Below are positions 1 to 64,000 of a stretch of DNA of 64,000 nucleotides, in pieces. The translations under genes were made by a program, and so were the position numbers. The notes under the pieces are model-generated. The model made no database searches. It was not told where the DNA came from and worked only from the letters and a program-made list of their open reading frames with translations. Source of the DNA: a virus; the IMG/VR virus record IMGVR_UViG_3300024350_000006. One strand, written 5' to 3'. Each line of letters begins with the position of its first letter. The stretch's first letter is position 1.

Positions 1-2
1 AA

Positions 3-239
3 GAAACATTTCGCATCGATAATGTTAGTTATCCCTTTAGGTTTACCCGGGGTGTTGAAATAAGACCTGCTCTAGCAACATTGTCCTTCAATGAAAGTGA
101 TGTGCCACAGGATATGAGCAAGGACTTTAGACCCAATCACCTGGGAGAACTTAAAACAAATATTATAATCGCAAACGCACTATATGACGCTATAACAGAA
201 TATCAAGATGGAAAACTAATAGAAATTAAGGAGCAATAG
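3..239 (+). CDS. 3' end of a partial hypothetical ORF (window edge)
   Basis: Frame 3 is open from the window start to TAG at 237-239; contains the GGAG RBS of the next gene. Confidence 0.5.
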   Translation, partial: ETFRIDNVSYPFRFTRGVEIRPALATLSFNESDVPQDMSKDFRPNHLGELKTNIIIANALYDAITEYQDGKLIEIKEQ

Positions 240-1340
240 ATGAGTAAACAACAATACAATTTAAAATCTAAAACAGATTACCTAACAAGAAAAATGTTTC
301 TTGACCCCGAGGGACCAGTTACTATACAACGTTTCGAAGAAGTAAAGTATAAAAAAATAGCAGACTTTGAAACTACTGCACGTGGTTTTTTCTGGGTACC
401 AGAGGAAATAAGTTTAACCAAGGATGCGAATGATTTTAAGGAAGCTTCTGATGCAGTTAAACATATCTTTACCAGCAACCTGTTGCGACAAACAGCACTG
501 GACAGTCTGCAAGGTCGTGGCCCCAGCCAAATCTTTACTCCGGTCGTAAGCCTGCCAGAACTAGAAGCACTGGTCTACAACTGGACGTTCTTTGAGACTA
601 ACATCCACAGTCGCAGCTACAGTCATATTATTCGCAACATCTACAATGTGCCAAAAGAAGTGTTTAACACTATTCACGACACTGCAGAAATAGTTGATAT
701 GGCCAGCAGCATAGGAAAATATTATGACAAGCTACATCAAATGAACTGTGCTAAAGAAGCAGGCTTTGCTGTAGACGAATTTGATCATATACGTGCAATT
801 TGGCTAGCCCTAAATGCTAGTTATGGCCTAGAAGCTTTTCGCTTTATGGTGTCATTTGCTACAAGTCTTGCAATGGTAGAGAACAAGATTTTTATTGGCA
901 ACGGTAACATTATCAGTTTAATCCTACAGGACGAACTACTACACAAAGGTTGGACGGCTTGGTTAATCAACCAAGTAGTCAAAGAAGATCCACGTTTTGC
1001 AAGAGCCAAGGCAGAGTGCGAAGCAGAAGTCTATCAAATGTATCTGGAAGTAATACAGGAAGAAAAGGCCTGGGCCGACTACTTATTCAAGAAAGGTCCA
1101 GTAATTGGTTTGAACGCCAATATTCTCAAAGACTTTGTAGATTATACAGCTTTAATTTCTCTCAAGGAGATAGGCATTAAATATACTGAGTCCGCTCCTA
1201 AAAACACACCTATACCCTGGTTTAACAAGCACGTGAGCACTGATAAAAAACAAACTGCACTGCAAGAATCAGAATCAACAAACTATGTTATTGGTGTTAT
1301 GAGTGACAAATTAGAATACGAAGAACTACCAGATATTTAA
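240..1340 (+). CDS. nrdB: Ribonucleotide reductase class Ia beta subunit
   Basis: FFWVPEEISL, QTALDSLQGR, ETNIHSRSYSHI (tyrosyl radical region), LEAFRFMVSFA, DELLH, C-terminal QESESTNY. Confidence 0.97.
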   Translation: MSKQQYNLKSKTDYLTRKMFLDPEGPVTIQRFEEVKYKKIADFETTARGFFWVPEEISLTKDANDFKEASDAVKHIFTSNLLRQTALDSLQGRGPSQIFTPVVSLPELEALVYNWTFFETNIHSRSYSHIIRNIYNVPKEVFNTIHDTAEIVDMASSIGKYYDKLHQMNCAKEAGFAVDEFDHIRAIWLALNASYGLEAFRFMVSFATSLAMVENKIFIGNGNIISLILQDELLHKGWTAWLINQVVKEDPRFARAKAECEAEVYQMYLEVIQEEKAWADYLFKKGPVIGLNANILKDFVDYTALISLKEIGIKYTESAPKNTPIPWFNKHVSTDKKQTALQESESTNYVIGVMSDKLEYEELPDI

Positions 1341-1350
1341 AAGGAAAGAT

Positions 1351-1605
1351 ATGTTAACAGTATACAGCAAGGCAGCCTGCCCTTTTTGCGATCAGGCTAA
1401 ACATCTACTTAAAAAATACGGAATAGCTTTTGAAGAAGTGCGTGTGGATCTAGATCCCGCTGCTAGGCAATTTATTATGGAGGCTGGGCATAGAACTGTG
1501 CCACAAATCTATAAAGATGGCAAGTTATTTGTGGAAGGTGGCTATCAGGGCCTATCGAAATTAAATGAAGATCAAATCTGGGAGCGAGTAAATGCTGTTA
1601 TCTAA
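1351..1605 (+). CDS. Glutaredoxin
   Basis: CPFC active site, RTVPQIY, GGY; directly after nrdB. Confidence 0.93.
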   Translation: MLTVYSKAACPFCDQAKHLLKKYGIAFEEVRVDLDPAARQFIMEAGHRTVPQIYKDGKLFVEGGYQGLSKLNEDQIWERVNAVI

Positions 1606-1903
1606 AGGGTATAGTGCTGGAGATATTGTAAGTTTTAAGTTAGTTAATGGTGACGAAATAGTAGCCAAGATTACAGAAGTAACTGGCGCTGGCTGGAAAA
1701 TTAGTCGTCCCTGTACTGTAATTCCCAGCGCACAGGGTATGGCTCTGATGCAAAGCCTGTTTTCTACAGAACTAAATACTGACATAGAACTACGAGCAGA
1801 TCACGTAATGATGCACTCGGAATCAGCAAAACAAGTTCAAGATTATTATTTAACTACCACTACTGGTATACAGACTGTGAGCAAGGGTAGTATAGTAGCC
1901 TAG
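1592..1903 (+). CDS. Conserved phage hypothetical protein (possible Sm-like fold)
   Basis: DIVSFKLVNGDEIVAK pattern; overlaps the glutaredoxin stop. Confidence 0.55.
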   Translation: MLLSKGYSAGDIVSFKLVNGDEIVAKITEVTGAGWKISRPCTVIPSAQGMALMQSLFSTELNTDIELRADHVMMHSESAKQVQDYYLTTTTGIQTVSKGSIVA

Positions 1904-1911
1904 GAAACTCA

Positions 1912-2208
1912 ATGCCAGGAATAGCAAGACAAGGTGATATTGTGGGACCTGGGGGCATTTTAACTGCCCCCCTTAGCCCTGATACAAATATAAATGGTAG
2001 GCCTGCGGTACTGCATCGTGTGGTCTATAGCCCACACGCCTGTTGTGGTAATCCTGGTTGTGGTATACATTGCAATGGCACGGTGCCAGGTGCAAAAAGT
2101 GATGCGGCTAGGGTATACGTAAACGGAGTACCTTTTGTTTTATTAACAGATGTTGCAGATTGTGGTCACACTGTGGTTACAGCTAGCGATAATGTTATAA
2201 TAGGTTAA
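1912..2208 (+). CDS. PAAR-domain baseplate spike tip protein
   Basis: MPGIARQGD, INGRPA, VNGVP, CGH..TASDNV; Cys/His-rich. Confidence 0.88.
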   Translation: MPGIARQGDIVGPGGILTAPLSPDTNINGRPAVLHRVVYSPHACCGNPGCGIHCNGTVPGAKSDAARVYVNGVPFVLLTDVADCGHTVVTASDNVIIG

Positions 2209-2210
2209 TT

Positions 2211-2618
2211 ATGGCGCTAGATATTAAACCCAATATTGAGACTGGCGGCCTAGACCCAATGACACTGAGTGTGTCCACAGAACTTTTAAAAAATGATCCT
2301 GCGCCTTTTGGCGTCAATCCGGATTTTTTAAAATCTCTTCAAACTTACATAGATAGCAAAAAACTAAGTCCCTTGTTGGTCTATAATATAACAGGGGAAG
2401 CTAAATTACCAGATTTAAACACAGAAATATCCGGTTACGAATATACTGTAAAAGACGAAACAGTTTATGTTATACGCCGAGCAGCAGATTGTGGAGATGA
2501 TGAATTTAGAAATGAAGAACTTGCCCTGGGTACAAGAAATGATCTCTATCCCAATAGTTTTTTATTTTACGGTAATCTTATCCCGTCAGGTACTACAGCA
2601 CAGGGAGGCGGTGGTTAA
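2211..2618 (+). CDS. Hypothetical protein
   Basis: 135-aa ORF coupled to its neighbours. Confidence 0.6.
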   Translation: MALDIKPNIETGGLDPMTLSVSTELLKNDPAPFGVNPDFLKSLQTYIDSKKLSPLLVYNITGEAKLPDLNTEISGYEYTVKDETVYVIRRAADCGDDEFRNEELALGTRNDLYPNSFLFYGNLIPSGTTAQGGGG

Positions 2619-5119
2619 TGGCTTGGGAAATTGATTTTTCGCAGGGCACCTATGACAATGGTGCCTGGACCAGTGACGAGAGTGTGGAAAATGTGCCTAG
2701 AAGAATCAAAACTGATGATGGCACAGTGGCTATACTAGCCTATATAACGGAGGCCGAGTTAGACTTACTCATAGCTAATGGCACAACTGTAGAGAATTTT
2801 GGCAAACAAATTACTGAATGGGAAGTTGAGTACTACGGTCCACCGTCAGAAGTTTATCCTGACAGTGATATGGCAGTACAATACGCTCCCCTATATTTTA
2901 TAACAGAACAAGATGAGCCTGTCAGTAAACTAGTCTTTATAACCTACGACCAGGTTAGAATTCTTAAAGAATCAGATCTACACGATGCAGATCTTAAAAA
3001 CACGGTGCATCAGGGGATAGATCAGATACCTGCATTTCACAGATCTAGACCAAGACTTAAAGAAGCTCCAGTGCCCATCACACCAGCCTGGGTTCCTTCT
3101 GATCAATATATCAAACGCACCACTGGCACTGGCATCTATGCCGGTAGTCTAAGTGCTCTTGGTAACCTAGTGGCAATGAGTTTAAATGATTTGGCACCTA
3201 TCTACAAAGTCACTGAATCTCCTATTAAAAACGAGCGTGGTAGTTATGGACTAGGTAGTTTATTTCCAACCAAGGCCCCCATCTACAAGGTAGGACAAGT
3301 ATTAAGCCAGAAACAACTTGATGCTCTTCCTGCATCAATGGCACCCAAGGTTAAACAAGTCCCCTATAATACAGGATTTTTTAGAGAGTACTGGTTCAAC
3401 CAGAGACAGACTACTTTTGGAAATGATAGTGCTATACCTGCGCTAACTGGTGTTATACCTCGTGGCCTTAAAGATTATAACAATGAAGTTATACTGGGAT
3501 TTACAGGTAATGTGTTTTACTATATGGATCTACAGATACAAAGGTTGCTTGGTGAAGGTAAATTTAATCTTGATAGATTTATAAGTGTGTTTAGGCAGGC
3601 GCATTCCTGGGCAGAAACTAGTAACAAATATCTAGCAAGTTTAAAGAACTGTGAAAAGCCACTGAGAGATTTTAAAGCAGATACTCTAGAAGAATATTCA
3701 ACACAAAAATGGAGTAAGTATAAACAAGGTAAAGCTCTAACTCAGGCATTTAGAAATCTAGGAAAACTAGGATCTTTAATTGCTGATGGCGAAATCTACA
3801 ACGGTGTGTGGAAAGGTTTTGGTACAGCAGGCTGGGTAATGAAGGGCATAGTGGAAAATCAACTAGCTGATCAAAAAACAAATGACGGTGTCAGTATATC
3901 CGATAGTCTAATTGCACAGAATATAAATGCAACTAATCTATACGATACTGATAACGAACAAAAAATTAAAAACATACTTCAAAATGTTACTAATACTAGC
4001 ACATTAAAATTAATTCAGGAAGTACTGGAAACCAATGTTGCTAATATGTCTAGTCTATTAGATTATACCAGTCTAGAAAAAGTAAGCGGTAAAATCAATG
4101 ACAGTGAATTTAAAACACTGGAACAAGTGGGGCAGGATATTTTCGAAAATAACAATACCTTGGTAATTGAGTCAGGTCCTGCTCTAGCTGATCTTATACA
4201 GGGAATCAATTTAAGTCCTGATGCCGCCGGACTGGAAAATATACGAGGGGCCAACGGAGAGGCACTTGATCCCGATATAGCAAAACAACTTAGAAAATTC
4301 CTTCCTATGAGTCCCGATGGTGGGCCAGTTAGTATTTTGCAAATCATAGGTATGGGTTCAGGCTACCTCAAAGACACACTGGATGAAATAAACGCACTAA
4401 TAGATCAATTATACAAAGGCAAGTACGGCATAAGCATAAGAGATACACTTACAGAAATTTCTAGATTAAAAGCGGAATTTCCCCTTACCGCTGCCGAGGC
4501 ACAGGCAGCTAAGTCCTGGATTCCCACACCTCTTGAAACTTCTATAACGGAAGAATTTGACAGCGTGGAAGAACAAGAATTAGAACTTAACATTGCTACA
4601 GCAGGTACTGTGATAATAAATGTAGATAGTCAAAATCTTGATGTTAATCAACCTTTAAAACTTAAAAGTCAGATTAAAAAGAAAAAAACTAAAAAAATAG
4701 TAACAAGAAAAGCAGGTCCAAATTATTGGCAATCGAGGCTGAATTCCAAGATACAGGAGTATTATGATTTACTGGGAACAGCAGCCGCTGACACGGACAA
4801 AAACACTGCCGACATCGTTAAAAAACTTAACGAAAAATGGAATTATCTCTGTCAAAGTGTCTACTATGAAATAGCAAATTATCAACGAGGTAATTTCAGT
4901 ACTGCCACTGAAGGAAGTAATGCAACAACCAACAGACTAAATTTTGCAGCCGGTTTGGCCAATTACGGTGCCGACTCAGGAAACATTGGTACAGGAACTC
5001 TTTTGTCCAATTTAACACAAAATAATAATGTTGGTAATCAAATAAAAACCATTTTGGGTATGGGTAAAAATGATTCTAACCTTGGCCAGGTTGGTATTAC
5101 TCGAACATCTAAACCATAA
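2618..5119 (+). CDS. Large hypothetical protein, possibly virion/baseplate associated
   Basis: 833-aa ORF downstream of PAAR; no motif recognised. Confidence 0.55.
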   Translation: MAWEIDFSQGTYDNGAWTSDESVENVPRRIKTDDGTVAILAYITEAELDLLIANGTTVENFGKQITEWEVEYYGPPSEVYPDSDMAVQYAPLYFITEQDEPVSKLVFITYDQVRILKESDLHDADLKNTVHQGIDQIPAFHRSRPRLKEAPVPITPAWVPSDQYIKRTTGTGIYAGSLSALGNLVAMSLNDLAPIYKVTESPIKNERGSYGLGSLFPTKAPIYKVGQVLSQKQLDALPASMAPKVKQVPYNTGFFREYWFNQRQTTFGNDSAIPALTGVIPRGLKDYNNEVILGFTGNVFYYMDLQIQRLLGEGKFNLDRFISVFRQAHSWAETSNKYLASLKNCEKPLRDFKADTLEEYSTQKWSKYKQGKALTQAFRNLGKLGSLIADGEIYNGVWKGFGTAGWVMKGIVENQLADQKTNDGVSISDSLIAQNINATNLYDTDNEQKIKNILQNVTNTSTLKLIQEVLETNVANMSSLLDYTSLEKVSGKINDSEFKTLEQVGQDIFENNNTLVIESGPALADLIQGINLSPDAAGLENIRGANGEALDPDIAKQLRKFLPMSPDGGPVSILQIIGMGSGYLKDTLDEINALIDQLYKGKYGISIRDTLTEISRLKAEFPLTAAEAQAAKSWIPTPLETSITEEFDSVEEQELELNIATAGTVIINVDSQNLDVNQPLKLKSQIKKKKTKKIVTRKAGPNYWQSRLNSKIQEYYDLLGTAAADTDKNTADIVKKLNEKWNYLCQSVYYEIANYQRGNFSTATEGSNATTNRLNFAAGLANYGADSGNIGTGTLLSNLTQNNNVGNQIKTILGMGKNDSNLGQVGITRTSKP

Positions 5120-5252
5120 TTTTTTGCCTTAAAAGTGTACTATTACGGCATTTTTATGCTATAATAACTATAGTTAACTAGTTATCTACGTAGATTTCTA
5201 CCTTTGAATTGTTTTACATATATATGAACCATAAAGAAAGGAGTACTTACTT

Positions 5253-5837
5253 ATGGAGAAAAAAGAAATATTGCAACTAACCAAACGTTGTAATTTTATG
5301 ATTAGGATTGCGCAGGTTTTATTTTTAGGTTTTGGTCTTGCTATGGTGGGATCAGCACTAACTGAAGTGACTAAAAATAAGTTCGCCAAATTAGAATCCG
5401 AAAATAATCAAATGGTCGTGAGTCGTGCTGATATGGCCACTCGCACAAGACAACTTACCTGCCTGGCCAAAAATATCTACTGGGAAGCAGGTAGTGAAAG
5501 TTTTGAAGGTAAAGTTGCTGTGGCACAGGTCACACTGAACCGTGTACGCAGTACAAAATTTGGAAATGACGTCTGTGAAGTTGTCTACCAGAGAAATACC
5601 ATTATGGACAAAATTGTCTGCCAATTTAGCTGGGTTTGCCAGCCGGGTATGACCATCAAACCAATTCATCCCGAACGCTATGCTGAAAGTATGAATGTGG
5701 CCAAAAAGGTCCTGCTCGAAAACTTTAGACTTGACAGCGTCCGTGAAGCACTGTATTATCACGCAGATTACGTGAACCCAGGCTGGGGCAAAAAACCCGT
5801 GGCCAAAATTGGGCGTCACATATTCTACAAGGGATAA
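5253..5837 (+). CDS. Cell wall hydrolase (SleB/Hydrolase_2 family) with N-terminal membrane anchor
   Basis: CLAKNIYWEA, GKVAVAQVTLNRV, CQFSW, ALYYHADYVNPGW, IGRHIFY. Confidence 0.92.
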   Translation: MEKKEILQLTKRCNFMIRIAQVLFLGFGLAMVGSALTEVTKNKFAKLESENNQMVVSRADMATRTRQLTCLAKNIYWEAGSESFEGKVAVAQVTLNRVRSTKFGNDVCEVVYQRNTIMDKIVCQFSWVCQPGMTIKPIHPERYAESMNVAKKVLLENFRLDSVREALYYHADYVNPGWGKKPVAKIGRHIFYKG

Positions 5838-5838
5838 T

Positions 5839-6156
5839 ATGTTTTTGGAAACTATCAAATTGTATTTTGAACCAGTTAGAGAGTATTTTTTAGGTCGCAT
5901 TAAAAAAGTGACTGCAGATGCTCTCGCCTGGTTGGCTAGTATTACCTTGCATTGTTCTACAATACCCACATTGTTGGCTATTCTATCAGGACTAACTGAT
6001 AAACCTATGCCAACAGATATAATACTATTTGTCTATGCTGCTCTAGTTCTTTTATTTGGTACTGCAATAATAACACGTAATCTACTTAATATGATTACCA
6101 TAGCACTGGGTTTTGTGGTGCAGAGTGTGTTAATGAGCTTGATCCTATTTAAATAA
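5839..6156 (+). CDS. Small multi-TM membrane protein (possible holin-like partner)
   Basis: About 3 hydrophobic segments; ATG at 5839 directly follows the hydrolase stop. Confidence 0.5.
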   Translation: MFLETIKLYFEPVREYFLGRIKKVTADALAWLASITLHCSTIPTLLAILSGLTDKPMPTDIILFVYAALVLLFGTAIITRNLLNMITIALGFVVQSVLMSLILFK

Positions 6157-6159
6157 AAT

Positions 6160-6813
6160 ATGAATTTTTTCACACTTACTGCTAGGCTGTTTGGTTTATA
6201 CCAAGGATTACAGGGCAAAAGTCTTAGTCCTAGCACTGTTGTGCGCAAACTAAATCAAGCTATTCCCTTTGTGGAATGTAGTATAGGAATACAAAAAACT
6301 AATAATCTAGGGGGCTTCAAGATAGAAGGAAGTTACAGTCCTGATTTAGATAGACAGAATCTAAAAAGTATCAAAATAGATATCTTGATGAATGCTCGTA
6401 GAAAAAAACTGCATTTTAACAAATCTGACGTGACTGAAGAAAGATGGTTCGATCTCGTGGCTGATCTAGTTAGCATTTTAGGACACGAGTATGTTCATCT
6501 AAATCAGCATCGTAGACGTGGCTGGCGCCGTTGCAAAGATTACATTTGTTATAATAATGACGAAATGTCTATAGTCAAACGTTATCTTGGTAAGCCAGAT
6601 GAAGTTGATGCCTACGCTTTTACACTTGCTACAGAACGGGCAGTGGACATACCAGAATATGCCACTAAGCTGGAGGACACAACTACCTATGAACTTTATA
6701 AGACTGTGTTTGGTGAGCAAGACAAAACCACACAGAGACTAGTAAGACTATCCAATAAATACTTTAAACGTCTGGAGAAACAATATAATGAGACCATCCG
6801 AACATACCTTTGA
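6160..6813 (+). CDS. Putative zincin-like metallopeptidase
   Basis: HEYVH (HExxH) and downstream DEVDAYA. Confidence 0.6.
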   Translation: MNFFTLTARLFGLYQGLQGKSLSPSTVVRKLNQAIPFVECSIGIQKTNNLGGFKIEGSYSPDLDRQNLKSIKIDILMNARRKKLHFNKSDVTEERWFDLVADLVSILGHEYVHLNQHRRRGWRRCKDYICYNNDEMSIVKRYLGKPDEVDAYAFTLATERAVDIPEYATKLEDTTTYELYKTVFGEQDKTTQRLVRLSNKYFKRLEKQYNETIRTYL

Positions 6814-7000
6814 GCTAGAAGATGATGTTCTTGACGACGTAACCGAAGAAGACTATGTGTTTATAGTGGGGCCAGACGGCAACCTTAAAAGTATAGTGCT
6901 TCCTCAAAATTATAGTCATAACTCTATGACAGACTCCATCAAAACACTTATTAAAAGTTTTGGTGTGACGGACTTACATACTCAACAAACTCTACATTAA
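6788..7000 (+). CDS. Hypothetical acidic protein
   Basis: ORF with a GGAG RBS. Confidence 0.55.
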   Translation: MRPSEHTFELEDDVLDDVTEEDYVFIVGPDGNLKSIVLPQNYSHNSMTDSIKTLIKSFGVTDLHTQQTLH

Positions 7001-7018
7001 TTTCTATAAGGAGCTCCT

Positions 7019-7264
7019 ATGTTAAAAACCTGGACACTGCGCCGGCCCACTGTGGTCTTTGACGCTAACAACGAAGCACATCGCCAAGCATTTTATGAAT
7101 TTACTAAACGTGGTAGCAGCTGGGGTGATTGCAAATTCAATTTTATTCTAGAAGAACCCTACAACGATCTTATAACAAATATACACCATAAAATTGTTGC
7201 CTGGTATATGCAAAAAGAGTTTGAGACAAAAACTTCCAGCCGTACTGTAAAAGTTAAACAATAA
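7019..7264 (+). CDS. Hypothetical protein
   Basis: ORF with an AAGGAG RBS. Confidence 0.6.
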   Translation: MLKTWTLRRPTVVFDANNEAHRQAFYEFTKRGSSWGDCKFNFILEEPYNDLITNIHHKIVAWYMQKEFETKTSSRTVKVKQ

Positions 7265-7280
7265 GCAACAAAAACTTTGG

Positions 7281-7309
7281 TTGACATTAACCAGCTTGTC
7301 TAGTATTAT
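7281..7309 (+). promoter_or_regulatory. Sigma70-type early promoter
   Basis: TTGACA-N17-TATTAT. Confidence 0.75.
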
Positions 7310-7336
7310 TGCTGAACATTAACTAGTGAGGTACTT

Positions 7337-7633
7337 ATGTCACAGCTAACTATCCAGGATGTTAATTCAGCAATTATGTTTGGCTCGTTTACAAATGAGC
7401 AACTAGAAAGTATTGCCTCTGCTGTAAAATTTCGTCGCGGTGAAATCGCTAAGTCAGTCAAACGCAATGTTACTAAAGGTGCAACTGTTAAGTTTTACAA
7501 TAACCGCCTTGGTCGTGAAATGATTTGTACTGTAGAAAAAGTTGCAATAAAGTTTATCACTGTACGCGAGCAGTCAGCTAAAATGGGCGGTTTGTGGCGT
7601 GTTCCTGCAAGTATGCTATCTGTTGTTGAGTAA
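7337..7633 (+). CDS. Hypothetical early protein
   Basis: GAGG RBS; C-terminal WRVPASML. Confidence 0.65.
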   Translation: MSQLTIQDVNSAIMFGSFTNEQLESIASAVKFRRGEIAKSVKRNVTKGATVKFYNNRLGREMICTVEKVAIKFITVREQSAKMGGLWRVPASMLSVVE

Positions 7634-7755
7634 GCAACTATGTTAGCAAAATTGCAAAATTATTTAAAAAACAATTGGATCCTAGCACTTGAAGTTGCTA
7701 TAATTGCAATTGGTGCTCCCTATTACTTCTACGTACTTTTTATAACTTTTTTCTA

Positions 7756-7825
7756 ATTCTGGTTGACAATAACAGACCAAATTGCTATAATAGCGGTACC
7801 GTAACTAAACAAGGAGCAGAAAATG
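7756..7825 (+). promoter_or_regulatory. Early promoter plus RBS cassette (repeated at 55653 and 55957)
   Basis: TCTGGTTGACA-N17-TATAATAGCGGTA...AACAAGGAGCAGAAAATG. Confidence 0.88.
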
Positions 7826-8227
7826 TCCAAGACTTTTACTATTGCAGGAATTGCAACAAAAGACGGCGTTACCCGCTTGCACGTGAGCAACGGTGATCCT
7901 ACCCAACGTGCTCGTATCCTAGCTCGCCAGGGCTGGACAGATATCACTTTTGTGTCTTTGCCTAAACAAATGGAGCGTCAGGCGGCAGTAGACTATCTAG
8001 CTACTCGTGGTATGGCTGTAGCAGAAAAACCTGCTCGTGCTAGCAAGGCAGCAAAGCCTGCTACTACTAAGTCAGCTAAAAAAACAGATGTTGTTAAAGT
8101 TACTAAGTCTAAAAAACGTGTGGGTGATGCACCACGTGCAGGACAGAGTGTAGAAGAATTTGTCAAGCTCTGGTTCGCAGATCGCGAAGATCGTGCCCGT
8201 GCTAAGTTTCCAGAAATCTTTAACTAA
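7823..8227 (+). CDS. Basic hypothetical early protein (paralog of 56843..57220)
   Basis: FTIAG...DITFVSLPKQM matches FTVAG...DINLIELPKPM. Confidence 0.7.
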   Translation: MSKTFTIAGIATKDGVTRLHVSNGDPTQRARILARQGWTDITFVSLPKQMERQAAVDYLATRGMAVAEKPARASKAAKPATTKSAKKTDVVKVTKSKKRVGDAPRAGQSVEEFVKLWFADREDRARAKFPEIFN

Positions 8228-8238
8228 GCGAGGACTAG

Positions 8239-8388
8239 ATGGATATTCAACTTGAATGCCGTAGTGTTCTAGGTGGTTGGCAGACCTATATCCGTGGTAC
8301 TGAGGTAGCCCTGGGTCCGGTGTTTAACGATACCCCGGCACTCTGGGCCTGGCAAAGTAAAAATATTTTTAATCTTTTAAAATCATAA
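8239..8388 (+). CDS. Small hypothetical protein (49 aa, not in ORF track)
   Basis: GAGG RBS; MDIQLECRSVLGGWQTY...; TAATG overlap with the next gene. Confidence 0.5.
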   Translation: MDIQLECRSVLGGWQTYIRGTEVALGPVFNDTPALWAWQSKNIFNLLKS

Positions 8389-8519
8389 TGGTTAAGATAG
8401 TATACAATAAGCTTCTAGGTGGATGGTATGTTGTTCGTGGAGCACATCAGACACCCCTAAGTACTCGATTTAAATCACGGGCCGCTGCCCAAAACTGGCT
8501 AAGGAGTCGCTGTGGATAA
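8388..8519 (+). CDS. Small hypothetical protein (43 aa, not in ORF track)
   Basis: MVKIVYNKLLGGWYVVRGAHQTPL... Confidence 0.55.
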   Translation: MVKIVYNKLLGGWYVVRGAHQTPLSTRFKSRAAAQNWLRSRCG

Positions 8520-8664
8520 TTTTTTAGTAGAAATAGAATATGATCCTGTGTATAATAGTTACTTGGCTTGCTACTCAAATGGACAGGTAATTCAGCTGGG
8601 AGCTACTACCTATCACGATGCAGTGCTAGAGGCAGACACAATTGAACCCTATGAATATGAGTAA
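8512..8664 (+). CDS. Small hypothetical protein (50 aa, GTG start)
   Basis: AAGGAG RBS before the GTG. Confidence 0.5.
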   Translation: MDNFLVEIEYDPVYNSYLACYSNGQVIQLGATTYHDAVLEADTIEPYEYE

Positions 8665-8832
8665 TTTTTCCTGGCCCCGCGCAATTGCAGTCTACTATAT
8701 AATCTGTGGTTGTTTTGGTGTAGTCTATATGCTCAAGGCACTGCACAAAGAACCCGCTGAACCTAGATGCTCTTTCTCAGAGTTATCTCGTCCGGAAATT
8801 CCTCGTTGCGAAATATATAGGACACGTAAAAT

Positions 8833-9051
8833 ATGAACGCAAAGGTAGCTGCAACCAAGCCCAAAGCTTCACTGTCACGTAAACGCCAGATTGAACAGAA
8901 AAAGGCTGAAGCTGAGGAACCAGAACTTACAAAATTTACTTGTACTAGCTGTCAGAAGACCTACTTCGACACTGGACTTTATTTTTACGGCGTAAAATCC
9001 ACTCGCTGTCTCTGGTGTACTAAATTTCCTCCCTTTAAAAAACATAGCTAG
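8833..9051 (+). CDS. Small zinc-finger-like protein
   Basis: CTSC...CLWC. Confidence 0.55.
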   Translation: MNAKVAATKPKASLSRKRQIEQKKAEAEEPELTKFTCTSCQKTYFDTGLYFYGVKSTRCLWCTKFPPFKKHS

Positions 9052-9077
9052 ATCTAAATAAACCCTAGCCATTGCAC

Positions 9078-9100
9078 GATGCCCGCCCCGAGCGGGCATC
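9078..9100 (+). terminator. GC-rich hairpin ending the early block, followed by a late-type TAAATA (9114-9119)
   Basis: GATGCCCGC-cccga-GCGGGCATC. Confidence 0.6.
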
Positions 9101-9140
9101 GCCACATTTCAGCTAAATACTACATTAGCGAGATCCAACA

Positions 9141-12100
9141 ATGGCAAAACAAACAATAAACCTTGGCTCAGGGCCAGACAGCTACACTGGCGATAGTTTA
9201 AACGTAGCCTTCACTAAAATAAACGAAAACTTTACCGAGCTCTATGCTGGTAATTCCGTGGGTAACATAAGATCCAGCGGCAACATTATTGCCAACACCA
9301 GCCTCAGAACCGACGGGTTCATACGTGGTGACAGCCTGGAAATTATTTCCAATGCCTCAGTACTGGGTACTATTTCAGCCAATAACTTTACCTACGCCAA
9401 TGGTGTGGCACTGGGTAATTTCAGTAATGTCACTATTAATACTTCGGGAAATATCTCAGGTAACACAATTTCAGCTAATTCATTCTCGGGCTCAGGTACC
9501 TTCACTGATGTCGTAGTCACTGGCAACCTATCAGTCAACGGCACTACTACCTATATTGATGTCACTAGAACTAATATCTCGGACCCCATCGTGGAAATTG
9601 GTGGGAACACGGCTGGTGGCGCACTGACCAGTAACGACACCAAGGATCGAGGGTTCATATTACACTACTATAATGGTGCTGCCCGTGATGCCTTCCTGGG
9701 CTGGGACGTTAGTAGTAGCGAATTTAGAATCGCAAGTAACGCCATTGTGGTCAACAATGAAGTACTGTTATACAATACCTACGCCAACGTGCGAGCTGGA
9801 TACTTTATAGGTAACGGAAGTCAGCTTACAGGAATAACAAGCTATGCTAATTCTAATGTTGTGGCCTACGCAGCGGCTGGCTGGTCTGGTAATATCATAC
9901 CAAATGCTAATAGTACCTACACACTAGGTAACTCAACAAATCAGTGGAAAAGCTTATATGTAAGCAATAATACAATTTTTATTGATAATATCCCTATTAG
10001 TGTTTCTAATGGATCACTCAGCGTAAACAATCAACCAGTGGCAAGTACGGGTTGGTTCTCTTTTGATCAGGCCGTGATCAAGGGCAGTAGCGACTACCAG
10101 TATACTTTTAACTACGACGGTTATTTTAGTAGTTCTCAGAATACAGAAAGTCCCAACTACTTTTTTGTACCCTATAACACCGTTAATTCTCAGATTGAAG
10201 CTGGGTGGTTAGTACAAGGTTCTCTATGCGACACCACAGTGGCAAACACAGTGTATCCCGTGGGTGGTTATCCTGGTGTTATAAAAGTAAATCTAACTAC
10301 TCCAGCTTCGGGAACTGTTGGATTTTACCCAGTTACAGTTACAAGTCCGCAGCACCAACAGGTTAGATTGGAACCTGAGCCTGGTAGTGGTACACAATTT
10401 ATTTTTGACAACTCTGGTAACTTAACCTTGCCTGGTGGAGCCATTGTTGGTGGTTCTAGTTATGATATTAATCTAGTTGCTAGTGATGATGGCGTAGCCA
10501 CCGCTGGTACCATAAACATAAAGACTAATAACCCCGCTATTGGAGAATCTTTTTCTTGGCAGTTTAATTCACTGGGTGAAATAGAACTTCCGCAGGGTGG
10601 TTTGATTAAAGAAGGTGGTGGTCCATTTGGTAGTAGTATTACACTAGAACCAGCAAACATTACTGACGGTGATCAGGTGCTAGTTGTATATCCCACCTTT
10701 GCGGAAGGTAATCATTTACATCTTACCACAGGCAATCTCTACAACACTGAAATGTATCTGGGTAGCGACGACTATTATGTAAAGTTGACTAATAGCGGAA
10801 CTATTGTAGTTAATGCTAACGACAACACTAGCTCTCAGGCTACGTGGGAATTTATGCCTCTTGGCGATTTAAGACTTCCCCAAGGAGGCGTAATTGGCGA
10901 GACGGCGAATCCCGGAAGTTTTCCAGGTTCGGCCATTGGCCTACAACCAGATGGGTTCATAAATCTTAATCAAAAGCTTCTAGTATATCCCACTGGCGGC
11001 ACAGACTACAATCACCTGCATTTAACTTCTGGTGATCTGTATGATACTGAACTTTACTTGGGTAATGATAATCTCTATGTTAAATTAGCCAACACAGGCA
11101 ATGTGGAAATTCGTGCCGATGATAATTCAGGTAATAGTGCCCAGTGGACTTTGAGCAAAGACGGGAACATCACATTACCAACCAATATCTCTCGAATAAA
11201 CTATGCAAATGGTACAAGTATTCTAGAAGGGGTTAGCAGTAACTATGGTAATACCGAGGTCGCTGCTTATCTACCAACATATACAGGTAACTTGGCTGCC
11301 TCCCGGGCACAGGTGACCAACAGCCTAGATTTTATGTATGGTGGTTTTCCTCACTTTGGATGGCAGTTAGCTAACTCAGAAACTCTACAACTTCGAGTTA
11401 ACTTAGCATCGGGAGATCTTAATACTAATGTAGTCACTGTTGATAGGCAGAGTGGTAATGTAACTTTTGCTCAAAGTATTATAACAACCGACGGTATTTA
11501 CTGGAGCAATGGCAATGCCTACAGCACAGGTACCAGTTACACTGACAGTAATGTTACTTCATTATTGAGCTCCCTGGGCTCTAATGTAATTTCCACCACG
11601 GGTAACATTTCAGGTAACTTTGTTGCACCTGCTTCCACAGCCAACACACAAATACTGTTTAATAATTCCGGCAGAATAGGTGGTGTGCCACAGTTCACCT
11701 TTGATATAAATGGCAATACATTAACTCTGGCAGGTAGCTCAACACTTAAAGTGGCGGATATTCAAACACCTTCAGGTGCACTGAGACTGATACCTAGCTC
11801 GGGCATTACTTACAGCTACGGTAATTTCCATCCATTATTTGCCAATACTTACAGTCTAGGACAATCCTCAGGCCGCTGGCAGAGCTTCTTTGCAAACACC
11901 GCCAATGTTGTCACATTGGAAACAGAGGGCAATATCAGTACAGGTAACCTTATTACTGCTAATACAGGAAACGTAATTCTGGGTGGCGCAAATAGTTATC
12001 TGAAACAAAACAGTAGTAACGCACGTATTAATTTATCAGGTAGTATCACACTAACTCCTGACACTAATGCAGATGCTACCAATGGTGTTATAATTGGCGG

Positions 12101-14294
12101 CAATGGGTATCTGTTATCCTCTAGCGGCAGCAGAAATGCAGTCTTAAACTACGGTGGCGGTTCAGGCACAATGGGAATTTACACACTCAATGTCTATGGT
12201 AACACTGCCACTGCTATCCACAACGGCGGAGCCAACGGCGTGGGGAATATTGGTGGTAATACTTCCAATAGATTTAATACCTTGTTTGCTCTAGCTGCTG
12301 ATTTGACTGGTAATTTAACTGCTGGTAATATCCTAACAAATAATTTTTACTATGCTAATGGAACACCATTTGTTCCCGGCAGCACCTATACCGACAGCAA
12401 TGTAACATCGTTATTGGCTGCACTGGGCTCTAACTCCATCAGTACCACGGGCAACATCACGGCAGGTAATATCAGTGGCAATATTTCCATTACTGGAAAC
12501 GTAACTGGTACCAGCACTAACGTAACCTTGGTTGCAGGTAGTTACAGTTGGACATTTAACAATGCTGGTAATCTTGTACTACCTGGTAATACATTTAGCA
12601 TTAACTATGCCAACGGCGCAGCGGTGAGCCTAGGCAGTGGTGGTGCTGGTAATTATGGTGATAGCAATGTAGTATCTCTGTTAGGCGCCTACGGTTCTAA
12701 TACTATGACCACCACAGGAAACATCACAGGTGGTAATTTAATTGCTTACAGTACCATTTTTGGCAATCCGGATATTATATTAGGTAATACTGCCAATACT
12801 TCAGCTACCAAGACACGCATTGTATCCGATGCCGCATTTAGCTATATCCAAACAGGTAACGGAACTGCTGGTACTACGGGTAACATTGTATTTGCCCCAT
12901 ATGCATCTGCTACACAAAAAGTTGTAGTAGATACTTCTAGCGGCAACATCAGCACCATAGGCAACACTGCGTTTACCACAAATAATGGCTCCCTAGTGTT
13001 TAACACCGGCGCTTATATCAGTGGTAATGGTGCACCAATCTCCAGAGAAGGCAGTATTGTTTTATCACCCTACACAGGTGCAGGATCCACATTCCCTGGA
13101 GTTGTGATCGGCGGTGCTGGTAGATTGATGGCCCCAAATGGTAGTGTACATCAAATATTCAATCCTAGTGATGTTACAACGCAGGTAGCTAGCAAAATAA
13201 CAGTTGGCACATCTGCTACATCAACCACAACTGGTGCATTACAAGTCACAGGTGGTGTGGGCGTAAGTGGTAACATCTATGCAGGCGGCACTGCCACCAC
13301 AGGTGTTGGTGCATTGGTGGCTGGTGTTACAAACACATTGTTAGCTAATACCTCGGCTGGATTTACTGCCAATGTAAACAGCTATGCACAAGTCACGTTC
13401 CAAAATAAAAATACCGGTGCTGATGCCACGGCTGATTTTATTCTTACAGCAGATAACGGTTCCGATTCAGTAAACTACGGTGACTTTGGTATAATTAACT
13501 CGGGTTACGATAATGCTACACCCACCAACAGTCTGGGTAACATTGTCTATGCCGCCGACACCTACTTGTATGCACAGGGCAATGTTTCCAATTCAAGTCA
13601 GAGTGGTGGTAACCTTGTAATTGGTACCACCACTCCAGATAAAACAGTCAAGATATTTGCGGGTGGTGCTAATGTAAGTTCTCTAGTGGCCAATATCTCC
13701 AACGTGGGCGTTAGCATCACTGGCTCACTGACCACCACGGGAAATATCACCACAGCGAACATAACTGGTACTTCAGCCAATGTAACTATTACAGCCAACA
13801 ACTTTGTAAGTACTTTTGACACCACGGGCCTAGTCACACTGCCTGGTAACCTCACAGTGAACGGTAGTGGTGGTATCAAGATGCCCAACCTACCAGCGTT
13901 CCGTGTTTATGGTACTGTTAGTACTCAAATTACCGCGAACACTACAGTTAATTCAACACACGGTACCACAGTGGATTACAACCAAGGCAGTTATTACAAT
14001 AACACCACGGGCATATTCACTGCCCCCATAGCAGGTTTATATCATTGTTATGCCACATTGCGTGTTGGTACCAATAATGGTTTGAACCAGGCTAGCATAC
14101 AGAAAAATTCCAGCAGTTCTGGCGCTAATGTTGTAGCATTCTGGGAAACAGATACCAATACTGGAGTAGCCACACACTTCTCAATGACTGGTTACGCTAA
14201 ATGCGCAGTGGGTGATACCTTGAGATTGCAAGTAATATCAGGTAATATTAATTTAGACAGCAATGATAACTGGGGCGTCACCTATATAGGTTAA
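9141..14294 (+). CDS. Large tail-fibre/virion structural protein with C-terminal C1q-like domain
   Basis: N-terminal INLGSGPDSYTGDSLNVAFTKINENFTELY; many GNI/TGN repeats; C-terminal PAFRVY...YNNTTGIFTAPIAGLYH. Confidence 0.8.
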   Translation: MAKQTINLGSGPDSYTGDSLNVAFTKINENFTELYAGNSVGNIRSSGNIIANTSLRTDGFIRGDSLEIISNASVLGTISANNFTYANGVALGNFSNVTINTSGNISGNTISANSFSGSGTFTDVVVTGNLSVNGTTTYIDVTRTNISDPIVEIGGNTAGGALTSNDTKDRGFILHYYNGAARDAFLGWDVSSSEFRIASNAIVVNNEVLLYNTYANVRAGYFIGNGSQLTGITSYANSNVVAYAAAGWSGNIIPNANSTYTLGNSTNQWKSLYVSNNTIFIDNIPISVSNGSLSVNNQPVASTGWFSFDQAVIKGSSDYQYTFNYDGYFSSSQNTESPNYFFVPYNTVNSQIEAGWLVQGSLCDTTVANTVYPVGGYPGVIKVNLTTPASGTVGFYPVTVTSPQHQQVRLEPEPGSGTQFIFDNSGNLTLPGGAIVGGSSYDINLVASDDGVATAGTINIKTNNPAIGESFSWQFNSLGEIELPQGGLIKEGGGPFGSSITLEPANITDGDQVLVVYPTFAEGNHLHLTTGNLYNTEMYLGSDDYYVKLTNSGTIVVNANDNTSSQATWEFMPLGDLRLPQGGVIGETANPGSFPGSAIGLQPDGFINLNQKLLVYPTGGTDYNHLHLTSGDLYDTELYLGNDNLYVKLANTGNVEIRADDNSGNSAQWTLSKDGNITLPTNISRINYANGTSILEGVSSNYGNTEVAAYLPTYTGNLAASRAQVTNSLDFMYGGFPHFGWQLANSETLQLRVNLASGDLNTNVVTVDRQSGNVTFAQSIITTDGIYWSNGNAYSTGTSYTDSNVTSLLSSLGSNVISTTGNISGNFVAPASTANTQILFNNSGRIGGVPQFTFDINGNTLTLAGSSTLKVADIQTPSGALRLIPSSGITYSYGNFHPLFANTYSLGQSSGRWQSFFANTANVVTLETEGNISTGNLITANTGNVILGGANSYLKQNSSNARINLSGSITLTPDTNADATNGVIIGGNGYLLSSSGSRNAVLNYGGGSGTMGIYTLNVYGNTATAIHNGGANGVGNIGGNTSNRFNTLFALAADLTGNLTAGNILTNNFYYANGTPFVPGSTYTDSNVTSLLAALGSNSISTTGNITAGNISGNISITGNVTGTSTNVTLVAGSYSWTFNNAGNLVLPGNTFSINYANGAAVSLGSGGAGNYGDSNVVSLLGAYGSNTMTTTGNITGGNLIAYSTIFGNPDIILGNTANTSATKTRIVSDAAFSYIQTGNGTAGTTGNIVFAPYASATQKVVVDTSSGNISTIGNTAFTTNNGSLVFNTGAYISGNGAPISREGSIVLSPYTGAGSTFPGVVIGGAGRLMAPNGSVHQIFNPSDVTTQVASKITVGTSATSTTTGALQVTGGVGVSGNIYAGGTATTGVGALVAGVTNTLLANTSAGFTANVNSYAQVTFQNKNTGADATADFILTADNGSDSVNYGDFGIINSGYDNATPTNSLGNIVYAADTYLYAQGNVSNSSQSGGNLVIGTTTPDKTVKIFAGGANVSSLVANISNVGVSITGSLTTTGNITTANITGTSANVTITANNFVSTFDTTGLVTLPGNLTVNGSGGIKMPNLPAFRVYGTVSTQITANTTVNSTHGTTVDYNQGSYYNNTTGIFTAPIAGLYHCYATLRVGTNNGLNQASIQKNSSSSGANVVAFWETDTNTGVATHFSMTGYAKCAVGDTLRLQVISGNINLDSNDNWGVTYIG

Positions 14295-14297
14295 ACA

Positions 14298-14831
14298 ATG
14301 ACAATAAGAAAACTACATTCAAATAATATAACTGAAAATAGAGCAGATATCGCAACACAATATACCGAACTGTTTTTTGACGATGTGGCTAATTCTATAT
14401 TATTGCCTGATCCCACGGGATTATTAGAGACAAAGATAGGTGCTACTAGTTCAGGAACTGGGCTTAAAGGCTTTGCATCGGGTTATGTAGACGCAGGCAC
14501 GTTTATTACCCTAGACAATCTTAAGTTTAGTGTAACAACTGGCGGCAATAGAGGCCTGTGTTGTGCTACAGTAACAGGTTCAGTGAATCTTATGATCTCT
14601 GGAACATTTGGCTACATTAACGGCGTCGGTGGTGGTTCAACTAACGGAGGAACAGCGTACACTTATACCACAACTCCAAGCGGATCGTGGTTTGGTTGGA
14701 GTTTTCCCAATGCAGGTGATGGTGCTGTATATCTAGTTAATGATACTACAAACCAGCGTTTCTATAGAGTCACTATGATGATTGGTCCTAGCTATACAAA
14801 GAACTTTATCAGTATAGAACGATTAGGTTAA
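14298..14831 (+). CDS. Putative fibre-associated protein
   Basis: Gly/Thr-rich beta-type ORF within the fibre block. Confidence 0.55.
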   Translation: MTIRKLHSNNITENRADIATQYTELFFDDVANSILLPDPTGLLETKIGATSSGTGLKGFASGYVDAGTFITLDNLKFSVTTGGNRGLCCATVTGSVNLMISGTFGYINGVGGGSTNGGTAYTYTTTPSGSWFGWSFPNAGDGAVYLVNDTTNQRFYRVTMMIGPSYTKNFISIERLG

Positions 14832-14849
14832 AATAAATCAGGTTAAACA

Positions 14850-15635
14850 ATGGATATTAGAGGAGTTAATTTATCAGGTGTTGCCATACGAGACACCACT
14901 GTCAAGGGCACACTGGCTAACCCTGGTGTGTCTGCGCAGGACATCTACAATTCCGGACAGACTAGTTCAGGTTGGTACTATATAAAAACCAGCACTATGG
15001 GTAGTGCACGTCAGGTCTACTGTAATATGACTGACGAGAGTGGCGGCTGGATGCTGATAGCCTACACTCCTGGATTCACTGGCACTGGTGTGGCAGGCGT
15101 AACTGCTGGCCTGGGTTATCCTAACACCTGGGAGAATGGCGAAGGTACTTTAAACAAACTTCGTGCCAGCACAATGGATCTCTGGTACCATAATAGCACG
15201 GCACAGTGTTCACAGGTATTAAAGATGGCCAGTACTACGGCGAGTCAAACTCCACTGCTGGCTAGTATGAGTATAGCCAATAAAGTTATATACACCAATG
15301 CCAGTAATTTATCATTAAGTGCGGTGAGTAATTATCCAGCATTTGTAAATAATACCCCAATGACAGGTACCTGGTATCCAGTCAAAGGGCATACACAAAT
15401 GAACACTAGCCTGAGTGTAAATGCACCAGGTGATTGGATATATCAGGCTAACTCCTGGTGGACAGTTTGTGGACCTAGTACAGAATTGCAAGCTCAGGGT
15501 CGTTCGGGTAATGCACAGGGTACTGGTTCCTGGACTAGCCCATCAGCAAACAATCTCTACGGTATGTCTGATGTAACCGCTGTCACAAACAGTCTTCGTT
15601 CTGACATTAATAGCTACGCAGTCTACATAAAATAA
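14850..15635 (+). CDS. Fibrinogen-like domain virion protein
   Basis: SGWYYIK...QVYCNMTDESGGWMLIA motif. Confidence 0.72.
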   Translation: MDIRGVNLSGVAIRDTTVKGTLANPGVSAQDIYNSGQTSSGWYYIKTSTMGSARQVYCNMTDESGGWMLIAYTPGFTGTGVAGVTAGLGYPNTWENGEGTLNKLRASTMDLWYHNSTAQCSQVLKMASTTASQTPLLASMSIANKVIYTNASNLSLSAVSNYPAFVNNTPMTGTWYPVKGHTQMNTSLSVNAPGDWIYQANSWWTVCGPSTELQAQGRSGNAQGTGSWTSPSANNLYGMSDVTAVTNSLRSDINSYAVYIK

Positions 15636-15644
15636 TTCAGATAT

Positions 15645-16331
15645 ATGATAATTCAAGGTGTATCATTAACAGGAACAAGAGTTGTTGATGCTTCTATTAT
15701 AACATCTAATCTTGCGATTTGGCTGGACGCTGACAATTCAACCAGCTATCCCGGAACAGGTACCAGCGTCTTTGATTTATCTGGTAACGGATATACACAT
15801 ACACTAAGTTCATCAGGAATCTATACCACACTCAGTGGTGTCAAATGTTTTGATTGTTCTAGCACGGGGGAGGTATCCGCCGCTGTGACTGGACCAATAC
15901 TACCCACCACGGGTTTTACCTACATTTGTTGGGGTAGATTGCTAAACAGTACATCGGGCTGGCGAACATTATGGAGGACCACACCAGATGACCATCCATT
16001 ATTAATAGAACTAGGGAGTAATCGCCTGGGTATGTACGACAATAACGGTGGTTTGTTTCAGTATTCTGGTTACACTGCCACTGGATTAGCAAATATTTGG
16101 GTGCAATATGCTGTGACGGGAACTAATACAGCACAAACATTTTACATTAATGGACAGCAGGTGGGAACCACTGCCTACGGTACTGGTGGAAATCGTCATA
16201 ATGAATGGGGTAGCACTGGTGGCGGACAACCGTTTGGGTATGTTGCTAATATGTTTTTATATTCTAAGATTCTCACACAAGAACAAATACAGCAAAACTA
16301 TTATGGTTTAAAAGGAAGGTTTGGTGTATAA
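15645..16331 (+). CDS. Concanavalin A-like lectin/LamG domain protein
   Basis: LAIWLDADNSTSYPGTGT..DLSGNG; FYINGQ; YSKILTQEQIQQNY. Confidence 0.85.
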   Translation: MIIQGVSLTGTRVVDASIITSNLAIWLDADNSTSYPGTGTSVFDLSGNGYTHTLSSSGIYTTLSGVKCFDCSSTGEVSAAVTGPILPTTGFTYICWGRLLNSTSGWRTLWRTTPDDHPLLIELGSNRLGMYDNNGGLFQYSGYTATGLANIWVQYAVTGTNTAQTFYINGQQVGTTAYGTGGNRHNEWGSTGGGQPFGYVANMFLYSKILTQEQIQQNYYGLKGRFGV

Positions 16332-16336
16332 CTAAT

Positions 16337-17089
16337 ATGATTATTCAAGGAGTAACACTTAACGGAGTAACAGTAACTGACACTAGGTATGTGACTGCAA
16401 ACTTGCAGTATTACCTGGATGCAGGTAAAACCACAAGCTACAGTGGTAGTGGCACTTCTATCAACAACATTGCTAACACTGCTATATCTACCAGTACCTT
16501 GGCCAATGGCCCTGTGTTCACTTCAGCAGGTAGTAATAGTTATTTTACTTTTGATGGTAGCAATGACACACTTTATACACCCAGTATGATAAGCCTATTT
16601 AACAGCCCAGTTAATAATAATCTCACCCTGGAGGCCTGGGTTTACACTAGCTCTGATAACGGTGTAGTCGTAACCGAACAAGGCGCTAGTCCCATTAATA
16701 GTGGTTGGCACGACAGCCAGATAGAGATAGTGTCAGGTAATCTAAGAGTTTCAGTATGGACTCCCAGTGGCATAAGTCCCCTTACCATTGGCGCGGTCAC
16801 ACGAAATCAATGGCAGCAATATGTTTTAACCTACGATTCCGCCACGTCTACTCTACGTGGTTATATAAATGGGTCAACAACCGCAAGCCTGACTGGAGTT
16901 TCAAGAGACAGTCCACAGGAAGGGTTTGCCTCAGAGTTGTACTACGCTTTGATGTGTGCAGACGGAACCAGTCTTGGTGATGGCAGCTCATTGGCAGGTC
17001 GTTGGAGTATATTCCGTGTATATAATCGAGCACTCTCCGCGGCTGAAGTTCTGCAGAACTACAATGCTGAGGTTGGTAGATATAGTTAG
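16337..17089 (+). CDS. Concanavalin A-like lectin/LamG domain protein
   Basis: YYLDAGKTTSYSGSG; FTFDGSND; TLEAWV; RVYNRALSAAEVLQNYNA. Confidence 0.87.
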   Translation: MIIQGVTLNGVTVTDTRYVTANLQYYLDAGKTTSYSGSGTSINNIANTAISTSTLANGPVFTSAGSNSYFTFDGSNDTLYTPSMISLFNSPVNNNLTLEAWVYTSSDNGVVVTEQGASPINSGWHDSQIEIVSGNLRVSVWTPSGISPLTIGAVTRNQWQQYVLTYDSATSTLRGYINGSTTASLTGVSRDSPQEGFASELYYALMCADGTSLGDGSSLAGRWSIFRVYNRALSAAEVLQNYNAEVGRYS

Positions 17090-17165
17090 TTTTGAGTTAT
17101 AGCAGTACAGCTATATTACCACATATCAGTACCAAATAAATACTAGATAACTAACAAGAGATATA

Positions 17166-19994
17166 ATGGCATTAACTCGCCCCACATTTGATCAGACACT
17201 GAGCACTAAAATTGAGATCACCGATCCCGTGGTGATGATCAATAAAGGTGGAAACACGGCCCGAGATCTGGGATTTTTAATTGATCGTAGCTATCTAGCT
17301 CAATCCAATGTCGCCATAATTTTTAAACACAGTGATCAAACACTGCACTTTGTAACTACCGACGGAGGTGGGGACACTAACGGTAGTTTTACTATTAATA
17401 CTAAAGTGGACATCAGCACGGGAAATATTAGTGCAGGTAACCTTAACCTAACAGGAAATATAACCACAGGATCGGGCACCACTCAGTTTACAGGTAATCT
17501 TATTCCCAGTGCCAACATTACCTATGATCTAGGTTCAGCTACCAATCGCTGGCGCGATATCTTTTTAAGTGGCAACACTATTAATCTAGGTGGCGCTAGT
17601 ATTAAAACAGATGCTAGCAGTGGAGCTATTGCCCTTATACCTCCTAGCACTGCGTCTAATCCTAATCCCACAGGTGTAGTAATTAGTCCAGTAGGTAGTA
17701 TTACAACGGTGGCCACCACGGGCGGAGAAATATCAGGAAATAATCTAGCTAATGCTGCAAATACAGCAGCCACCAACCAGACAACAACGCTATCTAATTT
17801 AATCGTTGATGGTAATTTAACTTTTAACAAATACATTGTAGGAAATTTAATACCTAATGTCAATGTTAGTTATAGTCTAGGTAATAGCACTAATAGATTT
17901 AAAGACCTTTGGGTAGCTAATAGTTCAATATATCTAGGTAATATTGTTTTGAGTGCAACTGATACTGCTCTTAAAATTAATAATGTAGAAGTTCAAAGTT
18001 TATACACACTTAGTAGCATAAACGCTGCAAACATAAGCGGACAGGTGGCAAATGCACTAGTAGCTGGTACAGTTTACACCAATGCACAGCCTAATATTAC
18101 TTCTTTGGGAACACTGGCAAGTCTATCAGTTACTGGTAATATTAGTGCAGGTAACATTAGTGCTACTGGTATAAGTGGTACACTATCTACTGCAAGTCAG
18201 ACAAATATAACCGCAGTTGGCACACTGGACAGTTTATCAGTTACTGGTAATATTAGTGCAGGTAACATTAGTGCAACTGGCATTTCAGGAACATTATCAA
18301 CAGCAGCACAAACTAATATAACAAGTGTGGGTACACTCGGTAGTCTTGCTGTAACAGGAAATATTAGTGCAGGTAATATTAGTGCAACTGGTATTTCAGG
18401 TACACTATCTACTGCAAGTCAAACTAATATAACCGCAGTTGGCACACTGGACAGTTTAATAGTTACCGGAAATATAACAAGTAGCACAGGCAATTTTATT
18501 GGTAACGGCGCACTGCTTACTGGACTACCAGCTAGCTATGCAAATACCAATGTCGCAAGCTACCTTCCAACGTACACAGGAAATATATCCGCTGGTAATA
18601 TTAGCGTAACCACAAACGTCAGTGTCACTGGAAATATTAGTGCTAGTTATCTACTAGGTAACGGAAGCCAGTTAACTGGTTTATCATCATCATATTCTAA
18701 CACCAATGTAGCTAGTTATCTACCTACATACTCAGGAAATCTAGGTGGTACATTGACCACGGCATCACAGCCCTATATCACTGGGCTGGGTACACTCGGT
18801 AGTCTTGCTGTAACAGGAAATATTAGTGCAGGTAATATTAGTGCAACTGGTATTTCAGGTACTTTATCAACAGCAGCACAAACTAATATAACAAGTGTGG
18901 GTACACTAGGTAGTCTATCAGTTACTGGTAATATTAGTGCAGCTAATCTTACAACTACTGCCAATGTATTTGCAAGTACTTTATATACTACTGACGGTAT
19001 ACGATGGTCTGGCAATGGTAATTTGTTCTCCTCGGGGACTAGTTTAACATTTACGTCATCTACAGCGCCACCGGCGAGTGGCAACGTCAAAGGTGATAAA
19101 TGGTATAATACCAGTGATGATACACTATACGAATACATAAACGATGGAACCACTAGTTACTGGGTGGATATACAGTCTGGACTAATAAATGGAAACGCCA
19201 GCGGCACTATTGGCCCAACCACTGTTGATGGCAATCTAACAGTACTAGGAAACCTTATTAGCGTTAATACTGTGGGTGATATAGTCTCTGTTACAGGTAA
19301 CGTTACACTAACTTCGACAGCTTTTGGTAAAATACACGTATGCACTGGAACTACAGCAGATTATACTATAATATTACCTGCTGCCTCAGGCAACACAGGT
19401 AAAATTATTACTTTTCAGATGAGTAACGCTCTAACTAAATTAGTGACACTAGACGGAAACGCCAGTGAAACTATTGACGGATCGTTAACAAGAATTATGT
19501 GGGCTAATGAAGCAGCTACATTATATTGTAATGGCACTAGCTGGACTAAGATTGCCGGGAAGTCTGTTCCTATGAATGTTTTATTATATAAAACCGGAGG
19601 AAACCAATCAGTGGGCAGTGGTGTAGCTACAAAATTAACTCTAGAAACTTTAGGAGCTAATACTGCACCAGCTGCAATGTATGATACTTCTTTATCTAGG
19701 ATAAAAATTGTAAGACCGGGGCTATATAACATAACACATTCAGGTAGAATTACAAACATAAGCACAAGTACTAATTCTGAAACACTAGGGTATAAAAATG
19801 GATCAGAATATGCAATTACAAGTAGATATATGACAACAGGGGATTGGGGATCTTGTCAATTTTCTATGTTAGTCTCTGCGGTAGTAAATGACTATTTCGA
19901 AACATACGTAAGACAATACTCCGGTGGTAATCAAAATTTTCTAAGTGGGGACTTTATGAACTCTATCTATGCTTACGAGACATCTGTATGGTAA
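17166..19994 (+). CDS. Tail-fibre-like structural protein with 37-aa internal repeats
   Basis: MALTRP start after TAAATA (17137); YDLGSATNRWRDIF motifs; repeated QTNITxVGTLxSLxVTGNISAGNISATGISGTLST. Confidence 0.8.
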   Translation: MALTRPTFDQTLSTKIEITDPVVMINKGGNTARDLGFLIDRSYLAQSNVAIIFKHSDQTLHFVTTDGGGDTNGSFTINTKVDISTGNISAGNLNLTGNITTGSGTTQFTGNLIPSANITYDLGSATNRWRDIFLSGNTINLGGASIKTDASSGAIALIPPSTASNPNPTGVVISPVGSITTVATTGGEISGNNLANAANTAATNQTTTLSNLIVDGNLTFNKYIVGNLIPNVNVSYSLGNSTNRFKDLWVANSSIYLGNIVLSATDTALKINNVEVQSLYTLSSINAANISGQVANALVAGTVYTNAQPNITSLGTLASLSVTGNISAGNISATGISGTLSTASQTNITAVGTLDSLSVTGNISAGNISATGISGTLSTAAQTNITSVGTLGSLAVTGNISAGNISATGISGTLSTASQTNITAVGTLDSLIVTGNITSSTGNFIGNGALLTGLPASYANTNVASYLPTYTGNISAGNISVTTNVSVTGNISASYLLGNGSQLTGLSSSYSNTNVASYLPTYSGNLGGTLTTASQPYITGLGTLGSLAVTGNISAGNISATGISGTLSTAAQTNITSVGTLGSLSVTGNISAANLTTTANVFASTLYTTDGIRWSGNGNLFSSGTSLTFTSSTAPPASGNVKGDKWYNTSDDTLYEYINDGTTSYWVDIQSGLINGNASGTIGPTTVDGNLTVLGNLISVNTVGDIVSVTGNVTLTSTAFGKIHVCTGTTADYTIILPAASGNTGKIITFQMSNALTKLVTLDGNASETIDGSLTRIMWANEAATLYCNGTSWTKIAGKSVPMNVLLYKTGGNQSVGSGVATKLTLETLGANTAPAAMYDTSLSRIKIVRPGLYNITHSGRITNISTSTNSETLGYKNGSEYAITSRYMTTGDWGSCQFSMLVSAVVNDYFETYVRQYSGGNQNFLSGDFMNSIYAYETSVW
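18120..18945 (+). repeat. About 111-bp (37-aa) repeats: 3 tandem copies plus 1-2 downstream
   Basis: Near-identical ...GTTACTGGTAATATTAGTGCAGGTAACATTAGTGC.ACTGG... units. Confidence 0.85.
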
Positions 19995-20022
19995 ACTACA
20001 CTAAAATATTTTAGGATAAAAA

Positions 20023-20451
20023 ATGGCATTTCCAACAGCACCAACTAATGGGCAAACTGCTACAGTTAATGGTATACTCTATGCCTATAATTCTACCACT
20101 AATTCCTGGAAGAGGCAGCTCTTATCTAATCTATCGGTAACTGGAATTTCGGGCACTAGTATAACAGTAACTGGCAATGCCACAGTGGCTAATTTAAATT
20201 TAACAGGAAATCTAGTTGACACTGGCGCACTATCAATAATTACAGGGGCCAGTGGCAACGTAACGCTAGCACCTAATGGTACCAGCGTGTTGGTTACTAC
20301 AACTACTGGTGCTAACGTAACAGGTACATTTAACGCAACTGGTAATATTACGGGAAACGTCTTTTTAGGTAATGGAAGTCAGTTAACAGGTATTGCAACA
20401 GGGGCTAGCAATGCTAGAGCTGTTGGTTTTAGTTTAGTCTTTGGAGGATAA
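20023..20451 (+). CDS. Fibre-associated structural protein
   Basis: MAFPTAPTNGQ; FLGNGSQLTGI motif shared with 9141 and 17166. Confidence 0.7.
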   Translation: MAFPTAPTNGQTATVNGILYAYNSTTNSWKRQLLSNLSVTGISGTSITVTGNATVANLNLTGNLVDTGALSIITGASGNVTLAPNGTSVLVTTTTGANVTGTFNATGNITGNVFLGNGSQLTGIATGASNARAVGFSLVFGG

Positions 20452-20454
20452 AAA

Positions 20455-20826
20455 ATGGCAGCACCAAATTTAATCGGCGCAGCAACTATAAATGGAAAAA
20501 CAACCGGTGCTAATCTTAGTACAACCGCAGCAACTTCAATATTGAGTAATGCTGCTAACTCAGGTAAGTGTTTAAAAATAAACACATTAAACGCAGCAAA
20601 CTTTACTGCTACAGCAGCTAACATATCTATCAATTTTAATACAGCAGCAGCACTAGCTGGTACTAATTTACCAATTGCTAACACACTTACAGTGCCAGCT
20701 TATAGTACTTTGTCCATCATTGATAAAAGTACCCAATATTACTTGGAGGAAAATCAAAGCATAGGGGCAACAGCAGGTACATCTAATGCTATCACAATAA
20801 CAATAAGCTATGAGGATATAAGCTAA
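20455..20826 (+). CDS. Putative virion structural protein
   Basis: MAAPNL...YLEENQSI...ISYEDIS. Confidence 0.65.
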   Translation: MAAPNLIGAATINGKTTGANLSTTAATSILSNAANSGKCLKINTLNAANFTATAANISINFNTAAALAGTNLPIANTLTVPAYSTLSIIDKSTQYYLEENQSIGATAGTSNAITITISYEDIS

Positions 20827-21773
20827 TGGGGAAAAGGTATCGCGGCGGATTGATGTCAGCAACAGTAGTTGCGCCTTCATCTACCTCGGCGCCATATAAA
20901 TGGAATCTAGCCGAGGCTGCTCAGCAAAAAACTTCTGGCGCTTGGCCTGGTGGTAGTATCACTGTAGAGTGGTTGATAGTGGCTGGTGGTGGCGGTGGCG
21001 GGGTTTTTATTGGCGGTGGCGGTGGCGCAGGTGGTATGCGAACTGGTACTGATACCTTGGTAACTGGTACAGCCTACACAGTCACAGTGGGTGCAGGGGC
21101 TGGGTCACAGGGCACAGGTAGTAACTCAGTGTTTGGTGCATATACTGCCAATGGTGGTGGTAACGGTGGTAGAGCAGATGCTGCACCAGGTGCTGGTGCG
21201 GGTGGTTCAGGCGGTGGTGGTGCAGGACCCAACAACACAGGTGGCGCGGCTGGTAATACACCTGCAACATCTCCTAGCCAGGGTGCCAGTGGTGGTAGTG
21301 GTGGTGGATCAGGTGGCGGCGGTCGAGCTGCTGGTGGTGGTGGAGGTGGTGGCGGAGCATCTGGAACCACAGGATCAAATTGGGTAAATGGCACAACTGG
21401 TGGTACTGGTGGCGCCGGCACATTATCTTCTATTACGGGCGTAAGTACAAGATACGCAGGTGGTGGTAGTGGTGGCGCTGACGGTGGTGGCGGTACTGTG
21501 ACTGGTGGTTCCGGTGGCGGCGGTGATGGTAAAGGCAGTGCGGCTGGTGGAAATGGAACTGCTAACCTAGGTGGCGGTGGTGGTGGTGCTGGCGCTCCAG
21601 CATCAAGTGGGGGAAGTGGGGGATCTGGTGTGGTAATCATAGCCTATCCTTCTTCAGGACCCAATCTATCCACGATCGGTGCTGGACTAACTTGGACACT
21701 GGACAACGGTGTTACTAGATCAGGCTACAAAGTTTATAGATTTACAGCAGGAACAGGCACAATTACTTGGTGA
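20826..21773 (+). CDS. Glycine-rich virion protein
   Basis: LIVAGGGGGG...GGSGGSGVVIIAYP...YKVYRFTAGTGTITW. Confidence 0.8.
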   Translation: MGKRYRGGLMSATVVAPSSTSAPYKWNLAEAAQQKTSGAWPGGSITVEWLIVAGGGGGGVFIGGGGGAGGMRTGTDTLVTGTAYTVTVGAGAGSQGTGSNSVFGAYTANGGGNGGRADAAPGAGAGGSGGGGAGPNNTGGAAGNTPATSPSQGASGGSGGGSGGGGRAAGGGGGGGGASGTTGSNWVNGTTGGTGGAGTLSSITGVSTRYAGGGSGGADGGGGTVTGGSGGGGDGKGSAAGGNGTANLGGGGGGAGAPASSGGSGGSGVVIIAYPSSGPNLSTIGAGLTWTLDNGVTRSGYKVYRFTAGTGTITW

Positions 21774-21779
21774 TAATCA

Positions 21780-22151
21780 ATGGCACATTACGCATTTCTA
21801 GATGAAAATTATGTTGTAACAGAAGTTATAACAGGAAAAGACGAAGATGAAGGTCTTTATGACTGGGAAAAGTTTTATGCAAGTGAACGTGGTCAGATGT
21901 GTAAACGTACCAGTTATAATACCTGGGGCGGGCAGCACAAAGAAGGAGGCACTCCTTTTCGTAAAAATTATGCAATTATAGGCGGTATCTATGACCCAGA
22001 TCGTGATGCATTTATACCTCCACGTGATTTTCCAAGCTGGATTTTAAATGAAACAACCTGCCTCTGGGAAGCACCAGTTCCTTATCCCAATGATGGCCAG
22101 ACTTATTTTTGGAACGAGCAAGATCAGATCTGGTCTATTAGGTTAGGTTAA
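21780..22151 (+). CDS. Conserved phage protein (tandem paralog 1)
   Basis: MAHYAFLD...RTSYN...FRKNYA...DAFIPP...WEAPVPYP. Confidence 0.75.
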   Translation: MAHYAFLDENYVVTEVITGKDEDEGLYDWEKFYASERGQMCKRTSYNTWGGQHKEGGTPFRKNYAIIGGIYDPDRDAFIPPRDFPSWILNETTCLWEAPVPYPNDGQTYFWNEQDQIWSIRLG

Positions 22152-22174
22152 CATATTAATAATAGGAAAATACA

Positions 22175-22540
22175 ATGGCACATTTTGCTAAAATTGGTAT
22201 TGACAACATTGTGCTAGAAGTGCTGGTTGTCAATAATATAGATACAATGACTCCGCAGGGAGAAGAACGAGAAGAAATTGGTGTAGAGTTTTTACGAAAA
22301 TTAACTGGACACGAATCCTGGAAGCAAACTTCTTATAATGGAAATTTTAGAAAAAACTATGCTGGAGTTGGTTACACTTATGACTCGGCCCGCAATGCAT
22401 TTATTCCACCAAAAAATTTCCCAAGCTGGGTGTTAAATGAAGATACGTGTCGTTGGGAAGCACCAGTACCTTATCCTAATGATGGATCGCCCTATTACTG
22501 GAACGAGCAAGATCAGATCTGGTCACCTAGACTGGATTAA
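22175..22540 (+). CDS. Conserved phage protein (tandem paralog 2)
   Basis: MAHFAKI...QTSYN..FRKNYA...AFIPP...WEAPVPYP. Confidence 0.75.
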   Translation: MAHFAKIGIDNIVLEVLVVNNIDTMTPQGEEREEIGVEFLRKLTGHESWKQTSYNGNFRKNYAGVGYTYDSARNAFIPPKNFPSWVLNEDTCRWEAPVPYPNDGSPYYWNEQDQIWSPRLD

Positions 22541-22556
22541 CCGTTTGTCTTGACAG

Positions 22557-22613
22557 AAACTGGCTGAATAGCATACTATATGCTTATTCTACCAGTTTTT
22601 TTACCTATAAATA
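22557..22613 (+). terminator. Hairpin with T-tract, followed by late promoter TATAAATA (22606-22613)
   Basis: AAACTGG...GAATA GCATA..TATGC TTATTC..CCAGTTTTTTT. Confidence 0.55.
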
Positions 22614-22619
22614 ATTTCT

Positions 22620-24392
22620 ATGATATTTGCTGTTTTTACTTTAATAACGGCTTTAACCATTTCAGCCGTGGCTGCCTACTATAGTATAGTAGGCCTTACT
22701 GCTATTTTCTCTGCGGCAGTAATACCTATCATCATTATGGGTGCCAGTCTAGAAGTTGGTAAGGTTGTGGCAGCGGTCTGGTTAAAGTTAAACTGGCAAC
22801 GTGCCAAATTGACCTATAAACTCTATCTGGTACCAGCTGTGGCTTTTTTGATGCTGTTAACCAGTATGGGTATTTTTGGTTTCCTAAGTAAAGCACACAG
22901 CGACCAAAGTTTAGTATCTGGTGATGCTATCAGCAAGGTCGCCATCTACGATGAAAAAATTAACACCGAAAAGGAAAATATCAATCAGGCCAAAAAAGCA
23001 CTGGAGCAGATGAACGCTCAAGTAGATCAGATGTTAAGTAGAACTGACAGTGAGCGTGGTACTGAACGTGCAGTTGCAGTAAGAAAACAACAGGCCAAGG
23101 AACGTGCAGAACTACAGACCAACATTAATCGTAGCCAGAAAGAAATACAACGATTACAAGCAGAAAGGGCTCCCCTGGCTGCTGAATCTCGAAAAGTCGA
23201 GGCTGAAGTTGGGCCCATCAAATACATTGCTGCTCTACTCTATGGGGATAATCCTGACCAGAATATTCTGGAACGAGCAGTGCGCTGGGTAATTATAATT
23301 ATTGTTCTAGTCTTTGATCCCTTGGCTCTAGTATTGATACTGGCAGCACAACAGAGCTTTAACTGGGCTAGAGAAGACAAGGCACGGCAGCAGGAAGAAG
23401 CTTTGAAAAAGTCCAATGAGGACGAAAAAACCGAACTGGGAGATAAATCGCAAGAGGAATCTCATACGGCGAAGGCAGGGGATGGAAACCTGACACCTCA
23501 AGAAGACACTGTTGCCAGTGAACAAGAATTTTTTGATCGTAGTAAACTAGTAGCTAGGGCTCTAGATCTAGAAGATGAACAACAAAGAGCAGAACAAGCT
23601 AATCAGGCCTTGAGTGAAATACCAGCCGAGGAAGTTCTAGTTGATCTAGCCCCAGAACCGTCATCCACTGCTTATCCGGCCGATGATGGTGTTCTTAGCG
23701 CAGCACAACTGGAACAGATCAAGCAGTCCGTGGATACAAATGAAGAAATGGCCAGTGATAAACTGGAACTTTCTAACTTAAACACTGTTTTGGAGAAACA
23801 ACAAGAACAGGAAAAAGAAGTTATTACGCCCAGTCTTACTCAGCAAGTAGAAATGGAATTCGAGCAGGATCAAGCCAAGGAGGAAGAAAAGTCTGTTGAA
23901 GTGGCACAAGTTATAGAGGACAAGCCACCACCTCCCCAGCCTGACACCAGTCCGGCAGAATCAGTTAAAATTAAAAAAATGGAAGGCGGTTACTGGGACG
24001 TAAACAGCAAGATAATGAGCACCGAGGTACTCAGTGTAACCAATCCTGAATTATATAAAAAGTATGTGCTTGAGGCAGACAATGTAGACGCTGAGGACAT
24101 AACTAGTGGTTTTGGTACTAGTTTTCCACATCAACCACGTCGTGGAGATATGTTTCTAAGAGTGGACTACCAACCAAACAAATTATTTAAATTTAATGGC
24201 GTTAAATGGATAGAAATAAATAAAGACAGTACCAACGTTTACGCCTATGACGAACAGTATCTAAATTTCCTAATTGAAAAATTACGTTCGGGGGAATATG
24301 ATCTAGATCAGCTTTCGGAAACAGAACGTGAACTTGTAGAAAATAAACTCAATAATATTGTACATCAAGAAAGTAAAAATGACAACACCTAA
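22620..24392 (+). CDS. Membrane-anchored coiled-coil protein
   Basis: 3 N-terminal TM segments, coiled coil, a further TM (VFDPLA), acidic linker. Confidence 0.7.
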   Translation: MIFAVFTLITALTISAVAAYYSIVGLTAIFSAAVIPIIIMGASLEVGKVVAAVWLKLNWQRAKLTYKLYLVPAVAFLMLLTSMGIFGFLSKAHSDQSLVSGDAISKVAIYDEKINTEKENINQAKKALEQMNAQVDQMLSRTDSERGTERAVAVRKQQAKERAELQTNINRSQKEIQRLQAERAPLAAESRKVEAEVGPIKYIAALLYGDNPDQNILERAVRWVIIIIVLVFDPLALVLILAAQQSFNWAREDKARQQEEALKKSNEDEKTELGDKSQEESHTAKAGDGNLTPQEDTVASEQEFFDRSKLVARALDLEDEQQRAEQANQALSEIPAEEVLVDLAPEPSSTAYPADDGVLSAAQLEQIKQSVDTNEEMASDKLELSNLNTVLEKQQEQEKEVITPSLTQQVEMEFEQDQAKEEEKSVEVAQVIEDKPPPPQPDTSPAESVKIKKMEGGYWDVNSKIMSTEVLSVTNPELYKKYVLEADNVDAEDITSGFGTSFPHQPRRGDMFLRVDYQPNKLFKFNGVKWIEINKDSTNVYAYDEQYLNFLIEKLRSGEYDLDQLSETERELVENKLNNIVHQESKNDNT

Positions 24393-25101
24393 AATATCTA
24401 TCTTATTACCCACACGCAAAAGAACGCAGGCACTAGTTCGTAGTCTTAATAGTCTACTTGCAAGTGCAGATGACACCAGTAGAATAGAAGTATTGATAGC
24501 ATATGATGAGGATGATGAAGAAAGTAAAAGTTTTTTTGCTAACATCTGGCCTGGCTATCTAGATCAATGCAAGGCAACCTCCAGAATTTTTGAAACCGAA
24601 AGATTTGGTTATACTAGGTTAAACCGATACGTAAACTTGTTAGCAGAAAATGCTAGCGGCGAGTGGTTATTTTTCTGGAACGACGATGCACTTATGGAAA
24701 CTGATGGCTGGGACACAGAGGTTATCAAACACACTGGATATCCTGGTCTACTAAGAATGCCCTGTAGTACAATGAATCATCCCTTTGCTTTATTTCCCGT
24801 GGTTAACCGTCGCTGGCTAGACCTCTTTGGAGAGTTAAGTCCAGTGAGTCACAGTGATTGGTGGATTTATAATGTCACAGCACCATTGGGCCTAGTTAAA
24901 AATATACCCGTAACTGTCTACCACGATCGTGCAGATGTTACTGGTAATAATGCAGATGAAACCTATGCCGAACGTAGTTATAGTGCCGACGGCCAAAACC
25001 CCACAGATCCCTACGATTATTCGCATCCAGAACGTAGACAGGATTTAGTAAAATGGATAGAAAAGTTGCGTGAGCACTGTAATGAATTAGTGGATGTCTA
25101 G
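24379..25101 (+). CDS. Glycosyltransferase family 2
   Basis: KISILLPTRKR, IAYDEDD, GEWLFFWNDDA; likely start ATG 24379. Confidence 0.8.
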   Translation: MTTPKISILLPTRKRTQALVRSLNSLLASADDTSRIEVLIAYDEDDEESKSFFANIWPGYLDQCKATSRIFETERFGYTRLNRYVNLLAENASGEWLFFWNDDALMETDGWDTEVIKHTGYPGLLRMPCSTMNHPFALFPVVNRRWLDLFGELSPVSHSDWWIYNVTAPLGLVKNIPVTVYHDRADVTGNNADETYAERSYSADGQNPTDPYDYSHPERRQDLVKWIEKLREHCNELVDV

Positions 25102-25336
25102 GAACTTTATGGAAAAAATGATATCAGGACTTAACGTATTTGTTAAAAACGACAACGTGGAACAGGCGCTTAGACGTCTTAAAAAGAAAGTTGCTAATTC
25201 TGGTAAGTTACAGGAAATTAAAGATCGAGAACAGTACGAAAAACCCACCACCCGCCGCAAGCGGAAAAAAGCAGCAGCTAAAAATCGTTGGCAGAAAAAA
25301 CTTGCCAGCGAGCGCCTACCACGTCAGCTCTATTAA
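25094..25336 (+). CDS. rpsU: Phage-encoded ribosomal protein bS21
   Basis: VFVKNDNVEQALRRLKKK...REQYEKPTTRRKRKKAAA; true start may be a later Met. Confidence 0.92.
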   Translation: MSRNFMEKMISGLNVFVKNDNVEQALRRLKKKVANSGKLQEIKDREQYEKPTTRRKRKKAAAKNRWQKKLASERLPRQLY

Positions 25337-25381
25337 GCAGTTCACCAAAAATATTGTATTTTCACCCTAGATAGTTTATAA

Positions 25382-25446
25382 TAAATACAGTTGTAGATGC
25401 CCGGTTGGGGTCTACAACAATCTTGCTTATTTTTAAGGAGAAAACA
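25382..25446 (+). promoter_or_regulatory. TAAATA promoter plus structured 5'UTR with ROSE-like SD-sequestering hairpin
   Basis: Hairpin TTGTAGA..TCTACAA, then TCTTGCTTA pairing with TAAGGAGA with a bulged G. Confidence 0.6.
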
Positions 25447-25890
25447 ATGAAGCAATATTCTATTCAAACTCTTGACCTTCCTAGTTTTGTACGCAACAGC
25501 GTGGGCTTTGATCGCCTATTTGAAGATCTTGGTCGCACCTTTGCCAACAGTCGTAGCGGAGAAAACTATCCTCCCTACAACATTAGTAAACTAGACGACA
25601 CCCATTGGGTGATCGAGGTTGCAGTGGCTGGTTTCGCCGAAGATGAGATTGACGTCGAACTTAAAGAGTCAACACTCACTATCCGCGGCACTCGTGAAAC
25701 CAATGACAAAGACATTGAGTACATTCACAAGGGTATCAGCTCACGCAGTTTTGAGCGCACCTACACTCTAGGTGCTCACGTAGAAGTTCGTGGTGCTACT
25801 GTAAAAAATGGTATTCTTAGCGTGGCTCTTGAACAGGTAATTCCTGAAGAAGAGCGTGCCAAGAAGATCCCCATTACTTTTACTAAGTAA
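25447..25890 (+). CDS. Small heat-shock protein Hsp20 (IbpA-like)
   Basis: GFDRLF, NYPPYNI, IEVAVAGF, YIHKGIS.R.F, NGILSV; AAGGAG RBS fixes the start at 25447. Confidence 0.95.
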   Translation: MKQYSIQTLDLPSFVRNSVGFDRLFEDLGRTFANSRSGENYPPYNISKLDDTHWVIEVAVAGFAEDEIDVELKESTLTIRGTRETNDKDIEYIHKGISSRSFERTYTLGAHVEVRGATVKNGILSVALEQVIPEEERAKKIPITFTK

Positions 25891-25943
25891 ACACGCACAG
25901 GGGCCTGTCCCCTGTGTGTCCATATACCTATCAAGATAACATT

Positions 25944-26249
25944 ATGTCAGATACAGAAACAGTAGTAAAGATCAAGACTCGCGAAGATATCAAGGAACCA
26001 CTTAGATATCACGTTATCTATCTTAATGATGAAGTAACCACACAGGAATTTGTAGTTGAAAGTCTTGTGGCAGTGTTTAATTATGATAGAATTACTGCTG
26101 AGGAACTTACAATGAAGATTCATCACGAAGGTAGTTCCATAGTGGCCACACTTCCTTATGAAATGGCCGAACAAAAAGGTGTGGAAGTAACTCTACTGGC
26201 TCGTAACAACGGCTATCCCCTTGTAGTTAAACTAGAACCCGAGGCCTAG
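25944..26249 (+). CDS. clpS: ATP-dependent Clp protease adaptor ClpS
   Basis: YHVIYLNDEVTTQEFVV, IHHEG, YEMAEQK, YPL. Confidence 0.9.
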   Translation: MSDTETVVKIKTREDIKEPLRYHVIYLNDEVTTQEFVVESLVAVFNYDRITAEELTMKIHHEGSSIVATLPYEMAEQKGVEVTLLARNNGYPLVVKLEPEA

Positions 26250-26786
26250 ATGACTCAGGCAGTTATGCTGGACATTGAAACTCTGGGTATACGTCCCGAG
26301 AGTGTGATACTCACACTTGGCGCGGTAAAGTTTGATCCCTACATTCCTGGAAAAATATATGATGGACTCTATCTACGTGTAGATGTAGACGAACAAATAG
26401 CACAGGGTAGATTGGTAGATCCCGAAACTGTAGACTGGTGGGGTAAACAAAGTGAACCAATTCGAGAAGAAGCTCTAGGAGATAAGGACCGAGTTAGTGT
26501 TACTGATTTAATGAAACAATTAAACAAATTTCTCGTAGCAGTTGATGAAATATGGTGTCAAGGTCCTAGTTTTGATATTGTTATTCTAGAAAATATCTAT
26601 AGGCAATATGAGACTCCACATAACTGGAAGTATTTTCAGATACGAGATAGTAGAACCTTATTTCAGGTACACGGAGATCCACGAGATAGAAATTCTGCAG
26701 GACTTCACAATGCGCTAGAAGATTGTATAAGTCAGGCACAGGGTGTACAAAAAATTTATAAAGATCTAGGCATACAAAAGAGATGA
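26250..26786 (+). CDS. DEDDh 3'-5' exonuclease (DexA/Rv2179c-like)
   Basis: MLDIETLG, GPSFDIVIL, RDSRTL, HNALEDC. Confidence 0.88.
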   Translation: MTQAVMLDIETLGIRPESVILTLGAVKFDPYIPGKIYDGLYLRVDVDEQIAQGRLVDPETVDWWGKQSEPIREEALGDKDRVSVTDLMKQLNKFLVAVDEIWCQGPSFDIVILENIYRQYETPHNWKYFQIRDSRTLFQVHGDPRDRNSAGLHNALEDCISQAQGVQKIYKDLGIQKR

Positions 26787-27274
26787 GAAAAATCAAGATT
26801 GTAAAATCCAAGGATGCGTTAGTATCAACTAGGAAATACTATCTTGCCTACGGTCTAAATACCAACTTACAAAGTATGCTAGCAAGATGTCCCGACGCCA
26901 AGTTATTGGGCAATGTTTTAATTAAAGGCTATAAATTAGTTTTTAAAACGCATTGCGATATCGTCGCAGAAAAAAATAGTGATCTAAATTGTGTACTCTG
27001 GAGCATTACTCAACAATGCGAAAAAAACCTTGATTTATTAGAAGGGTATCCAGAATACTATGTCAAAAAAAATCTGAACGTAAGTTTTCAGGGTAAAACA
27101 GTACAAGCGTTAATTTATTGTATGCGCGAAAAAAACAGTGAAATTTTGCCCAGTCAAAATTATCTTGATCTTGTGGTCGCGGGTTATCGTGAAAACAAAC
27201 TAGATCTTGATCAAATAAAGCGAGCCCTGCTTAGTGCCCACAAACAAGAAACAAATAATAGTTATAAAGTATAG
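26783..27274 (+). CDS. Gamma-glutamylcyclotransferase-like (AIG2) protein
   Basis: YLAYGLN, RCPDA, LDLLEGYPEYY, PSQNYL. Confidence 0.8.
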   Translation: MRKIKIVKSKDALVSTRKYYLAYGLNTNLQSMLARCPDAKLLGNVLIKGYKLVFKTHCDIVAEKNSDLNCVLWSITQQCEKNLDLLEGYPEYYVKKNLNVSFQGKTVQALIYCMREKNSEILPSQNYLDLVVAGYRENKLDLDQIKRALLSAHKQETNNSYKV

Positions 27275-27357
27275 TATTATGCCATATAATATATTTTAAT
27301 GATTCCTTACAAGGTTGTAAATATTGTTAATTACCAAGATAAGGTAATACTAACAAT

Positions 27358-28239
27358 ATGAGATTTACAAAAAAACTAAAAATTTATTTGGCCTTTGCGG
27401 GCCTATTTTTTTCAGCTGCACTTCCAGCACAAACCTACGATTCTAGTACTCTAGTAGATACTAATAGTACAAGTACCAGCACCAGCACGGTGAACAGCAC
27501 TAGTACCAGTACAGCTACAAACAATACAAACGTCAACAGTACTAGTACTAACACTAATACAAATATAAACAGTGGTGATCAGACTATAAGAAATGTCTAT
27601 AGTGGAACTCAGACTATAAACAACAACACAAATTATAGTGGAAGTCAGACATTAAACAATAATATGAATTATAGTGGTGAACAAACCATCAACAATGTGC
27701 AGAGTGGTGGCACTACTAATACTAATAACAACAGTAACAGTTATAGCGGTGATCAAACCATACGTAATGTACAGAGTGGTGGCACTACAAATAAGAATAT
27801 TAACGACGTTACACAGAAAGTTATACAACCTCCACCCACAGCCATTGCACCAGCAATGATGTCGGGAGGTAACAATGATTTGTGTACCACAGGAACTTCA
27901 GGTGCAGTGCAAACACAAATATTAGGTGTGAGTACTGGTGGAACAGTTCGTGATATGAACTGCGAACGTTTAAAATTAGCCAGTAGATTATACGATATGG
28001 GAATGAAGGTAGCCGCAGTTGCCACACTGTGTCAAGACCGTCGTGTGTTTGATGCTATGTGGAACGCTGGCACTCCTTGCCCCTATGAGGGCAAGATTGG
28101 AGATGCTGCACGTGAGCTATGGGAACAAAATCCTACCAAAATCCCAAGAGTAGAGGAACTCGCAAAAGATGATACAGTTAAGAAAATGGGCATCGGCGCT
28201 TTGCTTGGCGCTGTTATCTATAAGTTATTCGCCTTCTAA
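27358..28239 (+). CDS. Secreted/membrane protein with Asn/Thr repeats and a Cys-containing C-terminal domain
   Basis: Signal peptide; (N/Y)SGxQTI repeats; NCERLKLA, LCQD, AGTPCP; C-terminal hydrophobic tail. Confidence 0.7.
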   Translation: MRFTKKLKIYLAFAGLFFSAALPAQTYDSSTLVDTNSTSTSTSTVNSTSTSTATNNTNVNSTSTNTNTNINSGDQTIRNVYSGTQTINNNTNYSGSQTLNNNMNYSGEQTINNVQSGGTTNTNNNSNSYSGDQTIRNVQSGGTTNKNINDVTQKVIQPPPTAIAPAMMSGGNNDLCTTGTSGAVQTQILGVSTGGTVRDMNCERLKLASRLYDMGMKVAAVATLCQDRRVFDAMWNAGTPCPYEGKIGDAARELWEQNPTKIPRVEELAKDDTVKKMGIGALLGAVIYKLFAF

Positions 28240-29641
28240 CGCCCAGACTTCAGTAACTGACAATCTAGTAGGTAATACTGGAAACTCTTGGAGCGGCTGT
28301 TATTCTAATAGTGCAGGATCCTTCTGGGGAGGTATATTTGGCGGTCCTTGTCCAGGAGTTAGGGACGATGGCTATATGGTGTTTAGTTACGGACAATACA
28401 CTCTTAGTCAAAGCATAGCCATTAATCAAGCACTAGCTAACGCTGGGTCTGGATTACAGGTCAGCGGTTATAACTATTCCTGGAGTGTTAAAAATTCTAA
28501 TATAAACGGATGGCAGCCAGGTAGTTATGATCCAATTGCCTATATAGACGTTAACCTTTACAGTAACACAGGCTCTTTATTGGTAAATGATAGATACAAT
28601 TATGGTTATCATATTCCAAGTTGGACCACATTCTCTGGTACAAGAAATTATACAACACCATATGCTACCTCGGGTCTTGGCAATATTCAGTTGTCAGTAA
28701 CAGCTAAAGATTCAGGATTTTGGGCAGGATATTACGGTCCTGAATTTATGAATTTTAATCTTAGTTTAAATTATAGTTTAGATCCCTGTGTAAACAATCC
28801 TTTGTATAGTACAACTTGTACGGGCTACGCTGCTGCCTATCTAGCTAGTTTATCTAAAACAAGTACTACCAGTGTTTCTCCCACAGCTACATCAACTGGT
28901 ATTGTGCCTGATGCAACCAAAACAGATCCCACAGTTACCAATGTTGGGGGAGTAGAACTGAGCACCTCGGGAAAAGTAAGTGCGCCTGATAATATACCTC
29001 AGGTTGTCAAAGACAGTCAAGCGCCATCTCAGAATTCTGCCGTGAAGAAAGATAACTCAGCAGCGGTGGCAGCAGGGCTAAATGCCATTAAGAAAAATGC
29101 AGAAAGAGATCAGGCTATAGTAAATCAAACACTAAGCGCAGTAGAGGCTAACAATAATAGTGTACAATCGTCAGCGATAAACAATTCTTTAAGTACAGCA
29201 AGAGAAAGCAGTGAAAAAACTGGGGTAGGGACATTTAATGGTTTAAACGTAGCTATGAGAACTACAAATAATACTATTAATAGTGCAGTTAATGAAATAC
29301 AAAATAATAACCTTACTAACAGTCTTATTAATAACCTACTACAACCAAGTACAAGTTTAAGAATTGATCAAACACCCCAAGAGCAGAGAGCATCCACAGT
29401 TAATCGCAACGCTCCTAATAACGAATTAGCAGGTGGAGTTAGTTTAGACAGTATGGCACGTACACCACAGGGATTTGAGGCCTATATGGCAGGCCTAGTA
29501 GATCGTCCTTTTTATGCACCTAGAGAAATCTATCGAGGACAACGAACAGTAGACAACGCAAGAGCCGAGCGTTTTTTAAATGGTGCTAGTGATGCTCTGC
29601 ACCAACGTATGGTAGAACAACAATATAACTTAGGAAACTAA
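28169..29641 (+). CDS. Secreted hypothetical protein
   Basis: Signal-like N-terminus; GFWAGYYGPEF; DPCVNNPLYSTTC. Confidence 0.7.
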   Translation: MIQLRKWASALCLALLSISYSPSNAQTSVTDNLVGNTGNSWSGCYSNSAGSFWGGIFGGPCPGVRDDGYMVFSYGQYTLSQSIAINQALANAGSGLQVSGYNYSWSVKNSNINGWQPGSYDPIAYIDVNLYSNTGSLLVNDRYNYGYHIPSWTTFSGTRNYTTPYATSGLGNIQLSVTAKDSGFWAGYYGPEFMNFNLSLNYSLDPCVNNPLYSTTCTGYAAAYLASLSKTSTTSVSPTATSTGIVPDATKTDPTVTNVGGVELSTSGKVSAPDNIPQVVKDSQAPSQNSAVKKDNSAAVAAGLNAIKKNAERDQAIVNQTLSAVEANNNSVQSSAINNSLSTARESSEKTGVGTFNGLNVAMRTTNNTINSAVNEIQNNNLTNSLINNLLQPSTSLRIDQTPQEQRASTVNRNAPNNELAGGVSLDSMARTPQGFEAYMAGLVDRPFYAPREIYRGQRTVDNARAERFLNGASDALHQRMVEQQYNLGN

Positions 29642-29642
29642 A

Positions 29643-30515
29643 ATGGCAGAAGAAAATGAAAATAAAAATGAAGAAGAACTAGAAGACGATGAGTCTCAAG
29701 AAGATGAATCTGAAGAGCAAGAGGAAGAAGAAGAGTCAGATGATGACTCTAATCTTGATGAATTAGTTGCAGGTGCTGCCGCCGCTGGTCTTGCTGGTGC
29801 AGCAGCTAGTAGAGGCTCTGCTAAGTCCAAGAGTAAAAAGTCTGCTAAAGGTAAACCTGTCGTAAAAGGCAAAGCCAAACCAGCAAAGCCTGTGATGCCC
29901 GAAGGTACAGTAGACATCAATGCTAAAGTAGAAGATCTACAAAAGCTTACAGACAAAAATACTGTATGGACTGTAGCTGGTTATAGTTTCACTCCAGCAA
30001 AGTTGATGATACTGGGTACTATTTTAAGTACAGCTCTTGGTGGTCTTTATGGCGCATTTGAAGTCTATAAAGACTATATGGATATGAAAGAGAAGATCGC
30101 AAAGTATGTGGCTCCTGACTTATCTGAAATCTATAAGAAAATGGAAGTGTTAGAGGCTACTACAAATAAGAGTGTAGAATATACACAGGACATCAAAAAC
30201 GATCTTAAGAACGATATACGTCGTTTGGAAAGTGTTGTAGAGAGTGTAGAGCGTGACAGTAAAATAGCGCAGAGAGAAACTGATAAATCAGTTCAGGACG
30301 CACGTAGAGATGTACGTGAAACTAAGCAAGAAGTAGATCGTATTACTAGACAGTTAGAAAAGGACACTACACAGCAGAATAAGGAATTACAGCGACAAGT
30401 TGACGGGGCAGTAAGACAACTACAAAAGGAAAATGAACAAGAAATCAAGCAATTACGCCGGGAACTTGATGATAAAATCAAAAAAGCATTAGATAATCCT
30501 TTATCAGGAAAATAA
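29643..30515 (+). CDS. Membrane coiled-coil protein with acidic N-terminus
   Basis: E/D tract, one TM, long coiled coil ending ALDNPL. Confidence 0.7.
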   Translation: MAEENENKNEEELEDDESQEDESEEQEEEEESDDDSNLDELVAGAAAAGLAGAAASRGSAKSKSKKSAKGKPVVKGKAKPAKPVMPEGTVDINAKVEDLQKLTDKNTVWTVAGYSFTPAKLMILGTILSTALGGLYGAFEVYKDYMDMKEKIAKYVAPDLSEIYKKMEVLEATTNKSVEYTQDIKNDLKNDIRRLESVVESVERDSKIAQRETDKSVQDARRDVRETKQEVDRITRQLEKDTTQQNKELQRQVDGAVRQLQKENEQEIKQLRRELDDKIKKALDNPLSGK

Positions 30516-30522
30516 ATACCAT

Positions 30523-30864
30523 ATGAAAACCACTCTAGCTGCCATCTTACTGGCCACTATAGCCTCGGCAGCTAGTGCCGAACCACATTCCCGACAAGTC
30601 CGTATGATGTGCGGTAGCCTTGAGGAAGTGGAAATGACAGTGGAAAAGTATGGGGAAAAATTGATAATTGCCACGCAAGCCCCCAACGAAGAAAGTCATA
30701 ACCTATTGTATGTTAACTTTGAAACACAGACATCCAGCTGGTTTATACACGATCTAGGAACTAATGAATACTGTATGGCGGGAGTAGGAAAAGCAATACA
30801 TATTCCCGAGGACAGTCCTATAAAACAAGGCACAGGAATTGGAACAAGAATTAATTACAAATAA
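30523..30864 (+). CDS. Secreted hypothetical protein
   Basis: Signal peptide ..ASASA; TAAATA upstream. Confidence 0.65.
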   Translation: MKTTLAAILLATIASAASAEPHSRQVRMMCGSLEEVEMTVEKYGEKLIIATQAPNEESHNLLYVNFETQTSSWFIHDLGTNEYCMAGVGKAIHIPEDSPIKQGTGIGTRINYK

Positions 30865-30889
30865 AAACCTGGATTTTCCAGGTTTTTTT
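30863..30889 (+). terminator. Intrinsic terminator
   Basis: AAAAACCTGG-atttt-CCAGGTTTTTTT. Confidence 0.75.
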
Positions 30890-31048
30890 ATGACAAGGAG
30901 CAAGCTATGAGCTGGTTCGGACACAGACCCCAAAGAAATCCACCCCCACCCCCACAACCCAGTAAATCCCCTAATCGTATCGAATAAATACCCAGTATTC
31001 AACTATATTTGATTCTCAAAATAATAACAATAAAGGAATCAACTAAGC

Positions 31049-31828
31049 GTGGATCCACTAACGCTGTTCGCGCTGGCCAATGGGGCCGTTAAACTTGTAA
31101 AGGAAGGCTGTAAACTCTACAAGGATATAAAAGGAGCTGCTGGGGACATAAAAGACGTCCTCCAGGATCTTGACGACCAATTCCATCAGAAATACAAAGA
31201 TCGTACACCAACTGTAGCAGAAAAAAACCAGTATATAGCTGAAAAAAATCGTATCATTGACTTAAACAAACAAAGCGGTGATACTACCAACATATACACA
31301 CAAATTGGAGAACAGCTGGGCGTATATTTTGATAACCTGCATAAGTGTAATGCAGTATTTCAGGAAGAAGAACGTCGCAGCAAGACCGAAGTTTACCACG
31401 GAGAAGACAGTGTAGGAAAACGTGCCCTACAACGTGTTCTACTTAAAAAGCAACTAGATGCAATGGGCGCTGAACTACGAGAAATTATGGTATATCAAAG
31501 TCCTCCAGAACTAGGAGCTCTGTGGACTGAAGTAGAAGCAATGATGAAGGTAGTAGGCAAAGAACAGGCTGGTGCTATCGCTCTAGAAATGCAGAGAGAG
31601 GCGGCTGCTAGAAAACGAAAACAAAAAAGAATTAAACAGATTAAAGAACGCATAGCCTGTTGGTCTGTAAGTTTAATTGCAGTTTTGTATGCTTTATGGT
31701 TACTCTGGGCCATTGTGCAGATAAGAATAGAAGTAAAACCAGAACTGGGCCGTTGTCTACTACCCAAGGGAACTTTGTTTTATGAAAGCTATAACAACTT
31801 AAAATGGGTCGAGTGTGAAATCAAATAA
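31049..31828 (+). CDS. Hypothetical membrane protein
   Basis: MDPLTLFALAN..., C-terminal TM; TAAATA upstream. Confidence 0.7.
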   Translation: MDPLTLFALANGAVKLVKEGCKLYKDIKGAAGDIKDVLQDLDDQFHQKYKDRTPTVAEKNQYIAEKNRIIDLNKQSGDTTNIYTQIGEQLGVYFDNLHKCNAVFQEEERRSKTEVYHGEDSVGKRALQRVLLKKQLDAMGAELREIMVYQSPPELGALWTEVEAMMKVVGKEQAGAIALEMQREAAARKRKQKRIKQIKERIACWSVSLIAVLYALWLLWAIVQIRIEVKPELGRCLLPKGTLFYESYNNLKWVECEIK

Positions 31829-31967
31829 CTATATGAATACCAGGAAACAAATATGACTATTTTTATGCGCTCGCTTTTTTTAATTTTTACTTTCCTTGCA
31901 ATTCATTTTGGGGATATTTTTGGTATCTTGCTAGCAGTGTCAGGTTTTATAGTGATGGAAAAGTTTT

Positions 31968-32165
31968 GTGAAGATCTCGAGAAATTCAATGGCAAAGATT
32001 AATCAACAATTAATTCTTAGAATGGTTGAGAACGGATATTCCGACGAAGCCATAGCCCAAAGATTACGTTACGACGTTATTATAGTTAAAACTGTAAGAG
32101 AAAAGGCTCAGACTATTAATTCTAAATTAAAAATGGATGACGATAAAAACACCTTTAATCGTTAA
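31968..32165 (+). CDS. Small HTH-like protein
   Basis: GYSDEAIAQRL. Confidence 0.4.
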   Translation: MKISRNSMAKINQQLILRMVENGYSDEAIAQRLRYDVIIVKTVREKAQTINSKLKMDDDKNTFNR

Positions 32166-32745
32166 TCTTTATCCCTAGTTTTTTTAATCTATCCTGTATT
32201 ATTGTAACTGTTCTGGGACTCATTACTATTTCGTAATGATTAACATCTAGATCTACTAGATCCATCTTGTCCGCTAGCGAACGTTGGCTAGCCAGTGTAA
32301 CTACTCCATCGTTAGGTTCCACTATAAAAGGACTTGCACCACGTGTACTAACTACATTTAACCAGGGCCAGGATATTTCCATATCCTGTATATGACTCAT
32401 AGGGTAACTCTTGGGCCCAATATCGCGCATCAATCTACTAAATGGCACAAAGTACTTTGCATAGTCTGCTGCTTTGCTACCACCATAAGGAGTGGACAAT
32501 GTAATGGCTCCCTGTATTCTGTCAGCTAGTCGTTCAGCTAGATGCAGAGCGTAAATGCCTCCTAGACTGTGACAGATAAAAAAGATTTTTTTATAGATTT
32601 TAAGTCTATCCTGCATAATAGCAAGATTGTTTTCGAACCCGTTATCGCTATTGTACTCTACACAAGTATCGATTCCACCTATATGCTCTCTAATATAGTT
32701 AAAGCTTTCCTGCGTGGCGCTTGCGCCGTGTATATAAACAATCAT
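32155..32745 (-). CDS. Alpha/beta hydrolase
   Basis: YIHGA, HSLGG nucleophile elbow, STPYGGS, NDGVV, NHY. Confidence 0.88.
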   Translation of the reverse strand: MIVYIHGASATQESFNYIREHIGGIDTCVEYNSDNGFENNLAIMQDRLKIYKKIFFICHSLGGIYALHLAERLADRIQGAITLSTPYGGSKAADYAKYFVPFSRLMRDIGPKSYPMSHIQDMEISWPWLNVVSTRGASPFIVEPNDGVVTLASQRSLADKMDLVDLDVNHYEIVMSPRTVTIIQDRLKKLGIKIND

Positions 32746-32746
32746 T

Positions 32747-33019
32747 TTATTTTAAATTTGTACTAATTAATTTTCCGTCTACGCCCTGTACTAGAAATTT
32801 TTCTAGATCAGTAATCTTAATTAGCCTTTTTTGACCGTCAATTTCAACTAGTTTAAAATACTCACCCACTTCCCAGCCTAGTTTTTCTAATTCTATAGAT
32901 CTATCTAGAGTAATTCCCTCGTTAGTTAAGTCCCAGGTGAAATCCATAAACACTACAATTCTTCCCTTGCTTTCTATTATAGGAGGATATGTGTTAGTAG
33001 CCCAAATAATATGCCGCAT
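32747..33019 (-). CDS. Hypothetical protein
   Basis: DFTWDL...KLGWEVGEYFKL; start uncertain. Confidence 0.55.
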   Translation of the reverse strand: MRHIIWATNTYPPIIESKGRIVVFMDFTWDLTNEGITLDRSIELEKLGWEVGEYFKLVEIDGQKRLIKITDLEKFLVQGVDGKLISTNLK

Positions 33020-33104
33020 AACATTCCCCTAGTAAAAAAGCTCAAGTCTTGATCGTGGTCATCTAGATCGTTATTATCAGTAGTAGGCTGAGTGGGGCAG
33101 GATT

Positions 33105-33254
33105 TCATCTACCCTGTCCACGATAGACTTTATGACTTCTACGATAGCTTTTATTCATTGAACTTGTTTTGGGATTGAGACCACCGGAATTGGTACGTTT
33201 TTTTACGTGATCAATTGAGGGTTTATTGGAACTACCACCTTTAGCTTTTGCCAT
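33105..33254 (-). CDS. Small basic protein ending YRGQGR (49 aa, not in ORF track)
   Basis: AAGGAGG RBS; minus-strand TAAATA at 33280-33285; MAKAKGG...KTSSMNK...YRGQGR. Confidence 0.7.
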   Translation of the reverse strand: MAKAKGGSSNKPSIDHVKKRTNSGGLNPKTSSMNKSYRRSHKVYRGQGR

Positions 33255-33406
33255 ACAGCCTCCTTGAAAGTTTCAATTTTATTTATTCTTGTTTTAAAAC
33301 TCACTAAATACCACTACTAAAGTTTATGTATCAAACCACTTAACTTATTACATTTAATACTGTAGACTACAGTTTATTCAATTACATTTTTTTCAACGGA
33401 GATAAT

Positions 33407-34660
33407 ATGAACATCAAGAGGCAAAAACTGGGATTCATCGGCATCGGAAAACTGGGCTTGGACTGTGCTGAGGTTATGGCCACCAAACACGACGTTTGGG
33501 GATACGATATCTATCCCAGAACCAGTGACACAGTAAACGTCTGTGGCATTCAAGAACTTGTAGAGAACAGCGACTGGATTTTCATAGCAGTTCCTACACC
33601 ACACGCCCAGGGATATGACGGCAGTGTACCCAGCAGCCATATGGAACCCCGAGACTTTGGTCACGATGCAGTCTATGATGCTATTGATAACATCAATAAG
33701 TATGCCAGCACTAGCAAGAAGGTGGTTCTAATAAGCACAGTATTACCAGGCACCACACGCAAAAACTTTATTACTAGACTAGATCCCAAACACCAATTCC
33801 TATATAACCCCTACCTTATTGCTATGGGTAGCGTAAAGTGGGATATGGTCAATCCAGAAATGATTATGATTGGCACCGAGGATGGTAGTTTGACTGGTGT
33901 GGCTGGAGAACTTCGAGAACTCTACGATACAGTTATGGAAAATAATCCACGTTACGAGATTGGTACCTGGGACGAGTGTGAAGCAATTAAAATTTTCTAT
34001 AATACCTTTATTAGTGCAAAAGTTGGTTTAGTCAATATGATTCAGGATTTCGCTCTACGCATTGGTAATATAAATGTCGACGTAGTAACTAATGCCCTAT
34101 CCAAATCCACTATGCGTATTATGGGACCTAAGTATATGACTGCGGGTATGGGGGATGCCGGAGCCTGTCACCCACGTGATAACATTGCACTACGCTGGCT
34201 GGCAAAAGAATATGACATTGGCTACGATTTGTTTGACACTGTTATGCACGCCAGAGAAATTCAGGCTAAAAATCTTGCAAAATTTTTAGTAGATACAAGC
34301 AAACAAAATGGCGAATTACCCATTGTAATACACGGTAAAGCCTACAAGCCAGATGTAGAATATTGTATTGGTAGTTACAGTACGCTCGTGGGTTTTTATG
34401 TTAAAGAACTAGGATACAATGTAGTCTATGTTGATCCACTAGCAGACGATCCCAGTGAAGTGGTTAATAATGTAGATCAGGCCAGCGTATTTCTCTGGGC
34501 ACATAATAGGCGTATTACCTACGAATACACTGGTGAACAGGAAGATACGAAACCCTATTGTAACATACTGCCTGGAAGTATAATTGTTGATCCCTGGCGT
34601 AAGTTAACTAGCACTGATAGTGTAAGGGTTATACACTACGGTAACACTAGAAAAGTTTAA
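33407..34660 (+). CDS. UDP-glucose/GDP-mannose dehydrogenase family protein
   Basis: GIGKLG Rossmann motif, FIAVPTP, STVLPGTT, K.FYNTF, GACHPRD. Confidence 0.92.
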   Translation: MNIKRQKLGFIGIGKLGLDCAEVMATKHDVWGYDIYPRTSDTVNVCGIQELVENSDWIFIAVPTPHAQGYDGSVPSSHMEPRDFGHDAVYDAIDNINKYASTSKKVVLISTVLPGTTRKNFITRLDPKHQFLYNPYLIAMGSVKWDMVNPEMIMIGTEDGSLTGVAGELRELYDTVMENNPRYEIGTWDECEAIKIFYNTFISAKVGLVNMIQDFALRIGNINVDVVTNALSKSTMRIMGPKYMTAGMGDAGACHPRDNIALRWLAKEYDIGYDLFDTVMHAREIQAKNLAKFLVDTSKQNGELPIVIHGKAYKPDVEYCIGSYSTLVGFYVKELGYNVVYVDPLADDPSEVVNNVDQASVFLWAHNRRITYEYTGEQEDTKPYCNILPGSIIVDPWRKLTSTDSVRVIHYGNTRKV

Positions 34661-34735
34661 TCTGTCAAATAAAAGTTATTTGTTTGCCTGCACCTTTTTG
34701 GTGCAGGCTCGCTAAATATCTAAAACAATTTAAAA

Positions 34736-35455
34736 ATGACAGAATTTTCTCAGTTTAACGATATTATACTTAAAGCTTTTTGTTTAAATCCCTACAAACA
34801 AGAAATAATAGATAGAAAAACAGAAATTATAACCAAAGTTGCTGAACACTGGAGACAGCCTGTAAAGTCTATTCTGTTTATAGGATTTAACCCTGCTATT
34901 TTAAGTAAAAAGTTCCCCAAAATACTAGTTAGTCACATTAGTACTGAAGTTGGTCAATGGCTTATAGAACAAGGTGTAAATTTTGAGCTAGTAGATATGA
35001 ACAATATACGTCCCGTGGACCTAGCAGTGGCATTGGACGAATTTCTTACCTTTGCTGAAGACGATGCGGATCAGCAAAAACTTATAAGTCAGATTAGCAA
35101 GACCGCCAAGACTGTTATTACAACAGTTAAAGACTATAAAAATCAAGAATTCAAGGATCGCGAATATAGTCAGCCGGCTATAGTACGAAACGAAGAAGAG
35201 GTTACAGCTTTCACTGAAATTCATATCTGGGACAAAACAGATAAGAATAATTGGCAGACCCGTGTCTACGAATTAAATAAGATTGATGCTGTTCATCACG
35301 GTACTTTTAAGCGTAGAGCTTTGTTTTTTAAGCAACTAGCTAAGTTTACCAAGGACGCTGGCGCTAAAAACTTTTTAGTACATAAAAACCTAATGTATAA
35401 GAGTTTAATCAAAAAGAATTACGAACACGTAATTAGTATTCGATATGAGGAATAA
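34736..35455 (+). CDS. Hypothetical protein
   Basis: 239-aa ORF after hairpin 34686-34708 and TAAATA. Confidence 0.65.
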   Translation: MTEFSQFNDIILKAFCLNPYKQEIIDRKTEIITKVAEHWRQPVKSILFIGFNPAILSKKFPKILVSHISTEVGQWLIEQGVNFELVDMNNIRPVDLAVALDEFLTFAEDDADQQKLISQISKTAKTVITTVKDYKNQEFKDREYSQPAIVRNEEEVTAFTEIHIWDKTDKNNWQTRVYELNKIDAVHHGTFKRRALFFKQLAKFTKDAGAKNFLVHKNLMYKSLIKKNYEHVISIRYEE

Positions 35456-36694
35456 ATGGAAATTGCCAATCACCTAGAATCAATCGTCTCGGGATTGGTG
35501 CAGGATATCCAATCTAGAGTAAGCCAAGATCTAGAGTCTAAAATCAATGCCGACATTGAACAACAAATCGCAGCTAAAATAGAACAATACTTTTTAACGT
35601 TTGATCTAAAGGCTGCCCTTACCAGCGTAACTGGAGATGCTATAAGCCAGAGAGTTAGTAAGTATCCCATAGATACAAAACAAATAGAAGAACAAATTAA
35701 AAATAGTGTAAGCAATAGCGTTGAGCTAATCAAACAAGATATTGTCAACAGAATTCACGACATAATTAGTGTAGAGTTACAGAAATATAATATTTCAGAA
35801 CTAGTTGAAACAAATGTTAAAGAATATGTTCGTAGAGCAAACTTTCCTGCAGGCAGTATTCCTGCCACCAGTATAGATTTTACTGAATTTAGAATAAGTG
35901 GTGACGCCATAGCGGGTGGAATCATATCTAACTTTAGCAGTCTAGGCATAGATGATAGAGCCACGGCTTGTCAACTTACTATTTTAGATAATGCAGTTGT
36001 AGTAGAACAAAAAATAGTAACAACAGGACTAGATGTGCGTGGCGGTATCAAGACAGAATCACTAACTGTAAATGATTTAAAAATCTCGGGAAATATTGAT
36101 CAAGATAGCCCAGCACTAGCTAAAATAATAGAACAGGCCAAGTCTGATACTATCAATACTATAGCTAACAAAGGACTGGAAACACCGCAGATAGTTTTTG
36201 ATAACAAGATATTACTTAACGAACAATCTCTTGGTCCAAGTGTGCTAACCAGTCATCTTAGAAAAACAGGTACCTTGGAAAGTCTGCAAACCAAGGGTGA
36301 AACCCTACTAGACAATACTCTTTATGTACGTAACCGTCGTGTGGGAGTAAACACTCTTGAACCTGCCTATGCTTTAACTGTCTGGGATGATGAAACAGAA
36401 ACTGTCATTATGAAGCAGAGTAAGAATAGATCTTTTATTGGTAGCCAGAGACAACATACTGTGACATTAGGTGCAGGTGGTCAGGAAAATATAAGTCTTG
36501 ATCCAGACGGCAGCGTAACCATTAATGATCTACGTCTAGGCGCCCTACCACTGGGCACAGCCAGCACCAGCCCAAACTGGGCAGGAAGAACTGGAGAAAT
36601 AGTTTTCAATGACAGCCCTCAAATTGGCCAGCCTATAGGCTGGGTCTGCCTGCAAGGACATCGCTGGGCTCAATTTGGCACTATAACTGATTGA
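35456..36694 (+). CDS. Hypothetical, probably virion structural
   Basis: C-terminal GEIVFNDSP..GQPIGWVC...WAQFG, fibre-type motif. Confidence 0.6.
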   Translation: MEIANHLESIVSGLVQDIQSRVSQDLESKINADIEQQIAAKIEQYFLTFDLKAALTSVTGDAISQRVSKYPIDTKQIEEQIKNSVSNSVELIKQDIVNRIHDIISVELQKYNISELVETNVKEYVRRANFPAGSIPATSIDFTEFRISGDAIAGGIISNFSSLGIDDRATACQLTILDNAVVVEQKIVTTGLDVRGGIKTESLTVNDLKISGNIDQDSPALAKIIEQAKSDTINTIANKGLETPQIVFDNKILLNEQSLGPSVLTSHLRKTGTLESLQTKGETLLDNTLYVRNRRVGVNTLEPAYALTVWDDETETVIMKQSKNRSFIGSQRQHTVTLGAGGQENISLDPDGSVTINDLRLGALPLGTASTSPNWAGRTGEIVFNDSPQIGQPIGWVCLQGHRWAQFGTITD

Positions 36695-36719
36695 TTTTAA
36701 TCTAGTCTACTGCTAGAAT
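36691..36719 (+). promoter_or_regulatory. Sigma70-like promoter heading the small-gene array
   Basis: TTGATT-N17-TAGAAT (with TG extension). Confidence 0.6.
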
Positions 36720-36724
36720 GCAGT

Positions 36725-36988
36725 ATGACCTTAATTCTAAGCCACAGACAATGGAATAAAATCTACCCAATCCTAATCAAGGAATTAGGACCCTCGGGAG
36801 TTCTAAGTTGGAATCTCAAAAAAAATTTTGGATATACTGTTAGATATCATCGCGGCAAGGACATTCTATTGAACAAGTGGGTAGACGATATAAGATTAGA
36901 TTTTTTCTCTGAATCGGCTATATCTATGTTCAGATTAAAATTTCTAGACATACTAAATGCCAATGAAAATTCTCGGGAGGTTATATGA
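36725..36988 (+). CDS. Hypothetical protein
   Basis: ORF; ATGA overlap with the next gene. Confidence 0.6.
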   Translation: MTLILSHRQWNKIYPILIKELGPSGVLSWNLKKNFGYTVRYHRGKDILLNKWVDDIRLDFFSESAISMFRLKFLDILNANENSREVI

Positions 36989-37320
36989 TTGAAATGCGCT
37001 GGTTAAAACGTAATACTGGTAGGGTTATCTACAACCAGTATGGTCTTGAAACATTAGAAACAACAACTGTACTTCAATATCGTGTGTATATTGATCACGC
37101 CACCTACGCCTTGCCTGCAGGCGTTCCAAGACCCAAAGGCCACGAGGATATGCGTTGGTCTCAATGGCAGGATGTTCCCACTGTGGATGAAACCAGTGCA
37201 AGAGCAACTGCATTAAACTCCTGTAGCAAATGCAATCTAGATTTCACACACAGTTACAATATGGGTTTTGTGTGTTCTAATAATCCCTGTCCCTCGGGAC
37301 TGGGCTCTAGTGCCAGTTAA
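36985..37320 (+). CDS. Hypothetical protein with C-terminal Cys cluster
   Basis: GGAGG RBS; VLQYR, WSQWQDVP, CSKC..C....C. Confidence 0.6.
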   Translation: MIEMRWLKRNTGRVIYNQYGLETLETTTVLQYRVYIDHATYALPAGVPRPKGHEDMRWSQWQDVPTVDETSARATALNSCSKCNLDFTHSYNMGFVCSNNPCPSGLGSSAS

Positions 37321-37390
37321 AATAGCGGTGACTACAATCGAGGCATTATGGACTGTTACGATAATATTAAAGAGCATTTTGGAGATTTAA
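37321..37390 (+). pseudogene. Start-less 3' remnant of an MNER/KHFGVE-family gene
   Basis: Reads ...YNRGIMDCYDNIKEHFG.. immediately after the stop of 36985..37320. Confidence 0.55.
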
Positions 37391-37624
37391 ATGAACGAAC
37401 GATTTAAAGAACTTGCTGTACAATCTGATTTGTGGCGAATGCTAGAAGAATATTCTTGGGAATTCGGTAGTTGCGATCCTGAAAAAGATTGTGGTCGTAT
37501 TGAAAAATTCGCCGAGTTGATTGTGCGGGAATGTATTGAACAAGTTATTACTGGACCCAACGGACCTGCTCATTATGCTGTGGAAGCGGCTTTACGATTA
37601 AAGAAACATTTCGGAGTAGAATGA
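37391..37624 (+). CDS. MNER-EKFAELIVREC-KHFGVE family protein 1
   Basis: All three motifs present. Confidence 0.8.
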   Translation: MNERFKELAVQSDLWRMLEEYSWEFGSCDPEKDCGRIEKFAELIVRECIEQVITGPNGPAHYAVEAALRLKKHFGVE

Positions 37625-37794
37625 TGAACGAAGAACTCAATGAAATACTCAACCAAGAAATAGTTAGAGAAACACTATTAGAAGTCAATCCCAACACCGA
37701 TGATGCTCTAGTGGAAAAGATATGGAGTCATTGTAATGGTAATCCTTGGAACGCTGTCCCTCTCTACAACATCCTAAAGGCTTTGGAAAAATGA
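37621..37794 (+). CDS. Small cargo ORF (57 aa, not in track)
   Basis: MMNEELNEILNQEIVRE...WSHCNGNPWNA..; ATGA overlaps at both ends. Confidence 0.65.
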   Translation: MMNEELNEILNQEIVRETLLEVNPNTDDALVEKIWSHCNGNPWNAVPLYNILKALEK

Positions 37795-38024
37795 ACGAAC
37801 GATTTCGGGAACTTGCTAAAGAGGCTGGCGGAAACCCAAACTATAAGGCTTTTGGTGGACATTTTCTTCCCCCGCCGCCAGACTATATTGATCCTGCTAC
37901 TGTGGACTTAGCAAAGTTCGCCGAGTTGATTGTGAGAGAATGTTGTGATGTTTTGTATGACAATGAACTGGGTGGGTATCAAGTAAACTATGTACTAAAA
38001 GAACATTTTGGAGTTGAAAAATGA
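37791..38024 (+). CDS. MNER family protein 2
   Basis: MNERFRELA...AKFAELIVRECC...KEHFGVEK; true start 37791. Confidence 0.8.
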   Translation: MNERFRELAKEAGGNPNYKAFGGHFLPPPPDYIDPATVDLAKFAELIVRECCDVLYDNELGGYQVNYVLKEHFGVEK

Positions 38025-38260
38025 AAGAAACTACTAGATACTTTCGCTCTACATTTGACAAAATGCGACAGCGTGGATGGACTGTTATTCCTTGGGAGCC
38101 GGGGCAATCCAATCAAGCACAAGTCTTAGACTGGCTACGATCAAACGGTGATGGTGAATTTTATTATTCAGCAGAAGCAAACAAATTTAACTTTAGTATC
38201 GTAATCAAAGATGCCAACGATGCTGATAGATTCAAACAACATTTTGGAGTTGAAGAATGA
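38021..38260 (+). CDS. Unrelated protein fused to the KQHFGVEE tail
   Basis: Carries only block C. Confidence 0.7.
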   Translation: MKETTRYFRSTFDKMRQRGWTVIPWEPGQSNQAQVLDWLRSNGDGEFYYSAEANKFNFSIVIKDANDADRFKQHFGVEE

Positions 38261-38427
38261 GACTAATTGAAAAACAAGTAAAGGCAAACCCCGATACCTT
38301 TGCACCTGAATTGGTGGTGACTGTTGCGCTCCCGGTCCAACTAGAAGATAAACCCAACGACATTAAAACCTATGAACAATGGGGCAAAGAGTTTTTAGAT
38401 TTAATTGGAGCAAAGGCCAAAGAATGA
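38257..38427 (+). CDS. Small cargo ORF (56 aa, not in track)
   Basis: MRLIEKQVKANPDTFAPE...; ATGA overlaps at both ends. Confidence 0.65.
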   Translation: MRLIEKQVKANPDTFAPELVVTVALPVQLEDKPNDIKTYEQWGKEFLDLIGAKAKE

Positions 38428-38654
38428 ACGAACGAATTCAAGAACTTTGGAATAAGGCTGCTGACTCTACGGCCGCTTTCCCCAGTGGACAAAATAACTC
38501 TTGGGAAATTCAGGTTAATTTTATGGAAAAATTCGCCGAGTTAATTATATCCGAATGTATTGACATTATCGGTCCCTATGCTGTCAGGATGGACGACTTT
38601 GATGGCGGGCATCCTATTGCAGATTTAAAGAAACATTTTGGAGTAACCCAATGA
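38424..38654 (+). CDS. MNER family protein 3
   Basis: MNERIQEL...EKFAELIISEC...KKHFGVTQ; true start 38424. Confidence 0.8.
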   Translation: MNERIQELWNKAADSTAAFPSGQNNSWEIQVNFMEKFAELIISECIDIIGPYAVRMDDFDGGHPIADLKKHFGVTQ

Positions 38655-38830
38655 CACCAGAATTCATTGACCGAGTAAAACGAGACTATGATAACGAAGT
38701 AACCAAACCAGATTGGGAATCTTATCTTGCTGGATATTGGGCTGCGGTTAAACGCTTTGGTAATGCCCGTGATAGAAAAGAAACTAAATCAAAACTTGGA
38801 TATTCACGAATTGGATTGAGGAATGTATGA
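38651..38830 (+). CDS. Small cargo ORF (59 aa, not in track)
   Basis: MTPEFIDRVKRDY...WESYLAGYWAA..; ATGA overlaps. Confidence 0.65.
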   Translation: MTPEFIDRVKRDYDNEVTKPDWESYLAGYWAAVKRFGNARDRKETKSKLGYSRIGLRNV

Positions 38831-39087
38831 ACAATGAACGACTTATAGTGCTTGCTAATGAGTGTACTTCATACAAAGAAGGGTTTATTGAAGGAAAACA
38901 CGACATTGAGATTTTTGACAAAGAAAAGTTCGCCGAGTTGATTGTGAGAGAATGTATCGATGCTATTGATGCTGCCCGACCATATCATACAAACGATCAT
39001 CTGGTAAATGATTATATGAATGGTGTTGAACACGGGCATAAGTTTGCTATTACTATGATTAGAAAACATTTCGGAGTTGAAGAATGA
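38827..39087 (+). CDS. MNER family protein 4
   Basis: MNNERL...EKFAELIVRECI...RKHFGVEE. Confidence 0.8.
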   Translation: MNNERLIVLANECTSYKEGFIEGKHDIEIFDKEKFAELIVRECIDAIDAARPYHTNDHLVNDYMNGVEHGHKFAITMIRKHFGVEE

Positions 39088-39221
39088 GTAATTTATGGAT
39101 CAACTGGAGATTTGGAACAAGACATTTACAGATCAGTCGTGACTTTCCCTATGTAAGTTTTAGAGTCAATCCATATTGGGTTGAGCATAAACCCGCTAAA
39201 TGGTTTGAGGTCTATAGATGA
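39084..39221 (+). CDS. Small Trp-rich cargo ORF (45 aa, not in track)
   Basis: MSNLWINWRFGTRHLQI...KWFEVYR; ATGA overlaps. Confidence 0.6.
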   Translation: MSNLWINWRFGTRHLQISRDFPYVSFRVNPYWVEHKPAKWFEVYR

Positions 39222-39326
39222 ACAAACCAATTCAAGAGGCAGTCTACAAGTATTTTGGAATCATTTGACCCAAAGTATTGGTTGTGTTAGACTACATTAT
39301 TATATAATTAAATCATAATCAAATAT

Positions 39327-40358
39327 ATGCCTGGACGAATAGGTTTTGCCTGTAAGTGGATTGATCATCCTCATCAAGTGGATGGTATCAAACCCAAGGA
39401 CGAATGCAAAGAATATAATACAATGACTACCACTGTGGCCTGGCTTAATCGTCAGCGTCGTGAAGTGGCTGAACAAAAACTCTGGGACCTTATGGTCTAC
39501 AATATTGAAGCTAATCGTAAACTAGTGGAAAGGGTGGGTGCTCTAGATGATCATCTCAAAATGGTACGTATTGGCAGCGACATTCTGCCCTGTTATACTG
39601 AGCCTAATTGGAGTTATTATTGGCGCCAAGGCGATGTTGTTCGTTACGCCGAGGATGCGTTTCGAAAGGTTGGTGATCTTGCTAGGCATCACGGCGTTCG
39701 TCTTAGTATGCATCCAGGCCAGTTTACTGTGCTTGCAAGTGATAGACCAGATGTAGTAGAAAGGGCTATAGATGAATTTGAATACCACAGCACAATGGCC
39801 GCTTGGATGGGCTATGGACAAAAATTCCAAGACTTTAAAATTAACATCCACATCAGTGGAAAGAAAGGCCCCCAGGGAATACGTGACGTCTACCCCAGAC
39901 TATCGCCCGAGGCTAGGAATACAATTACCGTTGAAAATGAAGAAATAAGCTATGGACTTGATGACTGTCTTACTCTTTCTGATCTCGTGCCTACTGTTCT
40001 GGATCTTCATCACCATTGGATCAAAAGCGGTGGAGAATACATATCGCCCACCGATGCTAGGATACAGATGGTGGTGGACAGCTGGCGAGGTGTTAGGCCT
40101 GCTCTGCATTATAGTGTTAGCCGTGAAGATCTTCTCGTGGACTTTGACACAAATACTAAGCCTGATTTAAAGTTACTTCTTGAACAAGGTCACAAACGAC
40201 AAAAACTTAGAGCCCACAGTGACTTTATGTGGAATCAGGAAGTAAATGATTGGGCGTTGGGTCATCTTGTCTGGGCTGACTTTATGGTAGAAGCCAAAGC
40301 CAAAAATTTGGCCAGCTTTGAACTGGCCAAACGAGCTCAAACACTGGGTTTGGTCTAA
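39327..40358 (+). CDS. uvsE: UV-damage endonuclease UvsE/UvdE
   Basis: RIGFACK, RLSMHPGQFTVLAS, INIHISG, TVENEE, VLDLHHH, HYS, AHSD, MVEAKAKNLA. Confidence 0.93.
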   Translation: MPGRIGFACKWIDHPHQVDGIKPKDECKEYNTMTTTVAWLNRQRREVAEQKLWDLMVYNIEANRKLVERVGALDDHLKMVRIGSDILPCYTEPNWSYYWRQGDVVRYAEDAFRKVGDLARHHGVRLSMHPGQFTVLASDRPDVVERAIDEFEYHSTMAAWMGYGQKFQDFKINIHISGKKGPQGIRDVYPRLSPEARNTITVENEEISYGLDDCLTLSDLVPTVLDLHHHWIKSGGEYISPTDARIQMVVDSWRGVRPALHYSVSREDLLVDFDTNTKPDLKLLLEQGHKRQKLRAHSDFMWNQEVNDWALGHLVWADFMVEAKAKNLASFELAKRAQTLGLV

Positions 40359-40682
40359 TTACTTCTTGGGAGCCTTTTTAGGCTTGGCTTGAGTATTGGT
40401 TGGTTTGGTAGTTTTAGCTGGAGCCTTTTTAGGCTGCGCTGGCTTCTTAGGCTTCTTAGGCTTCTTAGCAGGTTCTTGTACTGTAGCAGCGACCTCAACA
40501 GTCTCGTGACCAATACCATCTACCTTGGTAGTAAGAACGGGTGGCTCTACTTTGTAGGGTACTTCATTTTGTTTAGTTGCGCCGTCAAGCGGATGATCAC
40601 CAGATTCTTCATATTTACGATCGCGCCAGAGAAAATATCCCAATACTGCAACCACTACTGCTATTAAAATAATTAATTCCAT
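40359..40682 (-). CDS. Membrane-anchored protein with Lys/Pro-rich tail
   Basis: N-terminal TM; AAGGAG RBS; KKPKKP repeats. Confidence 0.7.
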   Translation of the reverse strand: MELIILIAVVVAVLGYFLWRDRKYEESGDHPLDGATKQNEVPYKVEPPVLTTKVDGIGHETVEVAATVQEPAKKPKKPKKPAQPKKAPAKTTKPTNTQAKPKKAPKK

Positions 40683-40859
40683 TACTATCTCCTTGATTTT
40701 AGAATATATAATAGTATTTAACTTTTTTCCTAAGAGTAGAAAATTTTACCAAAAACACTTGATTTTTGTTGCAATGCACAATATAATGCTAAATAAAAGT
40801 AGCAGTGCCCGGGTGGGGCTGCAAAATTTAACTATCGCTTAACACTAAAGGATAAAGAT

Positions 40860-41162
40860 ATGTTTAGTCTAGAAAACGTAATTGATAATATTCAAACAAC
40901 TAAAAAAACCATCGCTAAGACAGTGATTAACAATGAAGAAATGGCCAAGCTTGTAGACAGCTACATTGACAGCCAGACAGAATTTGCCAAAAGTTCTGCT
41001 AAGTTTGCTAACAGTCTAGGTCAGTTTGTGACACAGGAAAGTGTTAAACTAGCACAGGATGCTGCTAAGTTTGACTACCTAGGTTACGCAGATCGTGTTC
41101 TAAGAACTCTTAATCAACCCTGGACCACAAACGCCACTACATCTACTGCCAAGAGCAAGTAA
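40860..41162 (+). CDS. Helical hypothetical protein (possibly phasin-like)
   Basis: Amphipathic helical 100 aa; own promoter, structured UTR and terminator. Confidence 0.55.
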   Translation: MFSLENVIDNIQTTKKTIAKTVINNEEMAKLVDSYIDSQTEFAKSSAKFANSLGQFVTQESVKLAQDAAKFDYLGYADRVLRTLNQPWTTNATTSTAKSK

Positions 41163-41179
41163 TTTAGTTTGAAGTAACC

Positions 41180-41210
41180 AAGGCCCGAATAATTGTTCGG
41201 GCCTTTTCTT
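41180..41210 (+). terminator. Intrinsic terminator
   Basis: AAGGCCCGAA..TTCGGGCCTTTTCTT. Confidence 0.8.
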
Positions 41211-41227
41211 TCACTATAAATATTTTT

Positions 41228-42538
41228 ATGCAAGATAAATTTGATAGTCAACCCGGGGAATACTATTGCGTGATGCCCTGGCACGGTGCATTCTATACTA
41301 GTAACGGAATGGGGGCCTGTTGTAGCTGGGGTGATTTAGAAAAAACTACTCCAATGAAATTTCTTCAAGGTGAAAACCTAAAAAGAGTAAAAACACAGAT
41401 GCTTAATGGACAAGTTCCTAAAGAATGTAACTACTGCCACGAGCAAGAGCAAAACGGATTTTACAGTACAAGAAATCTTTATCGCGATCACGTCAAGTCC
41501 AAGAGATGGTTCGAACCTAGTCGTAGTCTAGAATTTAAAACTCCTGAAGTCCTAGAAGTTAGATTCAGCAATCTATGTAATATGCAATGTCGTATTTGTA
41601 GTCCAGACTGGAGTCACTTAATAGGTAGAGAAGTTCAAGAATCAGACAATAACGTTCTTAAAAGATTTTATGCAGTATCTAGTAAAAAAGTAAATGAAGA
41701 TCCACTGCAAGAGATACCTGATGAAAGTGTTAGTGAAATAATAGAACTAGCCAAGAAAGCCAACCACGTTTTTATAACAGGTGGTGAACCCACCATACAT
41801 AAACAAACTATACAATTAATTGATACACTAATAGAAACTGGCTGTGCTAAAAAACAAACGCTACATATAAACACAAACTGTAGTGCTATCAATCCCCGAC
41901 TACTACAAAAATTTAAAGAGTTTGATAACATAATTCTCAGCATTAGTATTGATGGCACTGGGGATGTGGCAAATTATCAAAGATACGGCACTAAATGGGA
42001 AGTAGTAGACGCAAACGTTCGTAGTCTGGGGGATCTTAAAAACAACAGTCCTGTGATTTATGGGGATGATGTCACGCATAGTATTATCCACACTGTGAGC
42101 CTGGGAGTTAACCTTGCAGTAAGTGCCTACACAGTACTAGACATTGACACTACAATAAAATACCTTATCGACGTCTGGGACTATTGCAAATTAAGTATAG
42201 GCGTTAGTGTGGTACATTATCCTTTTAATCCTCTGACACTTCGTGGTGAATGTAGAAAACTAGCAGTACGAAAACTAGGGGCGGCAATAGAACTGATACA
42301 GGACAAGATCGCTATAGAACCTAGGTTTGCCTTGTATATAAAAAACAGTGCCAACAGCCTAGAAGAGTTGCAAAAATTGCAACAAGCCTTGGGTCAACCC
42401 GAAGATTCCAGTCTGGAAGCAGTAAGATATTACAATAACTTTATCTACAAGCCCACTTTGGCACTAGACCAAGTAAGAAACCAGAGTTTCGAACAACTCT
42501 TTGGTCTCCCCCTAGATCCACCAATCTTACCAGAATGA
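41228..42538 (+). CDS. Radical SAM protein with N-terminal SPASM/twitch-like Cys motif
   Basis: CNMQCRIC, ITGGEPT, NTN, SIDG; N-terminal CVMPW..ACC..C..C. Confidence 0.9.
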   Translation: MQDKFDSQPGEYYCVMPWHGAFYTSNGMGACCSWGDLEKTTPMKFLQGENLKRVKTQMLNGQVPKECNYCHEQEQNGFYSTRNLYRDHVKSKRWFEPSRSLEFKTPEVLEVRFSNLCNMQCRICSPDWSHLIGREVQESDNNVLKRFYAVSSKKVNEDPLQEIPDESVSEIIELAKKANHVFITGGEPTIHKQTIQLIDTLIETGCAKKQTLHINTNCSAINPRLLQKFKEFDNIILSISIDGTGDVANYQRYGTKWEVVDANVRSLGDLKNNSPVIYGDDVTHSIIHTVSLGVNLAVSAYTVLDIDTTIKYLIDVWDYCKLSIGVSVVHYPFNPLTLRGECRKLAVRKLGAAIELIQDKIAIEPRFALYIKNSANSLEELQKLQQALGQPEDSSLEAVRYYNNFIYKPTLALDQVRNQSFEQLFGLPLDPPILPE

Positions 42539-42548
42539 TCTAGACCAT

Positions 42549-42577
42549 TTGACTTTAATCTGGGCCACGCATATAAT
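42549..42577 (+). promoter_or_regulatory. Sigma70-type early promoter
   Basis: TTGACT-N17-TATAAT. Confidence 0.8.
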
Positions 42578-42609
42578 GGTGGTCCGATTAACTAATTGAG
42601 TTCACTCTT

Positions 42610-43047
42610 ATGGGACTTGATCAATATGCCTACGTAGCAGCCCGCGCCAATCAGCGCGATGATTTTTACAATTCCGGCGAATGGGATTCAGACCTTAAAC
42701 AATATACTAATCCTAAAGTAGAAAGCCCCCGAGAAATAGCCTACTGGCGCAAACACCCTAATCTTCAAGGCTGGATGGAACAACTTTGGAGGAAAAAAGG
42801 TTGCCTGAATGGTGACAAAAATAATTCCGATGACTGGACCTTCAATGGTATTGAACTGGAACTAACCTGGGAAGATCTTGATGCTTTGGAACAGGATATA
42901 TTGAACGGTCAATTGCCCTACACAGAAGGTTTCTTTTTTGGTTCTCCTGCTGACGAATATTATCGAAGACAGGATCTAGAATTTATTAAAAAAGCTCGCG
43001 CAGAACTTTTTGTTGGTCTTAAAGTGTTTTACAATTCAAGCTGGTAA
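42610..43047 (+). CDS. Conserved phage hypothetical protein
   Basis: MGLDQYAY, EIAYWRKHPNLQGWM, GFFFG, YNSSW. Confidence 0.75.
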   Translation: MGLDQYAYVAARANQRDDFYNSGEWDSDLKQYTNPKVESPREIAYWRKHPNLQGWMEQLWRKKGCLNGDKNNSDDWTFNGIELELTWEDLDALEQDILNGQLPYTEGFFFGSPADEYYRRQDLEFIKKARAELFVGLKVFYNSSW

Positions 43048-43072
43048 TTTAATTTTAATCAAGGAGATAATT

Positions 43073-43237
43073 ATGACCAAGGTACAACGCTATGCAGATG
43101 AAGCAGTATTTCAATTACAACTACCTACTTCAGCAGCAGTGAAATATGTAGTCCACAATTCCGGCGCAACTCAGGAACTTGCACGTCAAGCTCTTAAAGA
43201 TACAATGACCGGTTACAAGAATAAAAAGGTCAAGTAA
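43073..43237 (+). CDS. Small hypothetical protein
   Basis: AAGGAG RBS before MTKVQRYADEAV. Confidence 0.55.
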   Translation: MTKVQRYADEAVFQLQLPTSAAVKYVVHNSGATQELARQALKDTMTGYKNKKVK

Positions 43238-44001
43238 TGTGGCCCACTGTGGCTCTAACAGTTATCGCTCTAGCCTTTGGTGAGACACCCGAGCAACGTC
43301 TAGAAATAGAGAATGCTCAGTGGGCCAACAAGACTGGTTACAAGAGTACTCTCAGTGCCCTGGCTCCCTATAGAACACACGATCAGTATAATCATACTGA
43401 TGGTGCTATACTAGAACGAGCTAGAGAAAAAGTAATCAAGATCAAAGTTATTAATGATGATCTTAAACCTGTTATGAGTTGCACTGATATGAAGTATGTG
43501 GTAAAGTTTCTGGAATCCGAGATAAGCGATCAGAGTTTTGATCCTGACAAACTCAAGCGTGAGGCACGTAGGCTTAACAGTGCGACACGCAGCAAGATCT
43601 GGCATACTCGTATGGTTTGTGGAGGACTTGAAGGTGCAAACAACAGCGACCTTCCTGACGTCAACAAGTCAGTTTCAGGCCAGAGTGTCAATCTGGATTC
43701 TAGCAGCAGGTGTTTCTTCGAATCTGGTAAAGTTCAGCAGGGAAGCCAGGTCAAAGAATATAAGACTGAGCACTGTGTGGACGAACCTGGTGTTAGTGTA
43801 CGTCGTGTTAAGCTAGGGGAAATCGTACGGGAAGGCACAGTGGCCGAACACTCAGTGATACCAGGATACTTTAATTATAAAGACCAGAAATGCCGTTGGT
43901 TCCAGGAAAATAATGTTCATTCTGGTGATGCTGTAACCTATCAGGGTGTAATTTGTGAAACTTCTACCAAATCGGCCTGGCAGGTCATTGACAAATTCTA
44001 A
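43237..44001 (+). CDS. Secreted hypothetical protein
   Basis: Hydrophobic N-terminus, several Cys, ends WQVIDKF. Confidence 0.65.
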   Translation: MWPTVALTVIALAFGETPEQRLEIENAQWANKTGYKSTLSALAPYRTHDQYNHTDGAILERAREKVIKIKVINDDLKPVMSCTDMKYVVKFLESEISDQSFDPDKLKREARRLNSATRSKIWHTRMVCGGLEGANNSDLPDVNKSVSGQSVNLDSSSRCFFESGKVQQGSQVKEYKTEHCVDEPGVSVRRVKLGEIVREGTVAEHSVIPGYFNYKDQKCRWFQENNVHSGDAVTYQGVICETSTKSAWQVIDKF

Positions 44002-44016
44002 TGATCACATTATAAT
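43988..44016 (+). promoter_or_regulatory. Perfect-consensus sigma70 promoter
   Basis: TTGACA-N17-TATAAT. Confidence 0.85.
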
Positions 44017-44025
44017 GGAGGTATT

Positions 44026-44157
44026 ATGAAATTAGCTCTAAATATTTTAATTTTGGTTTTGTTGTCCACTATAGTGGGCTGCGGGACTGTAGGTGGTGCA
44101 GTAAGTGGTGCCGGCTCAGATTTACAAAAAGCCGGCGAATGGATTAAAACTCGTTAA
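44026..44157 (+). CDS. Entericidin EcnA/B-like small lipoprotein (43 aa, not in track)
   Basis: GGAGG RBS; lipobox IVGC then GTVGGAVSGAGSDLQKAG. Confidence 0.7.
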   Translation: MKLALNILILVLLSTIVGCGTVGGAVSGAGSDLQKAGEWIKTR

Positions 44158-44167
44158 GGAGTACTAG

Positions 44168-44749
44168 ATGAAACTCAATAAAATTGTATTTGTTACTGCC
44201 CTGGCCAGCGTACTAGCTGCTTGTGGTACCACTGATCCCTACGAAAAACGTGCCGAGCAGGAACGTGAGCGTCAGGAAAAGTATGTGGAACGTAGCCTTA
44301 GTAAATCGCCGGACTGGATGACAAAATTGCCCAAGAGTAACAGTGCAGTCTATGCCAATGGCACAGGTGTAAGCCAGGATATGAATATGGCTGATGAAAA
44401 AGCTACCTTGATGGCCTACAGCAAGATATGTATGGCAGCCGGCGGTGAAGTGGACAAGAATAGCAAGATGTTTCTAAGCGACAGCGAACGAACTACTAGC
44501 GAACGTAGCGAACTAGCCATACGTGCAATGTGTAAAAACACTGACATAAGTGGTGTAGAGATTGTGGAAGTAAAACGTGTCAATGAAGGAACTAGATATC
44601 GTACCTTTATGTTGGTGAGCTTGCCACTGGACGACGCTAATCCCTTGGCTGAACGAAATGATCGTAAACGTCGTGAGTCCAAGACTGATCAACGTAGCCG
44701 TGAAGCTTTTGATGAACTAGATAATATCACACGCGGTAAGAAACAATAA
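44168..44749 (+). CDS. Lipoprotein
   Basis: Lipobox LAAC; PDWM, YANGTG. Confidence 0.78.
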   Translation: MKLNKIVFVTALASVLAACGTTDPYEKRAEQERERQEKYVERSLSKSPDWMTKLPKSNSAVYANGTGVSQDMNMADEKATLMAYSKICMAAGGEVDKNSKMFLSDSERTTSERSELAIRAMCKNTDISGVEIVEVKRVNEGTRYRTFMLVSLPLDDANPLAERNDRKRRESKTDQRSREAFDELDNITRGKKQ

Positions 44750-44762
44750 TTTCTAATTTTAC

Positions 44763-44787
44763 CGGGCAGTTCAGCTGCCCGTTTTTC
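44763..44787 (+). terminator. Intrinsic terminator
   Basis: CGGGCAG-ttcag-CTGCCCG-TTTTT. Confidence 0.75.
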
Positions 44788-44793
44788 TTTGAG

Positions 44794-44976
44794 GTGATTA
44801 TGAGTGGGCGTGGATTTATAGCTGAAGAACCCTTGACAGTCTGTGAGTTTTGCGGCAAAATAGATGAATGTCGGCCCTACGGTCCAAATGATGAACAAAT
44901 ATGTTTTGAATGTGGAATGCAGGACGAAGAAACAACAAGAAAAAAGATGATAAAGTATATATTTGGAGAAGAATAA
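44794..44976 (+). CDS. Small zinc-finger protein
   Basis: [20 protein letters not shown]. Confidence 0.65.
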
Positions 44977-44978
44977 AG

Positions 44979-45572
44979 ATGCCGCATTTTGTACCAACAG
45001 TATTAGAAAAAACTTCCAACGGCGAACGTGCCTACGACATTTATAGTCGTCTGCTAAAGGAACGCATTGTGATGCTGGACACTGATGTTAACGAACATTC
45101 AGCCAGCCTTATAGTAGCCCAATTACTTTTTCTAGAAAGCGAAGATAGTGAGAAAGATATTTACTTCTATATTAACAGTCCCGGTGGTGTTGTTACTGCT
45201 GGTATGGCAATCTATGATACTATGCAGTTTATTCGTCCTGATGTTAGCACCATCGTGCTGGGCCAGGCCTGTAGTATGGGCTCGCTCCTTGCACAGGCAG
45301 GCGCTCCTGGTAAACGTAAGATGCTCCCGAATGCTAGACATATGATTCATCAGCCCAGTGGCGGTGCTGGTGGTCAAGCCACAGATATGGAAATTCAGGT
45401 ACGTGAGATTCTTAAAATGAAACGTAACCTGACTGAGATCTACGTAAAGCATAATAGTAGGGGCAAGACCTACGATGAATTAGCTGCTGATATGGAGCGT
45501 GACTTCTTTATGAGCGCACAGGAGGCTGTGGCCTACGGTTTAGTTGACGAGGTAATAGTCGACCGTAAATAA
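44979..45572 (+). CDS. clpP: ATP-dependent Clp protease proteolytic subunit
   Basis: [29 protein letters not shown] (catalytic Ser), [13 protein letters not shown]; start 44979. Confidence 0.96.
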
Positions 45573-45575
45573 AGG

Positions 45576-46856
45576 ATGCCGCTTAAAAATAATTTTTGCT
45601 CTAGCCCGTGGTTCCATATGAAGGTAGGGAACGACGGGTCTTTTCATTTCTGTCGCTGGGGAGAAAATAACAAGAGCACTAGTAATATTAAAAATACTCA
45701 TCCAGTAACGTGGTTCCAGAATAGCACTGAACAAAAAATCCTAAGACAGGGAATGATTAATGGTGTTCAAAATCTAGACTGTCACGGTTGTTATACTATG
45801 GAGTCTCACGGTAAGATAAGCGGCAGACAACGACAACTTTTAAAGACTGGCATACAACTGGATCAGTTTGACAAAACTATGTTATCTAGCCCCTGGTTGT
45901 CTGTGTTTAAAAGATCTGAGAATGGAGACACTGATCAAGTCCCACTGGACTGGCAAATAGATCTAGGAAATTTTTGTAACAGTGCCTGTGTGTTCTGTGT
46001 ACCTGAGTCCAGCAGTAGACTGGCTAGCGAACTACATAAACTTAAAATAATAGATAGTTTGCCTGAGGAAAACTGGAGTAAAAATACCAACCAGCTAGAA
46101 AAATTACTGGATGCGCTGGAAAAAGCAAATAACACAAATAGCCTACGTTATCTGCATTTTATTGGTGGTGAAACTTTAATTATACCAGCCTTTAAGTCTA
46201 TACTGCAAAAAATAACCACCCCCACAACTCTTGGTTTTACTACCAATCTCACTGTCTGGGACGAGGAGATAATAGATCTCCTTTCTCCACATAATGTACA
46301 TCTGGGAGTGAGCCTAGAAACAGTCAGTCCCCTAAATGATTACATAAGGTGGGGTAGTAGACTAGAACAAGTATTGGAAAATTTATCTAGATGGCAAACT
46401 GTGGCACAACAACGCAACTGGATAATGAGTCTACGCATAACCCCCACAGCGTTAAGTATAGGGGAACTAGACTCAGTCTACGAATATGCCTGGCAGAATA
46501 ATCTTCTAGTAGAGAGTTGTAACTTTATACACGAGCCTGCATTTCTAAGACCCAGCGTTCTACCCCTGAGTCTAAGATTACAGGCTAGACACAGACTCAC
46601 CAGCTGGATTAAAAACAAGGACACCGAGCAGGATCACACTGTCATTAACACTAGGGACACAAACAAGACCAAGCAGGTGTTATTACAGGATGCTAGAAGC
46701 TACATAAGTTATCTAAATACAGCACGTGATGAAACCTCACTACTGCCTAGACTTGTAGACTACATTAATAAACTAGAAACTAGCCGCAACAATTGTATAC
46801 TAGACTATCTACCACAATATGCAGACACTTTCCGATCTCACGGCTACTCTAAATGA
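45576..46856 (+). CDS. Radical SAM protein (paralog of 41228)
   Basis: FCSSPW, CNSACVFC, FIGGET, FTTN. Confidence 0.9.
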   Translation: MPLKNNFCSSPWFHMKVGNDGSFHFCRWGENNKSTSNIKNTHPVTWFQNSTEQKILRQGMINGVQNLDCHGCYTMESHGKISGRQRQLLKTGIQLDQFDKTMLSSPWLSVFKRSENGDTDQVPLDWQIDLGNFCNSACVFCVPESSSRLASELHKLKIIDSLPEENWSKNTNQLEKLLDALEKANNTNSLRYLHFIGGETLIIPAFKSILQKITTPTTLGFTTNLTVWDEEIIDLLSPHNVHLGVSLETVSPLNDYIRWGSRLEQVLENLSRWQTVAQQRNWIMSLRITPTALSIGELDSVYEYAWQNNLLVESCNFIHEPAFLRPSVLPLSLRLQARHRLTSWIKNKDTEQDHTVINTRDTNKTKQVLLQDARSYISYLNTARDETSLLPRLVDYINKLETSRNNCILDYLPQYADTFRSHGYSK

Positions 46857-47268
46857 AAACTATGTGCGTGTGGCACTGGATCTAAGATTAATAGGTCAGC
46901 CACGCTATAAAGTTAAAATAAACAACGTAGTTTATGAACATCTAGCGGTAAATAATCTAGGACAAACCAGTCTAATAGCTAATTGTCACTTGTTAGAGCC
47001 CATAAGAATTACTATAACATTATACGGCAAGGATTACCTGGAAGATAGTACTAGAGCTCTAGTGATAGAAAGCCTTCGTCTGGACGAGTTTGATATAGTT
47101 CCCAATTGGACTCAGCTGGCCATCTACGATAATGACAAAAATTGCAATCAACCCACAAATCATCTAGGCTTCAACGGACACTGGACTCTGGACATAGACC
47201 AACCCTTTTACCTCTGGAAACATAGTATAACCGGGCAGGGCTGGTTATTTCAACCAAAACTATCATAA
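46819..47268 (+). CDS. Hypothetical protein
   Basis: Overlaps the radical SAM gene end; LGFNGHW..PFY.W. Confidence 0.6.
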   Translation: MQTLSDLTATLNENYVRVALDLRLIGQPRYKVKINNVVYEHLAVNNLGQTSLIANCHLLEPIRITITLYGKDYLEDSTRALVIESLRLDEFDIVPNWTQLAIYDNDKNCNQPTNHLGFNGHWTLDIDQPFYLWKHSITGQGWLFQPKLS

Positions 47269-47359
47269 ATACTGTGTAATGTCTAGCACCCTGATGTTAA
47301 ACTGTTGCACCTGCTAGCGCAGTCGCGGAAACAAAAAAGCAACAATAATTCAAACTTTT

Positions 47360-47384
47360 AAACGCAGCTCTGCTGCGTTTTTTC
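47360..47384 (+). terminator. Intrinsic terminator
   Basis: AAACGCAGC-tct-GCTGCGTTTTTT. Confidence 0.75.
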
Positions 47385-47467
47385 TATCTTGCTTACAAAC
47401 TAAAACTACTAAATACTAAGATAATGCAGTAAAAATGCACAAGATCTGAACATTTTAAGGTAAAGTT

Positions 47468-48619
47468 ATGCGACTCAGTGAATTTAAAAAAGCCAAAAAA
47501 CGTATGCTAGGGGGATTTGAAGTGACGCCTGTTAATATTGAACAGGATAAAGTTCGAGAAGCTATTAAGCTTAATGCTCCCAGTAAAAAAATAGATCGCG
47601 ATGAACTACAGTCCTATGCTGATAGAATCAAGACCGATACTAAAACCAAACAGGATAAATTCAAGCCTATTATTCACGGCAGCAACATCAAAGCAATAGT
47701 CAAGGACGATGGGGAGACTGAATGGGATCTAGATGATCTAGCCAGTCAGATTACTACAAGGCCCACTAAGTTGCTAGACACGAATGCTAAAATGAAGAAA
47801 AGTCAGGCCGAGGGAGAAATTCTCTACGACCTAACTTTACCTGCACTGGCTGGTATTGTGGTAGATGAAGAAACTGGAGAATTTGTAGAGATAGAAACCT
47901 GTCCGGGTGCTGGAGAATGTCAGTTGTTCTGTTATGCTCGCAAGGGTGGTTATGTTATGTTTCCAGCTAGTTCAATGAGCGCAGCACAGGCTTTAAACTT
48001 CTTGGTAAATGACCCTGAAGGTTATATGGCACTAGCCAATAAAGAAATAACTGCCATTAAGGCTAAGGCAGCTAAAAACAAAATTCGTCTAGCAGTACGC
48101 TGGCACGATGCCGGAGACTTCTTTAGTAAAGAATATCTAGAACTTGCTTTTAACGTTGCACGCCAACATCCTGACGTTAAATTTTATGCCTACACTAAAA
48201 TGGGAGATGTAGTAGCCAGCGCCAACAAACCCAGTAACTTTATTATTAATTTTAGTTCAGGTGCTAAAAGCCGAGAAGTTAAAAAAGTAGAACTACATAG
48301 ACAGGCAGGCAATGTCATCAAGCAGGGTGTCACAGTGCCCAAGAAAATGTTCTTTGATCTAATTGCTCGTGATGGAAATAAACTAATTAAAGATGAAAAA
48401 GGTCGAACACAATTTAAGGATCAGGAAGCATTAGACACATTTAAACTACGTCTGGCTCAGGAATATAACGTAGATCCTGCTAGCATTATTACCTACGATC
48501 AAATGTTAAGTATTCCCGAAGGGCCACAACCTAAATGGAATGTTATTGTGCAACCAGGTGCAGGTGATCGTGCAGCGAATAGACTGGATGTAATTGATAG
48601 TTATTTAATGTTCCACTAA
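47468..48619 (+). CDS. GP88-like (radical-SAM-related) protein with MRLSEF leader
   Basis: TCPGAGECQLFCYARKG, RWHDAGDFFS, FYAYTK. Confidence 0.7.
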   Translation: MRLSEFKKAKKRMLGGFEVTPVNIEQDKVREAIKLNAPSKKIDRDELQSYADRIKTDTKTKQDKFKPIIHGSNIKAIVKDDGETEWDLDDLASQITTRPTKLLDTNAKMKKSQAEGEILYDLTLPALAGIVVDEETGEFVEIETCPGAGECQLFCYARKGGYVMFPASSMSAAQALNFLVNDPEGYMALANKEITAIKAKAAKNKIRLAVRWHDAGDFFSKEYLELAFNVARQHPDVKFYAYTKMGDVVASANKPSNFIINFSSGAKSREVKKVELHRQAGNVIKQGVTVPKKMFFDLIARDGNKLIKDEKGRTQFKDQEALDTFKLRLAQEYNVDPASIITYDQMLSIPEGPQPKWNVIVQPGAGDRAANRLDVIDSYLMFH

Positions 48620-48620
48620 A

Positions 48621-49946
48621 ATGAAAGCAACTGAATTAATTACCGAACAACCTTTTGTACCAGTAAATCGTGGATTTACCTACAAGGGCTATCCCTGTAC
48701 TAAAGATTGTAGTGGGCATATGGCTGGTGATGCCTGGGCGGAGAAAAAAGGTATACAAACAGCCAACCAATGTCCCCCAGGCTGGAGTAACAGTTTCTGG
48801 GAAGGTTGTAAGAGTAACAGTGAATATACAGCTGAAGATCTAGAAGAAGGCCTGCGTGTAGACGTGCCTAATGAGGAATGGCTACAGCGTAAAATAGAAT
48901 ATGCAAAGTCACGAGGAAGAGATAGTTGGGGTGTGCCCTATCGGGGCACCAGCACCGCCTACATTGATGGAGTGATGCTACCAGTAAGCCTACTAAAAAA
49001 TCTTCCTGGTATGCGAGCTGAGCAACAGAATGTACGTCAGGAAGATCTAGAGGCTATAACGAAAATAATGCGGGACACTGGTAAACTTCCTCTGGGCCGC
49101 AGCGGAGAAGAATATCTTCCTTTTATTAATGTAGCCTATAACGGTGAAGCCTGGGTAAATGAGGGTAATCATCGTATTATGGCAGCAGCCCGACTAGGCT
49201 GGGATAGAATGCCAGTTGAGTTAAGATACTTTGATGGTGGAGAAAGAATTAAGTCAGGTCCCCTCTATCCTAAAAAGATAGGACTGGGTGAGCAAGCTAT
49301 AGATGAGATGGCTGGTGATGTTCACGTGGGTGTTGGTCAAGAACTAGCTAGACAGGGTTATGAATACCTAGGTAGTGGAATTGATAAACAGGCCTACCTA
49401 GAACCTGAAACAGGAAAGGTGTTAATAGTATTTGGCTATCGCAAGGGTTTTAAAGATTTTAGTCCGGACCAACGTATGTTTATTAGCTGGATCGATTATT
49501 GCAATAAAAATCAAGACAATCCTCATCTACCTAGATTCAGTGGTTTCGTAAGTTTTAAATTTCAAGGCAAGAATTATATACAGGCTAGGATGGAAGCATT
49601 ACAGGAATTACCTGAATCAGTTGCCTATCTAGTTGGCAATATTGCTGATGCAGTTAAGAAAACTGGTGCTAAAAATTATAAGGAAGCATTCCATAACCTA
49701 GCAATGTGGAGCTCCTACGACAGTTGGGAAGGTGATAATCCTGAACAGTATGATATTAAGAGTGTAATTAAGTATCTAGGCGGAGAAAATAAAGCTATAG
49801 GTTTATTAAAAACAGTTCATAAAGTATCAAAGTTTGCAAAAAAACACGGATATAATATTGATCTTCACCGCGGCAATTATATGCAAAGACCCAATGGTAC
49901 TATTGTAGTAAATGATCCATTTGTTTTATGGATTAAGGGAAGATAA
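48621..49946 (+). CDS. Multidomain protein: Cys-rich domain + ParB/Srx-like domain + protein-kinase-like domain
   Basis: CTKDCSGH; NEGNHRIMAA..LG; YLGSG...DLHRGNYMQR..IVVNDP. Confidence 0.65.
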   Translation: MKATELITEQPFVPVNRGFTYKGYPCTKDCSGHMAGDAWAEKKGIQTANQCPPGWSNSFWEGCKSNSEYTAEDLEEGLRVDVPNEEWLQRKIEYAKSRGRDSWGVPYRGTSTAYIDGVMLPVSLLKNLPGMRAEQQNVRQEDLEAITKIMRDTGKLPLGRSGEEYLPFINVAYNGEAWVNEGNHRIMAAARLGWDRMPVELRYFDGGERIKSGPLYPKKIGLGEQAIDEMAGDVHVGVGQELARQGYEYLGSGIDKQAYLEPETGKVLIVFGYRKGFKDFSPDQRMFISWIDYCNKNQDNPHLPRFSGFVSFKFQGKNYIQARMEALQELPESVAYLVGNIADAVKKTGAKNYKEAFHNLAMWSSYDSWEGDNPEQYDIKSVIKYLGGENKAIGLLKTVHKVSKFAKKHGYNIDLHRGNYMQRPNGTIVVNDPFVLWIKGR

Positions 49947-49949
49947 AAG

Positions 49950-50750
49950 ATGAGAGCTAGTGAGTTTTTAAGATTTTTAAGAGAGTTTGCTCCCGACGGT
50001 TATCAACAATATACACTCTATGTTGGTAGCCCCCGACGACATAAAATTGGTACGTTTGCCAGTGTAGACGATGCTGTAGAAGAAGCGCATTTTTTGTGGA
50101 ACGTTGATCCAAGAGCAGGAACGGACTATTGGACCGTAACAGACTTAAATGATACTGTGGTGTGGTCACACGACCCAGGAGAAGTATATGATCAAATGCG
50201 CAGCGGTAGCAAAATAAAATATCGTAAACCTGATGATCTGAAAGAAACTGATGAACAAGATTTAACTGCTCTTAAAGAGGCTTGTGAGAATTGGATGGAA
50301 ATGTATTTTGATGCCAACGATATCAATACTATTCTTACGCATCCTTATAGTCAAAAGTTTAAGACTCCCGGCACTGATATAGAAAATCTCTATCGTGGAT
50401 TAATAGTCAAAGGTAATAAGTTCAAGGCAGTTCCGAAAAAAAGTAACAGAAAATTTGTGGCTTACGCTACAGATTCTTACGGTGCTGAAGCATTTTTAGC
50501 TAGTCTTGATATTGGTGGTCGACAAGTTATCATTGAAAAAGAGTATCATCCCGAAAATTTTATTTTAGATTTTACAGGTCTCTACGAAAGTTTATTTCCC
50601 GATTTGGGGTATCATAATCGTTACCAGTCAGAATATGAAGTCTGGATGCAGGCTACTCCCTATTATACTTCAGTTGACGAAACAGAAATAATATCAGATA
50701 CTGCCTGGGATGATACTGACGATGGCGAACCTGGAAGAGGAAATTTATAA
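49950..50750 (+). CDS. Two-domain protein with C-terminal ADP-ribosyltransferase-like domain
   Basis: LYRG...AYAT...QSEYEV (R-S-ExE-like arrangement). Confidence 0.5.
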   Translation: MRASEFLRFLREFAPDGYQQYTLYVGSPRRHKIGTFASVDDAVEEAHFLWNVDPRAGTDYWTVTDLNDTVVWSHDPGEVYDQMRSGSKIKYRKPDDLKETDEQDLTALKEACENWMEMYFDANDINTILTHPYSQKFKTPGTDIENLYRGLIVKGNKFKAVPKKSNRKFVAYATDSYGAEAFLASLDIGGRQVIIEKEYHPENFILDFTGLYESLFPDLGYHNRYQSEYEVWMQATPYYTSVDETEIISDTAWDDTDDGEPGRGNL

Positions 50751-50755
50751 AACCT

Positions 50756-52483
50756 ATGCGATACAGTGAACTAAAAGAATTATTTGAGCCTAAACCAGAC
50801 GTCACAATAAACTGGAGCAAAGCCTTCAGTGATGAAAGTAATGCTTCTATAGCGACTCCCTCGGGACAAGCTTTAGAAGTAAATTTTTGGGAGATAAGTC
50901 CTGGTGTTGTATCTATTGATTTTACTGTAAATGAATCACACGAACTCACCAATCACAAGGAAGAGATTGCAGTATTCAACGGTGTTATAAACAGTATACG
51001 AGAATACATCAGTAAACATCCTGTTAAAGATGTTTTGTTTCAGGTTAAAAAAACAGAAGAAGGAAAACGTTTAAGTGCCTACGTCAAAATGGCAGCCCGC
51101 CTAGCCTCCAGTCTGGGCTTCCGTCAGGGTAGCATAGAAGAACTAGAAAGTGTTGACCCTAAACTCTACAGTCGTTTTGACAATCGCTACAGTAAATTGC
51201 TCTGGTACACCAGAAGTGGTGCGCCTAAATTAGATATGCAGGAAGATCGTCATCCCAACGAACGTCCCTACGGGCCAGAATCTAGACCCACAATGCCAGC
51301 GGGAACAGTAAGAGTGGATGTCAGTGATGTCTATGATTGGTATAAACTAGGTCAACATATAAGTGATCTAGAAGGTCTAGGTCATCACGATTTTGGCAAA
51401 GGCCCTCCCAGTACTATTTTAAGTTTTGGTAGTGAAGAGGAAGAACACAAATATATTGGTAATCTAGAAAAAATAGGACTAACAACTACAGACATAGATC
51501 CAGTTGATCCCAAACAACCAAAAGGTATGAAGCGCCAGAAGACTGACCCAACCTATAATGTAAATGAAGGAAAAGTTATTGGTGCCAATCAGCTGGTTAA
51601 TGTCTACATCCGAGGTAAGCACAAGGGAGAAAGCTATAGTAAATTAATTGCACAAGATTTTCCCAACAAACACATTGATCAGCTTATACAAAAATTAGTG
51701 GATAAACATAATGTCAATCCCAATGCCATAGTCTATGGGATTCCTGGCCAGGATCTAGAAGAGGACTGGAAAAGTGCTATTGCCAAGGGTGCTCTAGCAG
51801 GTGCAGTGGCACTTGGTGGCGCAGCACAGGCCAAGGCGCCAGCCAATCCCTATCAGAGTTACACTAATGATCCCATAGCACAGATTATACAAAAACGTCA
51901 GGACGAATTAAGTGCCAAGGATAAAAAAACTATTCAACAGGTCACACAACACGTGGCCCAGGCTAAAAAATCTCCCGAGGTAAAAAAGACAAAAGAAACT
52001 CCCTACCAACCTATCACAGGTAGTAAACTAGAAACTAGTCTATATAATTTTGCAAAAAAACTTGGCCTTAAAGGCACTGAGCTGGCAGCATTTATGGCGC
52101 AGACTGCTCACGAGACTGATTATTTTAAAACACTGAGTGAATACAGCAGTGGTGAACAATATGAAGGAAGAAAAGATCTTGGTAACATCTATAAAGGCGA
52201 TGGTGTTAAGTATAAGGGAAGAGGTTTTATACAGATTACTGGTCGCTATAATTACACGCAGGCAGCCAAAGATCTAGGTATTGATCTAGTTAAGCATCCT
52301 GAACTAGCGGAACGCCCAGACGTTGCTGCCAAAGTAACCTGGTGGTACTGGAAAAATCGTGTACGTCCTAATGTAGCAAGTTTTGCTGATGTTAAACAAG
52401 TAACCAAACAGATTAATCCTGCTCTGCGTGGGCTGGAAAAACGCCGACAGTTTACTAAAGATTTTAAGATAGCACAAAAATAA
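50756..52483 (+). CDS. Multidomain protein with C-terminal GH19 (chitinase/lysozyme-like) domain
   Basis: AAFMAQTAHET, YEGRKDLGN, GDGVKYKGRGFIQITGRYNY, VTKQIN. Confidence 0.85.
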   Translation: MRYSELKELFEPKPDVTINWSKAFSDESNASIATPSGQALEVNFWEISPGVVSIDFTVNESHELTNHKEEIAVFNGVINSIREYISKHPVKDVLFQVKKTEEGKRLSAYVKMAARLASSLGFRQGSIEELESVDPKLYSRFDNRYSKLLWYTRSGAPKLDMQEDRHPNERPYGPESRPTMPAGTVRVDVSDVYDWYKLGQHISDLEGLGHHDFGKGPPSTILSFGSEEEEHKYIGNLEKIGLTTTDIDPVDPKQPKGMKRQKTDPTYNVNEGKVIGANQLVNVYIRGKHKGESYSKLIAQDFPNKHIDQLIQKLVDKHNVNPNAIVYGIPGQDLEEDWKSAIAKGALAGAVALGGAAQAKAPANPYQSYTNDPIAQIIQKRQDELSAKDKKTIQQVTQHVAQAKKSPEVKKTKETPYQPITGSKLETSLYNFAKKLGLKGTELAAFMAQTAHETDYFKTLSEYSSGEQYEGRKDLGNIYKGDGVKYKGRGFIQITGRYNYTQAAKDLGIDLVKHPELAERPDVAAKVTWWYWKNRVRPNVASFADVKQVTKQINPALRGLEKRRQFTKDFKIAQK

Positions 52484-52486
52484 GAT

Positions 52487-53515
52487 ATGCGAGCAAACGA
52501 ATTTTTAACTGAATTATTCGATCTCCAAACAGCATTCGAACTGGAATGGGACGATAGTTTTGCTCCTGAGGAATACCACGCCCTGGCCTACGACCGCCAG
52601 GGCAGAACTATTAACATAAGTTTTGTGCCTATTGGTGCCGATGCAGTGGACATTGAATTTACTCGTGGAGGCAGTCACGATGTCACAGGACGTGGTGATG
52701 CTGAACGAGTGTTTGCCACTGTAATAAAAGCAATAGCAACTTACCTAGAAGAATATCGCCAACCTTCCTATGTACTTTTTAGTGGTAAAGAAACAAGTAG
52801 AAATAAATTGTATCAGAGTTTGGTCGTTAGATATGCAGCTGGTTTTGGATATGAGGTAACTTCTCAAGAAAAGTTGCCGGAAGAATTACGCAGTATGTCA
52901 CTACCTAAAGATGTTTTTATATTATCTAAAAAAGCAATAACAGAAGTAATCAACACTAAACAAATCGAACCTGACTTTCATCTAGAGAAAGAGATTGACC
53001 TTGACGGCGTAGGTACATTAAAATTAGTGGCTGACAATCTTAAAGAGTGGCCCAGTGTTCCACAGTTTACAGTTAAAGTATTTTTACCCACAGGAGAAAA
53101 TATTGGCTATTTTAGATTTGTGGTGATGGACTACGAGCCTGAACCAAGGTTCAAGATGTTTGCTAAAAAAACTGATCCCTACGTTATAGGCGGTAATGTT
53201 AATGTCTGGAGTGAGTACCGACGTCGCGGTATAGCCAGTGCTGTCTATAAATGGGTCAAGAGCTGGGGGAACGATATTAGACCTAGTACTACACAGACTG
53301 ATGCTGGTAGAGCAATGTGGCGCGGTCTAGAGCGCAACCTAGCGGAAAACTTCAAGGACGGAAAAAATCCCGGACGTAAAGGATTAGCCAAACGCAGTGG
53401 TGTTAATTGTAAAGCCAGTGTGAGTACTCTCCGCCGCGTGGCAAAAAATAGTAGCGGCGAAAAACAACGTATGGCTCACTGGTGTGCAAATATGAAAGCA
53501 GGACGTAAAAAATGA
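52487..53515 (+). CDS. Multidomain protein with GNAT acetyltransferase-like domain and basic C-terminal module
   Basis: V.SEYRRRGIASAVY...QTDAGRAMW; N-domain paralogous to that of 50756. Confidence 0.65.
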   Translation: MRANEFLTELFDLQTAFELEWDDSFAPEEYHALAYDRQGRTINISFVPIGADAVDIEFTRGGSHDVTGRGDAERVFATVIKAIATYLEEYRQPSYVLFSGKETSRNKLYQSLVVRYAAGFGYEVTSQEKLPEELRSMSLPKDVFILSKKAITEVINTKQIEPDFHLEKEIDLDGVGTLKLVADNLKEWPSVPQFTVKVFLPTGENIGYFRFVVMDYEPEPRFKMFAKKTDPYVIGGNVNVWSEYRRRGIASAVYKWVKSWGNDIRPSTTQTDAGRAMWRGLERNLAENFKDGKNPGRKGLAKRSGVNCKASVSTLRRVAKNSSGEKQRMAHWCANMKAGRKK

Positions 53516-54174
53516 AAGCCTCCGAGTTTATATCCGAGGGTAGAAATACACCAGTAATTGTGGTAGACGTTCAGCCCGAATATTCTGGAATACTTGACGG
53601 TGATGAAAATCCAGTGTTTGGTGAGATAATTAAGTTTGTAAACAATCAAACAGGACCTGTGTTAATGTTTGTTAATGCAGAACGAGATGGACTTACAGGG
53701 GACACTATTAATGATGTGTTATCCTACTGGGAAGAAACTATAGCAGAAGAAGATCCCAATTGGTATGATGACAATCCCTTCGCTCCTAGAAGTCCCATAA
53801 ACTGGAATCGTTTTCACATTGTAGACAAAGGGTATGGTTGGTTTAGACCCTGGATGGATCAAGGTGTACAACCTAAATTTATCATACAATTAATTCGTTA
53901 TATGTATCAACATAAACTTAACGATATACGCGATGATATAGAAGGCGTCTATGAATATATGACTCACAATCCCATTGGCGGACAAATAATTGACTGGCAA
54001 GACTGGATGGAAGATGAATCTTTCGTAATTAACTGGACCAGTGTAGCACAACTAAAAAAATTTAGTGGTTCCTACATCGTGGGTGGTGGCAGGCAAGAAT
54101 GTCTTCGTGAAGTTGAACTACTAATGAACGCATTTAATATTAAATACAAACGTATAGACAGTTTGGTCTACTAA
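53512..54174 (+). CDS. Isochorismatase/cysteine-hydrolase-like protein
   Basis: IVVDVQP, DKGYG, VGGGRQECL. Confidence 0.55.
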   Translation: MKASEFISEGRNTPVIVVDVQPEYSGILDGDENPVFGEIIKFVNNQTGPVLMFVNAERDGLTGDTINDVLSYWEETIAEEDPNWYDDNPFAPRSPINWNRFHIVDKGYGWFRPWMDQGVQPKFIIQLIRYMYQHKLNDIRDDIEGVYEYMTHNPIGGQIIDWQDWMEDESFVINWTSVAQLKKFSGSYIVGGGRQECLREVELLMNAFNIKYKRIDSLVY

Positions 54175-54184
54175 GAGAACAATA

Positions 54185-54784
54185 ATGAAATCCAGTGAAT
54201 TTACCCGTAAACCTCGTAAGCTAGTCATTTTTGACATAGATGACACCCTAGTACATACTCAGACCAAGGTTAAAGTTATACGTGACGGTGAGGTAGTTAG
54301 AGAACTTAATAGTCATCAGTTTACACATTACAAACTAGCACCAGGTGAGAGTTTTGATTTTGGTGCTTTTAGAAGTGCTAGAGAATTCTTTCATCATAGT
54401 CAGCCCATAGTACCTATGATCAAACAGCTTCGCGACGACATCGCCACAGGCAATCGTGTGGCAATGGTCACAGCACGTGAAGATTTCGACGATAAAGAAA
54501 TATTTTTAAAAACATTTGAAAAGTGGAACGTGGATATGAATCGTGTCCACGTTCATCGTGCTGGAAATCTAAAAGGCCCCGAGGGCATACACGACAAAAA
54601 GAAGATTATTATACGTAAGTTACTGGACAGCGAAGATTTTACTAAAGCTATTATGTACGACGACAGTGTACCAAATTTAAAATCCTTTCTGGAACTCAAA
54701 CAGGAGTACCCGGATACAAGTTTTTATGCCTGGCACGTGGACCAAAGTGGTAGCACACACGAACTAGCCCGCGCCAAAGAATAA
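54185..54784 (+). CDS. HAD-superfamily phosphatase
   Basis: IFDIDDTL, MVTAR, K, YDDS. Confidence 0.85.
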   Translation: MKSSEFTRKPRKLVIFDIDDTLVHTQTKVKVIRDGEVVRELNSHQFTHYKLAPGESFDFGAFRSAREFFHHSQPIVPMIKQLRDDIATGNRVAMVTAREDFDDKEIFLKTFEKWNVDMNRVHVHRAGNLKGPEGIHDKKKIIIRKLLDSEDFTKAIMYDDSVPNLKSFLELKQEYPDTSFYAWHVDQSGSTHELARAKE

Positions 54785-54843
54785 ACCAGCTTGACATTTA
54801 TAACATCTGGTGCTAGACTGGGCTTTTCAGTCAAGGCGGCACT

Positions 54844-55215
54844 ATGTTAACGAAATCACAACTAGCCCTACTAACCATTCTGGTCTGCAATCTTGCAGCG
54901 GCGCAGGAACAGGCCTGTCGCTGGGAAGAAGTAACTGTGATATTACCACCAAAAGTCTATCACGCCAGTCCGGCGGCAGGCACCACACAACAAGGTCTTA
55001 GAGAAGAAGCCTATTGTGAAACTCTGCCCAAGGATCAGTTAAACTGGCGTGCCTATCAAAAATGTGTAAGTGAAGCCTACGTGCGCGATGCTGAGCGTCG
55101 TACTGCCACACAGGGGCGACCTGTTTCTGAAGTTATTAGAACTAGACGCTGTGTGCCTATACAATCTGGTGATGTTAATGCCAAGACAGAAAATCTAGAC
55201 CGGCTGAGTGAATAA
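54844..55215 (+). CDS. Secreted hypothetical protein
   Basis: Signal peptide; promoter TTGACA-N17-TAGACT at 54791-54819. Confidence 0.6.
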   Translation: MLTKSQLALLTILVCNLAAAQEQACRWEEVTVILPPKVYHASPAAGTTQQGLREEAYCETLPKDQLNWRAYQKCVSEAYVRDAERRTATQGRPVSEVIRTRRCVPIQSGDVNAKTENLDRLSE

Positions 55216-55621
55216 AATGCAGATCATTGATCACGATTCTAGAAATCGTTTAGTAAATTCCGGCATTAGTTTTATGCAAACCATAACAGACATCTATGGT
55301 GCCGAGAAAGGAATGCAGCTTTGGGAAGTAATTGCAGACACTGTTAGTCCAGATCTTAAAGGTGACATCTTTATGGCCTTGCTCACAGGTAATTACCATC
55401 AGGATAGAATTCACGTTAGACAACCTTTTCAAGGACCAATGGCTAGCAAAGTAAGTCTTATCAAGTGTATTAGAAATTACGATAAAAGAAGACTGGGACT
55501 TAAAGAAGCCAAAGACATTGCTGACAGCCTGGAAACTGGAGCTATACAGGTATTAGAAGTACAGCCCGAGATACGATCCACCTTTGTTGTTGAACTACGT
55601 AAACTGGGTATGGTTATTTAA
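55208..55621 (+). CDS. Protein with C-terminal ribosomal bL12 (L7/L12) CTD-like domain
   Basis: KVSLIKCIRN...LGLKEAKDIAD resembles bL12 KxxVIKxVRxxxGLGLKEAKDLVE. Confidence 0.7.
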   Translation: MNKMQIIDHDSRNRLVNSGISFMQTITDIYGAEKGMQLWEVIADTVSPDLKGDIFMALLTGNYHQDRIHVRQPFQGPMASKVSLIKCIRNYDKRRLGLKEAKDIADSLETGAIQVLEVQPEIRSTFVVELRKLGMVI

Positions 55622-55630
55622 TTAACAACT

Positions 55631-55721
55631 TTGTTGCTTTTTAGCAACAAAAAAATCTGGTTGACAATAACTACCAAAATGGCTATAATAGCGGTATAGT
55701 AATTAACAAGGAGCAGAAATG
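55631..55721 (+). promoter_or_regulatory. Palindrome plus early promoter/RBS cassette
   Basis: TTGTTGCT-tttt-AGCAACAA, then TTGACA-N17-TATAATAGCGGTA..AACAAGGAGCAGAAATG. Confidence 0.88.
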
Positions 55722-55958
55722 ATACTAGCTGACCAAGTTAACAAATTAGTAACACTTAGCCGCCACGATCTTAGCCAGATTCTTGCCCGTACAGGTTATA
55801 CAGGCGTAAGTTTTAAATCTGTTAAGTTTTTGGGTATTACCAACAGCGGTGACTTTTGCTATTCTGCAACTTATTTTGACGAAGCGGGCACTGGCGAAGA
55901 AACTTGCAAGGTTTATGTTAGCAAAGATGCAACAGGTGACCTCACCGCGGAATTCTAA
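55719..55958 (+). CDS. Hypothetical early protein
   Basis: Directly downstream of the promoter cassette. Confidence 0.7.
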   Translation: MILADQVNKLVTLSRHDLSQILARTGYTGVSFKSVKFLGITNSGDFCYSATYFDEAGTGEETCKVYVSKDATGDLTAEF

Positions 55959-56028
55959 ATCTGGTTGACTTTAATTACCAATTCGGCTATAATAGCGGTA
56001 TAGTAATTAATAAGGAGCGTAACAAATG
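55957..56028 (+). promoter_or_regulatory. Early promoter/RBS cassette
   Basis: AAATCTGGTTGACT-N17-TATAATAGCGGTATAGTAATTAATAAGGAGC. Confidence 0.88.
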
Positions 56029-56325
56029 AGCAAGCTTACTGCCTACACTGTTGTAGTTTACAAAGCAGACCGTCGTATTAAAAAAGACGAACGGTATGGT
56101 CGCAATAAAAAAGGTCTGCGTTTTGTTTCAGAGCGTGACTTTGCACCTAGTACCAAGGACTATATCAATACGGTGGCAAATGCGGACCGCAGAGCAGGCT
56201 ATATTGTGGAAGTTTTTGAGACTTATGTAACTCGTAAGAATCTTTTGTCAGGTAATGAGTATCAGGAGCGTTATGATACTCCTAGTTTTTGTTCCCCTAG
56301 TTCTGAATCTTTTTGGAGTATGTAA
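56026..56325 (+). CDS. Conserved phage hypothetical protein
   Basis: YKADRRIK...RKNLLSG.EYQERYDTPSFCSPSSESFWSM. Confidence 0.72.
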   Translation: MSKLTAYTVVVYKADRRIKKDERYGRNKKGLRFVSERDFAPSTKDYINTVANADRRAGYIVEVFETYVTRKNLLSGNEYQERYDTPSFCSPSSESFWSM

Positions 56326-56326
56326 T

Positions 56327-56554
56327 ATGAGAGTAGCACACGATTTTGGTAAGGTACGTATTGTCCATCTAGGCGACCCAATGGATTTTGCCAGCGACAT
56401 ACTAGTAGAAATTCAGGAGGCAGATGGTACCTGGCGTCGTTATGCAGGCTTTAACAGTTTAAGTGATGACTGGGCGCATACCAATGCTAGAGAGGCCGCG
56501 GGTCGTGCTATAGCAATGCTGGCCAAACAGGCAGCAGAATCATTTTCGGAGTAA
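56327..56554 (+). CDS. Hypothetical protein
   Basis: GGAG RBS before MRVAHDFGKVRIV. Confidence 0.6.
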   Translation: MRVAHDFGKVRIVHLGDPMDFASDILVEIQEADGTWRRYAGFNSLSDDWAHTNAREAAGRAIAMLAKQAAESFSE

Positions 56555-56842
56555 ACAATTATGACCAAATGGATCTTTATAGGCTTGATCGTGATCTATG
56601 TGGTCAGCCCACGTACTGCTCAAAAGTTGGTTGATAGTACAGCCACAGCCGTGGTGGGAACCGTCAAAATGATTGCTCATAGCACAGTAAGTGCAGCACA
56701 GAATTAAAATATTTGCAATCTTTTTGGTAAACAGAATCAAAATAGTGGTTGACTTTATATGCAGTTCCAGCTACTATGCTGATACGTTGGCTAGTACCAA
56801 CACATTTTTATTTCAACAACCTTAATACAAGGAGTATCAAAG

Positions 56843-57220
56843 ATGAGTAATGACCGTATGTTTACAGTGGCAGGCGTTGCTGTTCGTAAAGGTGAGTACA
56901 AGACCCGTTTCGGCACTGATATGGTTGTCAAGACCAAGGCACTACACAAGGCAGGTATCGAAGATATCAATCTTATTGAGCTGCCTAAGCCTATGAGCCG
57001 TGGTGAGGCTGCACGTTTCCTCAAGGGCACTGAGCTCTATAAAAATCCGGTCTACGCCGCTGCCATCGACGCAGCCGACGAGAAGTACCAGGGTGCTGGC
57101 ACTATGGTTAACCGCGCTAATGCTGTCAAGGTTAGCAAACCTGGCAAGGCCAAGGCTGAAAAGCCCAGCCTGGACAGTATCAAGGCCAAGGCTGGTAAAA
57201 AGCAAGCCGAAACAGTCTAA
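56843..57220 (+). CDS. Basic hypothetical protein (paralog of 7823..8227)
   Basis: Promoter TTGACT-N17-TACTAT at 56749-56777; AAGGAG RBS; Lys/Ala-rich tail. Confidence 0.75.
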   Translation: MSNDRMFTVAGVAVRKGEYKTRFGTDMVVKTKALHKAGIEDINLIELPKPMSRGEAARFLKGTELYKNPVYAAAIDAADEKYQGAGTMVNRANAVKVSKPGKAKAEKPSLDSIKAKAGKKQAETV

Positions 57221-57239
57221 GCAGACTGTAAGCCAAGAC

Positions 57240-57265
57240 AAGCGGGCCTAGTGCCCGCTTTTTCT
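57240..57265 (+). terminator. Intrinsic terminator followed by TATAAATA
   Basis: AAGCGGGC-ctagt-GCCCGCTTTTT. Confidence 0.8.
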
Positions 57266-57276
57266 ATAAATATGGT

Positions 57277-57417
57277 ATGGGAACCGAGCAGTTATATTTT
57301 ATTATTGGATTTTTGCTAGGCACAATGCTGACTGGTTGCGTACTAGCTATTGGCGTTATTCTCTGGTACGAGTGGTATATCAAACCATCTAGACCAGAAG
57401 ATCCGGACACACCTTAG
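57277..57417 (+). CDS. Small membrane protein (46 aa, not in track)
   Basis: MGTEQLYFIIGFLLGTMLTGCVLAIGVILWY... Confidence 0.5.
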   Translation: MGTEQLYFIIGFLLGTMLTGCVLAIGVILWYEWYIKPSRPEDPDTP

Positions 57418-57483
57418 GACCGTGTGTGGGCGGCTGCTGCCCTACCCAGAGGAGTCGTGCCCCGAGGGTAAGAGTGAGCTAAA

Positions 57484-57675
57484 ATGAAAGTAGTCTGGGT
57501 TTTAGTAGTATTAGTCTTTGCAGATGGTGAATGGCGTGAATGGAACAGTTATTCACGTCGCGAAGAGTGTGAGGAAATAATACCGGTACTAACACATCAT
57601 CGAGAAAATCAACTACAGGCTATATGCCAACCAAGGCAAGTAGACAAACAATATGAAATTAAAAGAGATAATTGA
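57484..57675 (+). CDS. Small secreted protein
   Basis: VWVLVVLV...C....C pattern shared with 58030..58221. Confidence 0.55.
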   Translation: MKVVWVLVVLVFADGEWREWNSYSRREECEEIIPVLTHHRENQLQAICQPRQVDKQYEIKRDN

Positions 57676-58030
57676 ATCTGCAGATGGAATTTTTAACAAG
57701 ATTCTAACTCACGAGACCACCCCTGAGGCTGCACGCCAAATCCGGGCTAGGGGTTTTGCACAACCTAGATTTGGACAGGGTATTTTCTTTAATGCCCAGG
57801 GTCTAAGCTACAGTGGTGGCGGTTACGGCGGCGCCGAGGTACAGGCTCAGATAATCGGACCCAGCAAGGGAATTTTAAACCTAGAAGACGATGATAATTT
57901 ACCACTAGATCTTGATGAGTATGCCGACGGCGAAGAAATAGCCCGTTATGCTCGTAAAAAAGGTTACTGGGCCTGGACAGATGGTATGCAGTTTGTGGTA
58001 TTGCACAGTAGATACATCAAGGTGTTATAA
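57653..58030 (+). CDS. Possible ADP-ribosyltransferase-like domain with MKLKEIIE leader
   Basis: LTHETT....I.ARGF....FGQGIFF resembles H-Y-E-clade ART N-termini. Confidence 0.45.
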   Translation: MKLKEIIESADGIFNKILTHETTPEAARQIRARGFAQPRFGQGIFFNAQGLSYSGGGYGGAEVQAQIIGPSKGILNLEDDDNLPLDLDEYADGEEIARYARKKGYWAWTDGMQFVVLHSRYIKVL

Positions 58031-58221
58031 TGTGGGCACTTTTTGTAGTAGTTTTTTATCTCCAAACCCCAGATAGTGTGGGCAAGGTAGCGGGTAGTTT
58101 TGAGTTAAGAATGAGATCGCAGGAAAGTTGCATTAAATCCAAAGAACAAATGGAAAAGAACTGGAATTACGAAAAACATAGGATCAATGCTAGTTGTACT
58201 TACAAAGGTTATCTACAATAA
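58030..58221 (+). CDS. Small secreted protein
   Basis: MWALFVVVF...ESC...ASC. Confidence 0.55.
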   Translation: MWALFVVVFYLQTPDSVGKVAGSFELRMRSQESCIKSKEQMEKNWNYEKHRINASCTYKGYLQ

Positions 58222-58239
58222 ATGTACCACAAAACTCTA

Positions 58240-58268
58240 TTGACATTAGCTATATGAGCTGCTACAAT
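58240..58268 (+). promoter_or_regulatory. Sigma70 promoter for the bfd-like/tmRNA unit
   Basis: TTGACA-N17-TACAAT. Confidence 0.75.
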
Positions 58269-58307
58269 TATAGCCTAGATAGGTTATTTTTTATATAGGT
58301 AACTGAT

Positions 58308-58457
58308 TTGATAATTTGTATTTGTCGTAACATAAAAGAATCTGATTTTGAAACAAAAGAGGAAATGATCCAACGCATAATGCAGCTGGATCACAACTGC
58401 GGACAGTGCCAAGAGTATGTCCAAAAGTTAAAAGAATTGTTGTATGAAGTTGAATGA
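58308..58457 (+). CDS. Bfd-like [2Fe-2S] ferredoxin (49 aa, TTG start, not in track)
   Basis: MIICICRNI...HNCGQC: CxC...CGxC ligand set. Confidence 0.65.
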   Translation: MIICICRNIKESDFETKEEMIQRIMQLDHNCGQCQEYVQKLKELLYEVE

Positions 58458-58733
58458 AAGGTGTTCTGGACCCCGGTTCGACCCCGGGCAGGTCCACCAG
58501 AAGCATTCTCCTCAAGTATCTGATGACAATCGTTCAGGGGACGAGAAAGAGTTTAGAGTGCTTCTGATGGGCCTGAATTTGGTTTCGACAGGGCACGGAG
58601 TAAGGATATGGACAACACGGTAGGCGATCTCCGTAAAAGAAGCAAATCTATAACTGCAAACGCAGCTAATGACGAGGTCTTTGCTCTAGCAGCATAACCT
58701 CTGGGGCAACTATGCCTTATTACCCAAAATAGT
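58458..58733 (+). ncRNA. ssrA: Circularly permuted (two-piece) tmRNA
   Basis: T-arm CCCGG-TTCGAC-CCCGGG and CAGGTCC-A-CCA (ends 58499) precede the 5' acceptor strand GGGCCTG (58569-58575); G3.U70 pair; tag frame 58656-58697 ANAANDEVFALAA*; 5' boundary approximate. Confidence 0.93.
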
Positions 58734-58759
58734 ATAGGGACTTCGGTCCCTATTTTTTT
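58734..58759 (+). terminator. tmRNA terminator
   Basis: ATAGGGAC-TTCG-GTCCCTAT-TTTTTT. Confidence 0.88.
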
Positions 58760-58791
58760 GAATAAATACTGTAACAAATGCCCAGACCTAA

Positions 58792-59436
58792 ATGAAAAAA
58801 ACAGTAGCATTATTTGTACATCAACCACGATGCTGTATAGAGAGTGTGAATGGTATCCTAAGTGCTCTGGGTAACGATTATAAGTTCAAAATTTTCACAC
58901 GCCACGAAGTAGACGATGATTTTTTTGACGACGTAGATCTTTTCTGTGTGCCCGGAGGTGTTGGTGACAGTGATAGCTGGGACTGGTTAATGGACTACCA
59001 TATTGATCTCATACAAAGCTATTTAAATCGCAAGGGTAAGTATTTGGGAATATGTATGGGGGCCTACTGGGCTGATAGTTACTATTTTAATATCCTCAAG
59101 GACATAGAAGTGCATCAATATATAAAACGCCCGAATGCAGATACTCGTAGGCCACACGCCAAGGCTCAACCAGTTCGCTGGCGTGGCGAAAATCTAAAAA
59201 TGTATTTTTACGATGGCTGCGCCTTCTCTGGACCAGGTGTTGTAAACAGTGAAATTTGGGCTACCTACCCCAATGGTGACCCAATGGCACTTATACAGGG
59301 TAATGTAGGTGTAATAGGATGTCATCCCGAGAGTGAGCAAAGTTGGTATGATGACTATAGCTGGCTACCCAGACACTGGCACAACAAATATCATCATAAA
59401 CTTTTATTGGCCTTTGTAAATAGGCTAATTAAATGA
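58792..59436 (+). CDS. Class I glutamine-amidotransferase-like (BPL_N-type) protein
   Basis: CVPGGVG, YLGICMGAY, GCHPE. Confidence 0.75.
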   Translation: MKKTVALFVHQPRCCIESVNGILSALGNDYKFKIFTRHEVDDDFFDDVDLFCVPGGVGDSDSWDWLMDYHIDLIQSYLNRKGKYLGICMGAYWADSYYFNILKDIEVHQYIKRPNADTRRPHAKAQPVRWRGENLKMYFYDGCAFSGPGVVNSEIWATYPNGDPMALIQGNVGVIGCHPESEQSWYDDYSWLPRHWHNKYHHKLLLAFVNRLIK

Positions 59437-60089
59437 GTCACTATGAAGTAAATTGGACCTATCGACACACTTTAGTTGATAAGGAAAAGCTACCAATTAT
59501 CTATCGTGAGTTAAGGTACCTCTGGGACTTTTTAAGAGAGGATACCGCTGTTTTAAAATCTCGTTTTTATTTTGCACCTTTTGACGATATTTTTCAACGT
59601 ATTTGTAAAACTTTGTGTGTTGAACTTAGACGTTTACGTCTCTATGAATTTTGTACTGGTACTGGATATTTTGCTGTTCCTCCGGGAAAAATGACTCCCA
59701 TACATATTGACCAGGGGTATAATTATGTACTTAATTTTCCTGTGATAAATTGTAGTAATTCCTACACCGTCTGGTATAATGATGTAGAACAGATAACCTG
59801 CACCTCCGTTAATTCCTACGTAGAAGAAGATACAATTTTGTATAAAGGTCACAGAACAAATGCCACAACAGAAAGATTAAAAGCAGCAGCAAATATTCCC
59901 TATTTTAAACTTGATCGTAAAAAGGAAATAGATAGAGTAGACAGTAATCAACCACTCTGGATAAATGGATCTATACCACATAGACCCGAGGTGCAACATC
60001 TAGAGTTTAGATTAATGGCCACCTTGAGATTTACTCCTTTACCTAGAGAAATATTTTTTAAAAACACAGGTATAGATCTGGGGGATTAA
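59433..60089 (+). CDS. Cupin/2OG-oxygenase-like hypothetical protein
   Basis: PIHID (HxD), LNFPVINC..SYTVWY, PHR, R...LRF. Confidence 0.5.
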   Translation: MSHYEVNWTYRHTLVDKEKLPIIYRELRYLWDFLREDTAVLKSRFYFAPFDDIFQRICKTLCVELRRLRLYEFCTGTGYFAVPPGKMTPIHIDQGYNYVLNFPVINCSNSYTVWYNDVEQITCTSVNSYVEEDTILYKGHRTNATTERLKAAANIPYFKLDRKKEIDRVDSNQPLWINGSIPHRPEVQHLEFRLMATLRFTPLPREIFFKNTGIDLGD

Positions 60090-60092
60090 TAT

Positions 60093-60724
60093 ATGCCATA
60101 CAAAGATTATAGCTGGACTTATTTGGGCTGCGCTGTTGAAAACAACGTAAAAAATAAGATTCAAAAAGAATTAAAAAATGTTTGGATAAATTTGTGTTAA
60201 ATTTAAATATTACAACTTGTAGATTTTTTTATAATGCTTATGACAATTATATTAGGGAAAGATGTCCCACATTATGTTTATTTTTAAAAGATAAAGAAAT
60301 AGATAAAATAACAACTGGGATAGGTTTTATGGCAGTTCCACCAGGTAGTTATACTCCTTTGCATATCGATCTAGGTGCTTGCCCTATAGTGCTAGGTCTC
60401 CCTGTTATAAATTGTGAAAAAAGTTATACAGTTTGGTATAAAGATCCGCCACCACTTAAATTACCTAAAGTTCTAGATTGCCTACAATCAGACAGTATGC
60501 TTGGTAATCCAGAAGATGGGGAATGGCACTATCTTAATACTAGCGTTACAACTAGCAGTGTTCCCTATTTTGAAATTATACCCGAATTAGAAATGGCTAG
60601 AGTCGAAAGTACTAATTTTAGCTGGCAGAATTCTGGTATTCCACATAGGGCTGAGGTTAACTGCAATAAATTAAGGGTTTTCGCAACTCTAAGATTTGAT
60701 AGATACCCTCCATCTTTGTCTTAA
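60093..60724 (+). pseudogene. Paralog of 59433 split by a -1 frameshift near 60173-60186
   Basis: 60093..60200 matches the paralog N-terminus (WTY..ELKNVW); the rest is in the -1 frame (PLHID, PVINCEKSYTVWY, PHR). Confidence 0.65.
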
Positions 60725-60805
60725 TTAGACCTAACCTTTTCAAATTATTTGACAGTGGGGATATTTTAAGTTATACTAGGCTATCAACTAATTTACAAAT
60801 AACCA

Positions 60806-61873
60806 ATGAGCTATTTTCTAAAATCTGGTAATACCTTTAGAGTGTCTAGTCGTGAAGCACTGGATCTGCACGAGAGTCTACCCACCGCGACCTACGTGGT
60901 CAAGTATGACGACCTACGCAATATGTTCTATCTTGAGTCTATAGATAATTTTGAACTTGCGGCACGTAGCTACGGCGATAACAATCGTAATGCAGAACGC
61001 ATTCTAGACACCTTCCTTAAAAGACCCAACACCACTGGTGTGTTGTTAACTGGCGAAAAAGGCAGCGGAAAAACCCTACTAGCCAAGACAGTTTGTGTAC
61101 GTGCTGCTGAAGCAGATGTGCCCACTATTGTGGTTAACACTGACTTTGCTGGTGATGGGTTTAATAGTTTCATCCAAAGTATTGAGCAGCCCTGTGTTAT
61201 CCTGTTTGACGAATTTGAGAAAGTCTATGACAGCGACAAGCAGCAACATATTCTCACTCTACTAGATGGTGTGTTCCATACCAAGAAGCTGTTTATCCTT
61301 ACCTGTAATGATAAGTGGCGTATTGATCATCATATGCGCAATCGTCCAGGACGCATCTACTATATGCTGGACTTCCGTGGATTAGAAACAGAATTTATTC
61401 GAGAGTACTGCCAGGACAACCTGAAAGATAAATCACATATAGAAAACATCTGTGACATTGCTAGTTTATTCAACGAATTTAATTTTGATATGCTCAAGGC
61501 TTTAGTAGAAGAAGTTAACCGTTATGGTGAAGATCCTCAGACTGCCCTGCGTATGCTCAACATTAAACCTGAATTTGACAGTGGTAATAATTACAGTGTC
61601 AAACTACAGGTAGCTGGTGAAGAGATTGACGCTGAAAAACTAGAATCAACCACCTGGCACGGCAACCCTCTGCAGAACAATATACAACTAGACTACAAGG
61701 TTGTGGATATGGAAAATGACGAATGGGACTGGGAACGTGTTCGATTTAGTCATACTAATCTACTTAAAATTGATCCCAATCAGGGTCGATTTGTGTTTAC
61801 TGACGAAAAGGGCAGTGTACTAACGCTTACCAAAGTCAAAGAGAAAAAATACAACTACTACGCGGCATTTTAA
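60806..61873 (+). CDS. AAA+ ATPase
   Basis: GEKGSGKT, ILFDEFEK, LTCN, RNRPGRI; promoter TTGACA-N17-TATACT at 60749-60777. Confidence 0.92.
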   Translation: MSYFLKSGNTFRVSSREALDLHESLPTATYVVKYDDLRNMFYLESIDNFELAARSYGDNNRNAERILDTFLKRPNTTGVLLTGEKGSGKTLLAKTVCVRAAEADVPTIVVNTDFAGDGFNSFIQSIEQPCVILFDEFEKVYDSDKQQHILTLLDGVFHTKKLFILTCNDKWRIDHHMRNRPGRIYYMLDFRGLETEFIREYCQDNLKDKSHIENICDIASLFNEFNFDMLKALVEEVNRYGEDPQTALRMLNIKPEFDSGNNYSVKLQVAGEEIDAEKLESTTWHGNPLQNNIQLDYKVVDMENDEWDWERVRFSHTNLLKIDPNQGRFVFTDEKGSVLTLTKVKEKKYNYYAAF

Positions 61874-61876
61874 TGA

Positions 61877-62070
61877 GTTCTCAGTGATGTCGCTACACTT
61901 AATCAAGAGCGAACGGTGACCACTTATGTGAAATGTGGTTCGGATTGGTTGTCTGAGGTTGGGTGCATAAATCCTTTGACTCGAAGAAGGTGGCACGGCG
62001 AAAGAAATTTCGCACCGAATGCAAAAACCCGGCAGGTGGAGTCGTTAGGCTGTGAGGAAGTGATGGGAAC
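61877..62070 (+). ncRNA. Candidate ~195-nt multibranched structured RNA (family unassigned)
   Basis: Closing stem GTTCTCA/TGGGAAC plus five internal helices, one with a GAAA tetraloop. Confidence 0.5.
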
Positions 62071-62077
62071 AACACAG

Positions 62078-63091
62078 TTATACATCTTTTCCGCAGTATT
62101 TGTCGCAGATCATCATTCTACCTTGCGCATAGGTAGGTTGAGACCAAGATTCTTGAACTTTATGGAACCATTTAACAGTGTGTTCCGTGGGATAGACTGT
62201 TGCATCGTTTTCCGTGGCTAGTGCCGCTATCTGTTTGTTAATTTTTTCGTGCCAGAGATTTTTACCAAACGTTTTAGGGAAGCTGCCAGTATAACAACAG
62301 GGATAGACTTCGCCATTGGCTGCTATGAAGATACCACTATGTTGTACAGTATCACATACTATTTTGTCCCTGGGTTTAACATATAATTCGGCATCTCTTA
62401 CAGGTATGTTGTTTTTAACATTATACTTAAAATTTTCTAGTGTATTGGTATGATCTTCATTATTGAAATTGTCAACCACGTGTAATAGTTTACCTTCTTT
62501 ATCGTAGGTAGGCATATTTGAACCGTAGCTGGGACGAGTAATAAATTTAAAGCCGTGTTGATGAGCGAGTTGTTCACATTGATCTATTTGATGTTTGTTA
62601 TGTGAAAAGACAGTAAGTTTCCAAACTGCTGTGCCACCACTGGCTCTAAATATGTCAGCATTTTTTATAATCTGACGCCAGCTGGTGTTTTGGCGATAGA
62701 GATGATGTGTATCTTCCAGTCCATCGAGACAGAATTCTACAGTAATTTTAAGTCGTCCCAGACGCTGCCAGAATTCTCTATCGCGACCACTGCCGTTGGT
62801 GCTACACACAATATAGAGTCTGGGATTGATGCTTAAAAAATATTCCACTATTTCTGGTGTTTCGGGATTCATTATCATATCACCAAAGTTACCGCTTATT
62901 TGGATATGGTTCAATTGATTAAGAAACAGTGGAGTAAAAATTTTTTTGGTTTGCTCTAGTGTGAGATTGGTTTCAGGATAACCGCCATTGTAGGGATATC
63001 CACCAAAATTTCTAGGACAACCAGGACAACGTGCATTGCAAAAACTAGAAAGTTCTAGATGAACACTTGTTATATTACTAAATTCTATCAT
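62078..63091 (-). CDS. Radical SAM protein with C-terminal SPASM/twitch motif
   Basis: CNARCPGC, SGNFGD, STNG, LDGL, GEVYPCC; minus-strand TATAAATA just upstream. Confidence 0.9.
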   Translation of the reverse strand: MIEFSNITSVHLELSSFCNARCPGCPRNFGGYPYNGGYPETNLTLEQTKKIFTPLFLNQLNHIQISGNFGDMIMNPETPEIVEYFLSINPRLYIVCSTNGSGRDREFWQRLGRLKITVEFCLDGLEDTHHLYRQNTSWRQIIKNADIFRASGGTAVWKLTVFSHNKHQIDQCEQLAHQHGFKFITRPSYGSNMPTYDKEGKLLHVVDNFNNEDHTNTLENFKYNVKNNIPVRDAELYVKPRDKIVCDTVQHSGIFIAANGEVYPCCYTGSFPKTFGKNLWHEKINKQIAALATENDATVYPTEHTVKWFHKVQESWSQPTYAQGRMMICDKYCGKDV

Positions 63092-63239
63092 AGAGATATT
63101 TATAGGCGTAGTTTTTAATAAAAAGATTCTATAAAGTCCATTAAAAAATAAAATGGAAAACCTATTGAAAATGCTTGATTTATAGGTTAAATAAAAGTAT
63201 AATATTTTATCGATTAATTTTTACATAAGGAGAAACTTA

Positions 63240-63773
63240 ATGAAAACCGTAGGACATAAAATTGAGAAGTTTGCAGTAACTGGCGTTAATCCCGGTCGAG
63301 ATGATTTCTTTACCATCACTGATGAATCATTTGCCGGCAAGTGGAAAGTAATTGTTTACTATCCAAAAGATTTTACTTTCGTATGCCCAACTGAAATCGT
63401 AGCATACGATAAACTATTCCAGGACTTTGCTGACCGTGACGCAGTATTGCTAACAGGTAGTACAGACAATGAGTTCTGTAAACTAGCCTGGCAAGCAGCA
63501 CAAGAAGATCTAAAAAAGATCAAACACATTCAGTTTGCTGACACACAGCGTGGTGAGTTAAGCCTAATCGAGCAACTAGGTGTATTCTATGCACCAGCAG
63601 GTGCAGCTCTACGTGCCACATTTATTGTTGATCCCGACAACGTTATCCAGCACGTTACTGTCAATAACTTGAACGTGGGCCGTAGCCCAGAAGAAACACT
63701 TCGTGTTCTTGATGCACTACAGACCGGCGAACTATGTGCCTGCAATCGCACAGTTGGCGGCGAAACACTGTAA
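63240..63773 (+). CDS. ahpC: 2-Cys peroxiredoxin AhpC
   Basis: YPKDFTFVCPTE, RATFIVDP, VGRS.EE.LR, second Cys; promoter TTGATT-N17-TATAAT at 63175-63203. Confidence 0.95.
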   Translation: MKTVGHKIEKFAVTGVNPGRDDFFTITDESFAGKWKVIVYYPKDFTFVCPTEIVAYDKLFQDFADRDAVLLTGSTDNEFCKLAWQAAQEDLKKIKHIQFADTQRGELSLIEQLGVFYAPAGAALRATFIVDPDNVIQHVTVNNLNVGRSPEETLRVLDALQTGELCACNRTVGGETL

Positions 63774-63950
63774 GGTAAACTATGAAGCCAGTATTAATAC
63801 AAACTTTAATAAAGAAAATGCGTGGACGCATCAGTAACCTACCAATGCCCAATGCTGTGGAAATTCCCACCAGACGGGATAGATCGGGTACATTTATAAT
63901 AGTTTTTTTAGTACTGGCATTAATTGCTACTATTTTAATTTGAGGTTGTT

Positions 63951-64000
63951 ATGTTAGAATGTCTTATTCTAGGAGACAGCATTGCCAAGGGTATAAGTGA
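63951..64000 (+). CDS. 5' end of a possible SGNH/GDSL-like protein (truncated)
   Basis: GAGG RBS; MLECLILGDSIA. Confidence 0.45.
   Translation, partial: MLECLILGDSIAKGIS

What the first reader, a model, noticed from the sequence alone, without database searches (positions are those of the whole stretch)
47468..54784. Late cluster of putative capsid-packaged polyproteins with T4 CTS-like leaders and internal L/I/V-x-E linkers
Seen: seven consecutive genes begin MRLSEF, MKATELITE, MRASEFLRFLRE, MRYSELKE, MRANEFLTE, MKASEFISE, MKSSEF (plus MKLKEIIE at 57653), although their bodies are unrelated. TAAATA lies upstream (47267, 47410). Apparent domain boundaries coincide with short acidic motifs: DLEE| and AIDE| (48621); DLKE| (49950); DMQE|, NVNE|, DLEE| (50756); AITE|, NLAE| (52487). 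Two linkers share DNA (GATCTAGAAGA at 48837 and 51752). Established: T4 internal proteins use the capsid-targeting sequence MKTYQEFIAE, prohead protease gp21 cuts after (I/L)-x-E, and T4 Alt is a packaged, injected ADP-ribosyltransferase. Inference: a modular payload of ParB-like, kinase-like, ART-like, GNAT, GH19, cysteine-hydrolase, HAD and GP88-like domains is loaded into the head, cut into separate enzymes and delivered with the DNA.
Basis: partly seen in the sequence, partly recalled or inferred. Interest (0 to 1): 0.82.

Follow-up and report, generated by a model that had tools for sequence, protein, structure and literature searches.

The report
Head-addressed, protease-jointed phage cargo polyproteins
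An uncultured T4-like jumbo phage puts one short T4-style "load me into the capsid" tag on seven neighbouring, otherwise unrelated genes, and joins their enzyme modules by head-protease cutting motifs, at which related phages swap the modules; so the products are probably packed into the head, cut apart and delivered with the DNA, but no cut or packaging has been measured.

Summary
The peptide M-[KR]-x-x-E-[FLI] occurs 8 times in all six frames of the window. All 8 are + strand gene starts: the seven consecutive genes 47468-54784, plus 57653.

The tag is widespread in relatives. Its consensus is M-R-A-x-E/D-F-I-x-E, against MKTYQEFIAE for the T4 capsid targeting sequence. It heads 164 of 1481 ORFs in 80 related viral contigs and 365 distinct N-termini overall.

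- Nine unrelated modules begin right after a Glu, whether that Glu ends the N-terminal tag in one phage or an internal linker in another.
- Kinase-like module: P1 is E in 76/76 contexts and P3 is L/V/I in 74/76.
- 55-residue basic module: P1 is E in 155/155.
- AlphaFold places the linkers in low-confidence segments between folded domains.

All seven near-complete related genomes (236-358 kb) encode a T4 gp21-type prohead protease. The window's own genome could not be searched.

Packaging, cleavage and injection remain inferred. The ADP-ribosyltransferase and cysteine-hydrolase labels are unverified.

I found no paper on tag-led polyproteins. This scan has already reported the same architecture on other phage DNA. 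I class it as a new variant of T4 internal-protein loading.

The parts
47360..47417 (+). Terminator-like hairpin (47360-47380) followed by a TAAATACT motif (47410-47417). This is the likely start of the transcription unit.
   Evidence: The same motif lies 27-32 nt before structural-type genes at 9141 and 17166.
47468..48619 (+). Gene 1 (383 aa). It has the leader MRLSEF, a basic N-terminal stretch, a predicted junction VRE31|AIKLN (E31 codon at 47558-47560), then a GP88-family body.
   Evidence: Pfam GP88 E 1e-34. In relatives the body follows N-terminal extensions of 21 to 1217 residues, mostly joined by V/L/I-x-E|A(I/L)KLN.
48621..49946 (+). Gene 2 (441 aa). Leader MKATELITE|, Cys-rich module (residues 10-76), junction DLEE76|, ParB/sulfiredoxin-fold module (77-229), junction AIDE229|, protein-kinase-fold module (230-441).
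   Evidence: AlphaFold low-confidence segments at 1-37, 55-82 and 206-230. Sulfiredoxin match Z 9.3, kinase match Z 9.5. Stand-alone forms exist: MRAQEFITE|GKLSVDV and MRASEFTTE|MAG. Kinase-module junction statistics.
49950..50750 (+). Gene 3 (266 aa). Leader MRASEFLRFLRE|, N-terminal module (13-99), junction DLKE99|, then a module with invariant R50, S86 and E129-x-E131 (module numbering; possible ADP-ribosyltransferase).
   Evidence: Stand-alone relatives start MRARDFIKE|D..DL..LKEAC. Fused relatives continue after GRGNL with SE|. Invariant residues. Only a weak ADP-ribosyltransferase lead, and none by PDB profile.
50756..52483 (+). Gene 4 (575 aa). Leader MRYSELKE(LFE)|, DUF6934/GNAT-like-fold module (12-163), junction DMQE163|, conserved module DRHPNE...TYNVNE (164-271), junction NVNE271|, small module (272-336), junction DLEE336|, hydrophobic helix plus GH19 muramidase (337-575).
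   Evidence: AlphaFold low-confidence segments at 1-8, 156-164, 270-274 and 339-371. GH19 match Z 19.4, GNAT-like match Z 7-8. Junction statistics.
52487..53515 (+). Gene 5 (342 aa). Leader MRANEFLTE|, DUF6934 module (10-153), junction AITE153|, GNAT-like module (154-287), junction NLAE287|, 55-residue basic two-Cys module NFKDGKNPGRKG... (288-342).
   Evidence: Pfam DUF6934 and weak GNAT. The basic module occurs in 1801 representative clusters and is always preceded by x-x-E.
53512..54174 (+). Gene 6 (220 aa). Leader MKASEFISE|, then a single module (possibly isochorismatase-like).
   Evidence: In G001 the same module is internal, preceded by QDLAE|GLSHP. The family lead is weak only.
54185..54784 (+). 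Gene 7 (199 aa). Leader MKSSEF without a following Glu, then a HAD-like phosphatase (FDIDDT motif at residues 16-21).
   Evidence: phrog_415 E 8e-8 and Pfam Hydrolase E 0.01. Relatives fuse further modules after TVE|NFADG.
57653..58030 (+). Outlying eighth gene (125 aa) with the leader MKLKEIIE|.
   Evidence: No family found.

Best explanation
The seven genes form one cargo locus of a T4-like jumbo phage.

Proposed mechanism:
1. Each product carries a roughly 9-residue N-terminal address tag (M-R/K-x-x-E-F/L-I/L-x-E). Like the T4 capsid targeting sequence MKTYQEFIAE, the tag docks the protein onto the scaffolding core of the assembling prohead.
2. The gp21-type prohead protease then cuts after Glu in hydrophobic-x-Glu motifs. 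This removes the tag and separates the modules of the multi-module proteins.
3. The freed pieces stay in the head and enter the cell with the DNA. They include a ParB/sulfiredoxin-fold protein, a protein-kinase-fold protein, GNAT-like proteins, a helix-anchored GH19 muramidase, a GP88 protein, a HAD-like phosphatase and a 55-residue basic peptide.

Because tag and joints are generic, modules can be fused, split and exchanged at the joints. The relatives show exactly this.

Shown: the tag, its spread, the module swapping at Glu joints, the domain edges, and the protease in relatives. Inferred: docking, cutting, retention in the head and injection.
For: (1) All 8 occurrences of the tag in six frames are gene starts, and 7 are consecutive.

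(2) A logo of 365 distinct N-termini gives M, R/K, A 54%, x, E/D, F/I/L, I/L/V, x, E 63%. Of the 231 with E9, 217 have a hydrophobic residue at position 7. This keeps T4's F7, I8 and E10. Of these, residues 7, 8 and 10 were shown to matter for targeting (7) and processing (8, 10) (PMC9026906; sequence from bioRxiv 10.1101/2021.01.19.427310).

(3) Nine non-homologous modules start directly after a Glu, whether that Glu is the leader's last residue or an internal linker.

(4) Junction statistics:
- Kinase-like module: P1 is E in 76/76 contexts and P3 is L/V/I in 74/76, across at least 10 different upstream domains.
- Basic module: P1 is E in 155/155 and P3 is V/L/M/I/F in 131/155.
- Helix+GH19 module: P1 is E in 14/14 and P3 is L/V/I in 13/14.
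- The TYNV-x-E end of the conserved module is followed by more than 20 different sequences.

(5) Two AlphaFold models place all five inter-domain linkers at these sites. Eight of 19 hydrophobic-x-E sites lie in the 14.7% of residues with pLDDT below 50 (p = 0.0035).

(6) A Peptidase_S77 (T4 gp21) homologue is found in 7 of 7 related genomes that are at least 90% complete.

(7) G001 has the T4 head-gene order: portal, gp67-like, gp68-like, protease, scaffold, major capsid protein. Its protease N-terminus YLRE|N aligns with T4's LLIE|T. Its capsid-protein site YLKE|NASAG aligns with T4's FLTE|AEIGG.

(8) G001 has a syntenic cargo locus at 64-74 kb with the same modules recombined.

(9) The basic module also exists as a 62-64-residue gene made of tag plus module. 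The same mature peptide can therefore arise from a polyprotein only if the joint is cut.

(10) A TAAATA element precedes head and tail genes and cargo genes alike.
Against: - There are no proteomic, expression or biochemical data.
- The window's own genome is not held, so its protease was not seen.
- Genes 47468 and 54185 lack a Glu at positions 7-12. In 54185 the catalytic DxDxT motif starts at residue 16, so that tag may not be removed.
- At the start of the DRHPNE module, P3 is often T, A or K. The invariant Glu before some modules could belong to the module itself.
- The strict tag is absent from cultured relatives that share the protease (PA5oct, Vibrio phage 2.275.O, Phosso) and from the related genome G004. 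It is therefore lineage-specific, and no virion proteome covers it.
- The GH19 protein could instead be an ordinary membrane-tethered endolysin.
Confidence: 0.65

Rival explanations
1. The proteins are tagged and loaded, but only the N-terminal tag is removed, or nothing is cut. The multi-module proteins act as intact multidomain (polyvalent) effectors. The Glu-ending linkers are relics of gene fusion between neighbouring tagged genes.
For: The linker KAITE|VINTK of gene 52487 aligns with the leader MRIHE|LVNTK of a stand-alone relative, which looks like a fused former leader. The genes are separated by only 1-10 nt, so small deletions would fuse them. In related giant phages the processing of homologous head proteins varies (PMC5694885).
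Against: The joints keep hydrophobic-x-E across hundreds of diverged contexts. A neutral relic would not be maintained like this. Most linkers do not otherwise resemble leaders. The basic module also occurs as a tag-plus-module mini-gene, which implies a free peptide as the functional form.
Confidence: 0.17
2. The tag is not a capsid address. It serves another purpose, such as translation start efficiency, protein stability, or another targeting or recognition step in the infected cell. The proteins would be ordinary intracellular multidomain enzymes whose domains are shuffled at acidic linkers.
For: There is no direct evidence of packaging. Shine-Dalgarno sequences before several of the genes are poor, so a start-region effect is conceivable. 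The domain types (kinase, GNAT, HAD, lysozyme) also occur in non-virion phage proteins.
Against: Conservation is in the peptide, with free synonymous variation. The tag reproduces the functional residues of the T4 capsid targeting sequence and ends in the protease motif. The same motif marks the protease and capsid-protein maturation sites of a relative. No replication or metabolic housekeeping enzyme carries the tag in G001.
Confidence: 0.12
3. Cleavage after Glu occurs but is carried out outside the capsid by another protease, for example the phage ClpP encoded just upstream at 44910-45572 or a host enzyme.
For: A genuine ClpP gene lies 1.9 kb upstream of the cluster.
Against: The adjacency is not conserved. 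In G001 the ClpP homologue is at 186-782 and the cargo locus is at 64-74 kb. ClpP degrades processively and, from general knowledge, is not specific for Glu. The motif matches the gp21 family.
Confidence: 0.04

Closest known systems
Phage T4 internal proteins IPI, IPII, IPIII and Alt: capsid targeting sequence plus gp21 processing (PMC3012670, PMC9026906, PMC5694885)
   Same: A short shared N-terminal leader sits on otherwise unrelated proteins. The leader ends in hydrophobic-x-Glu (T4: EFIAE|; Alt: ITE-6 and LTE-619). A gp21-family protease and a T4 head-gene order are present in relatives. The cargo is diverse and evolves fast.
   Different: The leader is one residue shorter, with R-A at positions 2-3. 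The cargo bodies have no homology to T4 internal proteins or Alt. Many cargoes are chains of 2-4 modules here, and up to more than 1000 residues in relatives, with internal joints. Seven tagged genes form one operon-like locus. Nothing has been tested experimentally.
Polyvalent proteins of phages and conjugative elements (Iyer et al. 2017, PMC5512222)
   Same: Unrelated effector domains (ParB-type, GNAT, lysozyme, kinases/nucleotidyltransferases, toxin-type domains) are strung together in phage late regions. They are predicted to be packaged and injected, and possibly processed into separate products.
   Different: Those proteins are built around a zincin-like metallopeptidase or virion RNA polymerase and are proposed to process themselves. 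No such peptidase was detected here. Processing would instead be by the prohead protease at a generic joint, with a generic N-terminal address tag.
Inner-body and ejection proteins of phiKZ, 201phi2-1 and SPN3US, cut by gp175/gp245 (PMC5694885, PMC9026906)
   Same: Many head-internal proteins of giant phages are cut after Glu by a distant gp21 homologue. Paralogues share conserved N-terminal propeptides. One mature ejection protein (SPN3US gp47) begins with a transmembrane helix, as module 337-575 of gene 50756 would.
   Different: In those phages P3 is small (S/A/G-x-E or A-x-E) and the propeptides are often more than 100 residues long. Here P3 is L/V/I/M and the tag is about 9 residues, as in T4.

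Membership tests
T4-type capsid-targeted internal proteins (capsid targeting sequence plus gp21 processing) | A short N-terminal leader shared by proteins whose bodies are unrelated | tested here: met
   There are 8 of 8 motif occurrences at gene starts. The bodies belong to different families or folds.
T4-type capsid-targeted internal proteins (capsid targeting sequence plus gp21 processing) | The leader ends in a hydrophobic-x-Glu site matching the prohead protease | tested here: met
   Six of 8 window leaders meet this (ITE9, LRE12, LKE8/LFE11, LTE9, ISE9, IIE8). Genes 47468 and 54185 do not. In the wider set, 217 of 231 leaders with E9 have a hydrophobic residue at position 7.
T4-type capsid-targeted internal proteins (capsid targeting sequence plus gp21 processing) | The phage encodes a gp21-family (Peptidase_S77) prohead protease and a T4-type head module | tested here: inconclusive
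   Present in 7 of 7 near-complete relatives, with the T4 gene order in G001. The window's own genome is not held and the head module is not in the window.
T4-type capsid-targeted internal proteins (capsid targeting sequence plus gp21 processing) | The proteins are found in virions with processed N-termini and are injected | not testable with these tools
   The phage is uncultured, and no cultured phage in the collection carries the strict tag.
Polyvalent proteins (Iyer et al. 2017) | Several unrelated effector domains in one polypeptide of a phage | tested here: met
   Genes 48621, 49950, 50756 and 52487 have 2-4 modules each.
Polyvalent proteins (Iyer et al. 2017) | Linked zincin-like metallopeptidase or virion RNA polymerase core | tested here: inconclusive
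   No peptidase or polymerase family was detected by Pfam, PHROGs or NCBIfam. Several modules have no assigned fold.
phiKZ-type inner-body proteins | Cleavage motif with a small P3 residue (S/A/G-x-E) | tested here: not met
   P3 is L/V/I in 74/76 contexts, V/L/M/I/F in 131/155 and L/V/I in 13/14.
Glycoside hydrolase family 19 (module 415-575 of gene 50756) | Sequence and fold match to GH19 muramidases/chitinases | tested here: met
   Pfam PF00182 E 4.8e-12. Z 19.4, rmsd 2.1 over 150 residues to 7r6s_B.
ADP-ribosyltransferase (module 100-266 of gene 49950) | Recognisable ADP-ribosyltransferase family or fold with an R-S-ExE triad | tested here: inconclusive
   R50, S86 and E129-x-E131 (module numbering) are invariant. 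There is a weak Atlas lead to DRAT at score 0.92, rank 26. There is no Pfam hit and no PDB profile hit.

The most novel reading that the evidence does not exclude
A large clade of uncultured T4-like jumbo phages may use a generic plug-in cargo system. A 9-residue address tag and protease-cut joints would let any module be loaded into the capsid and released as a separate protein. Modules seen include kinase, HicA, Zeta-type kinase, Pol-beta nucleotidyltransferase, ParB/sulfiredoxin, GNAT, deaminase and GH19.

The system would include a near-invariant 55-residue basic two-Cys peptide, found in at least 1801 protein clusters. This peptide may be the DNA-associated internal protein of these heads.
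Probability: 0.5. Interest if true: 0.8.

Novelty: new variant of a known kind. Interest (0 to 1): 0.68.

Why it matters
If true, capsid loading by a T4-style address tag is not a peculiarity of T-even phages. It would be a widespread, modular delivery system in environmental jumbo phages.

The system would define, from sequence alone, a large catalogue of proteins that enter the cell ahead of gene expression. These are candidate anti-defence and host-takeover factors.

It would also explain how such cargo evolves: modules are fused, split and swapped at generic protease joints.

It gives directly testable predictions, namely exact new N-termini after named Glu residues. It also offers a natural set of tags and joints for engineering protein delivery by phage capsids.

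Tried and rejected
Searches for close or cultured relatives:
- Megablast of the region against GenBank phages found nothing.
- tblastn of gene 52487 and of the basic module against phages found nothing. Gene 47468 matched only distant GP88 proteins.
- The strict leader pattern is absent from PA5oct, Vibrio phage 2.275.O, Phosso and G004. A looser pattern is not enriched in the cultured phages.
- The second PA5oct hit is not an annotated start and has no mass-spectrometry note. No published virion proteome could therefore be brought to bear.

Access to the window's own genome:
- No whole genome is held for the window.
- An exact 36-mer from the window is not in IMG/VR.

Family and fold assignment:
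- Pfam and NCBIfam on single modules were mostly empty.
- A PDB profile search for the putative ADP-ribosyltransferase module gave only chance-level hits.
- A PDB sequence search for the HAD module gave only E 0.48.

Ideas rejected:
- The canonical T4 late promoter TATAAATA is not enriched: 4 matches against 6.9 expected.
- ClpP as the processing enzyme is rejected because the adjacency is not conserved.
- DNA-level homology of the leaders as a recombination sequence is rejected because synonymous sites vary freely.
- The third copy of GATCTAGAAGA (23565) lies in an acidic low-complexity stretch of an unrelated membrane protein and looks like shared codon use for D-L-E-D/E.

No complex prediction was run.


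Full report
**Observation**

ORF listing shows seven tightly packed + strand genes (47468-48619, 48621-49946, 49950-50750, 50756-52483, 52487-53515, 53512-54174, 54185-54784). They start MRLSEF, MKATELITE, MRASEFLRFLRE, MRYSELKE, MRANEFLTE, MKASEFISE and MKSSEF. An eighth gene, 57653-58030, starts MKLKEIIE.

A six-frame scan of the whole window for M[KR]xxE[FLIVM] finds exactly eight sites, all of them these starts. Shuffled sequence gives 2.4 on average, at random places. None of about 80 other ORFs starts this way. Codons vary between copies, so selection acts on the peptide.

The genes are 1-10 nt apart. The cluster follows a terminator-like hairpin (47360-47380) and a TAAATACT motif at 47410. 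The same 8-mer lies 27-32 nt before the starts at 6788, 9141, 17166 and 58792. The canonical TATAAATA is not enriched.

**What the phage is**

There is no nucleotide match among GenBank phages. Protein-based searches of IMG/VR found 155 and 473 related loci. Many come from contigs of 236-358 kb.

The window shares 30-78% amino-acid identity and partial gene order with G001, a 352,754-bp contig with terminal repeats.

All seven related genomes that are at least 90% complete encode a Peptidase_S77 (T4 gp21) homologue above the Pfam cut-off. Three fragments of 34-47% completeness lack it, which says nothing.

In G001 the protease sits in the T4 gene order: portal, gp67-like, gp68-like, protease, scaffold, major capsid protein (221.6-227.5 kb). 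This is collinear with Pseudomonas phage PA5oct. The nearest cultured proteases are those of jumbo phages Phosso, Vibrio 2.275.O, PA5oct, SCTP-2 and CBB.

I read the T4 sequences from the T4 record and aligned them with G001.
- The G001 protease N-terminus MALYLRE|NLTF aligns with T4 gp21 MNEPQLLIE|TWGQ, the self-cleavage site.
- The G001 capsid-protein site YLKE|NASAG aligns with T4 gp23 FLTE|AEIGG, the maturation site.
So this lineage appears to keep the T4 rule "hydrophobic-x-Glu, then cut".

**The leader**

In the first 80 related loci, 164 of 1481 ORFs start with the motif. Pooling all proteins collected gives 365 distinct leader N-termini.

The logo is M97, R69/K30, A54, x, E70/D29, F59/I22/L15, I44/L19/V8, x, E63 (percentages). 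Positions 3, 7 and 9 were not used for selection. Of 231 leaders with E9, 217 have a hydrophobic residue at position 7.

The T4 capsid targeting sequence is MKTYQEFIAE (bioRxiv 10.1101/2021.01.19.427310). Mutational work located targeting mainly at residues 4 and 7, and processing at residues 8 and 10 (PMC9026906). The F-I-x-E core is the same here, one residue closer to the Met.

Variant leaders (MKINDIITE, MLLRELFE, MNLFEMFE) occur in other lineages. They recall T4 gp24 MAKINELLRE| and Alt MELITE| (PMC5694885).

A strict DNA pattern for the leader finds 7 sites in G001 and none in its reversed control. It finds none in G004, PA5oct, Vibrio phage 2.275.O or Phosso. The tag is therefore lineage-specific, and no published virion proteome covers it.

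**The joints**

Comparison with relatives shows that they are module boundaries, and that the Glu is positionally equivalent to the last Glu of a leader. In each pair below, the first form is from the window unless stated.

| Module | Internal junction | Junction directly after a leader |
|---|---|---|
| ParB/sulfiredoxin-fold | DLEE\|GLRVDV | G001 MRAQEFITE\|GKLSVDV |
| Kinase-like | AIDE\|MAGDVHV | L061 MRASEFTTE\|MAGVINV |
| DRHPNE...TYNV | DMQE\|DRHPNER | L037 MRAREFIRKIE\|DQHPNEK |
| Helix + GH19 | DLEE\|DWKSA | L017 ...DQLDE\|DLPAW (leader-led relative); L061 TYNVDE\|DWKSAL (internal) |
| Gene 53512 body | G001 QDLAE\|GLSHP | window MKASEFISE\|GRNTP |
| DUF6934 | L006 TYNVNE\|AFDQPYP | L061 EFIIE\|AFDQPYN |
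| Basic module | NLAE\|NFKDGK | L048 MRAREFISE\|NFADGK |
| WSxKYK module | L040 VLPE\|KWSDKYK | L033 EFISE\|KWSEKYK |
| Gene 49950 C-terminal module | DLKE\|TDEQDL | MRARDFIKE\|DRDDL |

The GP88 body follows N-terminal extensions of 21 to 1217 residues. They are mostly joined by V/L/I-x-E|A(I/L)KLN.

Larger samples give the same picture.
- Among 120 homologues of gene 48621, the kinase-like module has 76 distinct upstream contexts. These include HicA, a Pol-beta nucleotidyltransferase and DUF6934; a Zeta-toxin-type P-loop kinase domain also occurs in one homologue. P1 is E in 76/76, P3 is L/V/I in 74/76, and P2 is mostly D or E.
- The 55-residue basic module matches 1801 representative clusters out of 1.84 billion proteins. 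In the best 150, P1 is E in 155/155 and P3 is V/L/M/I/F in 131/155. The module is 74-98% identical although the proteins come from different 50%-identity clusters.
- For gene 50756, the helix+GH19 module has P1 E in 14/14 and P3 L/V/I in 13/14. The end of the conserved module, NV-x-E|, is followed by more than 20 different sequences. Its start has P1 E in 73/75, but P3 is often T, A or K.

**Structure**

The AlphaFold model of gene 48621 (mean pLDDT 73.7) has low-confidence segments at 1-37, 55-82 and 206-230. It has folded domains at 83-205 and 231-441.
- The first domain matches sulfiredoxin (Z 9.3, rmsd 2.1, 81 of 89 residues).
- The second matches protein kinases (Z 9.5; Foldseek probability 1.0).

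The model of gene 50756 (mean pLDDT 73.5) has low-confidence segments at 1-8, 156-164, 270-274 and 339-371.
- Residues 12-155 have a GNAT-like fold (Z 7-8, modest).
- Two small domains follow.
- Residues 415-575 are a GH19 muramidase (Z 19.4).

All five inter-domain linkers end in one of the quoted sites. Eight of 19 hydrophobic-x-E sites fall in the 14.7% of residues with pLDDT below 50 (binomial p = 0.0035).

After a cut at E336, the GH19 piece would start with a hydrophobic helix. The mature SPN3US ejection protein gp47 starts in the same way (PMC5694885).

**Locus conservation**

G001 has a syntenic locus at 64-74 kb with tagged genes at 64466, 70297, 71792, 72854, 73336 and 73911, plus a 1087-residue chain at 67037. 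It holds the same modules in other combinations.

TAAATA elements lie just upstream of the G001 portal gene, the gp67-like and gp68-like genes, a tail gene, and the cargo genes 64466 and 67037.

None of the tagged G001 proteins is a recognisable housekeeping enzyme.

The ClpP gene next to the window's cluster is not linked to the cargo locus in G001.

**Interpretation**

The most economical reading is the T4 internal-protein mechanism extended to chains of modules. The tag docks the proteins on the scaffolding core. The prohead protease removes the tag and cuts the joints. Small pieces stay with the DNA and are ejected.

One argument for real cutting is product equivalence. The basic module, the ParB-fold module, the kinase-like module and the gene 49950 C-terminal module each exist as "tag plus module" genes. 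In other phages they are internal segments that begin at the very same residue.

**Caveats**
- There are no experimental data of any kind.
- Two leaders lack the distal Glu.
- Some invariant Glu residues may belong to the modules themselves.
- At least one linker (AITE153) looks like a fused former leader, so fusion history contributes to the pattern.
- The ADP-ribosyltransferase label rests only on an invariant R/S/ExE pattern and a weak Atlas lead. The isochorismatase label rests on another weak Atlas lead.

**Comparison with the literature**

T4 capsid targeting and gp21 processing are textbook knowledge (PMC3012670, PMC9026906, PMC9958956). Alt is cut at ITE-6 and LTE-619 (PMC5694885).

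Polyvalent proteins were predicted to be packaged multi-effector chains, but with their own metallopeptidase (PMC5512222, PMC7824862).

Full-text searches found no paper describing tag-led, protease-jointed polyproteins in T4-like jumbo phages.

This scan itself has already reported the same architecture in several other genomes, and another tagged cluster elsewhere in this genome. This window is thus a further, well-documented instance rather than a first sighting.

Noticed in passing
window 53348-53512 (gene 52487 residues 288-342): A 55-residue basic module with two Cys (NF[AK]DGK.PGRKG...HW..NM..G.KK) is 74-98% identical across proteins that are otherwise less than 50% identical. It occurs in 1801 representative clusters, mostly at the C-terminus, and also as a 62-64-residue gene of its own. 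It matches no family. It may be a DNA-associated internal peptide.
   Followed up: partly
L033 9914-10270; G001 54208-55248; several loci: A second recurrent small basic Cys module (WS.KYK.SINC.NPKGFSQ.AHC.GRKK) sits directly after leaders or Glu joints, often just before the basic module above.
   Followed up: no
proteins P0018, P0074, P0006, P0112 (relatives of gene 48621): In relatives the kinase-like module is joined to HicA toxin, a Pol-beta nucleotidyltransferase or a Zeta-toxin-type P-loop kinase domain, so toxin-type domains occur in this cargo repertoire.
   Followed up: partly
window 9114, 17137, 6756, 58763, 47410: TAAATACT lies 27-32 nt (58 nt for 47410) before + strand gene starts, including two very large structural-type genes. 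This may be the late-promoter core of this phage.
   Followed up: partly
window 44910-45572 and 41228-42538, 45576-46856: A cellular-type ClpP protease gene and two radical-SAM genes lie just upstream of the cargo cluster. The ClpP homologue is not linked to the cargo locus in G001.
   Followed up: partly
window 22620-24392: A 590-residue protein with N-terminal transmembrane helices has a long acidic low-complexity middle part. That part holds the third copy of GATCTAGAAGA. Only its first 256 residues are conserved in G001.
   Followed up: no
window 58240-58760: Earlier notes of this scan describe a permuted two-piece tmRNA here, downstream of the outlying tagged gene 57653. I did not examine it.
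   Followed up: no
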